NCBI RefSeq assembly: GCF_947502445.1
Contig: NZ_CANMZW010000021.1
Coordinates: 14,823 to 78,822, forward strand
From: an uncultured Brevibacillus sp.
GTDB lineage: Bacteria > Bacillota > Bacilli > Brevibacillales > Brevibacillaceae
Reading direction: 5' to 3'
DNA length: 64,000 bases
Part shown: in pieces, positions 1-64,000 of the stretch
Layout of the letters: each line of letters opens with the position of its first letter
Numbering within the stretch: the first letter of the stretch is position 1
Position numbers and translations under genes: made by a program
Notes under the pieces: model-generated
Database searches by the model: none
The model's input: only the letters and a program-made list of their open reading frames with translations
What the model was told of the DNA's origin: nothing

Positions 1-78
1 GCGGCGGAGGCCCACCGCTATGTGGAGCAGGGCCACAAGAAAGGCAACGTGGTGTTAACCGTCCAGCAAGGTTTATAG
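1..78 (+). CDS. 3' end of an NAD(P)-dependent zinc-binding/quinone oxidoreductase (partial, runs off window)
   Basis: Frame 1 reads AAEAHRYVEQGHKKGNVVLTVQQGL*, matching the typical C-terminal EAHRYVExGHKxGNVV of MDR-family oxidoreductases. Confidence 0.65.
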   Translation, partial: AAEAHRYVEQGHKKGNVVLTVQQGL

Positions 79-150
79 GATTCGCTACTTTATCCTTGAA
101 AAGTTAGAATTAATACGTTTCGAAATCGAAAGACGAAGACTCCTTGTGCG

Positions 151-177
151 TTTAGCTATCGGGATCGATAGCGATAA
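151..177 (+). repeat. Putative recombination site S1 (cassette-boundary repeat)
   Basis: TTTAGCTATC-GGGATC-GATAGCGATAA; GCTATC/GATAGC inverted arms around 6 bp; near-identical to copies at 4100 and 5238. Confidence 0.7.
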
Positions 178-202
178 GCGGTTGCTTCGGCAGCCGTTTT
201 AT
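176..202 (+). terminator. Rho-independent terminator directly after site S1
   Basis: AAGCGGTTGC-TTCG-GCAGCCGTTT followed by T run. Confidence 0.75.
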
Positions 203-209
203 TATTTAT

Positions 210-238
210 TCCGCTAACAGCAGCTTCGTTTAAGAAGG
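210..238 (+). repeat. Degenerate putative site S2
   Basis: TTCCGCTAACAGCAGCTTCGTTAAGAAG; GCTAAC left arm, same position after a hairpin as S7 and S9. Confidence 0.4.
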
Positions 239-294
239 AATAAAAACTGAATAGGAAGAATATGTAATTTAGGTGCGGATCAATAGGAGGTTCA

Positions 295-609
295 ATGAAA
301 AAGCCTTTCTTGTTTGTATTTCTTTTAGTTTCAATTTTGGTCGGATGTGGTAGTGAATACGTTATTCTTTCTGGTGAAAGTGATGACTGGAAAGGAGAAT
401 ACTCAGCAAATATAGATGGTAATAGTGAAAATGGGAATTACCTTTTTAGTTTCAAAAGTGGAAACAATGATACTGAATTTAAGAACCTAGAGATTGTAAT
501 TAATGACGGTGAAACCTCCCAAAAGGAAAATAACCATAAAGGAGCAACCGTTAGAATATCAACTTCATGTTCTGGGTGTTCAGTAACAAAAAAAGATAAA
601 ATGGGATGA
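295..609 (+). CDS. Small lipoprotein, hypothetical
   Basis: RBS AGGAGG; basic N-terminus, hydrophobic stretch, lipobox LVGC; AT-rich. Confidence 0.75.
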   Translation: MKKPFLFVFLLVSILVGCGSEYVILSGESDDWKGEYSANIDGNSENGNYLFSFKSGNNDTEFKNLEIVINDGETSQKENNHKGATVRISTSCSGCSVTKKDKMG

Positions 610-663
610 CAAAAATGAAGTAACTTTTTATTTAAAGTGAGTCAAGTGCTATATAAAGGCTTG

Positions 664-690
664 TTCGATTAACGTATTCTCTAGTTCAAC
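664..690 (+). repeat. Putative site S3 just upstream of the recombinase
   Basis: TTCGATTAACGTATTCTCTAGTTCAAC fits TA-N10-TAG spacing of the repeat family. Confidence 0.55.
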
Positions 691-712
691 AAATGATTTC
701 GAAATACGTATT

Positions 713-763
713 AACCCCTCCCAAACATAGTGAAGCTAGTAGTAATTAGCCTTGGGAGGGGTT
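713..763 (+). promoter_or_regulatory. Stem-loop sequestering the recombinase ribosome-binding site
   Basis: Perfect 12-bp inverted repeat AACCCCTCCCAA (713-724) / TTGGGAGGGGTT (752-763); GGGAGG lies in the 3' arm; ATG at 771. Confidence 0.65.
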
Positions 764-770
764 TTGTTTT

Positions 771-1578
771 ATGAAATTGACTGATATCTGGACGTTGTAT
801 GAGGCCGATAAACGAATTCTGGGTTTTAGTCCGCACACTTTAAAAGCGTATACCCTTCAGTTTAAGGTACTGACTCGCGAGATTGGCAACTTAAATATCG
901 GAGAAGTACATTGGACTTGCTGAAAGAATACTTAGCAAAGCAGTCAGACCGGTTAAAGCCGAGCAGCATGGGACATCGTATACGGTTTATACGGTCCCTG
1001 TTTCGGTTTGCATTTGAAGAAGGACATATTATTAAAAATCCTACGCCTAAGCTAAGAGAACCAAAACTAGAAAAGAGGATCCCGAAGTTTTTAATTGAGG
1101 AAGATGTGATTAATCTTAAGATAGCCTGTGATTCCCTACGCGAGCGCGCACTCTTGGAGTTTTTATATTGTACTGGTTGTCGCGTAGGTGAAGTGCATAG
1201 GTTAGATATCGAAGACATCAACTGGGAGAGCTGCTCCGCGATTGTGCATAGTAAAGGCTCTAAGCAACGAGAAGTGTATTTTGCAACCGAATGTAAGGTC
1301 TGGTTAAAGAGATACCTCAAGAGTCGAGAGGATTCTTGCAAAGCCCTTTTTGTGACGGAGTCTTTTCCGCTGTTAAAAAGCTGGCAGCTCGTGGAGAGGT
1401 TGCAGTAAACGTTTATCCTCATCGTTTTCGTCATACGTATGCTTGTCACTTACTTGATAATGGTGCCCCGTTAGATTTTATTCAGGGTATGCTGGGTCAC
1501 GAGAAGGCTTCAACAACACAGATCTACGCGCAATTACGCGGTGAACGTCGCCGGGAATTATATAGGCGGTACTTTTAA
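771..1578 (+). pseudogene. XerD-like tyrosine recombinase/integrase, disrupted
   Basis: ATG 771 MKLTDIWTLYEADKRILGFSPHTLKAY; frameshift near 905-911 into DLLKEY..; catalytic motifs TGCRVGE, KGSK, HRFRH, LGHE, TQIY present; second frame break and apparent loss of about a dozen codons near 1365. Confidence 0.85.
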
Positions 1579-1591
1579 GAGCTGTGGCTCC

Positions 1592-1618
1592 CGCTGAACA
1601 AAGAGCAGTTTAACTTGG
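1592..1618 (+). repeat. Putative site S4 just downstream of the recombinase
   Basis: CGCTGAACAAAGAGCAGTTTAACTTGG; CA-N10-TAA variant of the repeat. Confidence 0.45.
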
Positions 1619-1735
1619 TATCATTTGTACGTAATAGGGACGAGGTGATCGTTTATATGGGGAATACGATAACTTTATGTGACAATTGTGATGAAAAAAT
1701 TGTTGAGTCATTCTCTATGTCAACTAGCACCAAAA

Positions 1736-2626
1736 TCAACCGTCCGACGGTGCGTACTTCCCCACGTCCGGCTCGAATGCCGCTCCGCTCGCCAGGTCCA
1801 GCTCCACATGGGTGGTTCCGCGATCGTCGGTCAGCACAATCATTCGCGACCCGACGACGGGAACGCGGTCGGCGCTGGTGCGCATGTGCGCTGAGACGAC
1901 AAGAGGGGCACTGTCAACGATATAATTTACCTCCACCGTGAACATTGGGAAATTAAAGAGCCAGCTATTAGTAAAGTTCACGGCGGTCAACGTCCCGGGG
2001 CATGACGAACCCTCCACGCGGAGTCGTTCGATGTCCGCCTGACGCCGTCGGGCGTGGGCGATAGAGCCGGGCAACCGCAGGATCGCGATGACGGCCCAGA
2101 GGGCGAAGCTAGCTCCGACGACGGCGCCGAGCTCTGGCGGGATCGTCGGCGATGTCGCTATGGCCTCGAGGTCAAAGGGGCGCGACAGGTCGCTTGTCAG
2201 CGTCCAGAGCAGGAGGATTCCCGCGATTGCTGCGAGTCCTCCTGCCACCGACAGCGTCGCGAACAGGCCGGCCACCCTGGTCTGTCCGAACTGCTCAATC
2301 GATCGCGAGTACACTCCGCCGGTCGTACCGATCGCGCCGAGCAGCAGCAAAACGGCGACGCCCACTGTGATCGGATGACCGAGGAGCATGCTGATCGCCG
2401 GTGTCGGCGCCATTCCGAGCAGTGCGCCGAACGGCACGGAGCCTGTCAGCGCCCACAGTGCAGCGGCTGTGAACAGCCACGGCATCAGCGGAGCCGCGCG
2501 TCCGACGCGATGTCCCGGCAGGAGCATAGTCATCCGTCCGTTCTTATCCGTGGTGGAGAACAGCGGCAGCGTCTCGATATGTTCTTGCTGCCTCTGCTTC
2601 TGTTGACCCTCCGCAGCATCCCTCAT
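1736..2626 (-). CDS. High-GC multi-pass membrane protein, hypothetical
   Basis: Four hydrophobic segments then a soluble tail; RBS GGAGGG 8 nt before ATG at 2626 (shorter than ORF-track start); conspicuously GC-rich versus flanks. Confidence 0.75.
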   Translation of the reverse strand: MRDAAEGQQKQRQQEHIETLPLFSTTDKNGRMTMLLPGHRVGRAAPLMPWLFTAAALWALTGSVPFGALLGMAPTPAISMLLGHPITVGVAVLLLLGAIGTTGGVYSRSIEQFGQTRVAGLFATLSVAGGLAAIAGILLLWTLTSDLSRPFDLEAIATSPTIPPELGAVVGASFALWAVIAILRLPGSIAHARRRQADIERLRVEGSSCPGTLTAVNFTNSWLFNFPMFTVEVNYIVDSAPLVVSAHMRTSADRVPVVGSRMIVLTDDRGTTHVELDLASGAAFEPDVGKYAPSDG

Positions 2627-2964
2627 TGGCATCGCCCTCCAGTTCAACTTCGTATTATCTTTGTACTCAGCCATGCACACCTTCACCCTCAATATTTCTT
2701 ATCTATATTTTACCACTATAAGATTGTCCGCTGTAAATACCCCTAAGTCGACATGCATTTCAATATGCGTGAGCAACGTACGATAGTGAACGAAACAAGC
2801 AGATGATCGCGCAGTAGCTGTTCTTTTCGCATTTTTCGCCGATAGTATCGTTAAACTGAACCTTACCAGTAAGTGACGGCGATAAAAATTGAGAGAAATG
2901 TCTTGAAGATGCCGTCGAACAGTATACGCGTTGTATCTCGTCCAAATGTTTGTCCAAGATCGCT

Positions 2965-3423
2965 TCAACTTTTTCCGATGAGGAGGGAATCCCTGTAGCT
3001 GTTAGCAATGTGACCGAGCGCAAAGCTCGCGGCGAAAATGAAAAAGAGGATAGAATGCAAAACGATAGAGGCAGCGAAGAAATAGAGGCAGGGAAACACG
3101 GCTATCGGAACTGGAATGCCAAGCATCGGGATTAGCAGACGAGCATAGCTTCTATCACTGCGGAGATACATGATCCAGTCTCTATAATAGAAGAGAAGCG
3201 CGGCCAGCATGACGATCAGTGATATCGTTTCATAGCTTCGTTCGGCGCGCATCGAATAAAACAAAGAAACGACCATGATGCCGAGCCTACCAATCGCTTC
3301 ACAAGTATTAAGGAGGAGGTTGATGGTTCGACGGACCGGCGGGCTTGTTGGCGGAAAGCGGACAAAAACGAGATTGGGCAACAGAATCATCAACGGGATA
3401 AGAAGACTGGTCGGATGAAGCAT
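2965..3423 (-). CDS. Hypothetical membrane protein
   Basis: RBS GGAGGT before ATG 3423; several hydrophobic helices. Confidence 0.65.
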   Translation of the reverse strand: MLHPTSLLIPLMILLPNLVFVRFPPTSPPVRRTINLLLNTCEAIGRLGIMVVSLFYSMRAERSYETISLIVMLAALLFYYRDWIMYLRSDRSYARLLIPMLGIPVPIAVFPCLYFFAASIVLHSILFFIFAASFALGHIANSYRDSLLIGKS

Positions 3424-3536
3424 GCGGACACCTCCTTCGTATGATCGTGTCATTATACACAACATTCGGAAGGAACTATCCGTGACTAATGTTGCAGAAA
3501 CACTGCGGAAACCACAAATATGCGAAAGAATTTTGT

Positions 3537-3562
3537 TACGTTAACGGGCAGAATAACTTAGC
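3537..3562 (+). repeat. Putative site S5
   Basis: TACGTTAACGGGCAGAATAACTTAGC, 77 nt upstream of the GNAT gene. Confidence 0.65.
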
Positions 3563-3639
3563 AATTAATTTTTCTTTGATTTGCAACTACCAACATTTGG
3601 AATAAACTCAATGTATCAGTCTGTTGGGAGTGTTGAAAG

Positions 3640-4107
3640 ATGAGTATTAGGCTTTGCCATGTTACAGAAACTAATTTTTGGGATGTCGTTAATCTAAAAT
3701 CTGATCCAGAACAAGAACAAAGGATACAGATATTTGAGCGTTGGGTAGGGTCTAATGCATTTTTTCTAGGAGCTTGTCAAGTTTATGGTTTTACCCCAAG
3801 AACTATATTTGATGACGAAATTTTAATAGGATTTACCTCATTTGGATATAGAAAAGAAAATGAAAGATATGAACTAATTAGTATGATGATAGGTCATCAA
3901 TTCCAAGGCAAAGGTTATGGAGTTCCAATAGTAACGGCGATTGTGAAAGAAATGGCAGATACATATAACTGTAAGGAAATCTTTTTAACTGTTATTCACG
4001 ATAATCAAAAGGCAATTCGTGTTTACGAGAAAGTTGGGTTTACACCGACTGGCGAAATTGAGCAGGGTCATCATCCTGAATTTGTCTATTGTCTGAAATT
4101 AAACTAA
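3640..4107 (+). CDS. GNAT family N-acetyltransferase (spermidine/spermine acetyltransferase-like)
   Basis: Motif A FQGKGYG, DNQKAIRVYEKVGF; AT-rich. Confidence 0.9.
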   Translation: MSIRLCHVTETNFWDVVNLKSDPEQEQRIQIFERWVGSNAFFLGACQVYGFTPRTIFDDEILIGFTSFGYRKENERYELISMMIGHQFQGKGYGVPIVTAIVKEMADTYNCKEIFLTVIHDNQKAIRVYEKVGFTPTGEIEQGHHPEFVYCLKLN

Positions 4108-4125
4108 CGGGTTCGATAGCGTAAC
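4100..4125 (+). repeat. Putative site S6, containing the GNAT stop codon
   Basis: TAAACTAACGGGTTCGATAGCGTAAC; TAA 4105-4107 is the stop codon. Confidence 0.75.
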
Positions 4126-4137
4126 GAAAACAAATAG

Positions 4138-4165
4138 AGGCTGTCGGTGTTCATGCCGGCAGCCT
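4138..4165. terminator. Hairpin between S6 and S7
   Basis: AGGCTGTCGG-N8-CCGGCAGCCT. Confidence 0.6.
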
Positions 4166-4167
4166 AT

Positions 4168-4194
4168 GCTTAACTAACGGGTAGGGTAGTTTGC
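4168..4194 (+). repeat. Putative site S7
   Basis: GCTTAACTAACGGGTAGGGTAGTTTGC. Confidence 0.75.
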
Positions 4195-4219
4195 TTAATA
4201 AGAATCTTTATCTTATTTT

Positions 4220-5149
4220 CTATAGTATGGCCTCTTTGGATAATGAGGCATGTACCCCGTTTACACCATTGACTAGCTGCGTTATACGCAAATCAACAAG
4301 AAGGCTTGACAAATTTAACGCCTCTTTACGCTCAAAATTATACAATTCCTGCATCCAATCAAGCATTCCCTCTAAGGCAATCATCGCTGCTTCATGTACT
4401 TCTTCATGGAATCCAAAGGTAATTCTCTTATGGGGAGTTTCTGCTCTTGGGAACGATAAACTTTGATCAATGACAGTGAAGGTTAGATCGACTAACTGCA
4501 TCGGGCATTCGAGAGCTGGACTGGATACCTCTCCATCACCTTGAACAGCATGACCGTCACCAACTGAAAAAAGACCACCTTCTACTGCGATGGGTAAGTA
4601 TAAAATGCTGCCAGGTACAAGTTCTTTACAATCAATATTCCCTCCACAGAACCTTGGAGGGTAAGTGGAGTGTATCCCTTCTTCATTTGGAGGCATGCCC
4701 ATAATACCCATAAAGGGCTTGAGCCGTATTTTATGCCCTTTGTTACTAATCCCTAAATTGTTGGAAGCATCTAACTCCCACATCAAAACATACTCTGGTC
4801 CCTCGTGAAGACCCAATCTTTTGTTAATAGTATTCGGGAATCCACCTCCGCTACTCCAGCCCCAATTGCCGGTCTTAATATCGTTTATACGAATAGCCAA
4901 GGTTTTTCCTTCTTTTGCTCCATTAATATAGATAGGTCCGATCAAGGCATGGCCGCTGTCTTGTGGATGATCTCTTTCGCAGAATTTCTCTCTTACACCG
5001 TCTAATTGAAATGGACCAGTATTCCACCCGCCGTCAATAGTCTCAAAGCGAACGGTGTCACCCGAATTGATTGATACTATTGGAGTGAACTCCTTTGAAA
5101 AAGAACCGTGCAGAGTTGAACGATCTGGGTGAATAAAAAACTCTGCCAT
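4220..5149 (-). CDS. Acetamidase/formamidase family protein
   Basis: GHALIGPIYINGAKEG, GGNIDCKEL, GGLFSVGDGHAVQGDGEV motifs; RBS GGAGGTG. Confidence 0.9.
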   Translation of the reverse strand: MAEFFIHPDRSTLHGSFSKEFTPIVSINSGDTVRFETIDGGWNTGPFQLDGVREKFCERDHPQDSGHALIGPIYINGAKEGKTLAIRINDIKTGNWGWSSGGGFPNTINKRLGLHEGPEYVLMWELDASNNLGISNKGHKIRLKPFMGIMGMPPNEEGIHSTYPPRFCGGNIDCKELVPGSILYLPIAVEGGLFSVGDGHAVQGDGEVSSPALECPMQLVDLTFTVIDQSLSFPRAETPHKRITFGFHEEVHEAAMIALEGMLDWMQELYNFERKEALNLSSLLVDLRITQLVNGVNGVHASLSKEAIL

Positions 5150-5237
5150 ATAGACACCTCCTAATTTGTATCCTATATTATTATATAACAGGGTATTTAT
5201 GGTAAGCGCACTGAGGTTGTGATTACTTTTCGAAATA

Positions 5238-5265
5238 TTGAGCTAACGGGGATCGATAGCGTAAT
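5238..5265 (+). repeat. Putative site S8
   Basis: TTGAGCTAACGGGGATCGATAGCGTAAT; near-identical to S1 and S6. Confidence 0.75.
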
Positions 5266-5292
5266 AAAACGGGTGCTACGGCATTCGTTTTT
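5266..5292 (+). terminator. Terminator hairpin between S8 and S9
   Basis: AAAACGGGTGC-TACG-GCATTCGTTTT. Confidence 0.7.
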
Positions 5293-5297
5293 GTATG

Positions 5298-5320
5298 TTA
5301 AGTTGACCGGCAGGATAAAT
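5298..5320 (+). repeat. Putative site S9 (variant)
   Basis: TTAAGTTGACCGGCAGGATAAAT; TG-N10-TAA variant. Confidence 0.5.
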
Positions 5321-5401
5321 TTTTTTGCCAACAGGATAAAGGCGGTAGAATCCAATGCGTTGGAAAAATTTTTAAAAAATTGTTCCGGAGGAGAATTCCG
5401 A

Positions 5402-6283
5402 TTGAGCGATTACTATTGGGATAGCAAAATCGATTATTTAAGCAAAACCAGAGGCCTGTATTACAATGATGATTATTTGGAATTCCTTGTTAAAAATGTT
5501 TGGAAGATGAGTCTTTCCCCAGTTCGAATAATTGATTTTGGATGTGGCTACGGATATTTGGGGACTAAGCTCTTACCATTACTTTCAGAAGGATCCACTT
5601 ACACAGGTGTGGATGCTGGATGTAAATTAATTGATCATGCCACGGATGTGTTCAAAGACGCCACTTTTAAGACCGAGTTTATTCAAGGCGATGTTAAACA
5701 ATTGGTTTTTGAACAAAAGTACGATGTTGTAGTTTGTCATGCATTCTTACTGCATGTGGAAAATCCAAAGGAGATTCTACAAAAGATGATAAGTTGTTTA
5801 GTAGATCGAGGAAGAATTATATGCTTTGAACCTCATTGGATCTCAGGCATGGCAAACTATTCTCTCTATGGATACGATTCTTCGGATGTAGTCCAGTTAG
5901 GGTTTCTTCAGAAATTATTTGAAAGAGACGCGCATCGTAGCGGTAAGGATGGGAATATCGGAATAAAAATACCTGTTTATTTAAGCCAATTAGGGGTTAA
6001 GCAAATCGAGTGCAGAGTCAGTGATAAAGTTAATTTCTTAGATCCCAATTCAGAGTTTGAGAAAACGAATGCTCTATTCAGCTCGTTAAAAGAAGATGGC
6101 TTTGGTGCAGACCCTGGGGAACAAGGGCAATTTATCTCGAATTTGATGAACCGCGGCGCAACCTATGAAGAGGCTCAGAATGAGTACAGATTAGAGTCGT
6201 TTCTGTCAAAAGCTTTTAAGAACGACACATTTCTGACCTATGCTGCAAATATGAAGATTACTACAGGGGTTATTGAGCGATGA
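5402..6283 (+). CDS. Class I SAM-dependent methyltransferase
   Basis: IIDFGCGYG motif I; true start probably TTG 5402 after GGAGGAG (ORF-track extension from 5219 runs through sites S8/S9). Confidence 0.85.
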   Translation: MSDYYWDSKIDYLSKTRGLYYNDDYLEFLVKNVWKMSLSPVRIIDFGCGYGYLGTKLLPLLSEGSTYTGVDAGCKLIDHATDVFKDATFKTEFIQGDVKQLVFEQKYDVVVCHAFLLHVENPKEILQKMISCLVDRGRIICFEPHWISGMANYSLYGYDSSDVVQLGFLQKLFERDAHRSGKDGNIGIKIPVYLSQLGVKQIECRVSDKVNFLDPNSEFEKTNALFSSLKEDGFGADPGEQGQFISNLMNRGATYEEAQNEYRLESFLSKAFKNDTFLTYAANMKITTGVIER

Positions 6284-6325
6284 AACCTTATAATTTCCAA
6301 ACTGGAAGCTAACCGTTGATGGCTT

Positions 6326-6357
6326 CATTTCGCTAAACGGGCAGCATTAGTGGAATG
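6326..6357 (+). repeat. Putative site S10
   Basis: CATTTCGCTAA-ACGGGCAGCA-TTAGTGGAATG; 11-bp arms matching at 9/11. Confidence 0.7.
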
Positions 6358-6467
6358 AAGGTTAACTGAGTCTTTAGCCTGAAATTCCGGCTTGCAGTCC
6401 TACTCATAATTAGATTGTTCAATTATTTGAATGGCGGTAAAGTATATGATAATCCCTTTGTAACATA

Positions 6468-7088
6468 TCAAATCTTCCTAGCAACAATGAAATATTCCTG
6501 AGAACTTTTCTTCAAGCAATCCGTTTCTACAATTGAAAAATTCCCTTCCTCAATTGTATCGACTAAATTGTGTATTTTAAATGATCTGATATTTGGTACT
6601 AAACCGACCCTACCTGCAAAGAATAACAAGTTTCTAAGAAATATCTTTTCTCCTACGCATGGTGTTGCAGAAATCAATAATCCTCCTGGCTTCAACAGTT
6701 CATTCATTCTTTGTAGAACGATATGTTCATCTTCCAACAAATGCAGAACATGAAAGACTAGGATGACATCAAATGAGCCTTTCTTATACCTTTCATCAAA
6801 AATGGTCGAATGAGCATAGTTTATATTTGCAATGTTTCGCTCTTTCGCCTTTTTTTCTGCAATTCCTATCATATTAGAAGATATATCAATCGCTTGAATC
6901 CCTTTCACATATTCTGCAATCTCATTTGATATCAATCCAGTCCCACAGCCATAATCCAAAACAATGTCGCTTATTTTGAGATGCGTTTTCGTTCTATTTA
7001 TTATATTGATGTAAGTCTGTTCATCCTTCATCTCTAACTGATCATATTTACTTGCTGTCTTGTCCCAATAACTTTCTGATTTATTCAT
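6468..7088 (-). CDS. Class I SAM-dependent methyltransferase
   Basis: VLDYGCGTG, FDVILVFHVLH, LLKPGG motifs. Confidence 0.9.
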   Translation of the reverse strand: MNKSESYWDKTASKYDQLEMKDEQTYINIINRTKTHLKISDIVLDYGCGTGLISNEIAEYVKGIQAIDISSNMIGIAEKKAKERNIANINYAHSTIFDERYKKGSFDVILVFHVLHLLEDEHIVLQRMNELLKPGGLLISATPCVGEKIFLRNLLFFAGRVGLVPNIRSFKIHNLVDTIEEGNFSIVETDCLKKSSQEYFIVARKI

Positions 7089-7121
7089 TTCAGTTTCACC
7101 TTCTTTTCTAGCACATTCATC

Positions 7122-7820
7122 TTAAATGGATAGAGAATCCTGCCCCGCCCGGTTGAATCCTTTAATGATTAGCCATATAGCCAAAACCAATTGTTGAAAG
7201 GCTATTGGAATGTTCAACGTCATGTAGGTTGCATCCAGACTGATGAAGCGAATCATAAATAATAAGCTTGCCAATATGGACAATGTAGCCCCAATGAGAC
7301 CCAAAAATGACAACCAAAGTGGGACTAATTTTATTTGGTAGAATATGCAATTAAACAAGAACATAGCCAAAACAAACGCCAGTGTTGTTGCCACATGGTT
7401 CACCAAATCACGTCCTTCCCGTAACAATCCACCCAGGGTCTGAAAATACGATGCATTCAGAGTACCAACTTTTGCAAATTCGTGGCTTAATGTCAGTAGC
7501 AACAGAAGAATGATTACACCCATAACAATGAACACATCTGCAATGATGCCGAAAGCAACAGAGCCAAGAGCTAAACCTTTCTTATGCTTACTTAAAATCG
7601 GATACATCAAAATCGGAATACCAACATACGCAACGACCATTAACAATTGGGAAAACGTTCCTATTAGTACCTGATTATCATTTGTAGAAGCCTGGACAAG
7701 GTAGTCTGCTCCATCTATAACAGGAACAACACTAAATATACCTGTAACCAACCCGGCTATTAATAACACCCCAGTAATGACTGCAGACCTTCTACCTGAA
7801 TTTGCACTCTTCCTCAACAT
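7122..7820 (-). CDS. DUF4386-like membrane protein
   Basis: Start MLRKSANSGRRSAVITGVLL after RBS GGAGGC; six or more TM helices; pattern typical of DUF4386. Confidence 0.7.
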   Translation of the reverse strand: MLRKSANSGRRSAVITGVLLIAGLVTGIFSVVPVIDGADYLVQASTNDNQVLIGTFSQLLMVVAYVGIPILMYPILSKHKKGLALGSVAFGIIADVFIVMGVIILLLLLTLSHEFAKVGTLNASYFQTLGGLLREGRDLVNHVATTLAFVLAMFLFNCIFYQIKLVPLWLSFLGLIGATLSILASLLFMIRFISLDATYMTLNIPIAFQQLVLAIWLIIKGFNRAGQDSLSI

Positions 7821-7951
7821 AATTAGCCTCCTTATAATACCTGCCCTTGACGGATGTTTGCGGGACGTGCGAATTAAGAGGTGGTCCAGTGGGTATGTCT
7901 GATTAATCAATACAGCCGTTGCAAATTTCACTCTCCAGTTTTATCCACGTT

Positions 7952-8167
7952 TTATTGCTCATCATATTGAAAGACCTCTTCGATGGACTTTCCGAAAACA
8001 CGCGCGATGCGAAAAGCCAGCTCCAATGAAGGTGAATAATTCCCCTTCTCGATAGCGACAATCGTTTGTCTGGTGACCCCAGCCTTATCTGCTAATTGCT
8101 GCTGGGTCATCTCGTTATGATGAAAGCGAAGATTCCGTATATGATTGCTGATTGCATCCTTTCCCAT
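7952..8167 (-). CDS. Xre/Cro helix-turn-helix transcriptional regulator
   Basis: MTQQQLADKAGVTRQTIVAIEKGNYSPSLELAFRIA. Confidence 0.92.
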   Translation of the reverse strand: MGKDAISNHIRNLRFHHNEMTQQQLADKAGVTRQTIVAIEKGNYSPSLELAFRIARVFGKSIEEVFQYDEQ

Positions 8168-8168
8168 G

Positions 8169-8615
8169 TTAAACTCCTTTTCTATAAAAGTATAATTGAG
8201 CGATACGTCCCAGTAGATCGGATAAGAAACCGAATAAGATCAACACAAGAAATGTTAAGTACGTTGGCAGATCCGTAACGAGCGGAACCATGGAGAATAT
8301 AAACCCGAGGAAAAACACATAAAGCGAAATCCGGTCTGCCTTCAACTCGATGATCTTATCCAACTCATCTTCAAAAGAAGGCTCATCTTCATTCGTAGCG
8401 ATCTTATTGAAGATGACAAACCCGATATGAATGATAACCTTCACTACAATCGACACCGGGAGCAGTACCAGAATGAAGGAACCCCAAAAACTGAAGTCGC
8501 TGGCCGAAGTGATGCTGCCTTCCTCGGCATTGTTTATCGCGTATAAAGTGTAGAGGGTAAAGATGAGTATACTGCTGATGATGGAAACAGAAATTTTTTT
8601 TTCTTGATAGGACAT
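8169..8615 (-). CDS. Small membrane protein (DUF2178-like), in operon with Xre regulator
   Basis: TM helices with EDELDKIIELKA motif; 1 nt from Xre start. Confidence 0.7.
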   Translation of the reverse strand: MSYQEKKISVSIISSILIFTLYTLYAINNAEEGSITSASDFSFWGSFILVLLPVSIVVKVIIHIGFVIFNKIATNEDEPSFEDELDKIIELKADRISLYVFFLGFIFSMVPLVTDLPTYLTFLVLILFGFLSDLLGRIAQLYFYRKGV

Positions 8616-8646
8616 ATTGACCTCCTAATTAAAGTATTATTCACCA

Positions 8647-8710
8647 AATGTAAAATAAACTATACATAATGTATTTAAAACTATTCTTTTTATCAACTTT
8701 ATTTTACATT
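8647..8710. promoter_or_regulatory. 13-bp perfect inverted repeat, likely Xre operator
   Basis: AATGTAAAATAAA (8647-8659) / TTTATTTTACATT (8698-8710) in the promoter of the membrane protein-Xre operon. Confidence 0.55.
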
Positions 8711-8770
8711 AGGCTGTACACTAGGTAGGGCGCTGCACGGTGAATCGTGCTATAAATAACAGGTACGTTG

Positions 8771-8797
8771 CTGAACTAACGGGCTCGACAGTTGAAA
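8771..8797 (+). repeat. Putative site S11
   Basis: CTGAACTAACGGGCTCGACAGTTGAAA, followed by a hairpin. Confidence 0.7.
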
Positions 8798-8812
8798 AAG
8801 ATAGACAAAGAA

Positions 8813-8837
8813 AGAGCCATCCCGTAAGGATGGCTCT
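8813..8837. terminator. Hairpin after S11
   Basis: AGAGCCATCC-CGTAA-GGATGGCTCT. Confidence 0.6.
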
Positions 8838-9014
8838 AAAACTTGCCGTTACTGACAGCGCGGAGAAGTCTACCACAAGTAATGGGTCATTTTGATCTTA
8901 ATGATTCTCATAGCTAACACCTACCGCAATTTACCCAATATTCCCCAATTCGTGATATGATTTTAAAGACAAGCGAATAAGCTTTAATAGAAAGGGATAT
9001 TAGGAGGGCGGCCA

Positions 9015-10883
9015 GTGGAATTCATTAAATTAAATTGTCCCAATTGTCAGGGGGACATTGAATATAAAGAAGGGAAGAAGTTCAAATGCCTGTATTGTGG
9101 AACTGAATTATTGTTGAAGGAGAATAACGTCTATTATGTTGACCAGACGATTAATCATTATTATGGAACCGCCCCTGCACAGGCACGACCAAAATCGAAC
9201 TCAAAGATCCTTCTTTTGCCGCTCATCATCATTTGTGTAGTAGTTGGATATTTCTTTTTGACCAACAATCAAACAGAGTACAGCATCCAAAAAGAGGTAC
9301 CTGTTCGAACGATGCCTGAAAGCGAAGTTCTCCTATTTTTCCTAAAGGATATTTTTGATAAAGGGGCAGCGATGCCAACAGAAGAGGAAATCGCAACGAT
9401 CCGCTATTTGTCTGCTTATCGTGAAAACGATCAGTGGCACATCGGCTACAGCTTTGATGATCCGTTTACGAATGAGCAAACTGAAATCTCCAACTATGTG
9501 ATTACGGATAAGCTATTGAATACACAAAGAATCGAACAAAAAGACTTTGAGGCATTTAGCGGGCTATCAGTGTTAAAACTGATGAATGAATACGACATTT
9601 CAAAAAGTGACCGAGTCAGCTTTCGACACTTACAAGGGTTGAAAAGCTATACAGGCGGCTTTAACGAATCATTTAGTTCGTTTGCACATTATTTTGGCGA
9701 TAAAGCAAAAATCGTAGAACTTTCCACACAAATTCGAAGTAATGAGGAAATGGCTTTATTATTACAGTTCCCGAATCTGCAGTCGCTTGAAATTTCGTAT
9801 GTCGATGAGTCTGTTACCAACTTCCATATCCTGAATCAGCTGTCATCATTAAAATCATTGTCTTTAACAATGATTAATGATTTGAAGTGGCTGTCTTCAT
9901 TAACTGGTTTAACGTCATTAACACTCGATAATAGTGATGCGACAGATTTCAGTTCGTTTTATGCGCTAAGTCAATTGCAAAAGTTAAAGCTTACGTTAGT
10001 GAGAAATTTAAAAACACTTGATTTTGTACAAAATATGCCAAACCTGCAGTCGCTTGATCTTGAAAATCTTGACATTACGAATTTAGAACTCCTGAGAAAT
10101 AAGCCATCATTGACGAAGCTGCGGTTAGCTTCTCTCTATCAAGTCGATTCTTTGGAGGTTGTGAATAGTCTGCCTTCCCTGACCGAATTGTCAATAACGG
10201 GTTTCGGTGGCACTGTATCACCGATCACAGCGCCAAATTTAAAGCAAGCGGAACTAAAAGACTCATTATTGCCAAAGTTAAAGGCGCCCGCTTTAAAATC
10301 GTTAACAGTTTACATACGCGGGTCGAGTGATAATCTGGATGGGGCAGATTTAGTGAAGTTTCCCCAGTTGGAACAGCTTTCAGTGATGGAGCGTGGAGAA
10401 GTTGTAGGCATTCGTTCTTTAAACCGTCTGCCGAATTTGCAAACATTAAATTTGGATGAGACGGCCTTCTACAGTGAAACGAGTGCATTATTCAATTTGC
10501 AGCATGTAAAAACGTTAAATTGCAATAAATGTTCGTTTCAATTAAATAGTGAGAAGCCTTTTGCGAATCATACGCTGGAACATTTAACGTTGAATAACCC
10601 ATCTTTTCGCGTAGGCAATGGAGAGTGGCTGCATGAAACAGATAAGATGATGCCTTACTTTGCTGATTTTACGGCTCTGCGTTCATTTACGATGCAGGAC
10701 ACCTCGCTTGGGTATTTAAGTTTTATGAAAAATTGGCAGCAAATTGAGGAGCTTCATTTGGAAAATAACGCGATTTCCAATATAGAGCCTTTACTGAAGC
10801 TGCCCAATTTAAAGAAGCTATATATTTTGGGGAATCAAGTGCAAAACAAATCTGTTGTTGGCAAGGGAGTTTTGATTTATTGA
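9015..10883 (+). CDS. Leucine-rich-repeat membrane protein with N-terminal zinc ribbon
   Basis: CPNC..CLYC, one TM helix (ILLLPLIIICVVVGYFFL), many LxxLxxLxL repeats; GTG start after GGAGGG. Confidence 0.85.
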   Translation: MEFIKLNCPNCQGDIEYKEGKKFKCLYCGTELLLKENNVYYVDQTINHYYGTAPAQARPKSNSKILLLPLIIICVVVGYFFLTNNQTEYSIQKEVPVRTMPESEVLLFFLKDIFDKGAAMPTEEEIATIRYLSAYRENDQWHIGYSFDDPFTNEQTEISNYVITDKLLNTQRIEQKDFEAFSGLSVLKLMNEYDISKSDRVSFRHLQGLKSYTGGFNESFSSFAHYFGDKAKIVELSTQIRSNEEMALLLQFPNLQSLEISYVDESVTNFHILNQLSSLKSLSLTMINDLKWLSSLTGLTSLTLDNSDATDFSSFYALSQLQKLKLTLVRNLKTLDFVQNMPNLQSLDLENLDITNLELLRNKPSLTKLRLASLYQVDSLEVVNSLPSLTELSITGFGGTVSPITAPNLKQAELKDSLLPKLKAPALKSLTVYIRGSSDNLDGADLVKFPQLEQLSVMERGEVVGIRSLNRLPNLQTLNLDETAFYSETSALFNLQHVKTLNCNKCSFQLNSEKPFANHTLEHLTLNNPSFRVGNGEWLHETDKMMPYFADFTALRSFTMQDTSLGYLSFMKNWQQIEELHLENNAISNIEPLLKLPNLKKLYILGNQVQNKSVVGKGVLIY

Positions 10884-11073
10884 GGTAAGGCTGGCAAAAA
10901 GCTCAAGTTCCATATGACTAGTAGAACGCTTCTGAAATAACGTTCATGTTCAACTATCACCTATAAGGGAGGATTATGCTCACATAGATCGACAACAAGT
11001 TCATTGGGAATTGGCGAATCGTTTTCGATGAAGAGGCCTAGGCCTTATTATGAATTGAGGGGGAGCTTGTTTC

Positions 11074-11910
11074 ATGCTTAAGTGGGATAGCGATATATGG
11101 GGAAAGCTGACAGGACCGTACAGTTCCGCAGACAACGTACCGGTGTTATTGCAGCAATTAATGCGGCAATACAGCCAGGAAATTTTTGACGACCTTTTTC
11201 AGGAGCACTTGTTCCATCAAAATACGATATATACAGCTACATATGCGGCAATGCCGTTTTTGGCACAAATAGCGTGTTCTACATCTGATGCAGAAGTGCG
11301 CAAAGAGCTGTTTATCAATTGCGGGGTAATCGAGGCAAGCCGTGACGAGCGCGATGGGGACCCATTTCCAGAATCTTGGGCTGAGCTGGTTGAAGAGGCA
11401 GGCAGCTCTGTCTGTACTGAATTGTATCGTGAATATTTAGAGGCGATCGGGAAGCTCAAGACGCTTACAAAGGAAGTATTCTCCTATGCAGCTGATGCTT
11501 CTATCGATGAGATGGAGAAACGTTATATTCTTGTCGCGGATGCCGCTTATCGGGGGTCGCATAGTGTTGCCAATATGCTGATGACTTTTATGAACGGTGA
11601 TGAGTATGTTGCTGTTTGTCCGGCTTGCACAGAAGATGTATTCATCTGGCCTCATGAAGATAATTCTGCAGAAATCCTTCAAGCCTTTGAAGAAGATCCC
11701 GTCTTTCACACTGACCAGGAAGCCCATATAATCGTTCCGGTCACGTCATTTGCAGATGAAGAAGTACGAGCATTAGCAGAGCGGGCGGAAGCGATCGGGG
11801 AGCAAACATTGGTTAGGCATCTGTATTATTTAGCGGGGGAAACAGTATGTCCATCCTGCCGTGAAAAAATTTCTGTTTGGCCGTCTTTACTTAGCACATT
11901 TACAATGTAG
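11074..11910 (+). CDS. Hypothetical protein with two CxxC pairs
   Basis: 278 aa ORF with RBS GGGAG; CPAC and CPSC; helical N-terminus with HQNTIYTATYAAMP. Confidence 0.75.
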   Translation: MLKWDSDIWGKLTGPYSSADNVPVLLQQLMRQYSQEIFDDLFQEHLFHQNTIYTATYAAMPFLAQIACSTSDAEVRKELFINCGVIEASRDERDGDPFPESWAELVEEAGSSVCTELYREYLEAIGKLKTLTKEVFSYAADASIDEMEKRYILVADAAYRGSHSVANMLMTFMNGDEYVAVCPACTEDVFIWPHEDNSAEILQAFEEDPVFHTDQEAHIIVPVTSFADEEVRALAERAEAIGEQTLVRHLYYLAGETVCPSCREKISVWPSLLSTFTM

Positions 11911-12042
11911 GGAGCAATTTATGGTGGAAAGTTAGGGTTACAGAACTGAACTTGTTAAGATGCCAAAGTTGTTTTGGAGTGGGCTGTCTAGAATGGCGGT
12001 TTGACTGGGAAGGTCTTGGAAGGTTATCTGAAAGTATTTTGT

Positions 12043-12132
12043 ATATTTAAGGACTTGTACGGGAGCCTATGGGATTTGCTAGAGCTAAAAGATGATCATC
12101 CAATCTCCAGTAGGAAAAAGTTTAAGCCCTAG
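12043..12132 (+). pseudogene. C-terminal fragment of a VOC/glyoxalase gene
   Basis: Reads IFKDLYGSLWDLLELKDDHPISSRKKFKP*, the characteristic VOC C-terminus (F-x-D-L-Y-G-N-L-W-D-L); no intact 5' part. Confidence 0.55.
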
Positions 12133-12414
12133 ATTACCCTAAATCAATAGTTCCAGTCTTATAGTTTTCATAATGTCTGTTCCTTAACTTAAGTTCAATA
12201 ATAACCCCAGTATGCCGATAATTGGTCAATGCTGGGGTTGTTTTATTCTTGGGTCAGAATCTCTAAAAGCAAAAGGCGACAGTATTGTCTAACGATAAAA
12301 AGCATCTAATTTTAGTCAGAAAATTCCACCATTTCCTATAGTTAAGCTGACTAGTCCACGATTCTTCTCATGTCATACGATACTATAACGTTTATTACAA
12401 GGAGAGGGTATCGA

Positions 12415-14439
12415 ATGCCAAATGGTTGCAACCAAATCGCAAGCGGGCTGTGTTCCGAAGCGGAAGGGATAGACACCGTCGCGAGTGGTGAAGGTTCCCA
12501 CGCCGAGGGAGTTACCACCACAGCCAGCGGTAAAGGATCGCATGCGGAAGGATTCAAAACTTCGGCAAGCAATTTCGGCGCTCACGCAGAAGGGATCGGA
12601 GGAACTGCAAGCGGACTTGCGGCTCATGCGGAAGGATTCAACACGACAGCAAGTGGAGATGAGTCACATGCGGAAGGGAAAGGGACGGTCGCAAGCGGAC
12701 TAATTTCCCATACAGAGGGTCTCCTTACAACAGCAACGCAACTAGCAGCCCATGCGGAAGGGATGTCTACGGCGGCGAGAGGAATCGCTTCACATGCGGA
12801 AGGAGATAGCACACAGGCACAAGCGGATCATTCCCATGCCGAGGGTTTTTCTACTATCGCCAGTGGACTGAATTCTCATGCTGAAGGGGAAGGAAGCATT
12901 TCTAGTGGAAGAGCCTCCCACGCAGAGGGTGCTAGGACAATTGCCAGTGGACTTGCAGCCCATGCAGAGGGTAATAGGGCAATTGCCAGTGGATTTGCAG
13001 CCCATGCGGAGGGTCTTTTTACAGTTGCAAGCGGAAGTTTTTCTCATGCCGAGGGTTCTAATACAGAGGCCAGTGGAATAGCATCCCATGCGGAGGGATC
13101 TGGTACAGAGGCTAGTCAATTTGCATCACATGCGGAAGGCTCTGCGACCGAGGCTAGTGGAATAGCATCCCATGCGGAGGGTGAACTCACAGAAGCTAGT
13201 GGAAGGGCATCTCAAGCCGAAGGTGCTTCTTCAAACGCTATTGGATTTGCGGCGCATGCAGAGGGTAATTTCGCAGATGCCATCGGGAATTTCTCCCATG
13301 CGGAAGGTGATGGGACAGATGCCACTGGAATAGCGTCCCACGCAGAGGGCTCGGGCACAGTAGCAAGTGGAGATACGTCCCATGCGGAGGGTTTTCATTC
13401 AAATTCCATTGGATTTGCTGCGCATGCGGAGGGTAATTTCGCAGATGCCATCGGGAATTTCTCCCATGCGGAGGGTGATGGGACAGATGCTACTGGAATC
13501 GCATCCCACGCGGAGGGTTCTGGTACAGTGGCGAGTGGAGTTGTGTCGCATACGGAGGGGTTTCACACTGTGGCCAGCGCATTTGCGTCCCATGCAGAGG
13601 GTTCTGAGACAGAGGCCAGTGCATTTGCATCCCATGCAGAGGGTTCTAACACCCTTGCAGATGGAAACTTCTCGCATACGGAAGGTTTGGGTACTTGCGC
13701 TGGTACACTTGGAGGAGTGCATGTGATGGGGGTTAACGGCGCTCCCAACCTTGCAGCGGGAGATCTGCCGTTTTCCTGGTACCTCGTTAATGGAGCAGCT
13801 CCGTGTGACATTACAGGCGTCAAAGCCAAAATTTTAAATAACGGCAGTGCATGTTTCGACTCGACCGTCACGGCATCAGCATTCATCGTAGCCGTCGGAG
13901 CTTGCGATTTTGCCGAGATGTTTGAGACGGCGGATGGCCAGCCGATTGATGTAGGTTATTTTGTAACCTTTGACGGAGAAAGTGAGACCATCCGGAAGGC
14001 TACTTCCAGCGACAACTATATCCTGGGAGTGACCAGCTCCAATCCGGCGATTTTGGCGGATGTGGAAGATCCGGGGTGCAGCAAGTTTGTTCTCGATGAA
14101 TGGAGTCGGATTCAATACCACGAGGTCGTGATTCCGGCAGTAACCGATCGGGAAGGAAATATCCTCATTCCCGAGCGAACCGAGCAGAGACCCGTAATCA
14201 ATCCGTACTGGGATCCGAACCGGAAGTGTAAAACGCGGAAAGATATGCCCAACTGGGTGGCGGTCGGCCTCATCGGTAAATTGCTTCTTCGCGACGATGG
14301 AACATGCCGGGCGGGGGGATATTGCAAGCCAAATGACGAAGGAATGGCGACGGCTTCGGGTACAGGTACAGGTTATCGGGTAATGAAACGGACAGGAGAG
14401 AATCAAATTTTGATATTGCTTAATGGGAACTGGGTATAG
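12415..14439 (+). CDS. Repeat adhesin/tailspike-like protein with C-terminal peptidase G2-type autocleavage chaperone domain
   Basis: 30 copies of a 14-aa unit (xxASGxxSHAEG); C-terminal DFAEMFET..GYFVT..IRKA..ILGVTSSNPA..VGLIGKLLLRDDGTC; ATG 12415 after GGAGAGG. Confidence 0.85.
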   Translation: MPNGCNQIASGLCSEAEGIDTVASGEGSHAEGVTTTASGKGSHAEGFKTSASNFGAHAEGIGGTASGLAAHAEGFNTTASGDESHAEGKGTVASGLISHTEGLLTTATQLAAHAEGMSTAARGIASHAEGDSTQAQADHSHAEGFSTIASGLNSHAEGEGSISSGRASHAEGARTIASGLAAHAEGNRAIASGFAAHAEGLFTVASGSFSHAEGSNTEASGIASHAEGSGTEASQFASHAEGSATEASGIASHAEGELTEASGRASQAEGASSNAIGFAAHAEGNFADAIGNFSHAEGDGTDATGIASHAEGSGTVASGDTSHAEGFHSNSIGFAAHAEGNFADAIGNFSHAEGDGTDATGIASHAEGSGTVASGVVSHTEGFHTVASAFASHAEGSETEASAFASHAEGSNTLADGNFSHTEGLGTCAGTLGGVHVMGVNGAPNLAAGDLPFSWYLVNGAAPCDITGVKAKILNNGSACFDSTVTASAFIVAVGACDFAEMFETADGQPIDVGYFVTFDGESETIRKATSSDNYILGVTSSNPAILADVEDPGCSKFVLDEWSRIQYHEVVIPAVTDREGNILIPERTEQRPVINPYWDPNRKCKTRKDMPNWVAVGLIGKLLLRDDGTCRAGGYCKPNDEGMATASGTGTGYRVMKRTGENQILILLNGNWV

Positions 14440-14467
14440 AGGAATATTCTGATAGGGAGATGGAAAG

Positions 14468-14644
14468 ATGAGTTCTCAAGAGAGACGCTTAGAACGGATC
14501 GAGAAGAATAAAAAGAAGATCTCCAAACTGGAAGTGAGACTGGGAGAGATTCCAGAACCTTTGAGAGAACAACAGATGAAAATGATCGACATGATGAAGA
14601 GCAGAATCGAAATGATCGAGAATGATATTCGTAAAACAGAATAG
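14468..14644 (+). CDS. Small charged coiled-coil protein, 58 aa (not in ORF track)
   Basis: RBS GGGAG; MSSQERRLERIEKNKKKISKLEVRLGEIPEPLREQQMKMIDMMKSRIEMIENDIRKTE*. Confidence 0.6.
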   Translation: MSSQERRLERIEKNKKKISKLEVRLGEIPEPLREQQMKMIDMMKSRIEMIENDIRKTE

Positions 14645-14702
14645 CGATTGTAAGGTATGTTATGCTCCCTTTTAAGTAGATAGGGATAAAAAATAGGTTT
14701 CG

Positions 14703-14755
14703 AATCCTGTTATGACAAACCATCGTCATAACAGGATTTTTTATTTCAGTTTCTA
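14703..14755 (+). terminator. Rho-independent terminator
   Basis: AATCCTGTTATGAC-loop-GTCATAACAGGATT then T run. Confidence 0.75.
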
Positions 14756-14908
14756 TGAGCAGGTTTTCATAGAAAATAAAATTTTAGACTGGCGATGAGG
14801 TATTACGCTCATGGACAGGACCACCGCAAATGAGATTTCCAGATTCGTCGATACTGGAAGCGAGGCTCGGATCAAGAATGTCATTGCAATCGGAAGTTGA
14901 ATCATTTA

Positions 14909-14931
14909 TTATGGACACTACAGGTCTATAA
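14909..14931. promoter_or_regulatory. Probable Rrf2 operator 1
   Basis: TTATGGAC-N7-GTCTATAA, 7/8 palindrome, upstream of the Rrf2 gene. Confidence 0.6.
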
Positions 14932-14963
14932 TAATGATGTTGTTGAGAAGGGAGGAGGGGAAC

Positions 14964-15449
14964 TTGCAGTTCTCTAAAAGTACAGATTATGCCCTACACG
15001 CTTTACTTCATCTGGGAAACTCGGAGCGTTGCAACAATGTAGGGATCAAGGAATTAGCTTCCACACTCGGTGTTTCTGAAAGCTATTTATCCAAAATCAT
15101 GTCCAAGTTGAGGCAGGACGGACTCGTACGTGCTGTGCCAGGGGTGAACGGCGGTTACGAGCTTTCCAGATCAACTGAACAAATTACGTTTCTTGATGTG
15201 ATTCAAGTAATTGAAGGAAGACAAAAGTTGTTCGAATGCTCCAATACGGATTCGCAGCAGCATCGGTTGTTAGCGGAAGAGGAGACTGCCGGGCGGGATC
15301 AGGAGCGTTCAGGAAAGTGCGAATGCTTGGTCCAGAAAGTGATGGAGGGTGCGGAACAGCATCTGCACCAATACTTGCGGGAACACACGATCCAGTCGGT
15401 ACTGGATGAGGCTTTCAAGCATGGGAACCATGAGACAAACAAGAAGTAA
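14964..15449 (+). CDS. Rrf2 family transcriptional regulator
   Basis: FSKSTDYALHAL, SESYLSKIMSKL, GVNGGYEL; TTG start after GGAGG. Confidence 0.9.
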   Translation: MQFSKSTDYALHALLHLGNSERCNNVGIKELASTLGVSESYLSKIMSKLRQDGLVRAVPGVNGGYELSRSTEQITFLDVIQVIEGRQKLFECSNTDSQQHRLLAEEETAGRDQERSGKCECLVQKVMEGAEQHLHQYLREHTIQSVLDEAFKHGNHETNKK

Positions 15450-15468
15450 TACACTTCTTGTGCTTTAA

Positions 15469-15491
15469 TTATGGATATAATAGATCTATAT
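15469..15491. promoter_or_regulatory. Probable Rrf2 operator 2
   Basis: TTATGGAT-N7-ATCTATAT, same layout as operator 1, upstream of the oxidoreductase. Confidence 0.55.
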
Positions 15492-15506
15492 AAGGATGTG
15501 CTATTG

Positions 15507-16424
15507 ATGGAAAAACAACGCTTCGATGTAGCGATTATTGGAGGCGGACCGGCTGGGTTGAACGCCGCTCTGGTGCTTGGGAGAGCAAGGAAAAAGGTGG
15601 CGGTGATCGACGAAGGCCGTCCCCGCAACGCTGTGACTCGCGAGGTCCACGGGTTTCTTACTCGCGACGGGATCAGTCCGAGCGAGTTTCGGCGAATTGC
15701 AAAGGAAGAGATCAGCGCTTATCCCTCCGTATCATTTGTGGGGGATACGGCGGTGTCGATCGTGGGAACCGACGGCCAGTTTCAAATTGAGACTGAGCAA
15801 GGACAAACCTTTGCAAGCAAAAAAGTATTGTTTACTGTTGGCATGAAGGATCGGCCGTTGGACATTCCGGGATTGGCTGAGGTATACGGAAAAAGTGCTT
15901 TCGTCTGCCCGTATTGCGATGGCTGGGAGTTGAGAGATCAGCCGCTTGTCATCATTACGAAGGGGGCTGAGCTTATGCATTTCGCTCCGATCATATCCGG
16001 ATGGACGAACCGTTTTACCGTCTGCACGAATGGCCCTGATGAACTGACGGATGCCGAGCGCGAGGAGCTTCAGCGGAATCAAGTGCCTTTGTTTGACTCG
16101 CCGATCCGGCACATCGACTCTAGCCATGGGATCGTTCAGCAAGTCGTTCTTGAAGACGGGACGATTGTTCCATGCAGGGGGATCTTTTTCAAACCGGAGC
16201 TGGTTACGGGATCGGATTTGCCGCGAACGATCGGATGCCAGATCACGGAAGCGGGGGAGATTGTCGTCGATGACTTCGGAAAAACGAACATTCCGGGTGT
16301 CTATAGTGCCGGGGATGCAACCTCACGAATGCATCAGGCGATAGCTGCGGCATCGAGGGGCGCACTCGTCTCCGCGATGATCAATAATGAGTTAAATACA
16401 GAGGCTTGGCGGAGAAACGGATAG
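15507..16424 (+). CDS. NAD(P)/FAD-dependent oxidoreductase, thioredoxin-reductase-like
   Basis: GGGPAG, CPYC, TNIPGVYSAGD motifs. Confidence 0.9.
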   Translation: MEKQRFDVAIIGGGPAGLNAALVLGRARKKVAVIDEGRPRNAVTREVHGFLTRDGISPSEFRRIAKEEISAYPSVSFVGDTAVSIVGTDGQFQIETEQGQTFASKKVLFTVGMKDRPLDIPGLAEVYGKSAFVCPYCDGWELRDQPLVIITKGAELMHFAPIISGWTNRFTVCTNGPDELTDAEREELQRNQVPLFDSPIRHIDSSHGIVQQVVLEDGTIVPCRGIFFKPELVTGSDLPRTIGCQITEAGEIVVDDFGKTNIPGVYSAGDATSRMHQAIAAASRGALVSAMINNELNTEAWRRNG

Positions 16425-16453
16425 ATTTTATTAAGGCAGAATGGGAGGTACTA

Positions 16454-17056
16454 GTGGGAAATACGGATAAGTTTGAAATGATAGCAAATAGATACGACAC
16501 TCCGGAAAGAATCCATATTGCAAAGGTATCAGCTAATGCCATTCGTGAATATGTAGTTGACGCTACGAGCAAGAACGCGATTGATTTTGGGTGTGGAACG
16601 GGTCTTGTCGGAATGAACTTGCTAAATGATTTTCATTCTGTGCTTTTCCTGGATACTTCACAAAACATGATTAATCAAATAAAGCTAAAAATTTCCGATT
16701 TTGCTATTCAGAATGTAGATACATTATGCTTTGATTTTGAAAAGGAAGCTCTATCAGATTTACATGTAGACTATATTTTTATGGCTCAGGCTCTACTCCA
16801 CATTCATGATGTTGAATTCGTTTTATCAAGATTGCTTGATGTGCTAAATGAAGGCGGACATTTACTAATCGTAGATTTTGATAAAAATGAAAAAGTAGTT
16901 TCAGATATCGTTCATAACGGGTTTGATCAAGTAGAGCTAACGGACATAATGACGAAAATAGGGTACAGGAATATTCAATCCAAAACTTTTTATAACGGAA
17001 GTAAAATATTCATGGGATATGATGCATCTATGTTTATACTTGATTCTCAAAAATAA
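16454..17056 (+). CDS. Class I SAM-dependent methyltransferase
   Basis: AIDFGCGTG; GTG start after GGGAGG; AT-rich relative to upstream gene. Confidence 0.85.
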   Translation: MGNTDKFEMIANRYDTPERIHIAKVSANAIREYVVDATSKNAIDFGCGTGLVGMNLLNDFHSVLFLDTSQNMINQIKLKISDFAIQNVDTLCFDFEKEALSDLHVDYIFMAQALLHIHDVEFVLSRLLDVLNEGGHLLIVDFDKNEKVVSDIVHNGFDQVELTDIMTKIGYRNIQSKTFYNGSKIFMGYDASMFILDSQK

Positions 17057-17255
17057 ACGCAGCAATTGTCGAGGTTGTTAAACCTGAGCGAATCGTCATG
17101 GTAGGGTTCTCATCTTCCTCCGACCTATCAGTATAGAAATTGAAGCGTCTACAGGAAACGTGGTAGAATTTCTCATGGGATCGTATACCATTTTTAGGTT
17201 TAATCAACAGGTGTGCTTAGCTACATAACGATTGTATTGGAGTTGAGATAAGACT

Positions 17256-18488
17256 ATGAAAAACGAGATCATGGATAGATTCATCTCTTACGCACAAGTG
17301 AATACACAGTCCGATGAGGACAGCGAAACCTGCCCTTCAACATCAGGGCAGCTAGTGCTTGCCCAAATGCTCGTAGACGAGCTGAATGCCATCGGTATGC
17401 AGGAAGTTACGATGGATTCGAACGGTTATGTAATGGCAACCCTTCCGGCCAATACAGACAAAGAGATTCCAACGATCGGTTTTCTTGCCCATATGGATAC
17501 GGCCACTGATTTTACTGGCGCTAGCGTGAACCCGCAAATTGTAGAAAATTATAACGGACAAGACATTGTCTTGAACAAAGCACGGAATATTGTACTTTCT
17601 CCTATCGATTTTCCAGAGCTGACAGGATACAAAGGTCACACACTCATAACGACAGACGGAACCACATTACTTGGCGCTGATGATAAAGCCGGTATTGCCG
17701 AAATCATGACCGCTATGGCTTATCTCATTCGACACCCAGAACTGAAACACGGGAGGGTACGAGTAGCTTTCACCCCGGATGAAGAAATCGGCAGAGGCCC
17801 CGAGAAGTTTGATGTGTCCGCTTTCGACGCAGTGTACGCCTATACGATGGATGGCGGTCCTCTCGGTGGGATCGAGTACGAGAGCTTTAACGCTGCATCA
17901 GCTATCATTACTTGCAAAGGGACGAATGTCCACCCTGGTACAGCCAAAGGTAAAATGGTCAACGCTGCTAAAATAGCCATGGAGCTGCACGGCATGCTGC
18001 CGGCTGATGAGACTCCTGAGAAGACGGAAGGCTATGAAGGCTTCTACCATCTATCGTCTATTCGTGGTGACGTAGAGCAAACACAGCTTCGTTATTTGAT
18101 TCGGGAGCACGATCGGAATCGGTTTATGGAGAGAAAGTCCGAGCTGGCTCGTATTGTAGAAGAATTACAGAAAAAATACGGTGATAAGCGAATTGAGTTC
18201 GAAATCAAAGACGAATATTTCAACATGAGGGAAAAGATAGAGCCTGTCATGGAAGTAGTGGACATCGCTAAACGAGCGCTAGAAAATCTCGGAATCGTGC
18301 CGATTATTGAGCCGATTCGCGGTGGTACGGATGGCTCTCAGCTATCCTACATGGGGTTGCCAACACCGAATATATTCACAGGCGGGGAAAATTACCACGG
18401 GCCGTTCGAATATGTTTCGGTTGATAACATGGTGCAGGCTGTGAACACCATCATCGAAATTGTTAAGCTGTATGAACAAAGATCCTAA
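17256..18488 (+). CDS. pepT: Peptidase T (tripeptide aminopeptidase, M20B)
   Basis: [38 protein letters not shown] motifs. Confidence 0.95.
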
Positions 18489-18654
18489 TCGTGAACAGTA
18501 TCTAGGATGCATAGGCTGCCAAAAAGCCGAGCGAATTTCAGGACATCATTCCTGTTTTTCCTCGGTTTTTTTGCTTTGATTCTGCGGTAGGTTTCTCGTT
18601 GTGTAAAGGGATAAAGAAAGGGGGCTGAGGAATGCATAGCTTAACGTGAATAGT

Positions 18655-18710
18655 ATGGATTGCTTAAAATGATCACTTTTGGACGTTTCCATTCACTCCA
18701 ATGGTTGATA
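18655..18710 (+). promoter_or_regulatory. Probable MocR-family operator/promoter, copy 1
   Basis: ATGGATTGCT...CCAATGGTTGATA, same motif and spacing as 21597-21652. Confidence 0.5.
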
Positions 18711-18751
18711 AACTTACCAAATACTTTCACATACAAATAGGAGTGATAACC

Positions 18752-19288
18752 ATGGTTGGGGTACGTTACAAGATACGAGAAGTGTTGGACGAGAGCAAGA
18801 TTGAGACGTTTTTGCAGCAAGCTCGCATAGGACATCTTGGGATGGTCGATGGTCATCTGCCATATGTTGTTCCGCTCAATTTTGTTTGGACAAATGGGAA
18901 GCTTTATTTCCATGGTGCTACCGGGGGAAGACGAAATCAGGTTATGGATTCGAATCCAGAGGTCTGTTTTACGGTTTGTGAAGAATATGGAACGATTACT
19001 GATCCGGTGCCAGCCAAGACAGACACAGCGTATATGAGTGTAATGATTTTTGGCAAGGCGCAGCCCATCGCCGAATTGGAAGAAGCTACACACATGCTGC
19101 AGGAAATGATAAATAAATATGTACCTGGTTACTATAATCGACCTTTACCCAAGCAGCACGTAGACAAATACCGATCAGCAGTATTTGGCGGTCCAGTTCA
19201 GGTGTACCGTATTGATCCATACCATATCACCGCGAAAGAAAACCCGATTGAAGAAGAGAAAATGTTCGAACCAGGGAAAACCGTGTAA
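18752..19288 (+). CDS. Pyridoxamine 5'-phosphate oxidase / NimA-like flavin-binding protein
   Basis: PYVVPLNF, LYFHGATGGRR, YMSVMIFGKA; ATG after GGAGTG. Confidence 0.85.
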   Translation: MVGVRYKIREVLDESKIETFLQQARIGHLGMVDGHLPYVVPLNFVWTNGKLYFHGATGGRRNQVMDSNPEVCFTVCEEYGTITDPVPAKTDTAYMSVMIFGKAQPIAELEEATHMLQEMINKYVPGYYNRPLPKQHVDKYRSAVFGGPVQVYRIDPYHITAKENPIEEEKMFEPGKTV

Positions 19289-19301
19289 GAGGGGTGGGGT
19301 C

Positions 19302-19837
19302 ATGAGCCAGCTAGTCAAAGAGAACCTCAATATGGTGAGGAAGCAGATGGAATTGGCTTGCCAAGCCTCAGGATGCAACATAGAGGACGTAAAATTGTTG
19401 TTGGCGACCAAAACGGTACCGCTTGAAAAATTACAAATGGCTATACAAGCCGGTGAGACTCTATTTGGGGAAAACAAGGCGCAAGAGCTTCGGGACAAAT
19501 TTCCACTTATGCAGCAGGATCAGCAGGTGCAATGGCAGAGCAATTGGCTCAGTTCGAAACATTAAACATAAAGGGCCTCATGACGATCGGAAAATGGAAT
19601 GCTACAAACGACGAGACCCGGCACTGCTTCCGATTATTAAAATTGCTTCAAACTCAAATCAGGGGGAAAAAGCTTCCGCGTGTAGAAATGGATACTCTCT
19701 CGATGGGTATGTCTGGTGATTTCAAGGTGGCCATCGAAGAAGGCGCTACCATCATTCGCGTGGGGACAAGCGTATTCGGCCAACGTTACTTGCCAGACAC
19801 CTATTACTGGAATGAAACCGCGCGCCAGGACGATTAG
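19302..19837 (+). pseudogene. yggS: YggS/PLP homeostasis protein, internal deletion with frameshift
   Basis: LLLATKTV, FGENKAQE ends at QW near 19535; resumes in another frame with GLMTIG and LSMGMSGDF..RVGTSVFG; the HFIGxLQxNK-to-QVN segment is absent. Confidence 0.85.
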
Positions 19838-19855
19838 GAGAGAGGCAGGAGAACA

Positions 19856-20105
19856 ATGATGAACACACCACCCCCCCTCGCTGCGCGCCCGCGACTTGAT
19901 ATCACCGACCATAGCTCTGTCATCGTCAACTACGGGGGCACCATTGATTACGTTTTTAGCAACAGCTGCGAATGTGACATTGCTTGGCGTTGGCGGAGCA
20001 TTTTGGGGACTTGTCGCAGGTTTGGCGGCACATCTATTGATTCATGGGAAATTTCATAGAAAGCCATACAGGCCGACAGAAGTGCAACAAGCAGAACAGA
20101 AATAA
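19856..20105 (+). pseudogene. BenE benzoate/H+ symporter family remnant
   Basis: N-terminal SVIVNYGG joined out of frame to C-terminal LITFLATAANVTLLGVGGAFWGLVAG; 250 bp versus roughly 1.2 kb typical for the family. Confidence 0.65.
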
Positions 20106-20136
20106 TAGGAGGCGAGTAATGGCGGAGATGCTTGTA

Positions 20137-21567
20137 TTAGATAAGCATCTCCGCAAGACGATAAATGCCTTCTTCAATGGCAGCTTCATCTACTTTCGCA
20201 AAACCTAGTACCCATCCCCTTCGATTACTTTCCAAGCAATACTTGCTAAGCGGATAAACACGGATTCCTTTTTCGAGTGCTAGGTTCGTCATGGCTTCTT
20301 CGTCGAACGAATTATCAGCTTCAAGAAGCATATGCAACCCTGTTTCGACGCCGCTTAGTGTGAAGTGCTCACTCAGACCTGTCGTGATGATGGCTTTGGT
20401 CATGGCTTCGTGTCTGCGCCGGTATACATTTCGGACTCGTCTCATATGGCGCATGAAATGTCCATGCTCGATAAAATGAGTGAGTGTTAGTTGCTCCATA
20501 ATCGGCAGATGGCGATAGGTCAATGCATGAACCCCAGCAAGCTGACGGATGGCCTCTTTGGGACCGATGATTGCTGATATCCGAATACCAGGAGCAATCA
20601 TTTTGGAAAAGCTCATCATATACAAAGTATTCTGAGGTCGCTGACTGAACAAGGTCGGAAGTGGGTCGCCGCGATAGCGGAATTCGCTGTCGTAATCATC
20701 CTCAACAATCCAAACACGATGCTTGGCAGCCAAATGTAACAATTGTTGCCTGCGAGGCTCAGACATAATGACTCCAACCGCACACTGATGTGATGGTGTA
20801 ACAAAGACTAGCTTGGAATCAGGGTGAATACGGTCTACACATAGCCCATGCTCGTCGACCGGAACGGATGCAACTTGCATACGCTGATACTTCATCGCCA
20901 TCCAGGCAGCAGGGAAGCCAGGATCTTCAACAGAAACGGTATCTCCCTCATGTAAAAGGGCCTGGGCGATCAAATCGATGCTATGCTGTGCACCTGAGGT
21001 TAAAAGGATCTGATCGGTATCCACATGAACGCCCCGTTCAAGTGACAAATAACGTTGGATTTGTTCTCGTAGCGGCAGGAATCCATACGCATCTCCGTAA
21101 GCCCAGCTTTCCAGATCTGTTTCTGTGGAAGCCCGTAAAAACGATTGTCTCCAATTCTTTTGAAACTGTTCGTCCAAATAGGGTTCATGCGGACTGAAAT
21201 CGATCTCAACTTTTTGATTTTCTTTGTCTCCAAACCAACTGTGTAAATGACCGATTGAAGCGTTTAATAGAGGCAATTCGGGGAGGACAGGTCCCTCCTG
21301 CGCAGTATCTTCTGAAGGGCGAGTAGCATAAGTCCATTCACTAACTCTTGTCCCGCCGCGACGAGAGGTTACGGTATACCCGCGGCTGAATAGCTCCTCG
21401 TAAACAATCTGTATAGTTGAACGGGAAACGCCAATTAATAGAGCGAGTTCGCGGGATGGGAGCAGCAATTCGCCGGGTGGCCACTTTCCAGTTGTAATAT
21501 TATGGATCGCCTGGTCGAGCAGTTGCTGCCAAATGGGACGTTCGTCATCGCGGTTTACTTTTAGCAT
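20137..21567 (-). CDS. MocR/GabR family PLP-dependent transcriptional regulator
   Basis: wHTH LLPSRELA..VSRST; VEDPG, FVTPSHQ, WIVEDDYDSEF, SFSKMIAPGIR. Confidence 0.93.
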   Translation of the reverse strand: MLKVNRDDERPIWQQLLDQAIHNITTGKWPPGELLLPSRELALLIGVSRSTIQIVYEELFSRGYTVTSRRGGTRVSEWTYATRPSEDTAQEGPVLPELPLLNASIGHLHSWFGDKENQKVEIDFSPHEPYLDEQFQKNWRQSFLRASTETDLESWAYGDAYGFLPLREQIQRYLSLERGVHVDTDQILLTSGAQHSIDLIAQALLHEGDTVSVEDPGFPAAWMAMKYQRMQVASVPVDEHGLCVDRIHPDSKLVFVTPSHQCAVGVIMSEPRRQQLLHLAAKHRVWIVEDDYDSEFRYRGDPLPTLFSQRPQNTLYMMSFSKMIAPGIRISAIIGPKEAIRQLAGVHALTYRHLPIMEQLTLTHFIEHGHFMRHMRRVRNVYRRRHEAMTKAIITTGLSEHFTLSGVETGLHMLLEADNSFDEEAMTNLALEKGIRVYPLSKYCLESNRRGWVLGFAKVDEAAIEEGIYRLAEMLI

Positions 21568-21596
21568 GCATTCACCTTCATTGTTTTACTGATATT

Positions 21597-21652
21597 ATGG
21601 ATTGCTATAAATATTGAATTTCGACTGCCTAACAGCAATCCATTGGTTGGTA
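21597..21652 (+). promoter_or_regulatory. Probable MocR-family operator, copy 2
   Basis: Perfect inverted repeat ATGGATTGCT-N27-AGCAATCCAT followed by TGGTTGGTA. Confidence 0.6.
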
Positions 21653-21856
21653 TCCTATCATGACAAACATCGCTTTTACAACACGATATTTCTAGCGATG
21701 TGGGGATAGAGCATACTAGATCGTATTCGTTTGCCTTATGTTAGTATGTGGAAGGAAAGATTCACTCTTCATCTTCACAACATAATTCGAAGAGATGCAA
21801 GGAGGATGGTATAGGGAAACTTTCTACACTTTTTGATTAGATAGGAGGAATGGAGA

Positions 21857-22785
21857 ATGAGGAAGAGATTTTGGAAGCGCTTATAAGGTAGGAGAGCAGG
21901 GCGACTTTTCGGTTGAAGACGATCCGATTGCTCAATTCTTAATGGAGAATCCTGACAGAGCTTCCCTGTATGTCATTCGCAATGGAGATAAGGTGATCGA
22001 TTATAACTCCAACCGAGCGATGACTCTGGCCAGCACCTCAAAATTGATCATTGCGCTTGAGTTCGCCAAGCAGGCGTCCAAAGGAAAGATCAATCCCTCG
22101 AAAAAGGTGTCGTTGGATGATTTGGCTCTGTTTTACGTGCCAGGGAGTGATGGCAATGCTCATGAAGCTTGGCTGCAGGATATCGAGACGCGTCAAGTGG
22201 TTCAAAACGGCAAAGTCAGCTTGCAGGAAGTTGCAAAAGGAATGATCAAGTTTAGCTCCAATGCCAACTCAGAGTATTTGTTAATGCTTCTTGGTATCAA
22301 TAAAGTCAACGATAACCTGGACGATTTGAACTTTAACAAGCATGAGAAGTTTTTCCCCTCCTATGCATCCATTATCTTTGTCCCCTACTCCATAATGTCT
22401 ACTCTGGACCCTGATTTACCATTCAATGAGAGGGTCGATCTTGTCAAAACCCAGCTCAGTAATATGTCGCAGAAAAATTTCATTGCCGAGGTGAACAAAA
22501 TATTCAAAATCTTGCAAAAAGACAAAACTGGCGGTCATTGAGAACCCGCTGAAGCCGGATAGTCCGTTTACTCGCATTGGCTTAAAAGGTGGAAGTACAG
22601 CAAAAGTACTTACGATGTCTTTTTACTCCACAGATAAAAACGGGAACAAGATAGAGCTGGCTCTTTTTACAAATGAGCTAACGAAAGCAGAGTTTCAGCA
22701 AATTGCCCAACATTTAAGCGTATTTTTTTTAGAACGGGTTCAGGATGAGGACTATTTAGATGATCTAAAGCAATATTTGCAGTAG
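21857..22785 (+). pseudogene. Serine hydrolase (beta-lactamase class A-like), two frame-breaking deletions
   Basis: MRKRFWK start, frame break near 21875; LASTSK (SxxK), SSN (SxN); second break near 22530; C-terminus with KGGST ends TAG 22785. Confidence 0.75.
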
Positions 22786-22834
22786 AACAATTAGTGAGCC
22801 AGCAGCCCTACACATAGATAAAGGGGAGATCGAG

Positions 22835-23322
22835 TTGAGCGAATGGGTACAGATTTTAAAGGAGCTGTCAGAGGCGTCAGGAGTTCCAGGACAGGAACAG
22901 GAAGTGCGGGAGCTGATGCGCACCTATTTGGAGCCTTACACAGAAGAGTTATCCACCGATAATCTGGGAAGCATCGTTGGTCGAAAAACGGGGATTGCGG
23001 GGGCGACTGTACAAGAGGAAGTGGGACTTCGCGGGGCAGGGACAAGCACGACCATGATTGGACCGGATCTGTTTATTGCCATACGGCGGAAGAAGAAGGA
23101 ATCCCCTATCAGTTCGGAGCCGCTCCTGGTGTGGGGACAGATGCTGGCGCCGCTCATCTGATCGGGATAGGAGTACCATCGATTGTGATCGCGATCCCGG
23201 CGCGTTATATACACAGCCATGCATCTATTCTTCATCATAATGATGTCGAGAATACGGTGAAATTACTCGTTGCGCTCATCAAAAAGCTGGATCAAAAAAC
23301 AGTCGATTGGATCAAATCGTAG
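22835..23322 (+). pseudogene. M42 family metallopeptidase, two large internal deletions
   Basis: SGVPGQEQEV..DNLGS joined to [12 protein letters not shown], then a frame break to [18 protein letters not shown]; 488 bp versus roughly 1.1 kb typical. Confidence 0.85.
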
Positions 23323-23435
23323 CAGGCGTACCTCTTTAAGGTAGTGGAAGAACCACCGAAGGATGAAAAATCCAGTGCGGTGGTTCTTTTTTTCTCTCTT
23401 CTTCCATGCCATCATTAATGAGGGGGCGATGAAGG

Positions 23436-24920
23436 ATGTTCCAGGATTTCAAGCTCGTCGGTGACCGGCCGGTCGCGATACAAGTGAAAGAATACGTCAA
23501 ACGTTTAATTATAAAAGGGGCGCTTCAGGCAGATCAGAAGCTGCCCTCTACACGTGAAATGAGTGGTCTGTTAAAGCTGAGCCGCAATACGGTCATTGCA
23601 GCCTATGAAGGCTTGGAGGATGACGGATTTACGTATGCGATTCCCGGCAAAGGCAGCTATGTAGCGGCTATGGTTAACCATTTGGCTGCAGATAACGGAG
23701 GAGCTGATGGCTCCGCCACTTGGCAGATCGACTGGAAGGCAAGACTGAACGATTATGCTGTATCGGCTGTAGAGCTGGATATGATGAAGCAGGGCATTCG
23801 CGCCAAAAAAGGAACGATCTCGTTCACGAGCATCGCTCCGGATGAACAGCTGTTTGATCTGGGAGATGTCAGGCGAGCCTTTTTGGACCGGATGGCAATC
23901 GAAGGGCAGATGCTGCTTAACTATGGCTATGCCAAGGGCTACAAGCCGCTGATCGATTACTTGATGCGTTATATGGAAAATAAGGGCGTCGATATAAGCG
24001 ACAAGGATATGCTGATTACAAATGGGTTTACAGAAGGCTTTGACATCGTGCTTTCGGCATTGCGTCCTTCTGCGCGCCGCGGGGCAGCCATATGTGAAAA
24101 TCCGACCCACCATACAGCGATCAAAAATTTGAAGCTGCAAGGATTTGAAATTACCGGCATTCCGATGGAGCGTGACGGTATTGATGTGGAGCAGCTTGAG
24201 GAGGTATTGAAGAAGCAGACTACTCACTTCGATCTGGCCTATTTGACACCTTCCTATCACAATCCGACTGGTATTGTCATGTCGCCGGAGAAGCGCAGCG
24301 CCGTTATGAAACTAATGATGCGCTATCAGATTCCGGTGATTGAGGATGGATTCAATGAGGAGCTGCGCTACTCAGGAGCGCATGTGGCCCCTTTAATAGC
24401 AACAGCAGGGCGAGGGAACGGAGTTATCTATATTGGCAGCTTCTCCAAAGTGCTTTTCCCCGGCTTGCGAGTAGGCTGGGTGCTTGGAGACCGAGCACTG
24501 ATCAACACTCTGGAAAGCATGAAGCGCGCACGCACCATTCATACCTCAACAATCGATCAATCGATTTTGTATCAATACTTGCTTAACGGAAATTTTGATA
24601 AGTATGTAAAAAAAGCACGCACAGAGTATAAGCGCAAATATGAGCTGACAAAGGCATGCTGCGAGGCGCATCTTCCAGAGGCTCAGCTGTCTGGTGACGG
24701 TGGCTTGCATATATTCCTCACCTTTCCGACAGGAGTAAAAACACGCCAGCTGCTGGAAGCTTGCACAAAACAAGGCGTTATATTTACACCTGGAGACAAG
24801 TTTTTTATTCAGGAAGGCGAAGGGACGAACACGTTGCGGCTCGGTTTTTCACGTGTCACAGATGAAAATATCGAGCGGGGTATTCAAATCATCGGCAAAC
24901 AGGCGCGTAGCTTTCTTTAG
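23436..24920 (+). CDS. ddlR: MocR-family regulator of D-Ala-D-Ala ligase (DdlR-like)
   Basis: wHTH LPSTREMS..LSRNTV plus PLP aminotransferase domain (YLTPSYHNPTG, GSFSKVLFPGLR); directly upstream of ddl. Confidence 0.8.
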   Translation: MFQDFKLVGDRPVAIQVKEYVKRLIIKGALQADQKLPSTREMSGLLKLSRNTVIAAYEGLEDDGFTYAIPGKGSYVAAMVNHLAADNGGADGSATWQIDWKARLNDYAVSAVELDMMKQGIRAKKGTISFTSIAPDEQLFDLGDVRRAFLDRMAIEGQMLLNYGYAKGYKPLIDYLMRYMENKGVDISDKDMLITNGFTEGFDIVLSALRPSARRGAAICENPTHHTAIKNLKLQGFEITGIPMERDGIDVEQLEEVLKKQTTHFDLAYLTPSYHNPTGIVMSPEKRSAVMKLMMRYQIPVIEDGFNEELRYSGAHVAPLIATAGRGNGVIYIGSFSKVLFPGLRVGWVLGDRALINTLESMKRARTIHTSTIDQSILYQYLLNGNFDKYVKKARTEYKRKYELTKACCEAHLPEAQLSGDGGLHIFLTFPTGVKTRQLLEACTKQGVIFTPGDKFFIQEGEGTNTLRLGFSRVTDENIERGIQIIGKQARSFL

Positions 24921-24946
24921 ATATAAAAGAAAAATGAGGTGTCAAG

Positions 24947-25888
24947 ATGAGAGTTGGCGTGATTATGGGCGGTATTTCCTCTGAACGTGAGGTTTCTCTG
25001 TGGACAGGTCAAGAGATGGTCAAACATCTGAATCGCAGTCGCTACGAGGTGGTTCCGATTGTGATCAAGCAGCGAACGGATTTAGTCACACAGGTTCAGC
25101 AGGCAGGCATCGACTTCGCACTACTTGCGCTGCATGGTCAATTTGGCGAGGACGGCACAGTGCAGGGAGTACTGGAGACACTGGGCATTCCCTATTCAGG
25201 AAGCGGAGTTTTGGCAAGCAGTCTTTGCATGAATAAGCAGCTGTCCAAGATTCTGCTAAAGGCAGTGGGCGTGCATACACCTGCAGGTTTTTGCTGGCAG
25301 GGGATGGACGACTATGATCCGCAGGCAGTAGAGCAGCTGGGCTACCCGGTTATTGTGAAGCCGAATACAGGGGGATCGAGTATCGGCGTTCAGCCTGTGC
25401 AAAATGAGAAGGAGCTGCTGCCCGCTATTCAGGAAGCGTTTGGCTTGGGTCAGACGATCTTGATTGAGCCGTATATTAAAGGGACGGAGCTGACTTGCCC
25501 GATCCTGGATGGCGAGGTACTGCCGATTATCGGTATTCGCTCCGCACACTCGGAGTGGTTTGATTTCAAAGCGAAATACGAGGTGGGTGGGGCTGAGGAG
25601 AAAGTCATCCAGCTTCCTCCCGTTATCGAGCAGCGTGTGCGCGAGGCGGCGTTAGCCAGCTACCAGCAGCTGCAGTGCAAGGTCTATGCCAGGGTCGATA
25701 TCATTTTGTCTCAGGATACGCCATATGTGCTGGAGGTAAATACCTTGCCGGGAATGACAGAGGGCAGCCTTTTTCCAAAGAGCGCAGCTGCAGCAGGCAT
25801 GACGTATACACAGCTGCTGGACCGTATTATTGCTAGCTCTCTTCATGAGCGGAACCAGGAGGCGCCATGGCTTGGTTGCCAAGGATGA
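24947..25888 (+). CDS. ddl: D-alanine--D-alanine ligase (last residues altered by a deletion)
   Basis: GGISSEREVS, LHGQFGEDG, KPNTGGSS, ARVD, EVNTLPG. Confidence 0.93.
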   Translation: MRVGVIMGGISSEREVSLWTGQEMVKHLNRSRYEVVPIVIKQRTDLVTQVQQAGIDFALLALHGQFGEDGTVQGVLETLGIPYSGSGVLASSLCMNKQLSKILLKAVGVHTPAGFCWQGMDDYDPQAVEQLGYPVIVKPNTGGSSIGVQPVQNEKELLPAIQEAFGLGQTILIEPYIKGTELTCPILDGEVLPIIGIRSAHSEWFDFKAKYEVGGAEEKVIQLPPVIEQRVREAALASYQQLQCKVYARVDIILSQDTPYVLEVNTLPGMTEGSLFPKSAAAAGMTYTQLLDRIIASSLHERNQEAPWLGCQG

Positions 25889-26192
25889 GATGATGGCGAG
25901 CTACAATGAACGCCGCAAGCTATTTGTTGCCGGCTTGAATGCAATCGGGCTGACCTGTCACGAGCCTGAGGGAGCTTTCTATGCTTTCCCTTCCATTGCT
26001 TCGACTGGATTGTCATCTGAACAGTTCGCTCTAAGGCTACTGGAGGAAGCAAAGGTGGCGGTGGTGCCGGGACATGTATTCGGATCAGGCGGAGAGGGCT
26101 TTATTCGCTACTCATATGCAGCCTCGCTCGTCGATCTGGAGGAATCGCTGGAACGGATGGGAAGCCTTATGCAGGTGATGCAGCCGGTTTGA
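25866..26192 (+). pseudogene. C-terminal remnant of a class I/II aminotransferase fused to the ddl 3' end
   Basis: RRKLFVAGL..PEGAFYAF..VAVVPG..GEGFIRYSYA; no 5' part or RBS. Confidence 0.8.
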
Positions 26193-26316
26193 TAAAAGGC
26201 CGCTTGTTAGGGCATCATTCCTGAGTCTTTCCAACTGACCCATGATAAATATGACATAAGCTGACGTGTTTTAAACCGTACAATAAGGGGGAAATCAGCG
26301 AAAGGAGCGACAAATC

Positions 26317-27228
26317 ATGAAACCTTTAGAGGGAAAAGTAGCTTTGGTAGCAGGTGCAACACGAGGAGCGGGTAGAGGAATCGCAATTGAATTAGGGGCG
26401 GCTGGGGCAACGGTATATGTGACGGGACGCACGACAAGGGCACAACGCTCCGAGTACAATCGTCCTGAAACGATTGAAGAAACCGCCGAGCTAGTAACGA
26501 GTGCGGGGGGACGAGGGATAGCTGTTCAAGTAGATCATCTGCAGCCCGAGCAGGTACAGGCGCTCATAGCTCGGATTGAGGAAGAACAAGGCAGGTTGGA
26601 CATCCTGGTCAACGATGTGTGGGGTGGCGAATATTTGACACAGTGGAACGTGCCCGTCTGGGAGCACTCCCTTGAACGGGGATTTCGCCAGCTTCGATTA
26701 GCGATTGACACGCATATTATTACAAGCCATTATGCACTGCCGTTGTTAATACGCAACGAGAACGGTCTGGTTGTGGAGATAACAGATGGAACGGCAGAAT
26801 ACAACGACAAAAACTACCGTTTATCTCTGTACTACGATCTGGCAAAGTCGTCAGTCATTCGCATGGCGAAGTCTTTAGCCCATGAGCTCTCGCCCTATAA
26901 ATGCACCGCTGTAGCATTAACGCCGGGATGGATGCGGTCGGAAATCATGCTTGAGCATTTTGGTGTTGAGGAAGAAAACTGGCGAGACGCTACTGTGCGG
27001 GAGCCCCATTTTATTATTTCGGAATCTCCGCGATTTGTTGGACGCGCTGTCGCTGCCCTGGCAAAAGATCCGGAGGTCGGGCGATGGAATGGTCATTCTG
27101 TTTCCAGCGGTCAGCTCGCACAAGTGTATGATTTTTATGATATTGACGGCTCACAGCCTGATAGCTGGCGGTATATCGTAGAAGTGCAGGAAGCAGGCAA
27201 GCCGGCGGATGCTTCTGGATATCGTTAA
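26317..27228 (+). CDS. SDR family oxidoreductase
   Basis: VAGATRGAGRGIA, ILVNDVWG, YYDLAK. Confidence 0.9.
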   Translation: MKPLEGKVALVAGATRGAGRGIAIELGAAGATVYVTGRTTRAQRSEYNRPETIEETAELVTSAGGRGIAVQVDHLQPEQVQALIARIEEEQGRLDILVNDVWGGEYLTQWNVPVWEHSLERGFRQLRLAIDTHIITSHYALPLLIRNENGLVVEITDGTAEYNDKNYRLSLYYDLAKSSVIRMAKSLAHELSPYKCTAVALTPGWMRSEIMLEHFGVEEENWRDATVREPHFIISESPRFVGRAVAALAKDPEVGRWNGHSVSSGQLAQVYDFYDIDGSQPDSWRYIVEVQEAGKPADASGYR

Positions 27229-27527
27229 GCGAAAGTAAAATTACCCAAATTCAGGCTTACAAGGTGGTAGCGTCAGTTTAAGACTGTATTTTTCGGTCTG
27301 TGGCTGATGCTGCCTGGCTGCGAAGAAAATAGTATATATTCTACAACAACGATTAAACGTTTACTAGCCGGCCTGACGGGTCGGTCTTTTTCATGCACCC
27401 AGTATAATAGAGCGGGTAAAAACAAAATCACCCACAAACCCTGCTGGATATAATGTGTAAGAATCGTCAGAAATTGTGTAAAATGACGTGAACGCTTGCT
27501 ATAAGTGGCGTTTCACGTTTTTTTAGG

Positions 27528-27544
27528 TTGGCATAGCATTTGCA
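27528..27544 (+). promoter_or_regulatory. Sigma54 (SigL) -24/-12 promoter
   Basis: TTGGCATAGCATTTGCA = GG-N10-GC, 32 nt upstream of the PTS IIA gene; sigma54 activator nearby. Confidence 0.8.
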
Positions 27545-27576
27545 AAAGGTAAGGATAGAGGAGGTGCAATAAAATA

Positions 27577-28059
27577 GTGAGTTTGTCAGAATATATTGGT
27601 AAGGACCATATCCGCATATTTGAAGAAGCAGTGGACCAAGCGGAAGTGTTGCATCAATTGGGAGACATGTTGGTTCAGACGGGTGCAATTAGTATCGAGT
27701 ATATGGAGTCAGTGCGTAAACGCGAACAAGCATTTCCGACCGGATTGTACACGGGAGAAGTGAATGTCGCGATCCCGCATGCGGATCCTGAGAACTACGT
27801 CAAGCAACCCGCTATTGCACTCGGTGTGGTACGAAAAGGAGTAGCGTTTCGTAACATGGCTGACCCAACAGACGATATTTCGGTTCAACTGGTGTTTTTA
27901 CTTGCACCGGAACGAGGAGAAACACAGCTGGTCATTTTGGAACAGATCATGAATCTGATACAAGATCAGGCAAATATGCGACAAATTATGGATGCACAGG
28001 GAACAGAAGACGTCTGGAACGTACTGGGCCAACTGGTGCAAGTGGAGGAGAAATTATGA
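27577..28059 (+). CDS. PTS EIIA (galactitol/fructose class)
   Basis: REQAFPTGL..VAIPHAD. Confidence 0.9.
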   Translation: MSLSEYIGKDHIRIFEEAVDQAEVLHQLGDMLVQTGAISIEYMESVRKREQAFPTGLYTGEVNVAIPHADPENYVKQPAIALGVVRKGVAFRNMADPTDDISVQLVFLLAPERGETQLVILEQIMNLIQDQANMRQIMDAQGTEDVWNVLGQLVQVEEKL

Positions 28060-28340
28060 ACAAGAAAAAAGTACTTGTGATTTGTGGGACAGGAGTAGCA
28101 ACATCGACGATAGTGATGCAAAAATTGAAAGCGTTTTTACGGGACAAAAGCATCGAAGCAACGTTGGAACAATCCAAGGTGAGTGACGTTTTGAACAAAG
28201 CGGGTCAATATGATCTGATTATTTCTACAACAGCAGTACCCCCTTCCATGGTCGATAAAGTTATCAATGCTGTGCCTTTGTTAACGGGGATCGGGAAAGA
28301 GCAAGTATATGATGAAATAGAAGCAAGACTAAAAATGTAA
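28056..28340 (+). CDS. PTS EIIB (galactitol class)
   Basis: VLVICGTGVATST. Confidence 0.9.
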   Translation: MNKKKVLVICGTGVATSTIVMQKLKAFLRDKSIEATLEQSKVSDVLNKAGQYDLIISTTAVPPSMVDKVINAVPLLTGIGKEQVYDEIEARLKM

Positions 28341-28373
28341 TGTGACTATCTGCCTTATCTAAGGAGGTTCACT

Positions 28374-29723
28374 ATGGACGTTATCAAATACCTCGTTGAC
28401 CTTGGCCCTTCGGTTGTTTTGCCGGTTCTCATCTTCTTGTTTGGGATTATCCTGAAAACGAAGCCGGGTGAAGCCTTCCGTGCTGGCCTTACAGTAGGGA
28501 TTGGTTTCATTGGGATCAACCTTGTGATCGGCTTGCTAATGGGTAGCCTGGGACCTGCCGCACAGGACATGGTGAAAAATTTGGGAATCCAGCTTACGAT
28601 TATTGATGTGGGCTGGCCAGCTACATCGGCGATTGCATTCGGCTCGGCAGTAGGCGCACTTGCGATTCCGATCGGACTTGCTGTCAATCTCGGGATGCTT
28701 GTATTAGGCTTGACCCGAACGCTCAATATCGATTTGTGGAATCTGTGGCATATCGCTTTTACGGGTTCTTTGGTTGCTGTCATGTCCAACAACATTACGC
28801 TTGGCATCCTGACTTCAATCGCTCACGCAATCATCCTGCTCGTCCTGGCGGATCTGACGTCCAAGCATGTCTCCAGCTACTATGGATATGCGAACATTTC
28901 GTTTACACACGGAACTGCGACGCCATACTACTTGATCGCATTGCCATTGGAAAAATTGTTTGACCGTATTCCGGGCTTCCGCAACCTGAAAGCTGACCCT
29001 GAGTCCATTCAAAAACGCCTTGGGCTTTTAGGGGAATCGACAGTTCTTGGACTCATTTTAGGCTTTATTATCGCCCTTTTGGCAGGCTGGGACTTGCCTA
29101 AGGTTCTTGACTTAGGTGTAAAAACAGCAGCGGTTATGCTCATTCTCCCGCGGATGGTAAGTATTTTGATGGAGGGTCTGATGCCGATTTCGGAGGCTGC
29201 TGGCGATTTTGTTCGTAAGCGCTTTCCTGGTCGAGAAGTCCACATCGGAATGGATGCAGCGTTGGCGGTTGGGCATCCGGCTACCATTGCCGCTTCGCTA
29301 GTAATGATTCCGATTGTACTTGGGCTGGCCGTTTTGATGCCGGGCAACAAAGTGCTTCCTTTCGGTGATCTGGCGACCATTCCATTCATCGTCTGCCTCA
29401 TGGTGCCGATTTTCAAAGGGAATGTGATCCGGACAGTAATCGGTGCGACCATCTCACTTGCATTCGGCTTGCTGTTAGCGACTTACATTTCACCGTTGTT
29501 CACAAAAGCAGCACAGAACGCAGGCTTTAAATTCCCGGATGGCGCCAGTGCGATTTCATCACTCGTGGACGGTGCTGTTCCGACTACGGCGATCTTCCTT
29601 TTTGGCGCAAAGCTAGGCTATGTGGGCATTATTGGAATAGCCATTATCGGTTTGGTCGTTGCTTACCTGGTACAGCGCAAGCATCGTTTGGCCGCCGCCA
29701 ATACGGTTAATAAAGCATTATAA
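28374..29723 (+). CDS. PTS EIIC (GatC-like, galactitol class)
   Basis: IDVGWP, NIDLWNLWH, LPFGDL; multi-TM. Confidence 0.9.
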   Translation: MDVIKYLVDLGPSVVLPVLIFLFGIILKTKPGEAFRAGLTVGIGFIGINLVIGLLMGSLGPAAQDMVKNLGIQLTIIDVGWPATSAIAFGSAVGALAIPIGLAVNLGMLVLGLTRTLNIDLWNLWHIAFTGSLVAVMSNNITLGILTSIAHAIILLVLADLTSKHVSSYYGYANISFTHGTATPYYLIALPLEKLFDRIPGFRNLKADPESIQKRLGLLGESTVLGLILGFIIALLAGWDLPKVLDLGVKTAAVMLILPRMVSILMEGLMPISEAAGDFVRKRFPGREVHIGMDAALAVGHPATIAASLVMIPIVLGLAVLMPGNKVLPFGDLATIPFIVCLMVPIFKGNVIRTVIGATISLAFGLLLATYISPLFTKAAQNAGFKFPDGASAISSLVDGAVPTTAIFLFGAKLGYVGIIGIAIIGLVVAYLVQRKHRLAAANTVNKAL

Positions 29724-29861
29724 CGCGGACTTCATCAATAACACCCTGTACGTCGCCCGAGCGGCATGTGTAGGGTGTTTCACTTGGTTATGGGAAGTTG
29801 ACAAAAAACAGCAGCAGCGATGGACTTTCTTACAAGCCCACGGCTACTGCTGTCTATCCCG

Positions 29862-31499
29862 TTATTTACTATGAACAACCATCGCTTTAATCTCTTGCTT
29901 CATTTTGGGTATAGACGAAGGAGTCATGCTTAATTCGTCAACACCGAGTGCAACCAGCTCTTTTGCATAGGTAGGATCACCTGCCATTTCACCGCAGACC
30001 CCGACCCATTTGCCGTGTGCGTGCGCATCCTGTACCACTGTGCCAATCAAGCGAAGGATCGCGGGATGTCCAGGATTGTACAGATAGCCTACCTTTTGAT
30101 TCATGCGGTCAGCCGCAAAGGTATACTGGATCAAGTCATTGGAGCCGATGCTGAAAAAGTCTACATGTGGCGCCAGTTGATCGACAATCAGCGCAGCAGA
30201 GGGGACTTCAATCATAATCCCTGTCTCGATTTGTTCAGCGAAAGAAGATTGTCTGGCTGCTAGCTGCTCTTTGGCCAGCTCCCATAACGCTTTTGCCTCC
30301 AAAAGCTCCTCGACAGTCGCGATCATCGGGAACATGACTTTTACATTCCCGAAAAGGGAGGCGCGAAGGATTGCTCGCAGCTGCGTCAAAAACATCTCTT
30401 TTTCAGCAAGACACAAGCGGATGGCTCGAAACCCGAGAAACGGATTCTCTTCAGGCTCCATCTGCAGGTACGGTAATTGTTTGTCTCCTCCAATGTCCAT
30501 GGTGCGAATAATGACTGGGCGTCCCGCCATTTCACGGGCAACTGCGGCGTATGCTTCAAATTGCTCGTCCTCACTCGGCATTTGTTCCCGCTCGAGAAAT
30601 AAAAACTCAGATCGAAATAGGCCAATCCCGTCTCCGCCGTTTGCAAGTACGGCCTTGCAATCCTCTGGAGTTCCGATATTGCCCGCCACTTCAATCAACT
30701 TGCCGTCTGACGTGTGAGCAGGTGCGTGTGCAGCATCTCGCAGGACTGCTAGTTCTTCTACATATTCCCGTTGCAGGCGCTGGTACCTATTGATTTGCTC
30801 GGCAGCTGGATTGAGCTGCAGCTCTCCCGTATTTCCATTCAGGGCAAGCGTCGTCTCATTTGTGATGTTATCTAAAATGCTGCCACATCCCACAACAGCG
30901 GGGATTTGCAGCGTGCGTGCCAAAATGGCAGAGTGACTGGTGGTGCCGCCAATCTCTGTAACAATCCCTTTGACCCATTCCGGTTTCAATCGCGCTGTTT
31001 GAGAAGGGGTCAAGTCATGTGTAACCAGGATGACGGGGCGCTCGATCTGATCTAGCGAAGAATCTGCGATGCCTAGCATTTTTCGCGCAATTTTATCTCG
31101 CAGGTCTTTGAAGTCAGCTGCCCGTTCCCGCAAATACTCGTCATCCAGTTGTTCAAAAAATGCGATATGTCCTGAAAAGACGTGATAAGCTGCCCAGGCT
31201 GCATTCTTGTTTTCGCCTTTGATTTCCTTGTCCATCTCTTGAACGAGGGTTGGATCATCCAAAATCATGAGATGGGAGTCGAAGATCGCGCACTCATGCT
31301 CACCTATACGCTGCCTTACAGTCTCCCGCGTGACAGCGATTTCAATTTTCACTTGCTCAAGAACCTCACAAAGCTTTTGTTGTTCTTGATCTGCCTGGTC
31401 GGCAGCAATCGTCTCGCTGGGAATAACCAGTTCTGCCTCTTTCAGTACAAAAACACGTTCTGCTGCATAACCGGGTGAGGCTGCAATTCCTTTTATCAT
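29862..31499 (-). CDS. ptsI: Phosphoenolpyruvate-protein phosphotransferase (PTS enzyme I)
   Basis: MIKGIAASPG start after GGAGGG; GGTTSHSAIL (active His), GIGLFRSEF, ENPFLGFRAIR, FFSIGSNDL, GVCGEMAG. Confidence 0.93.
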   Translation of the reverse strand: MIKGIAASPGYAAERVFVLKEAELVIPSETIAADQADQEQQKLCEVLEQVKIEIAVTRETVRQRIGEHECAIFDSHLMILDDPTLVQEMDKEIKGENKNAAWAAYHVFSGHIAFFEQLDDEYLRERAADFKDLRDKIARKMLGIADSSLDQIERPVILVTHDLTPSQTARLKPEWVKGIVTEIGGTTSHSAILARTLQIPAVVGCGSILDNITNETTLALNGNTGELQLNPAAEQINRYQRLQREYVEELAVLRDAAHAPAHTSDGKLIEVAGNIGTPEDCKAVLANGGDGIGLFRSEFLFLEREQMPSEDEQFEAYAAVAREMAGRPVIIRTMDIGGDKQLPYLQMEPEENPFLGFRAIRLCLAEKEMFLTQLRAILRASLFGNVKVMFPMIATVEELLEAKALWELAKEQLAARQSSFAEQIETGIMIEVPSAALIVDQLAPHVDFFSIGSNDLIQYTFAADRMNQKVGYLYNPGHPAILRLIGTVVQDAHAHGKWVGVCGEMAGDPTYAKELVALGVDELSMTPSSIPKMKQEIKAMVVHSK

Positions 31500-31786
31500 C
31501 GTATCCCTCCAGTGCAGTATGGCAAAAAGCATGCAAAAAGGCCAGGGAAATACCTCCCTGACCCGTGATCCAAAGGATTTGAATACATGTATCATATATT
31601 TTCTGACAATGGTCGTCAATGGAAAGGAATAAATTGTGGGAAAAATCTCACAAAAACTACCACAGAATATTCTGGTTTGCCTTTGTATTTGTGGTACGGT
31701 AGAAAATGTAGAGCGGATTAAAAGGCATTTTACGGCTTGAACGGACTGGTATGATACTTGCTTGTAATAGATTGTGGGGGGATGTT

Positions 31787-34666
31787 ATGGAGGAACGCAT
31801 CAAGCAGATTATTGATCAAGAGGATAAAAAAGTTCCGTATACCGATGAGCAGATTGCGCGTCAGATGGGAATTCGTCGAGATGAGGTAACGCTGCTTCGG
31901 CATAAACTCCAGGTTCCCGACTCACGCAAAAGAAGGCAGCCTCTCTTGCTCAAGGATATGGAGAAGCTTTTACATTCTTCACCGAACATGACGAGCCGGG
32001 AGCTAACGAGCCGTTTGAACGAACAAGGCTATGATGTATCTCGTTTCATGGTTCATCAATTACGAAGCAAAATGGAAGCGTTCTCAGGTGAAACGCCAAA
32101 CATAGATGACCATGCTCGCCAAAAAACGAGGAAGGTCAGCCAGGCGGTTACCTTCGCCAGTCTGATAGGAGCAAAGAGTACACTGAAAGCGGCTATTCAA
32201 CAAGCGCAAGCAGCAGTCCTCTATCCACCACACGGACTTCATACTCTCTTTTTTGGAGCTACAGGTGTGGGCAAGAGCAGAATGGCGGAAGCGATGTACC
32301 AGTTTGCAATCGAGCAGCAGGTGATGAAGAAAAACGCACCGTTTGTTATTTTTAACTGCGCCGATTACGCCAAAAATCCGCAGCTGTTGCTTTCCCAGCT
32401 ATTCGGGTATGTAAAGGGAGCGTTTACTGGTGCCCAGCAAGATAAGCCCGGGTTAGTGGACCAGGCAGACGGTGGAATTCTGTTTTTGGATGAAATTCAT
32501 CGATTGCCACCGGAAGGGCAGGAAAATCTCTTTTATCTGATCGACAAAGGCGTATATCGACGTTTGGGAGAGGTCCAGTTCCAGCAAAAGGCGACCATAC
32601 TGATCGTCGGTGCGACGACAGAGGCCCCCGAATCAAGCCTGTTGTTGACGTTGCGTAGACGGATTCCCATGACGATAGAGCTACCCTCTCTCTCCGAATG
32701 GACACAACAGGAGCGTCTATCTCTGATTTTCCATTATTTGAATGAAGAGACAGACCGTATTGGCAGAGAGGTTGTCGTCCAAAAGGATGTGGTTGCCTCC
32801 CTTTTGACCTATGATTGTCCTGCAAATATGGGGCAGCTGCACAGTGATATTCGTGTCCTGTTGGCGAAAGCCTTTTTGAAAACGATTCATCAGGTAGAAA
32901 AGACGGCTGTTCAGGTCGATCGATATGATTTGCCTATGCACGTCGCCAGTCACCAGCAATCAGCCGAGCTGGCACCAGAGCTGCCAATGCTAAAGAAAGA
33001 CCAGTTCCTATTTGTTCCCGGCCAACGCTCCGATCTGGTGGGAACAGAGATAGTCGAGGATGCTCCCCAGCATCTCTATGATTGGGTGGTAGAGCGCTAT
33101 CAAAATCTCAAAAATCAAGGTCAAAGCGAAGAATTGATCGAGCTCATCGTAAACAAGGAACTGGATACACGGATGGAGCCGTTCACAGGCGAAGAAGAAA
33201 AACGCTCGCTGCGCTTGCAGCAGCTGGTCAAACTGGTCGGGGATCAGGTTGTTCAGGCTGTGGAACAAATGCTCTGGATCGCGGAGCGCCACATTACTCT
33301 GGATTACCAACGGATCTCCTATGCTCTCGCCATTCATTTGCATGGACTGTTGGAGAGATGGCCGGATACGAAAGAAATGGATAGCTGGATCGAAACCGAT
33401 CAGGAGTCGATGGAGTTCAAAGTGGCGCTGGAAATGGCAAAGGTGATCCAAACCAGCTATGGAATATTACTGCCTGTAAAAGAAGTGTCTGTTCTCGCCA
33501 TGTACGTCAAGCAGTGCTCGATCTATACAGAGCCGAAGCCAATGATTGGTGTAGTCGTCACTTCGTATGGACTCGTAGCCAAAAGCATGGCCGACGTCGC
33601 TTCCCGCCTGTTTGAACGAAAGCATGCGCAGGCAGTTGAGCTGTATTGGAACGATGATCTGGTTGTGTCAATCGAGCGAATCAGCACAATGATCCAGCAA
33701 GCGGATCAAGGAGAAGGGGTCATTTTGCTGGCAGATATGGGGAGCAATCTGCTGAGTGAAGAGGAATGGAATAGGCGAAGCGGTGTACGTGTAAAGGTCC
33801 TGCCCAATGTGACCACTACTCTCGTCATCGAGGTCATCAGAAAATGTCTCTACTCCAGTGAATCGCTTGAGCAGATCGTGGACCAGATGCAGCATTTGCC
33901 TGTCAAATCTCTTCATTCGATCCAGTCACTTACTCCCAAGCCAGTAGCCATTGTCACCATTTGTATCACGGGTAAAGGTGCCGCCAAACGATTGGATCAG
34001 CTTTTACAAGAAAAGCTGGAGACTGCTGCAACGCAGGTCACCATTTTACAGGCAAGCTCGCTTTCGATTCGAAAGCAGTATAAGGAATGGTTGGAGAAAT
34101 ATCACATCTTTGCTGTTGTCGGTACGGTGAATCCCATGCTGGATGGCATTCCGTTTATTTCGATAAAAGAGATTGTGGACGAGTCCGGCATCAGCTTTAT
34201 CAAACGATTGTTGCTCGTGGCCAATCGGACACTCCAGCCAGCATGGGTTCCTCGCTTACATGGATTGCGCGATCTACTCTACCCGGAGTTGGTCTGTGAC
34301 GATTTGGAGCTGTCTACGAAGCAGCAGGTGATCACTGTCCTTGCGCAACGACTGAGAGAGCACGGTTTCGTTGAGGCAGGCTTCGAGGGCAAAGTGTGGG
34401 AACGCGAAAAAATAGGGAACACATGCCTGTTTGGAACAGCGATCCCGCATGCCGATACGACACAAACGATCAGACCGGGTATCGCGATTGCCAATCTCGC
34501 ACAGCCAATTGAATGGGAAACAGGATACTTTGTAAGTCAAGTGTTCATGCTTGCCATCACGGAGACATGCCAACTGGCGGTAGAGGAGCTGTACCAATTT
34601 TTACACGAGCACGAAGAAGAGAATGTGCCACCTGATTTACAGACATTCATGAAGCTTGAACAGTAA
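31787..34666 (+). CDS. Sigma54-interacting PRD/PTS-regulated activator (LevR-like)
   Basis: GATGVGKS Walker A, GAFTGA, LFLDEIH; followed by PRD, EIIA-like, EIIB-like (ICITGKGAA) and EIIA (AIPHAD) segments. Confidence 0.9.
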   Translation: MEERIKQIIDQEDKKVPYTDEQIARQMGIRRDEVTLLRHKLQVPDSRKRRQPLLLKDMEKLLHSSPNMTSRELTSRLNEQGYDVSRFMVHQLRSKMEAFSGETPNIDDHARQKTRKVSQAVTFASLIGAKSTLKAAIQQAQAAVLYPPHGLHTLFFGATGVGKSRMAEAMYQFAIEQQVMKKNAPFVIFNCADYAKNPQLLLSQLFGYVKGAFTGAQQDKPGLVDQADGGILFLDEIHRLPPEGQENLFYLIDKGVYRRLGEVQFQQKATILIVGATTEAPESSLLLTLRRRIPMTIELPSLSEWTQQERLSLIFHYLNEETDRIGREVVVQKDVVASLLTYDCPANMGQLHSDIRVLLAKAFLKTIHQVEKTAVQVDRYDLPMHVASHQQSAELAPELPMLKKDQFLFVPGQRSDLVGTEIVEDAPQHLYDWVVERYQNLKNQGQSEELIELIVNKELDTRMEPFTGEEEKRSLRLQQLVKLVGDQVVQAVEQMLWIAERHITLDYQRISYALAIHLHGLLERWPDTKEMDSWIETDQESMEFKVALEMAKVIQTSYGILLPVKEVSVLAMYVKQCSIYTEPKPMIGVVVTSYGLVAKSMADVASRLFERKHAQAVELYWNDDLVVSIERISTMIQQADQGEGVILLADMGSNLLSEEEWNRRSGVRVKVLPNVTTTLVIEVIRKCLYSSESLEQIVDQMQHLPVKSLHSIQSLTPKPVAIVTICITGKGAAKRLDQLLQEKLETAATQVTILQASSLSIRKQYKEWLEKYHIFAVVGTVNPMLDGIPFISIKEIVDESGISFIKRLLLVANRTLQPAWVPRLHGLRDLLYPELVCDDLELSTKQQVITVLAQRLREHGFVEAGFEGKVWEREKIGNTCLFGTAIPHADTTQTIRPGIAIANLAQPIEWETGYFVSQVFMLAITETCQLAVEELYQFLHEHEEENVPPDLQTFMKLEQ

Positions 34667-34681
34667 TCGAGGAGGATTTCC

Positions 34682-34945
34682 ATGGAAAAACAAGTGACGA
34701 TTCTAAATAAAACAGGACTTCACGCTCGTCCCGCATCTGAGTTTGTCAAACTGGCTGCCCGTTTCGAGTCAGAGATCACGATTTTGGTGGGGACAAAAGT
34801 CGCGAATGCGAAGAGTATCATCAACGTTTTATCGCTGGCGGCAACGATGGGTACCGTTTTTACTCTGAGAGCGGTAGGGCCAGATGAAGCTGAAGCAATC
34901 GATGCTCTCTCCTCTTTAATTGAGAGAAAGTTTGGGGAAGAATAA
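34682..34945 (+). CDS. HPr family phosphocarrier
   Basis: GLHARPA (His15), AKSIINV (Ser46). Confidence 0.93.
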   Translation: MEKQVTILNKTGLHARPASEFVKLAARFESEITILVGTKVANAKSIINVLSLAATMGTVFTLRAVGPDEAEAIDALSSLIERKFGEE

Positions 34946-34956
34946 ACATTTGACCC

Positions 34957-35019
34957 TTGACTACGTAATCAGAATATTTATAATGAATTACAAATGTAAC
35001 CACAAGGAACAAATGTAAA
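34957..35019 (+). promoter_or_regulatory. SigA promoter with tandem operator A
   Basis: TTGACT-N16-TATAAT then TTACAAATGTAAC-N7-AACAAATGTAAA. Confidence 0.7.
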
Positions 35020-35039
35020 AATATCCGGAGGTGACGTGC

Positions 35040-35204
35040 ATGAAGCCGATTGAAAAGATAACTCCCGGAGCAAAAGTATACAAACTGTTTGAACACGAAA
35101 AGCTGGTTTGCGAAGGAAAAGACGAGGTTTTCATTATCTCGATCACCAAGATGTCGCGCGAGGAATACGAGCGGGACCTGAAGCAGGCAGCTGTTAATCA
35201 ATAA
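35040..35204 (+). CDS. Small hypothetical protein, 54 aa (not in ORF track)
   Basis: RBS GGAGGTG; MKPIEKITPGAKVYKLFEHEKLVCEGKDEVFIISITKMSREEYERDLKQAAVNQ*. Confidence 0.65.
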   Translation: MKPIEKITPGAKVYKLFEHEKLVCEGKDEVFIISITKMSREEYERDLKQAAVNQ

Positions 35205-35324
35205 ACTTGATACGCACTACGACGCTTGGACCACGGGTCAGGTGGGGGATTCAAACCTCCATCTGGTCCGTTTTTTTCTTCATACAAGCCTGTTGATACT
35301 GGCATATCCGAGGAGGAGAGGACT

Positions 35325-36311
35325 TTGATTACTAACATAAACGTTCCACCCATGATTACAGAGAAAAAGCTGGTGGAGCTGTATCATCAAATGTGGCTGA
35401 TTCGCTTTTTCGACGAGAAGGTAGATGAGTTTTTTGCCAAAGGACTGATCCATGGAACGACCCACTTGTGTGTGGGCCAGGAGGCTTCGGCAGCAGGTGC
35501 CATTGCGGTTCTGGAAGATCGGGACAAGATCACCAGCACGCACCGTGGACATGGTCATTGCATCGCCAAAGGTGCAGAGGCGAACCGGATGATGGCAGAG
35601 CTGTTCGGTCGTGTAACCGGATATTGCCGTGGTAAAGGCGGATCGATGCACATTGCGGATGTAGATAAAGGCAACCTGGGGGCGAATGGCATTGTCGGCG
35701 GTGGGATTCCAATCGCTGTCGGATCAGCTCTCACTTCGCAGATGAAAAAGCTAGGCTATGTGACCATGTGCTTTTTCGGAGATGGCGCCACCAATGAAGG
35801 CAGCTTTCATGAAGCGGTCAATATGGCGGCGATCTGGAACCTTCCTGTCGTCTTTGTTTGTGAAAATAATCAATACGGGATGTCCGGCCCGGTCAAGGAC
35901 ATGGTGAAAGTCGCGAACATCGCGGATCGTGCAGCAGCGTATGGCATTCCTGGCAAAGTGGTAGACGGCAATGACATTTTTGCCATGATGAACGTGACTC
36001 ATGAAGCAGTGGAACGAGCACGGCGAGGAGAAGGTCCAACGCTCATCGAAGCCAAGACCTATCGCTGGAAAGGCCACTCCAAGAGCGATGCGAAAAAATA
36101 TCGTACACGTGATGAGGAAATGGATTGGCGCAATAATCGTGATCCGATTGAGCGGATGAAGCGCGTTCTGATCAGTGAAGGAATCGTAAGCGAGCAGGAA
36201 GCAGCGCAGCTGGAAGCAGATGCAAGACAAGAAATTGAAAATGCGGTCAAGTTTGCTGAGGAAAGCCCGATGCCGCCGCTCGAAATTTTAGAAGAAGACG
36301 TCTACGCATAG
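35325..36311 (+). CDS. ThDP-dependent dehydrogenase E1 alpha (AcoA/PdhA-like)
   Basis: HLCVGQEA, STHRGHGH, GDGATNEG..N ThDP motif, YRWKGHS; TTG start after GAGGAGG. Confidence 0.92.
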   Translation: MITNINVPPMITEKKLVELYHQMWLIRFFDEKVDEFFAKGLIHGTTHLCVGQEASAAGAIAVLEDRDKITSTHRGHGHCIAKGAEANRMMAELFGRVTGYCRGKGGSMHIADVDKGNLGANGIVGGGIPIAVGSALTSQMKKLGYVTMCFFGDGATNEGSFHEAVNMAAIWNLPVVFVCENNQYGMSGPVKDMVKVANIADRAAAYGIPGKVVDGNDIFAMMNVTHEAVERARRGEGPTLIEAKTYRWKGHSKSDAKKYRTRDEEMDWRNNRDPIERMKRVLISEGIVSEQEAAQLEADARQEIENAVKFAEESPMPPLEILEEDVYA

Positions 36312-36329
36312 GCGAGGGAGGGATATCAA

Positions 36330-37322
36330 TTGTCAACGATGAGAGAGCTTACTTACCTGGAAGCGGTACGCGAATGTATGAGTCAGGAAATGCGCGTCAA
36401 TGAAGACGTATTTATCATGGGTGAAGATATTGGTTTGTATGGAGGGGCGTTTGGGGTCACTCGCGGGATGCTCGAAGAATTTGGCAAAGAACGCGTGCGA
36501 AATACGCCGATCTCGGAAGCAGCAATTGCTGGTGCTGCGGTTGGAGCAGCCATGACGGGTATGCGGCCCATCGTGGAGCTGCAGTTCTCCGATTTCATCA
36601 CGATTGCGACCGATCAGATCGTAAACCAGGCTGCGAAGAACCGCTATATGTTTGGCGGCAAAGGAAAAGTGCCACTCGTACTGCGGACACCATCCGGTTC
36701 AGGTACAGGAGCAGCTGCCCAGCACTCGCAGAGCCTGGAAGCCTGGATGGCACACATTCCGGGGCTAAAAGTTATCCAGCCGTCTACCGCCTATGATGCA
36801 AAAGGGTTGCTGAAAGCTGCAATCGATGACGACAATCCTGTAATCTTTTACGAGCACAAGCTCCTTTACCGGACAAAAGGTCATGTGCCTGAGGAGTCGT
36901 ACAGCTTGCCAATCGGGAAAGCAGATATCAAGCGTTCCGGTACGGATGTGACAATCGTGGCTACTGCAATTATGGTTCATAAGGCATTGCAAGCTGCAGT
37001 CGAGCTGGAAAAGGACGGGATCAGCGTCGAAATCATCGATCCTCGTACGCTCGTTCCTCTGGACATTGAGACAATTGTGGAATCGGTGAAAAAGACCGGG
37101 CGACTTGTTGTCGTTCATGAGGCGGTAAAGCGTGGCGGGTTTGGCGGGGAGATCGCAAGCTTGATCGCAGAGAGCGAAGCCTTTGATTATTTGGATGCAC
37201 CTATCAAGCGTTTAGGTGGCAAATCGGTGCCAATTCCGTACAATCCTGTCCTCGAAAAAGCAGCCATACCACAAGAACTTGATATCATCCAAGCGGTAAA
37301 AGAGACAGTTTTCCGCCGCTGA
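36330..37322 (+). CDS. Dehydrogenase E1 beta (AcoB/PdhB-like)
   Basis: [30 protein letters not shown]. Confidence 0.92.
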
Positions 37323-37342
37323 CATAGGAGGGGTCGAACATC

Positions 37343-38563
37343 ATGGCAACTGCCGTATTTATGCCAAAACTGAGTATGACAATGGAAACCGGAACAGTCA
37401 TCCAATGGTTCAAGCAAGAAGGGGACCAGGTTCGTGAAGGTGACGTCCTGCTGGAAGTTTTGACGGATAAAATCAACATCGAAGTAGAATCGTACACGAC
37501 CGGAACACTCCTGAAAATTTACTATGGCGCGGACCAAGTCGTTCCTGTAAATCAGGTGATCGGATACGTAGGAGAAGCAAACGAAAATGTACCAGATACA
37601 CCTCCGCTGGTAGAAACTAGTGCCAGTCAGGAAGAAGCAGAAGCCCCAGACGATCAACCGTCCAAGGAAGAAACACAAGGCAGTGAATCACTTGACCAGA
37701 AAATCAGAGCAACTCCTGTCGCTCGCCGAATGGCACGGGAGAACGGAATCGATCTGGGACAAGTGAATGGTTCCGGTCCCAATGGCCGCGTCCAAAAAGC
37801 AGATATCGAACATACTCTTTCTGCGAACGCTGGCAAATCAGCTTCCACAAGTACGGGACCAGTGACAAGCCTGCCAGGTCAACAAGTGAAAGTGGAAGGC
37901 ATGCGCAAGGTTATTGCAGAGCGTATGGTAGCGAGTGCGTACACCGCTCCTCACGTGACTCTCTCAACGGAAGCAGATATGAGCCAGGTAATCGAGGTAC
38001 GTTCTGCTTTGCTGCCTACGATCGAGAAATTGACCGGACATCGCTTGTCCTACACGGAAATTATTATAAAAGCTGTCGCCATGGCATTAGCTCGTCATCC
38101 GAAAGTAAATGCGTCACTCAAAGATGATGTGATCCAGCTTCACGAGACCATCAATATCGGTGTGGCTGTCGCGGTGACAGACGGATTGCTCGTACCCGTA
38201 ATCAAACAGGCGGATCAAAAAGGGCTCACACATTTGACTACCGAGACAAAAAGGCTGGCTGGATTGGCTCGTGATGGCCGTCTGCTTCCGGATGATATGC
38301 GCGGTGGCACGTTTACGATCAGCAACCTTGGGATGTATGCGATTGATGTGTTTACACCTATCATCAATCAGCCAGAGAGTGCCATTCTTGGAGTGGGACG
38401 AATCCATGAGAAGCCAGTAGGTGTAAATGGACAGATCGTACTACGACCAATGATGTCTCTTTCCTTGTCATTTGACCACCGTGTTATGGACGGGGCACCT
38501 GCGGCTGCATTCTTGCAAGAGATCAAAGAATTGCTGGAATCACCCTATCATCTGCTGGCGTAA
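37343..38563 (+). CDS. Dihydrolipoamide acyltransferase E2
   Basis: Lipoyl [11 protein letters not shown]3-binding ATPVARR, DHRVMDG. Confidence 0.92.
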
Positions 38564-38581
38564 AAGGAGGAGCAAACAACC

Positions 38582-39964
38582 ATGCAAACATACGATATCG
38601 CTGTTATAGGTGGAGGGCCAGCAGGGTATGTGGCTGCCATCCGAGCTTCCAAGGAAGGGAAGCGGGTCGCCCTGATTGAAGCAGACTTCGTGGGAGGGAC
38701 TTGCCTGAACCGGGGCTGCATTCCGTCGAAGACGCTGCTGCATAGTGCAGGTGTCATCGATCAAATTCGCAAGGCTTCCAGCTGGGGGATCGAGACAGGT
38801 GAGGTCACTGTTTCCCTGGAGAAAATGATGACTCGTAAAAATCAGGTCATCACACGACTAAGAACAGGAATCACGTCCTTGTTGAAGGCAGGAAAAATTG
38901 ATTTGCTCCAAGGCTTTGGCGAGGTGAATGCAGATAAAAGCATTCGCGTTCGGATCGGAGAAGAAGTCCAAACGATCCAGGCCAGCTCTATCATTCTCGC
39001 TACTGGCTCTACACCAGCGGTTCCGCCCATTCCGGGATTGGCAGATGTGCCTTTCTATACAAGCGATACGATTTTTGATATTGAACAGGTGCCAGAGTCC
39101 ATTGCCATTCTCGGCGGAGGATTCATAGGGGTGGAATTTGCCTGCATTTTTGCCAGCTTGGGTGCGAAAGTGACGATCGTCGAAATGGCAGATCGTCTTA
39201 TCCCTCTGGAGGATGCAGATGCATCAGGTGTATTGTCCAAATCTCTGCGCAGCAAAGGCGTTACCTTGGGGACTGGATTGAAGGTCACCTCGGTAACCAA
39301 AACGAGTGGGGGCATTCAAGTAAATGCCGAGAATACAAAGGGTGACACACAAGCGATTTCGTGTGAGGCTTTGCTCGTAGCAGTGGGGCGCAAACCGAAT
39401 TTATCTGCCTTTAGCCAGCTGAAGCTGGAGCTTAGTGGTCCATTTGTCAAAGTAAATGAATTTCTGGAAACAAGCGTCCCGGGAATTTTCGCTGCAGGTG
39501 ATGTGATCGGTGGATGGCAGCTCGCGCATGCTGCGAGTGCAGAAGGACAGACGGCAGCTATCAATGCAGCCGGTGGTAGGGAAAAAGTGAATGACAGAGC
39601 GGTCCCTCGCTGCATTTATACCCATCCTGAGATTTCGAGCGTAGGCTTGAGTGAGGAAGAAGCAAAAGCGCGTGGCTATGCTGTGAAAACGAGTGTCTAT
39701 CAGCACAGCGGAAACGGCAAGGCGGTGGCTTCTGATGAAAATGGCGGCTTTACCAAGCTCATTGCGGAAGAGACTTACGGTGAAGTACTGGGAATCGTGA
39801 TGGTTGGCCCTCATGTCACGGAAATGATTGCAGCTGGCACGGCGTTCTTGAGCTTGGAAGCAACTGTTGACGATGTAGCAGGAATGATTTACCCACATCC
39901 AACCGTTTCCGAGAGTCTGATGGAGGTTGCGGCAAAATGGTTGGGAAAAGGAATCCACTCCTAA
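38582..39964 (+). CDS. lpdA: Dihydrolipoyl dehydrogenase E3
   Basis: GGTCLNRGCIPSK, YPHPTVSE. Confidence 0.93.
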   Translation: MQTYDIAVIGGGPAGYVAAIRASKEGKRVALIEADFVGGTCLNRGCIPSKTLLHSAGVIDQIRKASSWGIETGEVTVSLEKMMTRKNQVITRLRTGITSLLKAGKIDLLQGFGEVNADKSIRVRIGEEVQTIQASSIILATGSTPAVPPIPGLADVPFYTSDTIFDIEQVPESIAILGGGFIGVEFACIFASLGAKVTIVEMADRLIPLEDADASGVLSKSLRSKGVTLGTGLKVTSVTKTSGGIQVNAENTKGDTQAISCEALLVAVGRKPNLSAFSQLKLELSGPFVKVNEFLETSVPGIFAAGDVIGGWQLAHAASAEGQTAAINAAGGREKVNDRAVPRCIYTHPEISSVGLSEEEAKARGYAVKTSVYQHSGNGKAVASDENGGFTKLIAEETYGEVLGIVMVGPHVTEMIAAGTAFLSLEATVDDVAGMIYPHPTVSESLMEVAAKWLGKGIHS

Positions 39965-39977
39965 AAAAAGATTACAT

Positions 39978-40031
39978 TTGACATGAAAACGGTTTCAATT
40001 TACAATTGTAACTGGTTAGAACATTTGTAAA
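39978..40031 (+). promoter_or_regulatory. SigA promoter with embedded cre and tandem operator B
   Basis: TTGACA-N17-TACAAT; TGAAAACGGTTTCA (cre-like) at 39984-39997; TTACAATTGTAAC-N7-AACATTTGTAAA at 40000-40031. Confidence 0.8.
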
Positions 40032-40044
40032 GAGAGGTGGTCAC

Positions 40045-40458
40045 TTGGCTTCTTGGGGATACGTTGTTCTGCTGTTTGCGGGGCTTTGGATATTACAGGT
40101 CGTCTTCACTCAGCTGCAATCCCGCCACTACTACCGGGAGTTACGCGAGATGCAACGGCAACCAAGCGGGTACCTGGGAGTCGGGGTGAACAAACGCCGT
40201 TTTGGAGTAGGTGCCGTCATCATTCTGGTAACGGATGTGCAGGGAAACGTAACGAATTGCAAGCGAATGTCTGGCATTAGCGTATTTTCCCGCTTTCGTC
40301 CGTATAATGACGCGATTGGAAAACCGATCGACAGCTTGTATGAAAGTGCGTCACAGCATCAGAAGCATCCGGTGCAAACGGCACTTCGAATGGCGATTGA
40401 CCAAATTCGGGGCGCGCAGGCCAAACAGCAGCAAGACAATCAACAACAAATTGGATAA
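40045..40458 (+). CDS. gutM: GutM/SrlM-like glucitol operon activator
   Basis: N-terminal TM, GxxGVG..G motif, position before srlA-like gene. Confidence 0.75.
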   Translation: MASWGYVVLLFAGLWILQVVFTQLQSRHYYRELREMQRQPSGYLGVGVNKRRFGVGAVIILVTDVQGNVTNCKRMSGISVFSRFRPYNDAIGKPIDSLYESASQHQKHPVQTALRMAIDQIRGAQAKQQQDNQQQIG

Positions 40459-40532
40459 AAATGTTGGGCCGCGGGCCAGATGGATGACCATCTGGTTTTT
40501 TTCGCATCATTTTCTAGGGGAGGTATGGGTAA

Positions 40533-41066
40533 ATGGACTTTTTTGTTCATCTTGCAGAGGGATTCATCGGCATGTTTCAAGAGGGGGGCAAGACCTTCAT
40601 CGGGCTGGTGACAGGCATCATCCCTACGTTGATTTGCTTGATCACAGCTGTAAACGCCTTCATCAAATTTGTGGGAGAAGAACGCATCGAACGGTTTGCT
40701 TCTAAATGCACCGGCAATATTATTTTGCGCTATACCCTCTTCCCGGTCTTATCCATGTTTTTCCTGACTAACCCAATGGCTTATACATTCGGCAAGTTTT
40801 TGCCTGAGCACCAGAAGCCAGCCTTCTACGATTCAGCTGTATCGTTCTGCCATCCGATCACAGGATTGTTCCCACATGCGAATGCGTCTGAGCTGTTCGT
40901 GTATATGGGCATCGCCACCGGAATCACTCAGCTTGGTCTGTCTCTTGGACCCCTCGCTATTCGCTACTTCTTGGTCGCGATTGTCATCATCTTGATTCGC
41001 GGTATTGTAACGGAATATATCACCAAAATGATGATGAAGCGCCGCGAGATGCAGGCAGCGGCATAG
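40533..41066 (+). CDS. srlA: PTS glucitol/sorbitol EIIC
   Basis: TGIIPTL, FLTNPMAYTFGKFLPE, FPHANASELFV. Confidence 0.88.
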   Translation: MDFFVHLAEGFIGMFQEGGKTFIGLVTGIIPTLICLITAVNAFIKFVGEERIERFASKCTGNIILRYTLFPVLSMFFLTNPMAYTFGKFLPEHQKPAFYDSAVSFCHPITGLFPHANASELFVYMGIATGITQLGLSLGPLAIRYFLVAIVIILIRGIVTEYITKMMMKRREMQAAA

Positions 41067-41088
41067 AAGCGGAAAGGGGAGACACAGG

Positions 41089-42111
41089 ATGAGCAACTAT
41101 CGTGCGGTGCAAGTAACAAAAGGGTCCAGCGGTTGGGGAGGACCACTTACGATCCTGCCGACGGATGAGAAACCATATATTGCTTCGATTACAGGTGGTG
41201 GCATTCACCCTGTAGCGGCGCAAATTGCTGAGCTGACAGGCGGTATTGCAGTAGATGGCTTTACCAACAAAGTAGAGCCTGATGAAATGGCATGCGTCAT
41301 CATTGACTGCGGCGGAACGGCTCGAATTGGTGTTTATCCTAAGCTGGGAGTCTTGACAGTCGACGTAATGGCATCGTCACCATCCGGACCGTTGATCAAC
41401 TTTATTAAGGAAACCAACTTTGTTTCTGGCGTAAAAGTGAACAACGTCGAACTGACGAATGAAGTAGCTGCGGCTGCTGTCAGCACAGCTGGCGATCAAC
41501 AAAAGAAATCGGCACAGGAGCTGAAGGCCGAAGCGCGTGCCAAAGTAGCGAGCATGCAAAGCAATCAGCCGCAAAGGAAAACCGGCTTCATCGAAAAAGT
41601 CGGTCGTTTGATGGGTGGGGTAGTCAGCACCTTTTATCAGGCCGGGCGCGACACAGTCGATCAAGTATTGCGCAATATTTTGCCGTTCATGGCTTTTGTC
41701 AGTACGCTGATCGGGATCATCCTGTTCACCGGAATTGGCGATGTCATGGCAAATATTATTAAACCACTGGCTGGGAATTTGATTGGTCTTTTGATCATCT
41801 CCATCGTTTGCGCACTTCCCTTCTTGTCTCCGCTGCTGGGGCCGGGTGCGGTTATTGCACAAGTCGTAGGCGTGCTGGTAGGGGTGGAAATCGGGCGTGG
41901 TACAATTCCGCCGCAACTGGCGCTGCCGGCTCTGTTCGCCATCAATCCTCAAGTTGGATGCGACTTTGTTCCGGTGGGATTGACACTGGGAGAAGCAAAA
42001 CCAGAGACGATCGAAGTGGGAGTGCCTGCCGTTCTCATGTCTCGCCAAATTACGGGACCGATCGCAGTCGTTATCGCTTATGTGGCAAGCTTTGGGCTTT
42101 ATACCGAATAA
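41089..42111 (+). CDS. srlE: PTS glucitol/sorbitol EIIB/C
   Basis: GWGGPL, IDCGGTARIGVYPK, SPLLGPGAVIAQ, QVGCDFVPVG. Confidence 0.88.
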   Translation: MSNYRAVQVTKGSSGWGGPLTILPTDEKPYIASITGGGIHPVAAQIAELTGGIAVDGFTNKVEPDEMACVIIDCGGTARIGVYPKLGVLTVDVMASSPSGPLINFIKETNFVSGVKVNNVELTNEVAAAAVSTAGDQQKKSAQELKAEARAKVASMQSNQPQRKTGFIEKVGRLMGGVVSTFYQAGRDTVDQVLRNILPFMAFVSTLIGIILFTGIGDVMANIIKPLAGNLIGLLIISIVCALPFLSPLLGPGAVIAQVVGVLVGVEIGRGTIPPQLALPALFAINPQVGCDFVPVGLTLGEAKPETIEVGVPAVLMSRQITGPIAVVIAYVASFGLYTE

Positions 42112-42132
42112 TTCATAATCAGGAGGGTACAC

Positions 42133-42498
42133 ATGAACACCTTGTTTTCCAGCACGATCGTTTCCATCGGAGATTTGGTTCCAGATTTCCTCAAAGAGAA
42201 TACAGTGATTCTTTTCAATGAAGATGCTCCAGATGAGCTGCGCGATATTGCCGTGCTGCACACCAAATCCGAGCAATTCGTAAGCATCGAGCCAGGCGAC
42301 ATTTTCCAGATCGGTGACCTGCAGCTACGGGTTACATCAGTCGGAGAAAAAGCAAACGAAACCCTACAAACCATTGGTCATTGCACTGTGAAAGCGGATG
42401 GAAGTGCTGCCCCGCAGCTGCCTGGGATGATTCATGTCGAAGACGCTACCCTTCCTTCTTTAGAGATTGGGGTCAAAGTTGCCTTTTTCCGTCCGTAA
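42133..42498 (+). CDS. srlB: PTS glucitol/sorbitol EIIA
   Basis: ILFNEDAPDEL, VGEKANETLQTIGHCT. Confidence 0.88.
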   Translation: MNTLFSSTIVSIGDLVPDFLKENTVILFNEDAPDELRDIAVLHTKSEQFVSIEPGDIFQIGDLQLRVTSVGEKANETLQTIGHCTVKADGSAAPQLPGMIHVEDATLPSLEIGVKVAFFRP

Positions 42499-42537
42499 AT
42501 CACAACATCTACTATACAAAAGAGAGGGAGAGACACC

Positions 42538-43827
42538 ATGTTGGGATTCAATAGACGACTGGCAGCATTAGAGAAAGAGGGAGGCTGCATTCGCGTCGGT
42601 CTGGTCGGTGCTGGCCAAATGGGTCGGGGGCTGATCTCACAAATCGAAGGAATGAAAGGGATGTCCGTGGTAATCACGGCTGACTTGTTCCCTGAGAATG
42701 TAAAAGCCGCCTATCGCAAGGCAGGAGTACCTGAAAGCCGAATCACGGAAACGCAAGACCTCGACAAAGCGGATAAGGCGATCGCTTCTGGTCATTCGGT
42801 TGTAATGACAGATGCAGAGCTGATTCCTCAACTGGCGAATGTCGATGTGATCGTCGATGCGACTGGGATGCCGGAGATTGGTGCCAAGGTCGCATGGGAA
42901 GCGATCCGACATAAGAAGCATATCGTTATGCTGAACGTCGAAGCAGATATCACCATCGGACCACTCCTGAAGCAGCAGGCCGATGAAGCAGGTGTTATCT
43001 ATACAGGCTCGGCAGGGGATGAGCCTGGCGCGATTATGGAGCTCCATGACTTCGCAGACGCATTGGGCTTCGAGATTGTTGCTTTGGGAAAAGGAAAAAA
43101 CAATGCCTTGAACGTCCACGCCAATCCAGACACAGCTCGTGCAGAAGCCGCTCTAAAAGGATCGAGTCCCAAAATGCTTGCATCGTTTCAGGACGGAACC
43201 AAAACAATGGTGGAAATGACAGCAGTAGCCAATGCCACTGGATTTGTTCCTGACATTCCTGGTATGCATGGACGAAAAGCTCGATTGGAAGAACTGCCAG
43301 GTCTCTTCTCACTTGCTGAACAGGGCGGTATGCTTGGCCGCACAAAGATTGTCGATTATGTGGACGGTGTTGCCCCAGGCGTGTTTGCGATTATTTCCTC
43401 CGCGATGCAAGAAGTGCATGACACCATGAAATATCTGAAAATGGGCGCGGGTCCAAATTACGTCCTGTATCGCCCGTATCATTTGACTAGCTTGGAAACT
43501 CCTTTGTCTATTGCACGCGCGTATTTGCAGAAGGAAGCAACAATCGCCCCTTACTACGGCATGGTAGCAGAGACCGTAGCGGTAGCAAAGAAACAGCTGA
43601 AAGCCGGAGATGCGATGGATGGTATCGGTGGATTCTCCGCTTATGGCAAGATTGTGTCAGCAGCAGACAAGCGTGAGCAGAACGCATTGCCAATCGGCTT
43701 GATTGGGCCACACATTCGCTTGAAAAAAGATGTGGAGCAAGGAACCATTATTACTCTGGATGATATTGAATTTACCGAGCAAACCACTATTCTGCGACTG
43801 CGTGAGCAAATGGATAATGGGAATTAA
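42538..43827 (+). CDS. NAD(P)-dependent oxidoreductase with C-terminal SAF domain (homoserine-dehydrogenase-like)
   Basis: VGAGQMG, VDATG, NVEADITIG, GDEPG, DGTKTMVE, LYRPYHL, AVAKKQLKAGDAMDGIGG. Confidence 0.85.
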   Translation: MLGFNRRLAALEKEGGCIRVGLVGAGQMGRGLISQIEGMKGMSVVITADLFPENVKAAYRKAGVPESRITETQDLDKADKAIASGHSVVMTDAELIPQLANVDVIVDATGMPEIGAKVAWEAIRHKKHIVMLNVEADITIGPLLKQQADEAGVIYTGSAGDEPGAIMELHDFADALGFEIVALGKGKNNALNVHANPDTARAEAALKGSSPKMLASFQDGTKTMVEMTAVANATGFVPDIPGMHGRKARLEELPGLFSLAEQGGMLGRTKIVDYVDGVAPGVFAIISSAMQEVHDTMKYLKMGAGPNYVLYRPYHLTSLETPLSIARAYLQKEATIAPYYGMVAETVAVAKKQLKAGDAMDGIGGFSAYGKIVSAADKREQNALPIGLIGPHIRLKKDVEQGTIITLDDIEFTEQTTILRLREQMDNGN

Positions 43828-43947
43828 ATAGGTAGAGGGGAAGGAAGGCATGAACATGTCTTCCTCTTTCCTTTCTATAAAGAGGAACAAATCTGTTATA
43901 ATATGTAACGTAGAAGAGCATAGTAACGTTTTTAATGAGGGGTACGT

Positions 43948-44922
43948 ATGGATAACTGGACAGAAAAACGCGAAATGGTACGAGTCGCAAAATTATACTA
44001 TTTGACTGGACTCACACAGGCAGAAATTGCTAAAAAGCTGGGCGTTTCCCGTCCGGTGATTTCCAAGATGCTGCAGCGTGCCAAAGATACCGGCATCGTA
44101 GAAATTTATATCCGTGATGAAACGATGAGTATGGTGGAGCTGGAGCAGCAGCTGGAAGCAGCACTACGTCTGGATGAAGTCATTGTAGTCCCGTCATATG
44201 GGAACAAAAATGAAGAAGTGATCAAACAACAAGTTGCCAAAGCAGCTGCCCAGTACCTGCCCAAGTGGATTCGCAACAAACGGAGGATTGGAATCTCTTG
44301 GGGGACAACACTGTACCACCTCGTTAATGAATACCCGTTTGAGAGACACCATAAGATGAAAGTATACCCTCTGGTAGGCGGGATCGGCCGTCAGCGAATC
44401 GAAATTCACTCTAATCAGCTCGCCTATGAATTTTCAAAAAAATTGGGTGCAAGCTGTGAGTTTCTTTATGCTCCAGCTATCGCAGATTCTATGGAGCTAA
44501 AAAGACAGCTGGTAGACTCTCCGGACGTTCGCTCGATTTTGGAGGAGGCTCGACAAGTAGAGCTTGCCATCGTCGGGATTGGCAATCCGTATGAATCGAC
44601 CATGACAGAAATGGGATATCTTAAGGAAGAGGATCTTTGTCAATTGCAGGAAGGCAAGGCGGTTGGGGATATCAGTTCACGCTTTATCGATAAAACCGGT
44701 AAACCCATCCATAACGATTTGAATAATCGCGTCATCGGGATTGAGCTGGACGAACTGAAGCATATTCCAACCGTCGTGGGAGTCGTTTCTGGAAGCAATA
44801 AGCTGGACGCGGTTTGGGCCAGTTTGCAAGGCAATTATTTCGATAAGTTGATCATAGACGAATATTTGGCAGAAGTGTTATTGGAAAAGGCGAAGGAGGT
44901 GAGCATAAGTGAAAGAGGATAA
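43948..44922 (+). CDS. SorC/DeoR sugar-binding transcriptional regulator
   Basis: LTQAEIAKKLGVSRPVISKML; ISWGTT, VGIG, AVGDI. Confidence 0.9.
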   Translation: MDNWTEKREMVRVAKLYYLTGLTQAEIAKKLGVSRPVISKMLQRAKDTGIVEIYIRDETMSMVELEQQLEAALRLDEVIVVPSYGNKNEEVIKQQVAKAAAQYLPKWIRNKRRIGISWGTTLYHLVNEYPFERHHKMKVYPLVGGIGRQRIEIHSNQLAYEFSKKLGASCEFLYAPAIADSMELKRQLVDSPDVRSILEEARQVELAIVGIGNPYESTMTEMGYLKEEDLCQLQEGKAVGDISSRFIDKTGKPIHNDLNNRVIGIELDELKHIPTVVGVVSGSNKLDAVWASLQGNYFDKLIIDEYLAEVLLEKAKEVSISERG

Positions 44923-44923
44923 A

Positions 44924-45232
44924 ATGAGAACGACTCTGTTTTGTGACACTTGTATGGATGATACTGAACATGAAGTAACCTATGTAGATAAAATCCTGTA
45001 TCAGATTCGTTGTGTGGAATGTGAAAAATCACATTCGCGCGGATCAGAAATACAAAGAGAGCTTTACATGAATTATATGGAACGAGTCTTTAGCAAGCCA
45101 AAACGCTTCAAAAACGAGGCTGGGGAAAACTTACCTCATTTCCTGTTTTCACTCCCTTATCGTGTGATGAGCAAGCCTTTTCGTACCTACAAGGAAATTA
45201 AAAACATGTTTAATTATAAACGGAAAATTTGA
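44924..45232 (+). CDS. Hypothetical protein with two CxxC motifs
   Basis: CDTC and CVEC; 1 nt after the regulator stop. Confidence 0.7.
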   Translation: MRTTLFCDTCMDDTEHEVTYVDKILYQIRCVECEKSHSRGSEIQRELYMNYMERVFSKPKRFKNEAGENLPHFLFSLPYRVMSKPFRTYKEIKNMFNYKRKI

Positions 45233-45690
45233 GGAGAAACGCAAAAAGGGGCTGTCCAGAAAGTCGGATTATCTGACCTTCTGGAGCCTTTTTTATCGAA
45301 AGCCCCGGCTCGTTTTTTTGAGAAGAACAAAGCGATCATGCAAGGTTAACAAAACAAAAGCACAGTATTCGACGAGCTTCCCACTCGTTTGGATGCTGTG
45401 CTTTTGCCTGTTTGCCGTGTAAATCATTCCGAACTACTCAAGTGACGCAAGCATCATTTTGACAGCATTATCGATAAAGGCTCGGTTTGTGTATCAATGG
45501 CGAGAGCGCTTAATCCTTGCGAGATATTGCCAGTTAGAGCAAAAACGTGATATGCTTTTGTTAGGTAAAAGATAACGATCTGCTCACTGTAATCCTGGGA
45601 GCCTGATGATTGATGCTGGGAAACCGCGTCATGATCAGGCTCCTTTATGCTTTTATTAGGGCCATTATTTGCCTTAAATAAGCATAAGGA

Positions 45691-46950
45691 GTGAAGAGAG
45701 TGGGAGAAATTTTCAGGAATCGCAATTTTCGCAGGCTGTTCTTTTCTAATTTGTTTTCGGGGTTTGGGCAGGGGATGACCATGATTGGGATATCGTGGTA
45801 TCTGGTAGAGTCGACGGGCTCGGCTAGTTTGCTTGGCTCTACAATGCTTTTTTCCTCCATATTGACGCTTCTCGTGGGACCTTATTCGGGTACGTTGGTT
45901 GACCGTTTTTCGCGTAAGACGATTTTACAAATGGAACAGCTGGGTGGCTTCGCAGTACTGGCGCTTTTGGCCGTTTGGGGATTTTGGGGGAGTTATCACG
46001 AGTGGATGCTGGTTCTGCTTTATATGGCGACGTTATTCATGTTTCAGATTCATGAGCCAGCACAGGCTGCCTTTGTACAGGAGACATTCGCTCCCAAGCA
46101 TTACAAGGCGATCAACTCTTCACTGGAGATTGAGAATCAAACGGCATTGGTTTTAGCAGGAGGATTCGCGGGAATTATTTTGGGGAAATTCGGACTGCAT
46201 GTAGTACTGCTGTTCAATGCTTTCACGTACTTGATTGCTTTTATGATGCTGTCAGGAATTGACTACGTTTTTACACTGGGCAAGCAAACGGAGAAATCCC
46301 CGCGAACGTCTTGGGTAGAGCAATTTTATCAAAGCTGGGTTTATATCAGGGAGAGAAGAGGATTTATGATCTTCGGGGTTTCCGCTCTGGTACCGTTCAT
46401 AGCCGTTATGCTGGCGAATCTGTTGAATCCGATTTTTGTGAGTCAGGTTTTGCGAGAAGATGTGAAGATTTATTCGCTTGGAGAGGTGACGTATTCGATT
46501 GGTGCCGTAACAGCTGGTATTATGCTTGCCTGGTTTAGTAGAAAGCTCGGAGCTTTTTCGTACATGGTGCTGAATTATGTGTTCATGGCGATTGTGTTTG
46601 TTTTGACTATCGCTATACCAAACGGGTGGGTGTTTGTACTGCTGTCTGCTTTTATCGGATGGTGCAATGTTTCAACCCGGCTGATCCGACAGACCTTGTA
46701 CATGGAGCTGCTGCCCAATCGTTTTATGGGGAGGGTCATGAGCTTTTTTAAATCAATCGGCACACTGATGAGACTTTTGCTGCTGTCTCTGTTCACAGTC
46801 ATGCTTGACTCTACGGGAGCGCAAGCAGGATACGTTGTGCTCGCCAGCTTTTTAATCATAGCAGCTCTCGGAATTGTCTTTTCTATGCGCCTGTTGATGA
46901 GACAGGTAGACAAAGCTGAGACGGTGACAGGTCAGGGGTCTGTGGAGTAA
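45691..46950 (+). CDS. MFS transporter
   Basis: GTLVDRFSRK motif A; about 12 TM helices. Confidence 0.9.
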   Translation: MKRVGEIFRNRNFRRLFFSNLFSGFGQGMTMIGISWYLVESTGSASLLGSTMLFSSILTLLVGPYSGTLVDRFSRKTILQMEQLGGFAVLALLAVWGFWGSYHEWMLVLLYMATLFMFQIHEPAQAAFVQETFAPKHYKAINSSLEIENQTALVLAGGFAGIILGKFGLHVVLLFNAFTYLIAFMMLSGIDYVFTLGKQTEKSPRTSWVEQFYQSWVYIRERRGFMIFGVSALVPFIAVMLANLLNPIFVSQVLREDVKIYSLGEVTYSIGAVTAGIMLAWFSRKLGAFSYMVLNYVFMAIVFVLTIAIPNGWVFVLLSAFIGWCNVSTRLIRQTLYMELLPNRFMGRVMSFFKSIGTLMRLLLLSLFTVMLDSTGAQAGYVVLASFLIIAALGIVFSMRLLMRQVDKAETVTGQGSVE

Positions 46951-47225
46951 GGGTAAAGGTGGGAGATTATCCACGATAGAATAGCTCCTCACCAGGGAGG
47001 GGCTTTTAGGTAAAAAGCGCCTCGATGGGCGCCTTTTACCTAGTGCATTATTTTCGTTTGGCATTAGCCAGAAACTCATCCAGATACGCTCTGACAGGCG
47101 GCGACAGTCGTTCCTTCTTCATTTGTAAAGTTTGGAATTCTCGTTATATCCATTATACGATACGCTGCATTTCATAGAGGCAACAAAAAAGCCAGGGGAG
47201 GCCCCTGGCTTTACTCCATTCAGCG

Positions 47226-48278
47226 TTACTGTTTCGGACTTACGAGAATTTTAACCTGATTTTTTTCTTTTAGCAAGGCTTCAAAGCCATGCTCCACGAT
47301 ATCGTCCAGCTTGATTCGTTGGGTGACCAGCTTGTCCGCTGGGAAGAAGCCTTTTTCCATCAAGCTGATTACAGCAGGGAACACGTCACGATAACCGATG
47401 ATGCCTGTCATGTTGCGTTCTTTCATGACGATGTGGTTCGGTTTGATTGGCGCTTCTCTTTCAAAGATGCTGACGATCATGATTTGTCCTGCAATTTTGG
47501 TGGATTCGATGGCTTGGGTGAGGACTGGTGGTACACCGGTTACCTCAAAAGCGATGTCGGCACCGCCGTTTGTGCGGTTGTGAATTTCTTGAACGACGTC
47601 GTATTCTTTTGGATCGATGACGATGGCGCCCAGTTCTGCTGCTTTTTGTTTACGCTCTGGAGAGAGCTCAACAGCATAAATTTCTGCGGCACCAGAAGCT
47701 TTCAGTGCTTCGATGACGAGCAAGCCGATTGGACCTGCACCGAATACGACTGCTTTATCGCCGACTTTCAGCTGACTGGAACGAACTGCATAAAGAGCGA
47801 CAGCAGATGGCTCGACGAGAGCACCTTGTTCATAGGAGAGGCTGTCTGGAATTTTGTGAACCATATGCTCATCAGTAGCAACGTATTCGGAGAAGCCACC
47901 GCCGCCACCTGCCAGACCGAGGAAGCCCATTTTTTCGCAAAGATTGTATTTGCCTTGTTTGCATGCTGGACATGTGCCGCATGCGAAAACTGGTTCTACA
48001 ACGACACGATCGCCAACCTTGATCGAGGTTACATCTTCCCCGATTTCTACGACTTGTCCGGAAAATTCATGTCCCATCACGATCGGTGCTTTTTCGCCTG
48101 TCAGTGGATGAGCTGTGCCTTCAGGAATGAAAATCGGGCCAGCTACGTATTCATGCAGGTCACTACCGCAAATACCGCACCATTCTACTCTGATTTTTAC
48201 TTTTCCTTTGAGGGCCTGAGGCTCCGTAATCGTTTCCAATCGCAGGTCTTTCAAACCATGCCAGCGCAACGCTTTCAT
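47226..48278 (-). CDS. bdhA: 2,3-butanediol dehydrogenase (Zn-MDR)
   Basis: MKALRWHG, CGICGSDLHEY, GHEFSG, CGTCPACKQGKYNLC, GGGGGFSEY. Confidence 0.85.
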   Translation of the reverse strand: MKALRWHGLKDLRLETITEPQALKGKVKIRVEWCGICGSDLHEYVAGPIFIPEGTAHPLTGEKAPIVMGHEFSGQVVEIGEDVTSIKVGDRVVVEPVFACGTCPACKQGKYNLCEKMGFLGLAGGGGGFSEYVATDEHMVHKIPDSLSYEQGALVEPSAVALYAVRSSQLKVGDKAVVFGAGPIGLLVIEALKASGAAEIYAVELSPERKQKAAELGAIVIDPKEYDVVQEIHNRTNGGADIAFEVTGVPPVLTQAIESTKIAGQIMIVSIFEREAPIKPNHIVMKERNMTGIIGYRDVFPAVISLMEKGFFPADKLVTQRIKLDDIVEHGFEALLKEKNQVKILVSPKQ

Positions 48279-48335
48279 AACGGTCATCTCCTTGTTGGGC
48301 TAGAGGATTATATATGAAATTCAGAAAGAGAAATA

Positions 48336-48347
48336 GGAAACGTTTCC
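48336..48347. promoter_or_regulatory. LacI-type/cre palindrome between bdh and the LacI gene
   Basis: Perfect palindrome GGAAACGTTTCC; variant GAAAACGATTCC at 48518-48529. Confidence 0.6.
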
Positions 48348-48555
48348 GAAATAAATATGTCATAACTTTGACATATTGTCAAATCGCTATATGTGTGCAA
48401 AAAGTCAAATAGTGTGTTGCTCGCAGATGCTTCGTAGACGTGCAGCCAGCTTTGCGATCAGGTCACGGAGATATGGTATAATCAACTAAAGAAAGCTTAC
48501 TTTGAATCGAAAAAACAGAAAACGATTCCGAGATGGAAAGGATCTCTACCATACG

Positions 48556-49581
48556 ATGAAAAATAAAGTAACGATTGAAGATGTAGCAAAACGGGCGGGC
48601 GTAGGGATTGCTACCGTCTCTCGTGCCATTAATGATAGCGGGGGAATTAGTCCCAAGACAAAAGCGATGATTCTGGAGGTCATCGAGGAGCTTGGCTTTA
48701 CTCCAAATACTTCTGCGCAAAGTCTGAAAATACGTCAAACGTATCAAATTGCACTTGCCGTGCCGGACATTCGCAACGCGATCATTCCGGAAATCTCCTG
48801 GTCTGTAGAACAGGCAGCCAAGCAGCATGACTATCGTGTCGTGCAAATCAACACGTCAGGGAATGCCCGAGCTGAGCTTGAGACGGTGCGCGAAGTCAAA
48901 AAGCTGCATGTCGATGGGCTCATTATCATGCCGCTTGCCTATCCGAAGACGTTGGTTGATTTGATTAATAAAGCAAGTGTTCCGGTTTCCATAATCAATT
49001 ATGGAAAAAAGCTTGATGATCATGTGAAAGCAGATGTAGTCAGCCTCGCTCGTCAGGAAGGCCGCCTCGTCATGGAGCATTTGATCAAGATCGGGCGTAC
49101 ACGGATTGCCTATGCAGGAGCACCCAAGGACAAGATCGAGGAACGATACTTTGCCTACGAAGGATCTCTGGCGCATGTCGATCCTTCCTTGGTTTATTTC
49201 GGTGAGGACTTTTCCTTTGAGACGGGCTTGCGTGCTGCGGATTACTTTTTCAGCTTAAAAAATATGCCGGACGCTATTTATGCGGTTAATGACATGGTGG
49301 CGATCGGGATTGTGAATCGGTTCAAGGAGCTGGGTGTCCGTGTCCCTGATGATGTAGCCGTGGTGGGCATCGACAACAATTTATGGACGACGATTACGAC
49401 TCCGCAAATCAGCTCGGTTTCAATTATGGGGGATGAAGTGGCTCGTTTGGCTACTGAGCTTTTGCTGAAGCGGATTCGCGAGCAAGGAGCAGGGGCTTAT
49501 GAGCGCGTTCAGTTCGAACCTCGACTGATCGTGAGGGAGTCGAGTGTGGCGGTTATTCGTAAATCGCCTTTGGAGATGTAA
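48556..49581 (+). CDS. LacI family transcriptional regulator
   Basis: TIEDVAKRAGVGIATVSRAIN; VPDDVAVVGID. Confidence 0.92.
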   Translation: MKNKVTIEDVAKRAGVGIATVSRAINDSGGISPKTKAMILEVIEELGFTPNTSAQSLKIRQTYQIALAVPDIRNAIIPEISWSVEQAAKQHDYRVVQINTSGNARAELETVREVKKLHVDGLIIMPLAYPKTLVDLINKASVPVSIINYGKKLDDHVKADVVSLARQEGRLVMEHLIKIGRTRIAYAGAPKDKIEERYFAYEGSLAHVDPSLVYFGEDFSFETGLRAADYFFSLKNMPDAIYAVNDMVAIGIVNRFKELGVRVPDDVAVVGIDNNLWTTITTPQISSVSIMGDEVARLATELLLKRIREQGAGAYERVQFEPRLIVRESSVAVIRKSPLEM

Positions 49582-49829
49582 AGAATGCTGGATTGTATCG
49601 TGGCAGGCTGTCGATCATGTTGGCGGCCTTTTTTGCGTGCATGACTTTGCTAAATGACATTGATCCCAGGGCCACCTGCTTTTTCGTCATGGAATGAACT
49701 CTTTGCAGTGTAGCGGCTAGGCTGGCAAACGATCCGAGTGGACTCTTTTGCTTTTGACCGGGAATCAAAAGACCCTGATAAAGGACCTTTTCAATGGTTT
49801 CCATCATCAGGGTCTCGTTAATCAATTGT

Positions 49830-50840
49830 TTAAGTTCTTTCCAATAGAACTTTTAGTGTAGAATCAATGAAATTCGCATCGGTTGGATTCAGTCCAAAAC
49901 CAGCTAAGTGCCCCCAGATCGATTCAATCGGCTGAAATACAGCATTTGGTATGAGGCTCGTCTCGTATTGGCTGTCTTCCGGGGTGAAATATAGATCAGT
50001 CCTCACGGGCATCACAACGGTTTGTGCCTTTATGCTTTTCAAGGCGAGGGCAAAGTCTCCAACATACAAGGGATTCCTGCTAATATCAGCATGCTGCCAA
50101 GTCCACATCATAGCCAGCAAATCATTCGCATCTGATTGGATGAAGCTCTCCTCCCAAAACTTCACAATAAAATCAGAAAGAGAAGCGAAGCCCAGCTCTT
50201 TGAAGCATTCTTCCCGGTAAAAGGCTTGTGAAAATCCCCAGCTCGCATAAACGCGCCCCAATGTACGCAAGCCCAGCTCAGGTGGTACTGTGTATATGCC
50301 TTTATTCCACGCAGCATCTGCTTGCAGTGCAGCTCGTATGCCCTCGATCATGACCGAGTTGTGCGGCCAGGTCTTGGCGGTCCCCGCAAATGGAGCCAAA
50401 CGCTCTACCATATCTGGATAGCTTGCTCCCCATTGAAAGGCCTGAATCGCCCCCATCGACCATCCGGTAGCCAAAGCAACCTTCTTGACGCCAAACCTCT
50501 CTGTCAGCAGCCGATGCTGCAAAGCGACATTATCAAAGATCGTGACATTCGGAAAATTCGCCTTGTCAAAAGGGCTTGCTGTGTTGCTAGGAGACGAGGA
50601 TAATCCATTCCCTAGCATATTGGGTATCACGATGAAATATTTCTCCGGGTTTAACGCCTTATTTATTCCGATCAGCCATTCATTCTGATAATGCTGATCG
50701 CCAAATGACGTAGGAAAAACGATGACGTTATCCTTGGTTGCGTTGAGTGTGCCATACGTTTTATAGGCTAAAAATGCTTGCGGGAGTGTCTCCCCTGATT
50801 GCAATTCTACATCTCCTAGCTCAAAAATGTCGTAGTCCAT
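49830..50840 (-). CDS. Alpha/beta hydrolase, homoserine O-acetyltransferase-like
   Basis: LAYKTYGTLN, GNGLSSSPSN, GWSMGA, DLYF, IWGHLAG. Confidence 0.85.
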   Translation of the reverse strand: MDYDIFELGDVELQSGETLPQAFLAYKTYGTLNATKDNVIVFPTSFGDQHYQNEWLIGINKALNPEKYFIVIPNMLGNGLSSSPSNTASPFDKANFPNVTIFDNVALQHRLLTERFGVKKVALATGWSMGAIQAFQWGASYPDMVERLAPFAGTAKTWPHNSVMIEGIRAALQADAAWNKGIYTVPPELGLRTLGRVYASWGFSQAFYREECFKELGFASLSDFIVKFWEESFIQSDANDLLAMMWTWQHADISRNPLYVGDFALALKSIKAQTVVMPVRTDLYFTPEDSQYETSLIPNAVFQPIESIWGHLAGFGLNPTDANFIDSTLKVLLERT

Positions 50841-50875
50841 CTGTTTTCTCCCCTTTGTATGCTTGTTCAGCTTCA

Positions 50876-50907
50876 ACTGTAAACGTTCCAGTATAGGGGA
50901 AGGTCAA
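50876..50907 (-). promoter_or_regulatory. MerR-type long-spacer promoter/operator for the hydrolase
   Basis: Minus strand TTGACC-N20-TACAGT with dyad ACCTTCC...GGAACGT; MerR gene is divergent. Confidence 0.7.
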
Positions 50908-50956
50908 GAGGGTTAATCGGTTATAATGCAAGAAAACCCGTAAAAGAGGTTGGCGA

Positions 50957-51781
50957 ATGTTTAAAATCAGTGAGTTTTCCCGCTTGAGCCGAGTATCGTT
51001 AAAAACGCTGCGTTATTATGACGATTTCGGCATCTTGAAGCCAGCGAAGATCGATAAAGAGACCGGCTACCGTTATTACTCAGCGGATCAATTACTTACA
51101 CTTAATCGCATTCTTATGTATAAAGACTTGGGATTTACTCTGCAGCACATTCAGCAGTTACTGCGTGAAGATATTTCAATGGAGAGCGTTCGAGGAATGC
51201 TTCAGAGAAAAGAAAACGAAATTCAACAGCGGCTTGAAGAGGAACGGGAGCGACTTAGTAAAATTCAAGATCGATTGCTGTTGCTTAAGCGAGAGGGAAG
51301 GGTAGAAAAGGAACAAGAAGTGTTCATGAAAAGTGTGGAAGCGCAAAAAATTATTTCCTTTTGTTCACATGGAACGGTGGAAGAGATCCCGGAGCTGTTT
51401 CATAAGTTAGAACAACTGGTAGGCAAACAAAAAAGACAGCTGCTCCCGCAGATGGTTATGTGGAAAGAATCGGAGAGTAACGAGGCGGAATTCGAATTGG
51501 AGGTAGCCTATTCACTCAAGCAGGAGATTGCCATCTCCTCCGACATCCTGAATGTGCGCATGCTGCCTGAGGAGCCGATGATGGCAACGTTGTTACAACG
51601 GGTAGACCCATTCGTTCCTTCTACGGCCTGCATTGATTTAGCCAAGTGGCTGGAGGACAATCACTATCGAATAAAAAAGGACCAGCCTGGGAGAGAAGTG
51701 TATGTACAATCACTCGAAGAGAATGGCGGTACTTACGTAGAGGTTCAAATTCCGATTGAAGCGGTACGGAGAGGCTCTTGA
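50957..51781 (+). CDS. MerR family regulator with GyrI-like effector domain
   Basis: MFKISEFSRLSRVSLKTLRYYD, ETGYRYYS; C-terminal PGREVY..EVQIP. Confidence 0.92.
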   Translation: MFKISEFSRLSRVSLKTLRYYDDFGILKPAKIDKETGYRYYSADQLLTLNRILMYKDLGFTLQHIQQLLREDISMESVRGMLQRKENEIQQRLEEERERLSKIQDRLLLLKREGRVEKEQEVFMKSVEAQKIISFCSHGTVEEIPELFHKLEQLVGKQKRQLLPQMVMWKESESNEAEFELEVAYSLKQEIAISSDILNVRMLPEEPMMATLLQRVDPFVPSTACIDLAKWLEDNHYRIKKDQPGREVYVQSLEENGGTYVEVQIPIEAVRRGS

Positions 51782-51860
51782 AGTGGCGCAGGTCGTTGCT
51801 TTTCTGGCGTCAGATCGAGCATCCTTTGTCACTGGAAGTGCGTATGGCGTGGCTGCCGCT
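51780..51860 (+). pseudogene. C-terminal fragment of an SDR gene
   Basis: EVAQVVAFLASDRASFVTGSAYGV begins at the MerR stop codon. Confidence 0.65.
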
Positions 51861-51951
51861 CTCCTTTTGCCCATAAAATCATGTGTCTTTTTCCAAAGTG
51901 ATTCATAGCATATAACATTCTCACTATAGCATCCGAGAAAGGAGTTCTCTT

Positions 51952-53319
51952 TTGGAAAAGACAAAGCTAACAGGGCGAATCGTTACGCCTGATGATGCTG
52001 ATTATGAGCTTGCCAGAACCAATAATAATTTGAGCGTCCCCAAATTCCCGAAGATCATTGTGTTTTGCCAGGATGTAGATGATGTCGTGAATGCGCTGAA
52101 ATGGGCGAGGGAAAATCAAGTGCCGTTTCGAATAAGGAGCGGCAGGCATAGCTATGAAAATTTTTCGCTAGTAAATGGCGGTCTGGTTATTGATGTCAGC
52201 GAGATGAATAAAATTACTGTCAATCGCGAAAACATGACAGCAAAAATAGAAGCTGGAGCCGGTCTGGGGAAAGTATACAATGAACTATGGGAATTTGGTA
52301 CGACGATCCCGGCGGGTACCGAAAGCAGTGTCGGTCTTGTGGGCCTTATGCTCGGTGGAGGCATTGGGATGCTGTCACGGTTGTTCGGACTTACCTGTGA
52401 CAATCTGCTTAAGGTCGAAATCGTAATTGCGGATGGCGAGAAGGGGGCAAGACTGATTCGGGCAGACAAGCATCACAACAGTGATCTGTTTTGGGCTTGT
52501 TGTGGTGGTGGCGGTGGAAACTTTGGCATTGTCACGTCTCTTACATTCAAGGTGCATGCCATTTCCAAGGTGTCCATTTTCTCGATTACGTGGGGGTGGG
52601 AAGATCTCGAAGCGGCATTTGACGCCTGGCAGCATTGGGCACCTACCACTGATTTACGCCTTACCTCAGAAATTGAATTACGGGCAAAGGAAGCCAATCG
52701 AATTATTGCGCAAGGTGAATTCGTCGGTCCAGCTTCCAGTTTGCGGGCACTGCTTCGACCTTTAACGGACGCTGGTTCACCGACAAACGTATTCATAAAA
52801 GAAGTTCCATATAAAAAGGCTTTCCAATTTTTTGACGAGCCTGCTGGAAACGTGCCAGCTCACCGTAAGAGATCCGGGTCCTTTCTAAAAAAGCCTTTCC
52901 CGATGAAAGCGATTTCGATAATGAAGCATTTTTTGGAGAGCGCCCCAAATGAAAGATCCGCAATCTGGCAGCAATCTCTCGGAGGAGCAACCAGGCAGTA
53001 CTCCCCAACTGAAACCGCCTTTTTCTATCGGGAGGCCATTATCGCCCAGGAGTACCTCGCTACATGGAGCGATCCTGATGAAAAACAACAAAACGTACGC
53101 TGGATCGAAGAATTACGGGACGCCTTGAAAAAATATACAACGGGCGACTACGTGAACTGGCCGGACCTGCATATCAAAAATTGGCCAAAGGCGTACTATG
53201 GCGAAAACATAAAGCGACTTCAGGAAGTGAAGAAAGAGTACGATCCAACCAATGTATTCTCGTTTCCGCAGAGCATCCGACTAAAGACGGACGACAAAAA
53301 AAGTGCCCATCTCCGCTGA
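51952..53319 (+). CDS. FAD-binding oxidoreductase, berberine-bridge-enzyme-like
   Basis: RIRSGRHSYE, GGGGGNFGIVT, YVNWPD, AYYGEN..YDPTNVF. Confidence 0.9.
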   Translation: MEKTKLTGRIVTPDDADYELARTNNNLSVPKFPKIIVFCQDVDDVVNALKWARENQVPFRIRSGRHSYENFSLVNGGLVIDVSEMNKITVNRENMTAKIEAGAGLGKVYNELWEFGTTIPAGTESSVGLVGLMLGGGIGMLSRLFGLTCDNLLKVEIVIADGEKGARLIRADKHHNSDLFWACCGGGGGNFGIVTSLTFKVHAISKVSIFSITWGWEDLEAAFDAWQHWAPTTDLRLTSEIELRAKEANRIIAQGEFVGPASSLRALLRPLTDAGSPTNVFIKEVPYKKAFQFFDEPAGNVPAHRKRSGSFLKKPFPMKAISIMKHFLESAPNERSAIWQQSLGGATRQYSPTETAFFYREAIIAQEYLATWSDPDEKQQNVRWIEELRDALKKYTTGDYVNWPDLHIKNWPKAYYGENIKRLQEVKKEYDPTNVFSFPQSIRLKTDDKKSAHLR

Positions 53320-53338
53320 GATGGGCTTTGCTGTAATG

Positions 53339-53722
53339 ATATAAGGGGTGCTTGCCGCCATTGTAGGGAGAGACCGGATCAGCGAACGTTCTCAAGCCAA
53401 ACTCATACTCGCCACTTCGCAGATTGCAGTAATAATAATTGGCGAATTTATTTCCTTCTTCATTCAGCAAATCTGTAGCCAGCACGCCTCCCAGCTGACG
53501 ATATAGCTGCGAACTTGTCAGCTTTCTTTGCTTGAAATCCTCGATGTGACGGGAGTAGTGGTTGAAGGCATCCACACTGTACATGTCATGGTCTTCAATC
53601 CAGCCCAGAAAAAATCCTGTAAAAACATAGGCTTGTTCCCGTGGCAAATCCGTTGGGAAATCGCCCTCGTAATGATACTTCGCTTTGTCATACACGGTAT
53701 TGGTGGAAAGAGTATCGCTCAT
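53339..53722 (-). pseudogene. Hypothetical protein, apparently 3'-truncated
   Basis: YDKAKYHYEGDFP..NEEGNKFANYYY..LYH, then the ORF reads through a terminator hairpin into the antisense of the neighbouring gene. Confidence 0.5.
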
Positions 53723-53805
53723 CCGTTTTCTCCTTTGGTGATGCAATAAAAGGAGCTGCCCCGCTATTCACGAGGGGCAGCTCCTTTATGTACAGTGAGA
53801 TTCAA

Positions 53806-55200
53806 CTACTTCACAAATTCAACCTTATAGCCTTTTTGCTTCAACTGGTCGATGACCATATCCTTCAAGACAAAGTGTCCTGCGCCTACCACTACAAAAT
53901 AGGTGGACTTGCCTTCTTTATCGAGCAAGGCCGCTATTTTGGTCGCCATGTTTTTGTCGCGTTCGCCAAATAAGCGTTTTGCGCTGTCGCTTTCTACGAA
54001 ATCCTGAGAGGCAGTAAAGGATTGGGTAAAGCCTTCTACATCACCTTTTGCCCATTGCTGCTGCCATTTGGTAAACTCACCAGCGTTATTTTGCTGGTTA
54101 GCCGTAGGATTCAAAATGGCATCAAGCGCGTCGTTCAATTCCTTTTCTTGAATGTTCATCGGAACGTTGTTGAAGACGTCTGATTGAAGCTTCAAGCCTT
54201 CGAGCTCTTCAATCGGTTTATCGGTAAGTAATGCGCTTTGCAGAAAATACATATCGATTCCCAGCGTAGCGGCTTGGTTCATATCTTCTGGTGAGCTAAC
54301 CAGAGAGGACATGGACAGACTGGTGGTGATTGCCCACGGCTTCAATGTTTCGAAAGCTTGCATCGGAAGATCCAGCTTGTCCAACACCTTCTGAAGCTTA
54401 TCATAGGTTTCTTTGGAAATATGATCTTTCAAGGTCGTGCCATCCGTCAGCATCATGGAGTCTGTAAAATATTTCATGTCTTCTGGTTTAGGGGATGCCA
54501 GGTTCACTTCGACAAACAAGGAATTGGATGCTGCAAATGCGTCCCTGACCTCTTTGTGCAGCGGGTACATGTCGGAAATCCCCAAGTGAATGGAGCCGAG
54601 CAAATAGAGCGTATTTTCGCCCTTGGTCGCTTTCCAGAGAAGTCCTTTTGCTCCGGCCTGGGCAGTATCATACGCATAGGAGACGAGTCTGCTTGCGAGT
54701 ACAGCAGCTTGTTCCGTGGTGCTTGGCTGATCCAGCTCAAGGCCACGAGGGGTTCCCTGAATGATACCTTTCTTTTGGAGGTACTCGTTTGCCGAGTATT
54801 TATCAATCTCAAAAGCTTGCGATAATTCGTACTGCGTTAGGATAGCGTATAAAGTGCGGGTGACCGTTTCTCTCGTAATCGTTCCTGTTGCTGGCAACGC
54901 GGGCAGGGTTCCCTTTTTCTTCAGTCCCAAGGAATCCAGTTTCTTCGTTGTATCGGCCATTAACGCTTGGAACTTGTCTGCAGTAATCGGCTTTTGAAAA
55001 GTCCCGTCATAATACCAGGAAAGTGGGAATATGCCGTATTTTTCGCCTTCGTGTAAGGTTGGAATCGACCACTGGCTAATCGAAGGAGCTGCAGGGACCT
55101 CGTTTGCTTGTACTGTATAGACGCTTCCCAGTATTGTCGTTAGACCGAGGACACCACTGGCAATCAGGCGACTAAGGCTGCTCCATTTTCTAAGTTTCAT
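53806..55200 (-). CDS. Secreted TraB/GumN family protein
   Basis: Signal peptide; LYLLGSIHLG, GIDMYF, RDKNMA, FVVVGAGHF. Confidence 0.88.
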   Translation of the reverse strand: MKLRKWSSLSRLIASGVLGLTTILGSVYTVQANEVPAAPSISQWSIPTLHEGEKYGIFPLSWYYDGTFQKPITADKFQALMADTTKKLDSLGLKKKGTLPALPATGTITRETVTRTLYAILTQYELSQAFEIDKYSANEYLQKKGIIQGTPRGLELDQPSTTEQAAVLASRLVSYAYDTAQAGAKGLLWKATKGENTLYLLGSIHLGISDMYPLHKEVRDAFAASNSLFVEVNLASPKPEDMKYFTDSMMLTDGTTLKDHISKETYDKLQKVLDKLDLPMQAFETLKPWAITTSLSMSSLVSSPEDMNQAATLGIDMYFLQSALLTDKPIEELEGLKLQSDVFNNVPMNIQEKELNDALDAILNPTANQQNNAGEFTKWQQQWAKGDVEGFTQSFTASQDFVESDSAKRLFGERDKNMATKIAALLDKEGKSTYFVVVGAGHFVLKDMVIDQLKQKGYKVEFVK

Positions 55201-55354
55201 GCAGAAATCTCCTCTCTTGTAAAAATCTCACTAATTATAGCCTACTCTTGTGATTATAACAAACGCATATAGGAAAAGACGGATTGCTGCGATGAAATGA
55301 AGAGAGGCTTTTTTGGCATGAAAAAGCGCCAACAGGACTGCTGGCGCATAGCTA

Positions 55355-57085
55355 CTACACTTTAAATTTGGCGACGAGTGACTGCATTTCATCTGCCACT
55401 TTTGAGAGGGAAGCGGCAGACGCAGCGATTTCTTCCATAGAAGCGAGCTGCTCTTCGCCAGATGCTGCTACACTTTGCGAATGGCTCGAAGATGTTTTGG
55501 CAATCTGATTGACTTCCACCATAGAGGAAGTGATTTGCTTACTGTTAGCAGACAAATCGAGCGTCGTGTTGGAAACATCCTGAATTTGCTCAGCAACCTC
55601 GCGTAGTGTGAGCAGAATCGTTCCGAATTTTTCCTCGGTAGAATGAACGATTTCCAAGCCTACACGTACCTCATCCTGCACCTGATTCATCGATGAAGTG
55701 GAATTGTTCGTGTCCGCTTGAATCTCGATGATGAGATCTGAAATTTGTTGAGCGGATTGGGTCGATTGCTCCGCCAGCTTGCGGACTTCATCGGCTACCA
55801 CTGCAAATCCACGGCCATGCTCGCCAGCGCGTGCGGCTTCAATGGCTGCATTGAGGGCTAGTAGATTCGTCTGATCCGCGATTCCGCGAATGACATCAAT
55901 GATTTGCCCAATTTGCTCGGAGCGTCCATTCAGCTTGGTAATGAGCGTGCTGGAATTTTCAACGGTTGCCTGTATTCGTTCCATTTGTCCAACCACCTGC
56001 TGCAACGATTGGTTGCCTTCTTCGGCTTGTGCAGAGGAGGTTTGGGCTGACGCGGATACTTCCGCACAGTGATGGGCGATGGTTTGGATCGATTGCTCCA
56101 TCGTTTTTGTGGTATGTACGGCCTCCTCGGAGTGTGCGGTTTGTGACTCGGAGCCACTCGCTACCTCTTGGATGGCAATGACGATGTGCTCAGTTGCTTT
56201 CGAGCTTTGCTCTGCACTGGCAAAAAGCTGTTCAGATGAAGAGGCTACTTGATGAGAAGTAGCAGAAATTTGCCCAAGCAGCTGACGAATGCTGCTTACC
56301 ATCTGGTCGAAGCCTTTGACCAGGGTGCCGATTTCATCCCGATTTTTTACCGTAATAGCGTCTACCTGCAAATCACCTTGGGCAATTTGTTCGGTTTGTT
56401 TGGCTAGCAGACCAAGCGGACGCGTGATGCTTCTCGTAAACAAAATAATGATCGTCCCGCCTGCGATAACAGACGCACAAAGCGTAATGATCAGGCTGCG
56501 TAACACATCCTGTGCTGGTGAGTTGAAGTCCATGTAATACGTAGTAGCGGTGATGGCCCAGCCCCATGTCGAGTCAAACTCGGTGTAGGCGATTTTCGGA
56601 AGCATTTTCGTTTCGTCATCAGGCGCGTACCACTCTGTATCCATGAAGGCTCCGCCAGTTTTACTGAGCTCAATATTTTCCTGAATCAGATAACGACCAG
56701 AGCTGTCCTGTAGATTCCAAAGATTTTCTCCCTCACCGTCTGGAGCGGCAACCTGGTTTCCTTTTTCGTCATAAATGTAAATGTATCCGTACTTGCCCAA
56801 GTTCACGTTTGGATTGACAGGGCGTGTTCCGTCAGCATTTTTTTCTCCCAGAATCGCTACTTTTACTCTTTCCTGAGCCTCTGCCAGGTCAAGTCGACCA
56901 GCTTTTACTTCCTGATCCAGCTGGTGAATCAATTCAATCGTCGTACGGACGGAATTTTTGAGAGTAGTCTTGCCCAATTCCTCCATAGACGACTTGCCTT
57001 GTGAGTATCCAATAAGTCCAATAATCAAACTGGGAATTAATAAAATCAGAAAACAGATGGTAAGTAGTTTACTGCGTAAATTCAT
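55355..57085 (-). CDS. Methyl-accepting chemotaxis protein (Cache, HAMP)
   Basis: Two TM helices, [44 protein letters not shown]. Confidence 0.95.
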
Positions 57086-57548
57086 GTAATCCCTTCCCCA
57101 TAATTTTGTCTTTACTTCCCATTTCCCTGTGTAAAAAGAATTGAAACCATCGCATTTGGGTGATGCATGGGTCGAATGACGATTGCTTTTGATTCAAAGG
57201 ATGCACTATCCGATTGAGTGGGCAATGCGGAAAGTGACGGTGTAGATTTGAAAGTTGTATCTATTATAATTAAGAAGAGGAGCTGTCCCCACAGCTCCCC
57301 ACATGAAACAGGGAATAGACCATCCGGCGCAAAAGGAGGGATCTATTCCTTTATTGTTTTTCCTTAGTCACTTCTTTGTTGGACAAGTCAGTCGTTGTTA
57401 TCTGAAAAATATATCAAATAAAATCAATTTGGACAAATTGTAAAGATGCTGAAAATAGACGTAAAGATTGTGCAAACGAATCACGGCAATATCCTTGATA
57501 ATAAATAGGATAGAGTCGGAAGATGCAAAAAGAGAGGATGGATCATGG

Positions 57549-58769
57549 ATGAGTGGTGCTTATTGGTTAACCAATGTTCGCTTGGAAACAGGGTATCATC
57601 GGGAAAACGGTGCCGTGATCGGGACAGAAACGGCTTTCTTTCACCTTTTGATTAAAGAGGGAAAGTTTGCATCCATTGTTCCTGCCACCGAAATTTTGAC
57701 GGATGGTCTTGAGCAGAGGGATGCAAAAGGACGATTAGCGATCCCTTCCCTGATCGAAAAGCATGTCCATCTGGATAAAACGCTGCTTGGAGAAGAATGG
57801 CGAGCGGTCATTCCAGCGGCGAATGTCATTGAGCGATGTGAAATCGAAAAGCGCATCCTGCCAGGGCTGGCGACATCAACAAAGGAGCGCGCTGAAAATT
57901 TCCTCGCCCTCTTGCTCTCTTATGGCTCCACACATGTTCGGACGCATGTAGATATGTATCCAGAAGTCGGCATCTCCAATCTGCATGGGGTCAAAGAAGC
58001 TCTCGCTACCTTTGAAGGTCGCCTGACCCACGAAATCGTTGCGTTTCCACAGCATGGCTTGCTGCGCACCAAAGCAAAGGAGCTGGTACGGGAAGCACTG
58101 CGCCAAGGTGCTACACATGTAGGTGGCGTAGACCCTGCAACCGTGGACGAGGATATCGAGGAATCGCTGTATCAAATGGTCGATATGGCTGTAGAGGCCA
58201 ATGCAGGCATCGACCTTCATCTGCACGATATGGGACACTTGGGTACTTTTACGATGAAACGTTTGGCTGCCATGACAGTTGATGCTGGCTTGCAGGGCAA
58301 GGTGGCCATTAGTCACGCGTTTGCTTTAGGCGATATTCCTGTGAATGAAGCGGAAGAAATGGCGGCGATTTTGCGTGAGGCGGGCATTAGCATTATTACG
58401 AGTGTGCCATATTTTAGAGTGATTCCGCCAGTTCCGGTGCTGCACAAAAATGGCGTAGAGGTAGCGGTCGGATGTGACTGCGTGTTTGATTCCTGGCAGC
58501 CTTACGGGAATGGGGACGTGCTGGAACGTCTATGGCGTCTGGCGGAGCGTTCTCGCTGGCTGGACGAGCTTTCTCTATCTCAATCGCTGCAATTTATTAC
58601 TGGTGGCAAAACAACGCTGGATCTGGAAGGCAAGCAGCTGTGGCCAGCGCCTGAGGATGAAGCGAGCCTACTGCTTGTTGAGGCAACCTGCACGGCAGAA
58701 GCCATTGCCCGCCGAGCGAAGCGGAGCGCGGTATTTTTCAAAGGTAGCCTGGTTTCTGGACAAATGTAG
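57549..58769 (+). CDS. Amidohydrolase, cytosine-deaminase-like (paralog 1)
   Basis: HVHLDKT, VRTHVD, VAFPQHG, DLHLHD, ISHAFAL, GCDC. Confidence 0.88.
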   Translation: MSGAYWLTNVRLETGYHRENGAVIGTETAFFHLLIKEGKFASIVPATEILTDGLEQRDAKGRLAIPSLIEKHVHLDKTLLGEEWRAVIPAANVIERCEIEKRILPGLATSTKERAENFLALLLSYGSTHVRTHVDMYPEVGISNLHGVKEALATFEGRLTHEIVAFPQHGLLRTKAKELVREALRQGATHVGGVDPATVDEDIEESLYQMVDMAVEANAGIDLHLHDMGHLGTFTMKRLAAMTVDAGLQGKVAISHAFALGDIPVNEAEEMAAILREAGISIITSVPYFRVIPPVPVLHKNGVEVAVGCDCVFDSWQPYGNGDVLERLWRLAERSRWLDELSLSQSLQFITGGKTTLDLEGKQLWPAPEDEASLLLVEATCTAEAIARRAKRSAVFFKGSLVSGQM

Positions 58770-58837
58770 TCCTCGAAATCGTTGGAAGGCAATAGATCGG
58801 TTTCAGTTATTTTATAGAGAAAGGGTGTACGAAATAG

Positions 58838-60055
58838 ATGTCTACAGCCTATTGGATTTCAAACGTTCGCTTGGAGAGCGGCTATCGCGTGGAAAATGAA
58901 AAAGTGGTGGCGACAAATACCGAAACCGCGCATTTGTTGATCGAGGATGGTCGTATCGCCCAAATCGTTTATGGAGACCTGCCACAGACCGAGCTGCCTA
59001 CGCAGAATGCAGGGGGACTTTTGGCGCTGCCGTCTTTCCGCGATATGCATATTCACATCGACAAAACGTATTATGGTGGTCCGTGGAAGGCGGTTACTCC
59101 GGTTAAAAATTTGCTGGGACGTCTGGATGAAGAGAGCAAGCTGATGCTGAAGCTGTTGCCAACGGCGCAGGAACGTGCGGAAAAAATGCTGGATTTGCTG
59201 TTGTCTGCGGGCTCCACCCAGGTTCGCACTCATTGCAATATCGATCCTTATATCGGATTAAAAAACCTGGAGGCGACACTGGCTGCTATGGAAACCTTTA
59301 GCGGCAAGCTCCAGTGTGAGGTAGTGGCGTTCCCACAGCAAGGTCTTCTGCGCAGCAATCAGGTGGAGAACATTCGCCAAGCTTTGAAAATGGGGGCGAC
59401 TTTTGTAGGTGGGGTTGATCCGGCAACCGTAGATCAAAACATCGAAAAGTCGCTGGCGACGATTTTTGAGCTGGCTGTAGAGGCAGATGCGCCGATTGAT
59501 GTCCATTTACATGACCCTGATCACCTGGGTATTTTCACCTTCAAGCGACTCGCGAAAATGACGGAGGAAGCGGGCTGGCAAGGACGCGTTACGATCAGCC
59601 ATGCGCTTGCTCTGGCTGACATCAGCTTGGCAGAAGCAAGAGAAGTAGCTGAAATGCTGGCTGGTCTGGGTATTTCAATTACCTCGACCGTTCCGGTGAA
59701 CCGAGCGACGATCCCGATTCCGCTTTTGCGTGACAAGGGTGTATCTGTATCGCTTGGTGACGACAGTATCACTGATCACTGGTCCCCGTTTGGTCGCGGA
59801 GACAGCCTGGAAAAAGCGGGAGTCTTGGCGGAGCGTTTCCGTATGCAGGACGAGCGCTCCCTGTCACAGGCGCTTGGATTCATCACGGGTGGCAAAACAC
59901 CGCTCGATAAAGAGGGCAACCGCATGTGGCCAAATGTGGGGGACGAGGCGGATATCGTCTTCGTCCATGCTACATCTTCAGCAGAGGCAGTGGCACGCAG
60001 AGCGAAGCGTCAGGCAGTTATGTTCCGTGGAAATGTCGTGTCGGGCGAGTTGTAA
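58838..60055 (+). CDS. Amidohydrolase, cytosine-deaminase-like (paralog 2)
   Basis: HIHIDKT, VRTHCN, VAFPQQG, DVHLHD, ISHALAL, GDDS. Confidence 0.88.
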   Translation: MSTAYWISNVRLESGYRVENEKVVATNTETAHLLIEDGRIAQIVYGDLPQTELPTQNAGGLLALPSFRDMHIHIDKTYYGGPWKAVTPVKNLLGRLDEESKLMLKLLPTAQERAEKMLDLLLSAGSTQVRTHCNIDPYIGLKNLEATLAAMETFSGKLQCEVVAFPQQGLLRSNQVENIRQALKMGATFVGGVDPATVDQNIEKSLATIFELAVEADAPIDVHLHDPDHLGIFTFKRLAKMTEEAGWQGRVTISHALALADISLAEAREVAEMLAGLGISITSTVPVNRATIPIPLLRDKGVSVSLGDDSITDHWSPFGRGDSLEKAGVLAERFRMQDERSLSQALGFITGGKTPLDKEGNRMWPNVGDEADIVFVHATSSAEAVARRAKRQAVMFRGNVVSGEL

Positions 60056-60122
60056 GACCACAAAAATGAAGAGTAGAAGAGGAGGCAAAACCAACGGGGT
60101 TTTAGCCTCCTTTTTCTTGTGT

Positions 60123-61335
60123 TCAGGACTGCTCTATCATGATCGGCAAGCTGTTGAGCGTAAATCCGTGCTTCAGGAGATGCTCCTCTGGTCGAAAGTC
60201 AGGTGCGAAACAGATGCTGGGAAATCTGCGTATGAAGGAGCTGAGCGCAATCTGTGTCTCCAATCGTGCTAATGGAGCGCCGAGACAGAAGTGCTCTCCA
60301 TTCCCGAAGGTCAAATGATCGCGGCTATTCTTCCGGGTGATATCAAACTGATCGGCATTTGCAAAATGACTCTCATCACGGTTAGCCGATGAAATCCAAG
60401 CAATAATGATGTCGCCTTTTTTCATCAGTGGCCCAAATATGTCCGTATCTTCTGTTACTGTGCGATCCATACTGGCTGTGAAGCGGTAGCGAAGAACTTC
60501 TTCAGCAGCCCCGGGAATCAGACTGGGATTTTCGCGCAACTTGGGGTAGATTCTCTCGTCTATAAAACTGTAGAAGGCATTTGTTAACCAGGTCGTAGTC
60601 GTTTCGTTTCCGGCGCCTAACAGTCCGATCCCTGTAAACGATTTCTTCGTCTTTTAGTCGTTCGCCATCGTATTCAGCTTGTGTCAGGTCAGAGAGGATA
60701 TCATTTTGGGGATTTTTGCGCTTATGCTGGACCAACGGCAATAGATACTCTGCGAAGGTCTGCATCGTTTGCCCCTTGAGCTTTGTCGTTTCTTCGATTC
60801 CTTCCGCATGATGTGGCATGAAAAGAATGTCTGACCATTCCTTGATTTTAGCCCAGTCCTGATTTGGAACTCCGAGCAGATCGGCGATTATCGTAACCGG
60901 GATGGGTACAGCAAAATCTTTCATCATATCAATGGGCTTTGACGTGTCCTCACTTGCGATTTTGTCGATTAGCACGTCCGCAACTGCTTGAATACGCGGC
61001 TTCCATGACTCGAGACTGCGAGGGGTGAAGGCTTTGGCAAGCAAACCCCGACGTTTTCGATGCACAGGTGGATCGGAGAAGGCAAGATTGACCCCGTTAT
61101 CCTGGACCGGAACGGGAATCAAACTGCGTTTGCGTTCGCTAGAGAATGTTGTGAAATCAGAGAGGACACGTTTGACATCATCGTATCGAAAGACGTTCCA
61201 AACGCGCTGGCCTTCATCGTAGAAAACAGGATGATGGTCTCGCATCTCTTTGTACCAGGGGTAAGGGTTCCAGCGTTCTGCATTTGATGTAAGCTTCGAG
61301 ATTTCGTTTAAAAAGATGATATCCAAAGTGGCCAT
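60123..61335 (-). pseudogene. Cytochrome P450 (CYP109/CYP106-like), frameshifted
   Basis: FSDPPVHRKRR; frame break near 60635 just before GLLGAGNETT; EEVLR, HLTFGNGEHFCLGAPLAR in the second frame. Confidence 0.85.
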
Positions 61336-61446
61336 TCTACAGTCCTCCTGCTTTTACTTGATGAACATATTGCTTTGGCAGTCAATGATTGTCACCAGTA
61401 ATCTGCCCGCCATGGGCAAAGCTTACCCGATTAAAGGAGAAGTCAA

Positions 61447-62310
61447 ATGAACTTTGTTGACCAGCTGATAAGCAAAAAAATCAAATTCCGCCCCATACCG
61501 CAGTGGGGATCGTACTTACGAAAACAATGGGAGAACACATTCGCCAATCATCTAACTGAGGATGAGAAAAAATCGATGTATCTAACTACCAGGGGAGGAT
61601 ATCTATGGCACCTGTTTAGTTATAATAGTAGGGAGTGTTTGGACCAAGACGCCGCCAATGAAGCTTTCGACAACGAAGAAAAAGGCGCGTGCTTTGTGTT
61701 TTACCAACATACCAATGATGCCATTCTCATCGAGGACGCTTCTCGCTTAAAAGTAGCGGATCTGCAAGGTAAGCGCGATTTTTATACAGATGATATGTAT
61801 ATCATGGATAAAAACGGAGAGTGGACGTATGTCATCACTCACGAAACGGGATGGTGTGGACCGTATTTTTGCCGGCAATCGGATGGCATAAACACAATGG
61901 AAAGGACGGGAAAAGAGATGCAGATTAAACTGACAAGCGTTTTTGTGGATGATCAGGATAAGGCTCACAAGTTTTATACCGAGGTGTTAGGGTTTGTCAC
62001 CAAAAGAGACATTCCTATTGGAGGAGCCAAATGGCTAACGGTCGTTTCTCCTGAGGAACCGGATGGAGTGGAGCTTTTGCTGGAGCCAAACGGGAATCCA
62101 GCCGCCACTGCTTATCAGAAAGCTATTTTTGACCAAGGAATTCCTGCTACGACCTTTCTTGTGGATGACGTTCAAAAAGAGTATGAGAGAATGAAGGAAC
62201 TGGGTGTCGCATTCAAGAAGGAGCCAACTACAGCAGGAGAGGTCATACTTGCTATTTTGAACGATACATGTGGAAACCTGATTCAAATCTATCAGGTCCA
62301 AGCACCATAA
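61447..62310 (+). CDS. DUF4275-like protein read through in frame into a VOC/glyoxalase protein (own RBS/ATG at 61918)
   Basis: N-half GGYLWHLFSY..WTYVITHE..GPYF; C-half MQIKLTSVFVDDQDKA..DTCGNLIQI. Confidence 0.7.
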   Translation: MNFVDQLISKKIKFRPIPQWGSYLRKQWENTFANHLTEDEKKSMYLTTRGGYLWHLFSYNSRECLDQDAANEAFDNEEKGACFVFYQHTNDAILIEDASRLKVADLQGKRDFYTDDMYIMDKNGEWTYVITHETGWCGPYFCRQSDGINTMERTGKEMQIKLTSVFVDDQDKAHKFYTEVLGFVTKRDIPIGGAKWLTVVSPEEPDGVELLLEPNGNPAATAYQKAIFDQGIPATTFLVDDVQKEYERMKELGVAFKKEPTTAGEVILAILNDTCGNLIQIYQVQAP

Positions 62311-62360
62311 AGAAGCAAGCAAAGCCTGATCTCGCTGTCATAGCGTTGATCAGGCTTTTT

Positions 62361-63422
62361 TTAGGTAAGAACAGGCTGTTTTTGATAGCCCCGCATGATG
62401 GAGGTAAGCAGCGTCTTGTCCATTGTGAGCTCACTGCGGTTTACTTTGCGTAAAAGCCCTTTTGTATTATCGGTTGGAAAGTGGAGTGTGCGAGTGAAAT
62501 ATTCTTTAAAAATGCCCATGGATGCGTGAAACACTTTTTCCTCTACTGTTAAGGGCTCGTTCGATTCATAGGGGATCGCCTGCAAATTAGGGAAATCCAG
62601 AACCTCCTTGATACATTCGATGACCAATTCCTGAGTGGGCGGAGCCGGATTGGAAGCGTGGTAGATCGTCTTGTTTTGGGCGTGTGTGAGCGCTGCTACC
62701 AAAACAGAGGTTACATAATCTACGGGAACGAGATTGGTCTGGACGTTTACATCCAACCGCATTCGGTATGTTTGGTTTTGCCAGCCCGCTGTCCGGGATG
62801 CTCTTCTTTTGAGGACACATAAACCTTTTAACAATCCATACAGGCCAAAATTCGTATCAGCTTCGCCCGTTCGCGAATCACCGATGATGATGGACGGTCT
62901 GACGATGACGACCTCCATTTTATCGCTATGGGAGATAACGAGATGTTCTGCCAGGCATTTGGATTCTTCGTAATGATTTACAAAAGATCGCTCTGGGCTG
63001 TACAGCTCTTCCTTTCCCGCGACTTCTTTCCCTACCGTATAAGCTGTGCTTACGTAGATAAAACGGCTTGCCCCGATTCCTTCAGCAAATAGCAGTGTGT
63101 TTTTCGTCCCGTCTACATTGACCGTAAACGTTTGCGTTTTATGGGCTGGATCAAAGGAGAGGTAGGCAGCCAGATGATACACCGCATCTATTTTGTGCTG
63201 GACGAGCTGCAGGTCCTGCTGAGTTAAACCGAGTCCTGGAAGCGAGACATCACCCATCACCATATGTATTTTTGATTTGACCTTATCGGCAAAGCTTTGC
63301 AGCAATTGGCTCGCTTTCTGTTCATTTCGTGCAAGCAGGAAAAGGGTATGGCCCTCATTTACTAAATCTTGTGATAGCTTTTTTCCGAGAAAACCAGTTG
63401 CTCCTGTTACGAGGATGTTCAT
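62361..63422 (-). CDS. Extended SDR / NAD-binding (male-sterility, thioester-reductase-like) protein
   Basis: VTGATGFLG, YHLAA, YVSTAY, YEESK, RPSIIIG. Confidence 0.88.
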   Translation of the reverse strand: MNILVTGATGFLGKKLSQDLVNEGHTLFLLARNEQKASQLLQSFADKVKSKIHMVMGDVSLPGLGLTQQDLQLVQHKIDAVYHLAAYLSFDPAHKTQTFTVNVDGTKNTLLFAEGIGASRFIYVSTAYTVGKEVAGKEELYSPERSFVNHYEESKCLAEHLVISHSDKMEVVIVRPSIIIGDSRTGEADTNFGLYGLLKGLCVLKRRASRTAGWQNQTYRMRLDVNVQTNLVPVDYVTSVLVAALTHAQNKTIYHASNPAPPTQELVIECIKEVLDFPNLQAIPYESNEPLTVEEKVFHASMGIFKEYFTRTLHFPTDNTKGLLRKVNRSELTMDKTLLTSIMRGYQKQPVLT

Positions 63423-63569
63423 TTGATTTAACCAGCTCCGTACTCTTTCGATATAGGGTGAACTTTTAAGGTGTAGCGAGGGGATATAAATATATCAATA
63501 TTTAATTATATCGAAAGAGAGCGGATGTGACGGAGGAGGTTGGAACGATCTGGTGAACGATGCACCTTA

Positions 63570-63998
63570 TTACCTCTTTTCCTGTACGCCAAAACGGGAA
63601 AACAACTGCCATATCAGTTCCCTGCGACTAGTCACTCCGGTTTTTACAAAAATCGATTTCAGATGATCCTGCACGGTATAAGCAGAGATGTGATACGTGT
63701 TTGCCAATTCTTTTGTAGAAAAGCCTCTGACGATTCCCTCCAATATTTGTTTTTCTCGCTCCGATAAACCGTATGCTTCGGAAACGAGAGGGAGCATGTC
63801 AGCGGGCTTGGCGGGCTCGAACCAGACGGCGATATGGATAGTATTGCTTACCCCGTGCATCAGACTGGCTTGGAGAGTGAGATAAGGTCCATCAGGCATA
63901 CGGATACATACTTTTGCCATGGAGGCTTGTCCCTGTGGCGCTGGATGCTCGGATAGTGCACGGGAACAGACAGCCCGGATTGGTCTGGGCAGTGTTTG
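63570..63998 (-). CDS. LuxR-type HTH regulator, 3' part (runs off window)
   Basis: LSEREKQIL..STKELA..ISAYTVQDHLKSIFVKTGVTSRREL; frame open to window edge. Confidence 0.85.
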   Translation of the reverse strand, partial: QTLPRPIRAVCSRALSEHPAPQGQASMAKVCIRMPDGPYLTLQASLMHGVSNTIHIAVWFEPAKPADMLPLVSEAYGLSEREKQILEGIVRGFSTKELANTYHISAYTVQDHLKSIFVKTGVTSRRELIWQLFSRFGVQEKR

Positions 63999-64000
63999 TT

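Follow-up and report, generated by a model that had tools for sequence, protein, structure and literature searches.

What does a glucitol-type PTS serve in an operon without sorbitol-6-phosphate dehydrogenase, and what joins it to the acetoin-dehydrogenase-like complex encoded alongside? A sequence-only reading of this locus had proposed that a PTS-phosphorylated polyol, possibly deoxy or branched, is oxidised to a ketose phosphate that a ThDP complex then cleaves oxidatively, giving an acyl-CoA and an aldose phosphate. In the window (the whole stretch of 64,000 nucleotides analysed, from a soil Brevibacillus), the genes behind this proposal were found where it had placed them: gutM-srlA-srlE-srlB, then an NAD-binding/SAF protein, a SorC regulator and a CxxC protein, lie downstream of a complete E1α/E1β/E2/E3 set confirmed by domain matches for all four members, and all 11 genes from E1α to the CxxC protein (35325–45232) are on the + strand. 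The SDR-type sorbitol-6-phosphate dehydrogenase (SrlD), not seen behind srlB in that reading, was absent among the genes scanned at 27.6–50.9 kb. The features of the locus are, by position, strand and evidence:

27529–27544, +, sigma-54 (-24/-12) promoter-like site TGGCATAGCATTTGCA ahead of the genes for the galactitol-type PTS (pattern match, 1 mismatch)
27577–28059, +, EIIA of a galactitol/ascorbate-type PTS, the second uptake system (NCBIfam galactitol EIIA and fructose EIIA matches)
28056–28340, +, EIIB, galactitol-type PTS (identity to orthologues: B. laterosporus 76%, C. debilis 59%)
28374–29723, +, EIIC, galactitol-type PTS (PF03611 EIIC-GAT, E=1e-85; TIGR00827 469 bits, below the cut-off of 542)
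29862–31619, -, PTS enzyme I, EI (PEP-utilising enzyme domains)
31751–34666, +, LevR/DagR-like sigma-54 activator (PRD, EIIA-Man and EIIA-2 domains; DagR model 443 bits, below cut-off)
34682–34945, +, HPr paralogue (PF00381, E=4e-29)
34957–34984, +, sigma-A promoter of the E1 operon, TTGACT-16-TATAAT (11/12 consensus matches)
34988–35018, +, bipartite operator TTACAAATGTAA-N7-GAACAAATGTAA, candidate site of the SorC regulator (motif scan)
35040–35204, +, small ORF of 54 aa, observed in Brevibacillus only (ribosome-binding site present)
35233–35271, +, terminator-like hairpin then U-run, between small ORF and E1α (16-bp stem, -24.2 kcal/mol, z=-2.9)
35325–36311, +, E1α, ThDP-binding, proposed to cleave DXP (PF00676, E=1e-94)
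36330–37322, +, E1β (PF02779, PF02780)
37343–38563, +, E2 dihydrolipoyl acyltransferase with one lipoyl, an E3-binding and a catalytic domain (PF00364, PF02817, PF00198)
38582–39964, +, E3 dihydrolipoyl dehydrogenase (TIGR01350, 518 bits against a cut-off of 409)
39978–40030, +, sigma-A promoter TTGACA-17-TACAAT (39978–40006) overlapping a bipartite operator
40045–40458, +, GutM-family protein (PF06923, E=2e-23)
40473–40498, +, hairpin then U-run between gutM and srlA (11-bp stem; 62-nt region -20.5 kcal/mol)
40533–41066, +, SrlA, EIIC part of the glucitol-type PTS (PF03608, E=8e-80)
41089–42111, +, SrlE, EIIBC of the glucitol-type PTS (PF03612, PF07663; NCBIfam SrlE equivalog 487.6 bits against a cut-off of 400)
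42133–42498, +, SrlB, EIIA of the glucitol-type PTS (PF03829, E=3e-34)
42538–43827, +, DXR-II/DRL oxidoreductase (NAD-binding/SAF), proposed direction MEP to DXP (PF21135, E=5e-65)
43832–43878, +, terminator-like hairpin closing the gutM-DRL operon (-25.2 kcal/mol, z=-5.0)
43948–44922, +, SorC/DeoR-family regulator with sugar-phosphate-binding domain (PF04198, E=2e-73)
44909–45232, +, conserved Zn-ribbon (CxxC...CxxC) protein of 107 aa (CxxC pairs; conservation in other loci)

Position 35040, where the earlier reading began the region, is the start of the 54-aa small ORF on the + strand and not of E1α. The ORF listing starts E1α at 35226, and the true start is most likely the TTG at 35325, which would give 328 aa, the length of the orthologues. 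Profile searches returned no family match for either the small ORF (70% identity in Brevibacillus sp. SYP-B805, 53% in B. laterosporus) or the 107-aa Zn-ribbon protein.

DRL interconverts deoxyxylulose-5-phosphate (DXP) and methylerythritol-4-phosphate (MEP), and the DXR reaction is reversible, with its equilibrium on the MEP side. Read earlier as an anonymous NAD-binding/SAF protein, the oxidoreductase keeps that description but not its anonymity: by homology, it is a DXR-II/DRL enzyme (PF21135). It matched Brucella DRL (PDB 3UPL/3UPY, crystallised with fosmidomycin) at E=1e-99 and is identical at 25 of the 25 DXR-II-diagnostic or substrate-binding positions listed by Carretero-Paulet et al. 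2013 (PMC3847144), including K185, K187, T223, H244 and R312. Its B. halodurans orthologue (65% identity) and the DRL of S. fredii NGR234 were both placed in the DXR-II clade (PMC3847144), and the DRLs of rhizobial clusters are 71–73% identical to the validated Brucella enzyme. It presumably shares the reaction DXP ⇌ MEP with the described DRLs (Brucella abortus DRL; Sangari et al. 2010; Carretero-Paulet et al. 2013). These are known only as biosynthetic substitutes for DXR-I, whereas the enzyme studied here sits in a putatively repressor-controlled catabolic operon with a PTS and a ThDP complex, a setting that implies the opposite physiological direction. This gene context (PTS, E1E2E3) goes unmentioned in the DXR-II literature searched, where 'sorbitol' occurs zero times and 'operon' once.

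Acetoin-type E1 enzymes cleave CH3-CO-CHOH-R, a pattern that DXP shares in the scheme proposed below. In a neighbour-joining (NJ) tree with four canonical Aco sequences sampled, E1α proteins tied to DRL, SorC or the galactitol-type PTS, from Firmicutes and Alphaproteobacteria, were monophyletic in 41 of 50 bootstraps (82% support); their sister comprised canonical aco operons with an AcoR-like regulator, butanediol dehydrogenase or acetoin reductase. Judged by this phylogeny, the cluster E1s form a separate clade whose sister group is the true acetoin dehydrogenases, of which they are not members, and the window's E1α is closer to rhizobial cluster E1α (56–60% identity) than to canonical Aco (45–53%). 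Clade-specific residues include T45, N117, S252-K253-S254 and W268 in E1α and H142 and R294 in E1β. Relative to Aco, hydrophobic or acidic E1α residues have become polar or basic, without variation inside the clade (F to T45, M to N117, F-E-G to S252-K253-S254), and S252-K253-S254 comes immediately after a loop His. In the alignment with human PDH E1α, by which these residues were placed in the active site, that loop corresponds to phosphorylation loop A. Such changes would fit a hydroxylated, anionic leaving group. PDH E1 with single mutations makes DXP in vivo (PMC3424233). The complex resembles acetoin dehydrogenase (B. subtilis AcoABCL/AcoR; Klebsiella acoABCD; Enterococcus and Acinetobacter aco) in its heteromeric ThDP E1α/β, lipoyl E2 and E3, and the same chemistry is expected, yielding acetyl-CoA and an aldehyde. 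It differs in lacking an AcoR-type regulator and a butanediol dehydrogenase or acetoin reductase partner, in its ties to sugar transporters, kinases and DRL, and in the proposed aldehyde product, a sugar phosphate.

The two operons also share an operator, as the sequence-only reading had claimed. With at most one mismatch, the core ACAAATGTAA occurred 13 times in the window, compared with 5.0 ± 2.3 in shuffles, none of which (0/100) reached 13; the common operator is thus real and beyond chance. Exact copies in the window lie upstream of E1α only. The TTACAAATGTAA-N7-GAACAAATGTAA site lies directly 3' of near-consensus sigma-A promoters ahead of both the E1 operon and gutM; on the gutM side its halves are TTACAATTGTAA (40000–40011) and GAACATTTGTAA (40019–40030), with an extra half-site at 39972–39981. 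At least 10 other genera keep the bipartite site before E1α, gutM, sorC or DRL, and the SorC-family protein, encoded in 59 of the 84 loci of our comparative set, is the probable repressor acting there. It scores below the DeoR and LsrR cut-offs. The hairpin at 35233–35271, kept in one other locus (L004) with altered stem bases, is a possible attenuator between the small ORF and E1α.

The functional unit probably reaches further upstream (27529–34945), taking in the galactitol-type PTS, EI and the HPr paralogue together with the sigma-54 promoter and its activator. The TGGCATAGCATTTGCA site is the region's best -24/-12 match and lies 33 nt ahead of the EIIA gene; as the pattern is not enriched in the window, its support comes from position and context. 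No -24/-12 site was found before E1α or gutM, and the probable target of the LevR/DagR-like activator is the galactitol-type PTS and not the E1 operon. The same pairing of activator and PTS occurs in B. laterosporus and C. difficile. Galactitol-type EIIA orthologues adjoin E1E2E3-SorC in B. laterosporus, C. debilis, A. pallidus and C. difficile, EIIB orthologues of the first two adjoin E1E2E3, and EI genes accompany the DRL cluster in ~8 other loci and HPr paralogues in ~14 loci.

Of the 84 loci in the comparative set, about 31 have DRL linked to the E1E2E3 genes, in shuffled gene orders; in Firmicutes the link recurs in about 30 loci. E1α directly follows DRL in L009, L021, L026, L031, L036, L038 and L043, the B. 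halodurans order is gutM-srlAEB-DRL-Zn-ribbon-E1E2E3-SorC, and P. megaterium and Aneurinibacillus have divergent arrangements. Zn-ribbon orthologues adjoin DRL or SorC in ~25 loci. In Rhizobium, Agrobacterium and Sinorhizobium, an ABC transporter and PfkB kinase replace the PTS while DRL-E1α-E1β-E2-E3 stays intact (S. fredii NGR234 carries such a cluster, with SorC), as a scheme of uptake with phosphorylation, oxidation and cleavage predicts. Where E1E2E3 is absent, other C-C-cleaving modules adjoin DRL. One is a fructose-6-phosphate aldolase; the other, which never occurs together with E1, joins a class II aldolase to a TIM-like protein and a YjbQ-like one. This replacement suggests that the DRL product, unlike fructose-6-phosphate (F6P) or pentulose-5-phosphate, needs dedicated cleavage. 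Conversely, C. debilis, A. pallidus, C. difficile and B. laterosporus have E1E2E3-SorC-Zn-ribbon with the galactitol-type PTS alone and no DRL within 10 kb, indicating that DRL is not the source of the complex's substrate in every case and that this substrate may be something other than DXP. Isoprenoid genes are occasional neighbours: the whole island sits between ispD and ispF in L033, ispD adjoins SorC in L069 and L072, and ispG adjoins DRL in L045 and L049. The ispD neighbours may be mere housekeeping genes.

Linkage, PTS replacement, the common operator and the position of the E1 clade together make the earlier general scheme well supported by genomic context and homology, and the DXR-II assignment narrows its 'deoxy or branched' polyol: the polyol would most likely be 2-C-methyl-D-erythritol (ME), with DXP as the 1-deoxy ketose phosphate. 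We therefore favour, with moderate confidence, reading the locus as a catabolic regulon for this branched C5 polyol; the substrate and every enzymatic step in the catabolic direction are what we infer from homology and gene setting. SrlA/E/B, with EI and the HPr paralogue, would import ME and phosphorylate it to MEP, which DRL in reverse would convert to DXP. The E1α/β-E2-E3 complex would then cut the CH3-CO-CHOH- bond, passing the acetyl half via lipoamide to CoA (DXP + CoA + NAD+ -> acetyl-CoA + D-glyceraldehyde 3-phosphate (GAP) + NADH). Since the equilibrium favours MEP, reverse DRL flux would hinge on this coupling, the irreversible E1 step pulling the unfavourable one forward. Bound at the bipartite TTACAAATGTAA operator, SorC would repress both the E1 and the gutM operon, and probably its own as well, until it is released, probably by a pathway sugar phosphate (DXP or MEP). 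The galactitol-type PTS probably supplies a related substrate to the same complex; free 1-deoxy-D-xylulose, phosphorylated directly to DXP, is a candidate. ME is a branched polyol of plants and microbes, and plants contain both ME and its glucosides (PMC11192765). The Salmonella sorbitol PTS is reported to transport ME as a side substrate (Testa, Cornish & Poulter 2004, as cited in PMC3994034).

That an ordinary sorbitol operon, with DRL substituting for SrlD, lies by chance next to an acetoin or pyruvate dehydrogenase complex of the usual kind seems very improbable. SrlE does exceed the sorbitol-SrlE equivalog cut-off, so sorbitol may be transported, database entries label the E1 as 'acetoin dehydrogenase' or 'pyruvate dehydrogenase', and Listeria authors regard the gut-SAF operon as one for sorbitol (PMC11176438). 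Yet although SrlA, SrlE, SrlB and GutM strongly resemble known glucitol systems (E. coli/Salmonella srlAEBD-gutM-srlR-gutQ; Streptococcus, Lactobacillus and Clostridium gut), the locus lacks the SDR dehydrogenase, GutQ and SrlR and has DRL, a SorC-type regulator and the Zn-ribbon protein instead, co-regulated with E1E2E3. Linkage across phyla even without the PTS, the shared operator, the separation of the E1 clade from aco operons with AcoR or butanediol dehydrogenase and a DRL active site that is DXR-II at each residue checked all argue against chance adjacency, as do the aldolase modules of E1-free loci, for which F6P would have no need. Salvage of ME, supplying MEP to isoprenoids through IspD and DXP via DRL to thiamine/pyridoxal, with E1E2E3 merely clearing surplus DXP or unrelated, we consider improbable. 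It would accommodate the ispD, ispF and ispG neighbours, the rescue of Salmonella MEP-pathway mutants by ME via the sorbitol PTS (as cited in PMC3994034) and the many loci with PTS, DRL and SorC only and no cleavage module within reach, but many of these contigs are short. A four-gene complex co-regulated with PTS and DRL, or co-transcribed with DRL, in the window and ~30 other loci speaks for catabolism, and SorC-type repression with a high-capacity PTS is typical for carbon sources.

The same scheme with another deoxy or branched substrate (2-methylthreitol; a 1-/6-deoxy-alditol such as L-rhamnitol or L-fucitol; 1-deoxy-D-xylulose; or a derivative of AI-2 (DPD)), DRL turnover of DXP/MEP being a related or side activity, is unlikely; what genomic context backs is the general scheme rather than a given substrate. 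The Lsr pathway for AI-2 (LsrK kinase, LsrG isomerase, LsrF thiolase, LsrR repressor) converts phospho-DPD, a phosphorylated 1-deoxy C5 sugar, to acetyl-CoA and DHAP, and its SorC-family repressor binds the phosphorylated intermediate. The proposed pathway is alike in substrate class, in yielding acetyl-CoA and a triose phosphate and in its regulator family, but the enzymes are unrelated (an aldolase-fold thiolase in Lsr, a ThDP/lipoyl complex here), Lsr has no reductoisomerase and our SorC protein falls far under the LsrR cut-off. Its weak LsrR-like match and a P. megaterium FGGY kinase beside DRL with a weak AI-2 kinase match nonetheless point this way, and the pairing of E1E2E3 with the galactitol-type PTS minus DRL, and with MDR/SDR dehydrogenases in A. 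pallidus, makes several entry substrates likely. ME is favoured over these candidates by full conservation of the DXR-II-diagnostic and fosmidomycin-contacting residues, the closeness of rhizobial orthologues to the validated Brucella enzyme, the isp neighbours, which indicate MEP, and the reported uptake of ME by a glucitol PTS.

In line with the earlier view that the pathway is uncharacterised, the literature searched holds no description of an ME catabolic pathway of this kind. Why DXR-II occurs in genomes with a DXR-I of their own, or without any MEP pathway, is a recognised puzzle (PMC3847144). If true, catabolism of ME would account for many bacteria keeping a seemingly redundant DXR-II.

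The locus joins a lipoyl-dependent dehydrogenase complex (E1E2E3), a glucitol-type PTS, an oxidoreductase and a SorC-family regulator, with a second PTS upstream:

27577-29723: galactitol-type PTS (EIIA, EIIB, EIIC), behind a sigma-54 promoter match at 27529-27544
29862-31619, reverse strand: EI
31751-34666: LevR/DagR-like sigma-54 activator, 971 aa
34682-34945: HPr paralogue
35325-36311, forward strand: E1α
36330-37322, forward strand: E1β
37343-38563, forward strand: E2
38582-39964, forward strand: E3
40045-40458, forward strand: GutM (PF06923)
40533-41066, forward strand: SrlA (EIIC; PF03608)
41089-42111, forward strand: SrlE (EIIBC; PF03612 and PF07663)
42133-42498, forward strand: SrlB (EIIA; PF03829)
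42538-43827, forward strand: NAD/SAF oxidoreductase, 429 aa
43948-44922, forward strand: SorC-family regulator (PF04198)
44909-45232, forward strand: CxxC...CxxC (Zn-ribbon) protein, 107 aa
45691-49581: MFS transporter, Zn-dependent MDR dehydrogenase (47226-48287, reverse strand) and LacI regulator

The sequence-only reading had described a glucitol PTS, an oxidoreductase and a dehydrogenase complex in a locus without SrlD. Every gene it named was located on the forward strand, and its account of the gene content holds because the annotated genes match it and a gene scan covering 27.6-50.9 kb of the window turned up no SDR-type sorbitol-6-phosphate dehydrogenase (SrlD/GutD). The glucitol/sorbitol PTS set is complete (SrlA, SrlE, SrlB and GutM), with SrlE scoring 487.6 bits against an equivalog cut-off of 400, and heteromeric ThDP E1α/β, lipoyl E2 and E3 are encoded together. 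The regulator combines an N-terminal HTH with a PF04198 sugar-binding domain (E=2e-73) and missed the curated models for both DeoR (261.8, cut-off 420) and LsrR (158.6, cut-off 486). Family-model searches returned no family match for the Zn-ribbon protein or for a 54-aa small ORF. Orthologues of the Zn-ribbon protein (107-120 aa, two CxxC pairs; e.g. L001:11417-11758, in one of the collected genome loci, which carry handles of this form) lie beside the oxidoreductase or sorC gene in about 25 loci, mostly those bearing E1E2E3. The downstream MFS, MDR and LacI genes were weighed as possible further members of the pathway. The MDR dehydrogenase best matched scyllo-inosose 3-dehydrogenase (IolM-like) below cut-off, giving no family-level identity, and its homologues lie close to just 3-5 other clusters (among them L008, L009, L039 and that of A. 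pallidus).

The oxidoreductase is assigned to DXR-II, also called DRL, with the Brucella abortus enzyme as comparison. Its DRL catalytic domain (PF21135, E=5e-65) follows an N-terminal NAD(P) Rossmann domain (PF03447, E=5e-7), and it matches the sequence of the Brucella crystal structure (PDB 3UPL/3UPY) at E=1e-99. All 25 of the DXR-II positions checked, including Brucella K191, K193, T229, H250, R320, Y322, G121 and V351, are identical in the two proteins. Published work names K191, K193 and T229 as fosmidomycin/substrate anchors and E174, F178, R320 and Y322 as dimer-cavity residues, lists positions separating DXR-II from the inactive relatives DLO1 and DLO2, and places the B. halodurans orthologue in the DXR-II clade (Carretero-Paulet et al. 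2013, PMC3847144). In pairwise comparison, the window protein was 65% identical to that orthologue and 43% identical to Brucella DRL over the alignment. The window comes from a Brevibacillus, and a protein of B. choshinensis shares 93% identity with its oxidoreductase; homologues numbered more than 7,800. The literature has seen DXR-II as a redundant biosynthetic analogue, recording as unexplained its occurrence alongside DXR-I in Firmicutes and its patchy distribution, and has also found it in bacteria without other MEP or mevalonate genes (PMC3847144). A separate Tissierellales DRL clade (L063, L067, L071, L082 and L024:4065) has neither PTS nor E1 nearby and neighbours isoleucyl-tRNA synthetase, a permease-like protein and an HI0933-like flavoprotein; Anaerosalibacter (L024) carries both DRL types. 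This clade may be the form found in bacteria lacking the MEP pathway.

These genes suggest a general scheme of uptake with phosphorylation, oxidation by DRL and ThDP-dependent cleavage, which we consider likely. Its specific form, a route from 2-C-methyl-D-erythritol (ME) through methylerythritol-4-phosphate (MEP) and deoxyxylulose-5-phosphate (DXP) to acetyl-CoA and glyceraldehyde-3-phosphate (GAP), is favoured with moderate confidence from gene families and their neighbours. The glucitol-type PTS would take up external ME and phosphorylate it to MEP, DRL working in reverse would convert MEP to DXP, and E1E2E3 would cleave DXP to acetyl-CoA, GAP and NADH, with an acetoin dehydrogenase (Aco)-type E1 splitting DXP into hydroxyethyl-ThDP and D-glyceraldehyde 3-phosphate. 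DXP (CH3-CO-CHOH-CHOH-CH2OP) is an acetoin-type α-hydroxyketone, and an E1 of this type cleaving it would run the carboligation half-reaction of DXP synthase backwards. Because the equilibrium of the reversible DXR reaction favours MEP, coupling to an irreversible cleavage would be needed. Among published precedents, the Salmonella sorbitol PTS is credited with ME transport (Testa et al. 2004, as cited in PMC3994034), and a single substituted residue is sufficient for E. coli PDH E1 to make DXP in vivo (PMC3424233). Plants build up ME and its glucosides, and stressed bacteria and plants export methylerythritol cyclodiphosphate (PMC11192765).

Databases name the complex acetoin or pyruvate dehydrogenase, and we compared its E1α with four Aco sequences chosen by operon context, from Enterococcus faecium (with an AcoR-like sigma-54 regulator and 2,3-butanediol dehydrogenase), Acinetobacter (with acetoin reductase), Klebsiella (acoABCD) and Staphylococcus, using Sphingobium PDH as outgroup. 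The window E1α fell in a single DRL/SorC/galactitol-PTS-linked clade from Firmicutes and Alphaproteobacteria (41 of 50 bootstraps, neighbour-joining on a modest sample), sister to the canonical Aco group. It is 56-60% identical to rhizobial cluster proteins, compared with 45-53% to canonical Aco E1α, Firmicutes Aco included. The label "acetoin-dehydrogenase-like" in the sequence-only reading was thus accurate as a likeness, but the complex itself stands outside the acetoin group. Against pyruvate dehydrogenase models, E1α scored just under the TIGR03182 cut-off (388.1, cut-off 393.85), E1β exceeded that of the subfamily model NF006667 (415.8 vs 321), and E2 fell under every curated cut-off. 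Aco systems use an AcoR-type sigma-54 activator or are linked to butanediol/acetoin genes; neither feature was found at the window E1 operon, which carries a sigma-A promoter with a SorC-type operator, and the sigma-54 activator next to it belongs to the LevR/PRD class.

Ten E1α residues distinguish the clade from all four Aco sequences; each is at least 94% conserved among clade members, and five are invariant. At five of the ten, a hydrophobic or acidic residue gives way to a polar or basic residue (F→T45, M→N117 and F-E-G→S252-K253-S254). The S252-K253-S254 stretch comes immediately after the His of a loop whose aligned counterpart in human PDH E1α is phosphorylation loop A ("GHSMSD"), a part of the active-site channel. 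Clade-specific residues also occur in E1β (H142 and R294). The Glu-to-Lys reversal and more polar pocket predicted from these alignments are suggestive of a hydroxylated phosphate-ester leaving aldehyde, not acetaldehyde.

The genes form three transcription units (the E1 genes; gutM to the oxidoreductase; sorC and the Zn-ribbon gene), marked by the following elements:

34957-34984, forward strand: near-consensus sigma-A promoter of the E1 genes, TTGACT-16-TATAAT
34988-35018: bipartite site TTACAAATGTAA-N7-GAACAAATGTAA, immediately 3' of the E1-operon -10 box
39978-40006, forward strand: sigma-A promoter ahead of gutM, TTGACA-17-TACAAT
40000-40030: bipartite site ahead of gutM, reading TTACAATTGTAA ... 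GAACATTTGTAA, immediately 3' of the -10 box
43832-43878: strong terminator-like hairpin (-25.2 kcal/mol) 3' of the oxidoreductase gene, preceding sorC and the Zn-ribbon gene

The 10-nt operator core matches the window 13 times, compared with 5.0 ± 2.3 in shuffles (at least 13 in 0 of 100). The same bipartite arrangement precedes E1α, gutM, sorC or the oxidoreductase gene across 10 other sources (Halalkalibacterium, Virgibacillus, Marinococcus, Salibacterium, Neobacillus, Planococcus, Shimazuella, Paenibacillus, Acetobacterium and a second Brevibacillus), and this conservation across genera confirms, by phylogenetic footprinting, the earlier proposal that the complex and PTS genes share an operator. 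The SorC-family regulator is the obvious candidate to bind it. A copy of the core with a single mismatch (TTACAAATGGAA) occurs at 45925, within the MFS ORF. Sigma-54 control of the E1 operon was considered and rejected, as no -24/-12 site lies near E1α or gutM; the sole good site (27529-27544) precedes the galactitol-type PTS, which argues that the LevR-like activator does not drive the E1 operon.

Position 35040 is the start of the 54-aa small ORF (MKPIEKITPG...), found in Brevibacillus only, and not that of E1α. The ORF is followed by a terminator-like hairpin with a 16-bp stem and a U7 run (35233-35271); both are kept in Brevibacillus sp. SYP-B805 with changed stem bases, and the ORF also occurs in B. 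laterosporus. Lying between operator and E1α, they could be an attenuator or encode a small regulatory protein. The likeliest E1α start is TTG 35325, preceded by GAGGAGGAG, which gives 328 aa and matches its orthologues; the start at 35226 in the ORF list was rejected because the hairpin falls inside that stretch and orthologues measure 326-328 aa. A second hairpin with a U7 run occupies the gutM-srlA gap (40459-40532, stem about 40473-40498), a gap of only 12 bp in B. halodurans, and is a possible internal attenuator setting gutM apart from the transporter genes. No riboswitch or known RNA leader matched Rfam at E≤1 within 34000-46500. In soil metatranscriptomes, contigs of related strains (about 95% identity) span the whole locus; they are uninformative about expression and regulation, since they may contain DNA and carry no condition information.

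We searched the window proteins against 80 genome loci with oxidoreductase relatives, together with loci from exact-protein look-up and annotated plasmid records, and clustered all ORFs, counting over 84 sources. Glucitol-type PTS genes lie near DRL in about 60 of 84 loci, a SorC regulator in 59, E1α/E1β/E2 in 31 and the Zn-ribbon protein in 25, absences meaning little because many contigs are short. The link between DRL and E1E2E3 survives rearrangement: B. halodurans has the order gutM-srlAEB-DRL-Zn-ribbon-E1E2E3-SorC, P. megaterium and Aneurinibacillus have divergent arrangements, and E1α follows directly 3' of DRL in seven loci (Virgibacillus, Tepidanaerobacteraceae, Thermovorax, Acetobacterium, Halanaerobium and Hakubella). 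The most telling case for a sequence from free polyol to polyol phosphate, DRL product and ThDP-dependent cleavage comes from Rhizobium, Agrobacterium and Sinorhizobium fredii NGR234, where a SorC-type regulator, an ABC transporter (binding protein, two permeases and ATPase) and a PfkB sugar kinase accompany DRL-E1α-E1β-E2-E3. A functional equivalent has here taken over uptake and phosphorylation, and the DRL-E1 core persists, a classical pathway signature. The DRLs of these rhizobia share 71-73% identity with the Brucella enzyme, which has been validated by experiment, and the NGR234 protein is listed in the published DXR-II clade (PMC3847144).

Loci without E1E2E3 carry other C-C-cleaving modules beside DRL. 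A trio of class II FBP-aldolase-family, TIM-like and YjbQ/UPF0047 proteins occurs in 11-14 loci (L030, L050, L057, L062, L064, L066, L073, L074, L077, L078 and L080; e.g. L030:11501-13586) from Selenomonadales, Lachnospiraceae, Eubacterium (E. callanderi) and C. psychrophilum, and never co-occurs with E1. Speculatively, it might process DXP non-oxidatively, by isomerisation to 5-deoxypentulose-1-phosphate and a subsequent split into DHAP and acetaldehyde. Two loci have fructose-6-phosphate aldolase beside DRL, an enzyme type noted for its acceptance of 1-deoxy ketoses formed from hydroxyacetone. Such alternative modules point away from fructose 6-phosphate or a pentulose 5-phosphate as the DRL product, since these need no cleavage module. 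A Cof-type HAD-IIB sugar phosphatase is present in 11 loci (e.g. L009, L022, L024, L027, L029, L032, L033 and L049), twice directly between DRL and E1α, and may be a safety valve against MEP/DXP build-up. In Priestia megaterium, an FGGY pentulose-kinase-like gene lies directly 3' of DRL (L003:11607-13208); its best model is ribulokinase, with xylulokinase and AI-2 kinase also matching, all under cut-offs, and free deoxyxylulose or ME could be the substrate of the encoded kinase.

In B. laterosporus, Caldibacillus debilis, Aeribacillus pallidus and C. difficile, E1E2E3-SorC-Zn-ribbon blocks lie beside a galactitol-type PTS like that of the window with no DRL nearby. The substrate of the complex is therefore not always made by DRL, and the shared PTS type suggests that the complex probably serves a second substrate, possibly free deoxyxylulose. 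We speculate that this PTS delivers a compound that phosphorylation alone would turn into an E1 substrate, such as free 1-deoxy-D-xylulose giving DXP, and that the window combines two entry routes.

As to which polyol enters the scheme, genes of the isp series recur beside the cluster. A Lutisporaceae MAG has a SorC-PTS-DRL-HAD-E1E2E3-EI-Zn-ribbon island between ispD and ispF (L033:3690-19976), two genes that a related locus has side by side; in two Lachnospiraceae loci ispD directly precedes SorC, and ispG adjoins DRL in Christensenella and Paenibacillus thalictri. These neighbours may serve as independent pointers to MEP and DXP; that the same scheme acts on a different deoxy or branched polyol appears unlikely. 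The Lutisporaceae locus also carries an ISLre2-family transposase insertion that separates srlE from srlB.

An ordinary sorbitol operon beside an ordinary acetoin or pyruvate dehydrogenase would agree with SrlE passing the NCBI sorbitol model and with the sorbitol substrate assumed by Listeria workers (PMC11176438), but the cross-phylum linkage, shared operator, separate E1 clade and alternative cleavage modules make this very improbable. ME might instead be salvaged for isoprenoid and vitamin synthesis, which is plausible for loci holding PTS and DRL only; it is less so in the window, where a four-gene dehydrogenase complex is co-regulated, and overall we judge salvage improbable.

The searchable full-text literature, which does not extend to Sangari 2010 (PNAS) or Testa 2004 (J Bacteriol), yielded no catabolic route for ME and no link among DXR-II, PTS and a ThDP complex. 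The component families are known; novelty would lie in the pathway, in the direction in which DXR-II works physiologically and in a sugar phosphate as substrate of the complex. We give even chances to a broader reading in which DXR-II is primarily, perhaps ancestrally, catabolic, a widespread regulon of Firmicutes and Alphaproteobacteria degrading ME, and probably free deoxyxylulose, via DXP, with biosynthetic use secondary. If this catabolic reading of DXR-II is true, E1E2E3 would act as a "DXP dehydrogenase complex" that runs the DXP synthase reaction oxidatively in reverse, strict anaerobes would swap the complex for an aldolase and isomerase module, and biosynthetic DXR-II in Brucella and Bartonella would be a secondary recruitment after DXR-I loss. 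To our knowledge, no 2-oxoacid/acetoin-dehydrogenase-type complex acting on a sugar phosphate has been described before.

The pathway, if true, would supply a missing piece of carbon cycling for ME, its glucosides and related 2-methyltetrols, which are made by plants and stressed bacteria and also arise from atmospheric isoprene oxidation. It would add a new substrate class, with predicted specificity residues, for lipoyl-dependent dehydrogenase complexes, and the labels "sorbitol PTS", "acetoin dehydrogenase" and "homoserine-dehydrogenase-like" would be wrong in thousands of genomes, including those of Listeria and C. difficile. ME-inducible promoter and repressor parts would become obtainable, a MEP-delivering PTS could feed engineered isoprenoid pathways, and a fosmidomycin-sensitive catabolic enzyme could confound fosmidomycin studies. 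It would also answer why a "redundant" DXR-II persists beside DXR-I, and even in bacteria without the MEP pathway.
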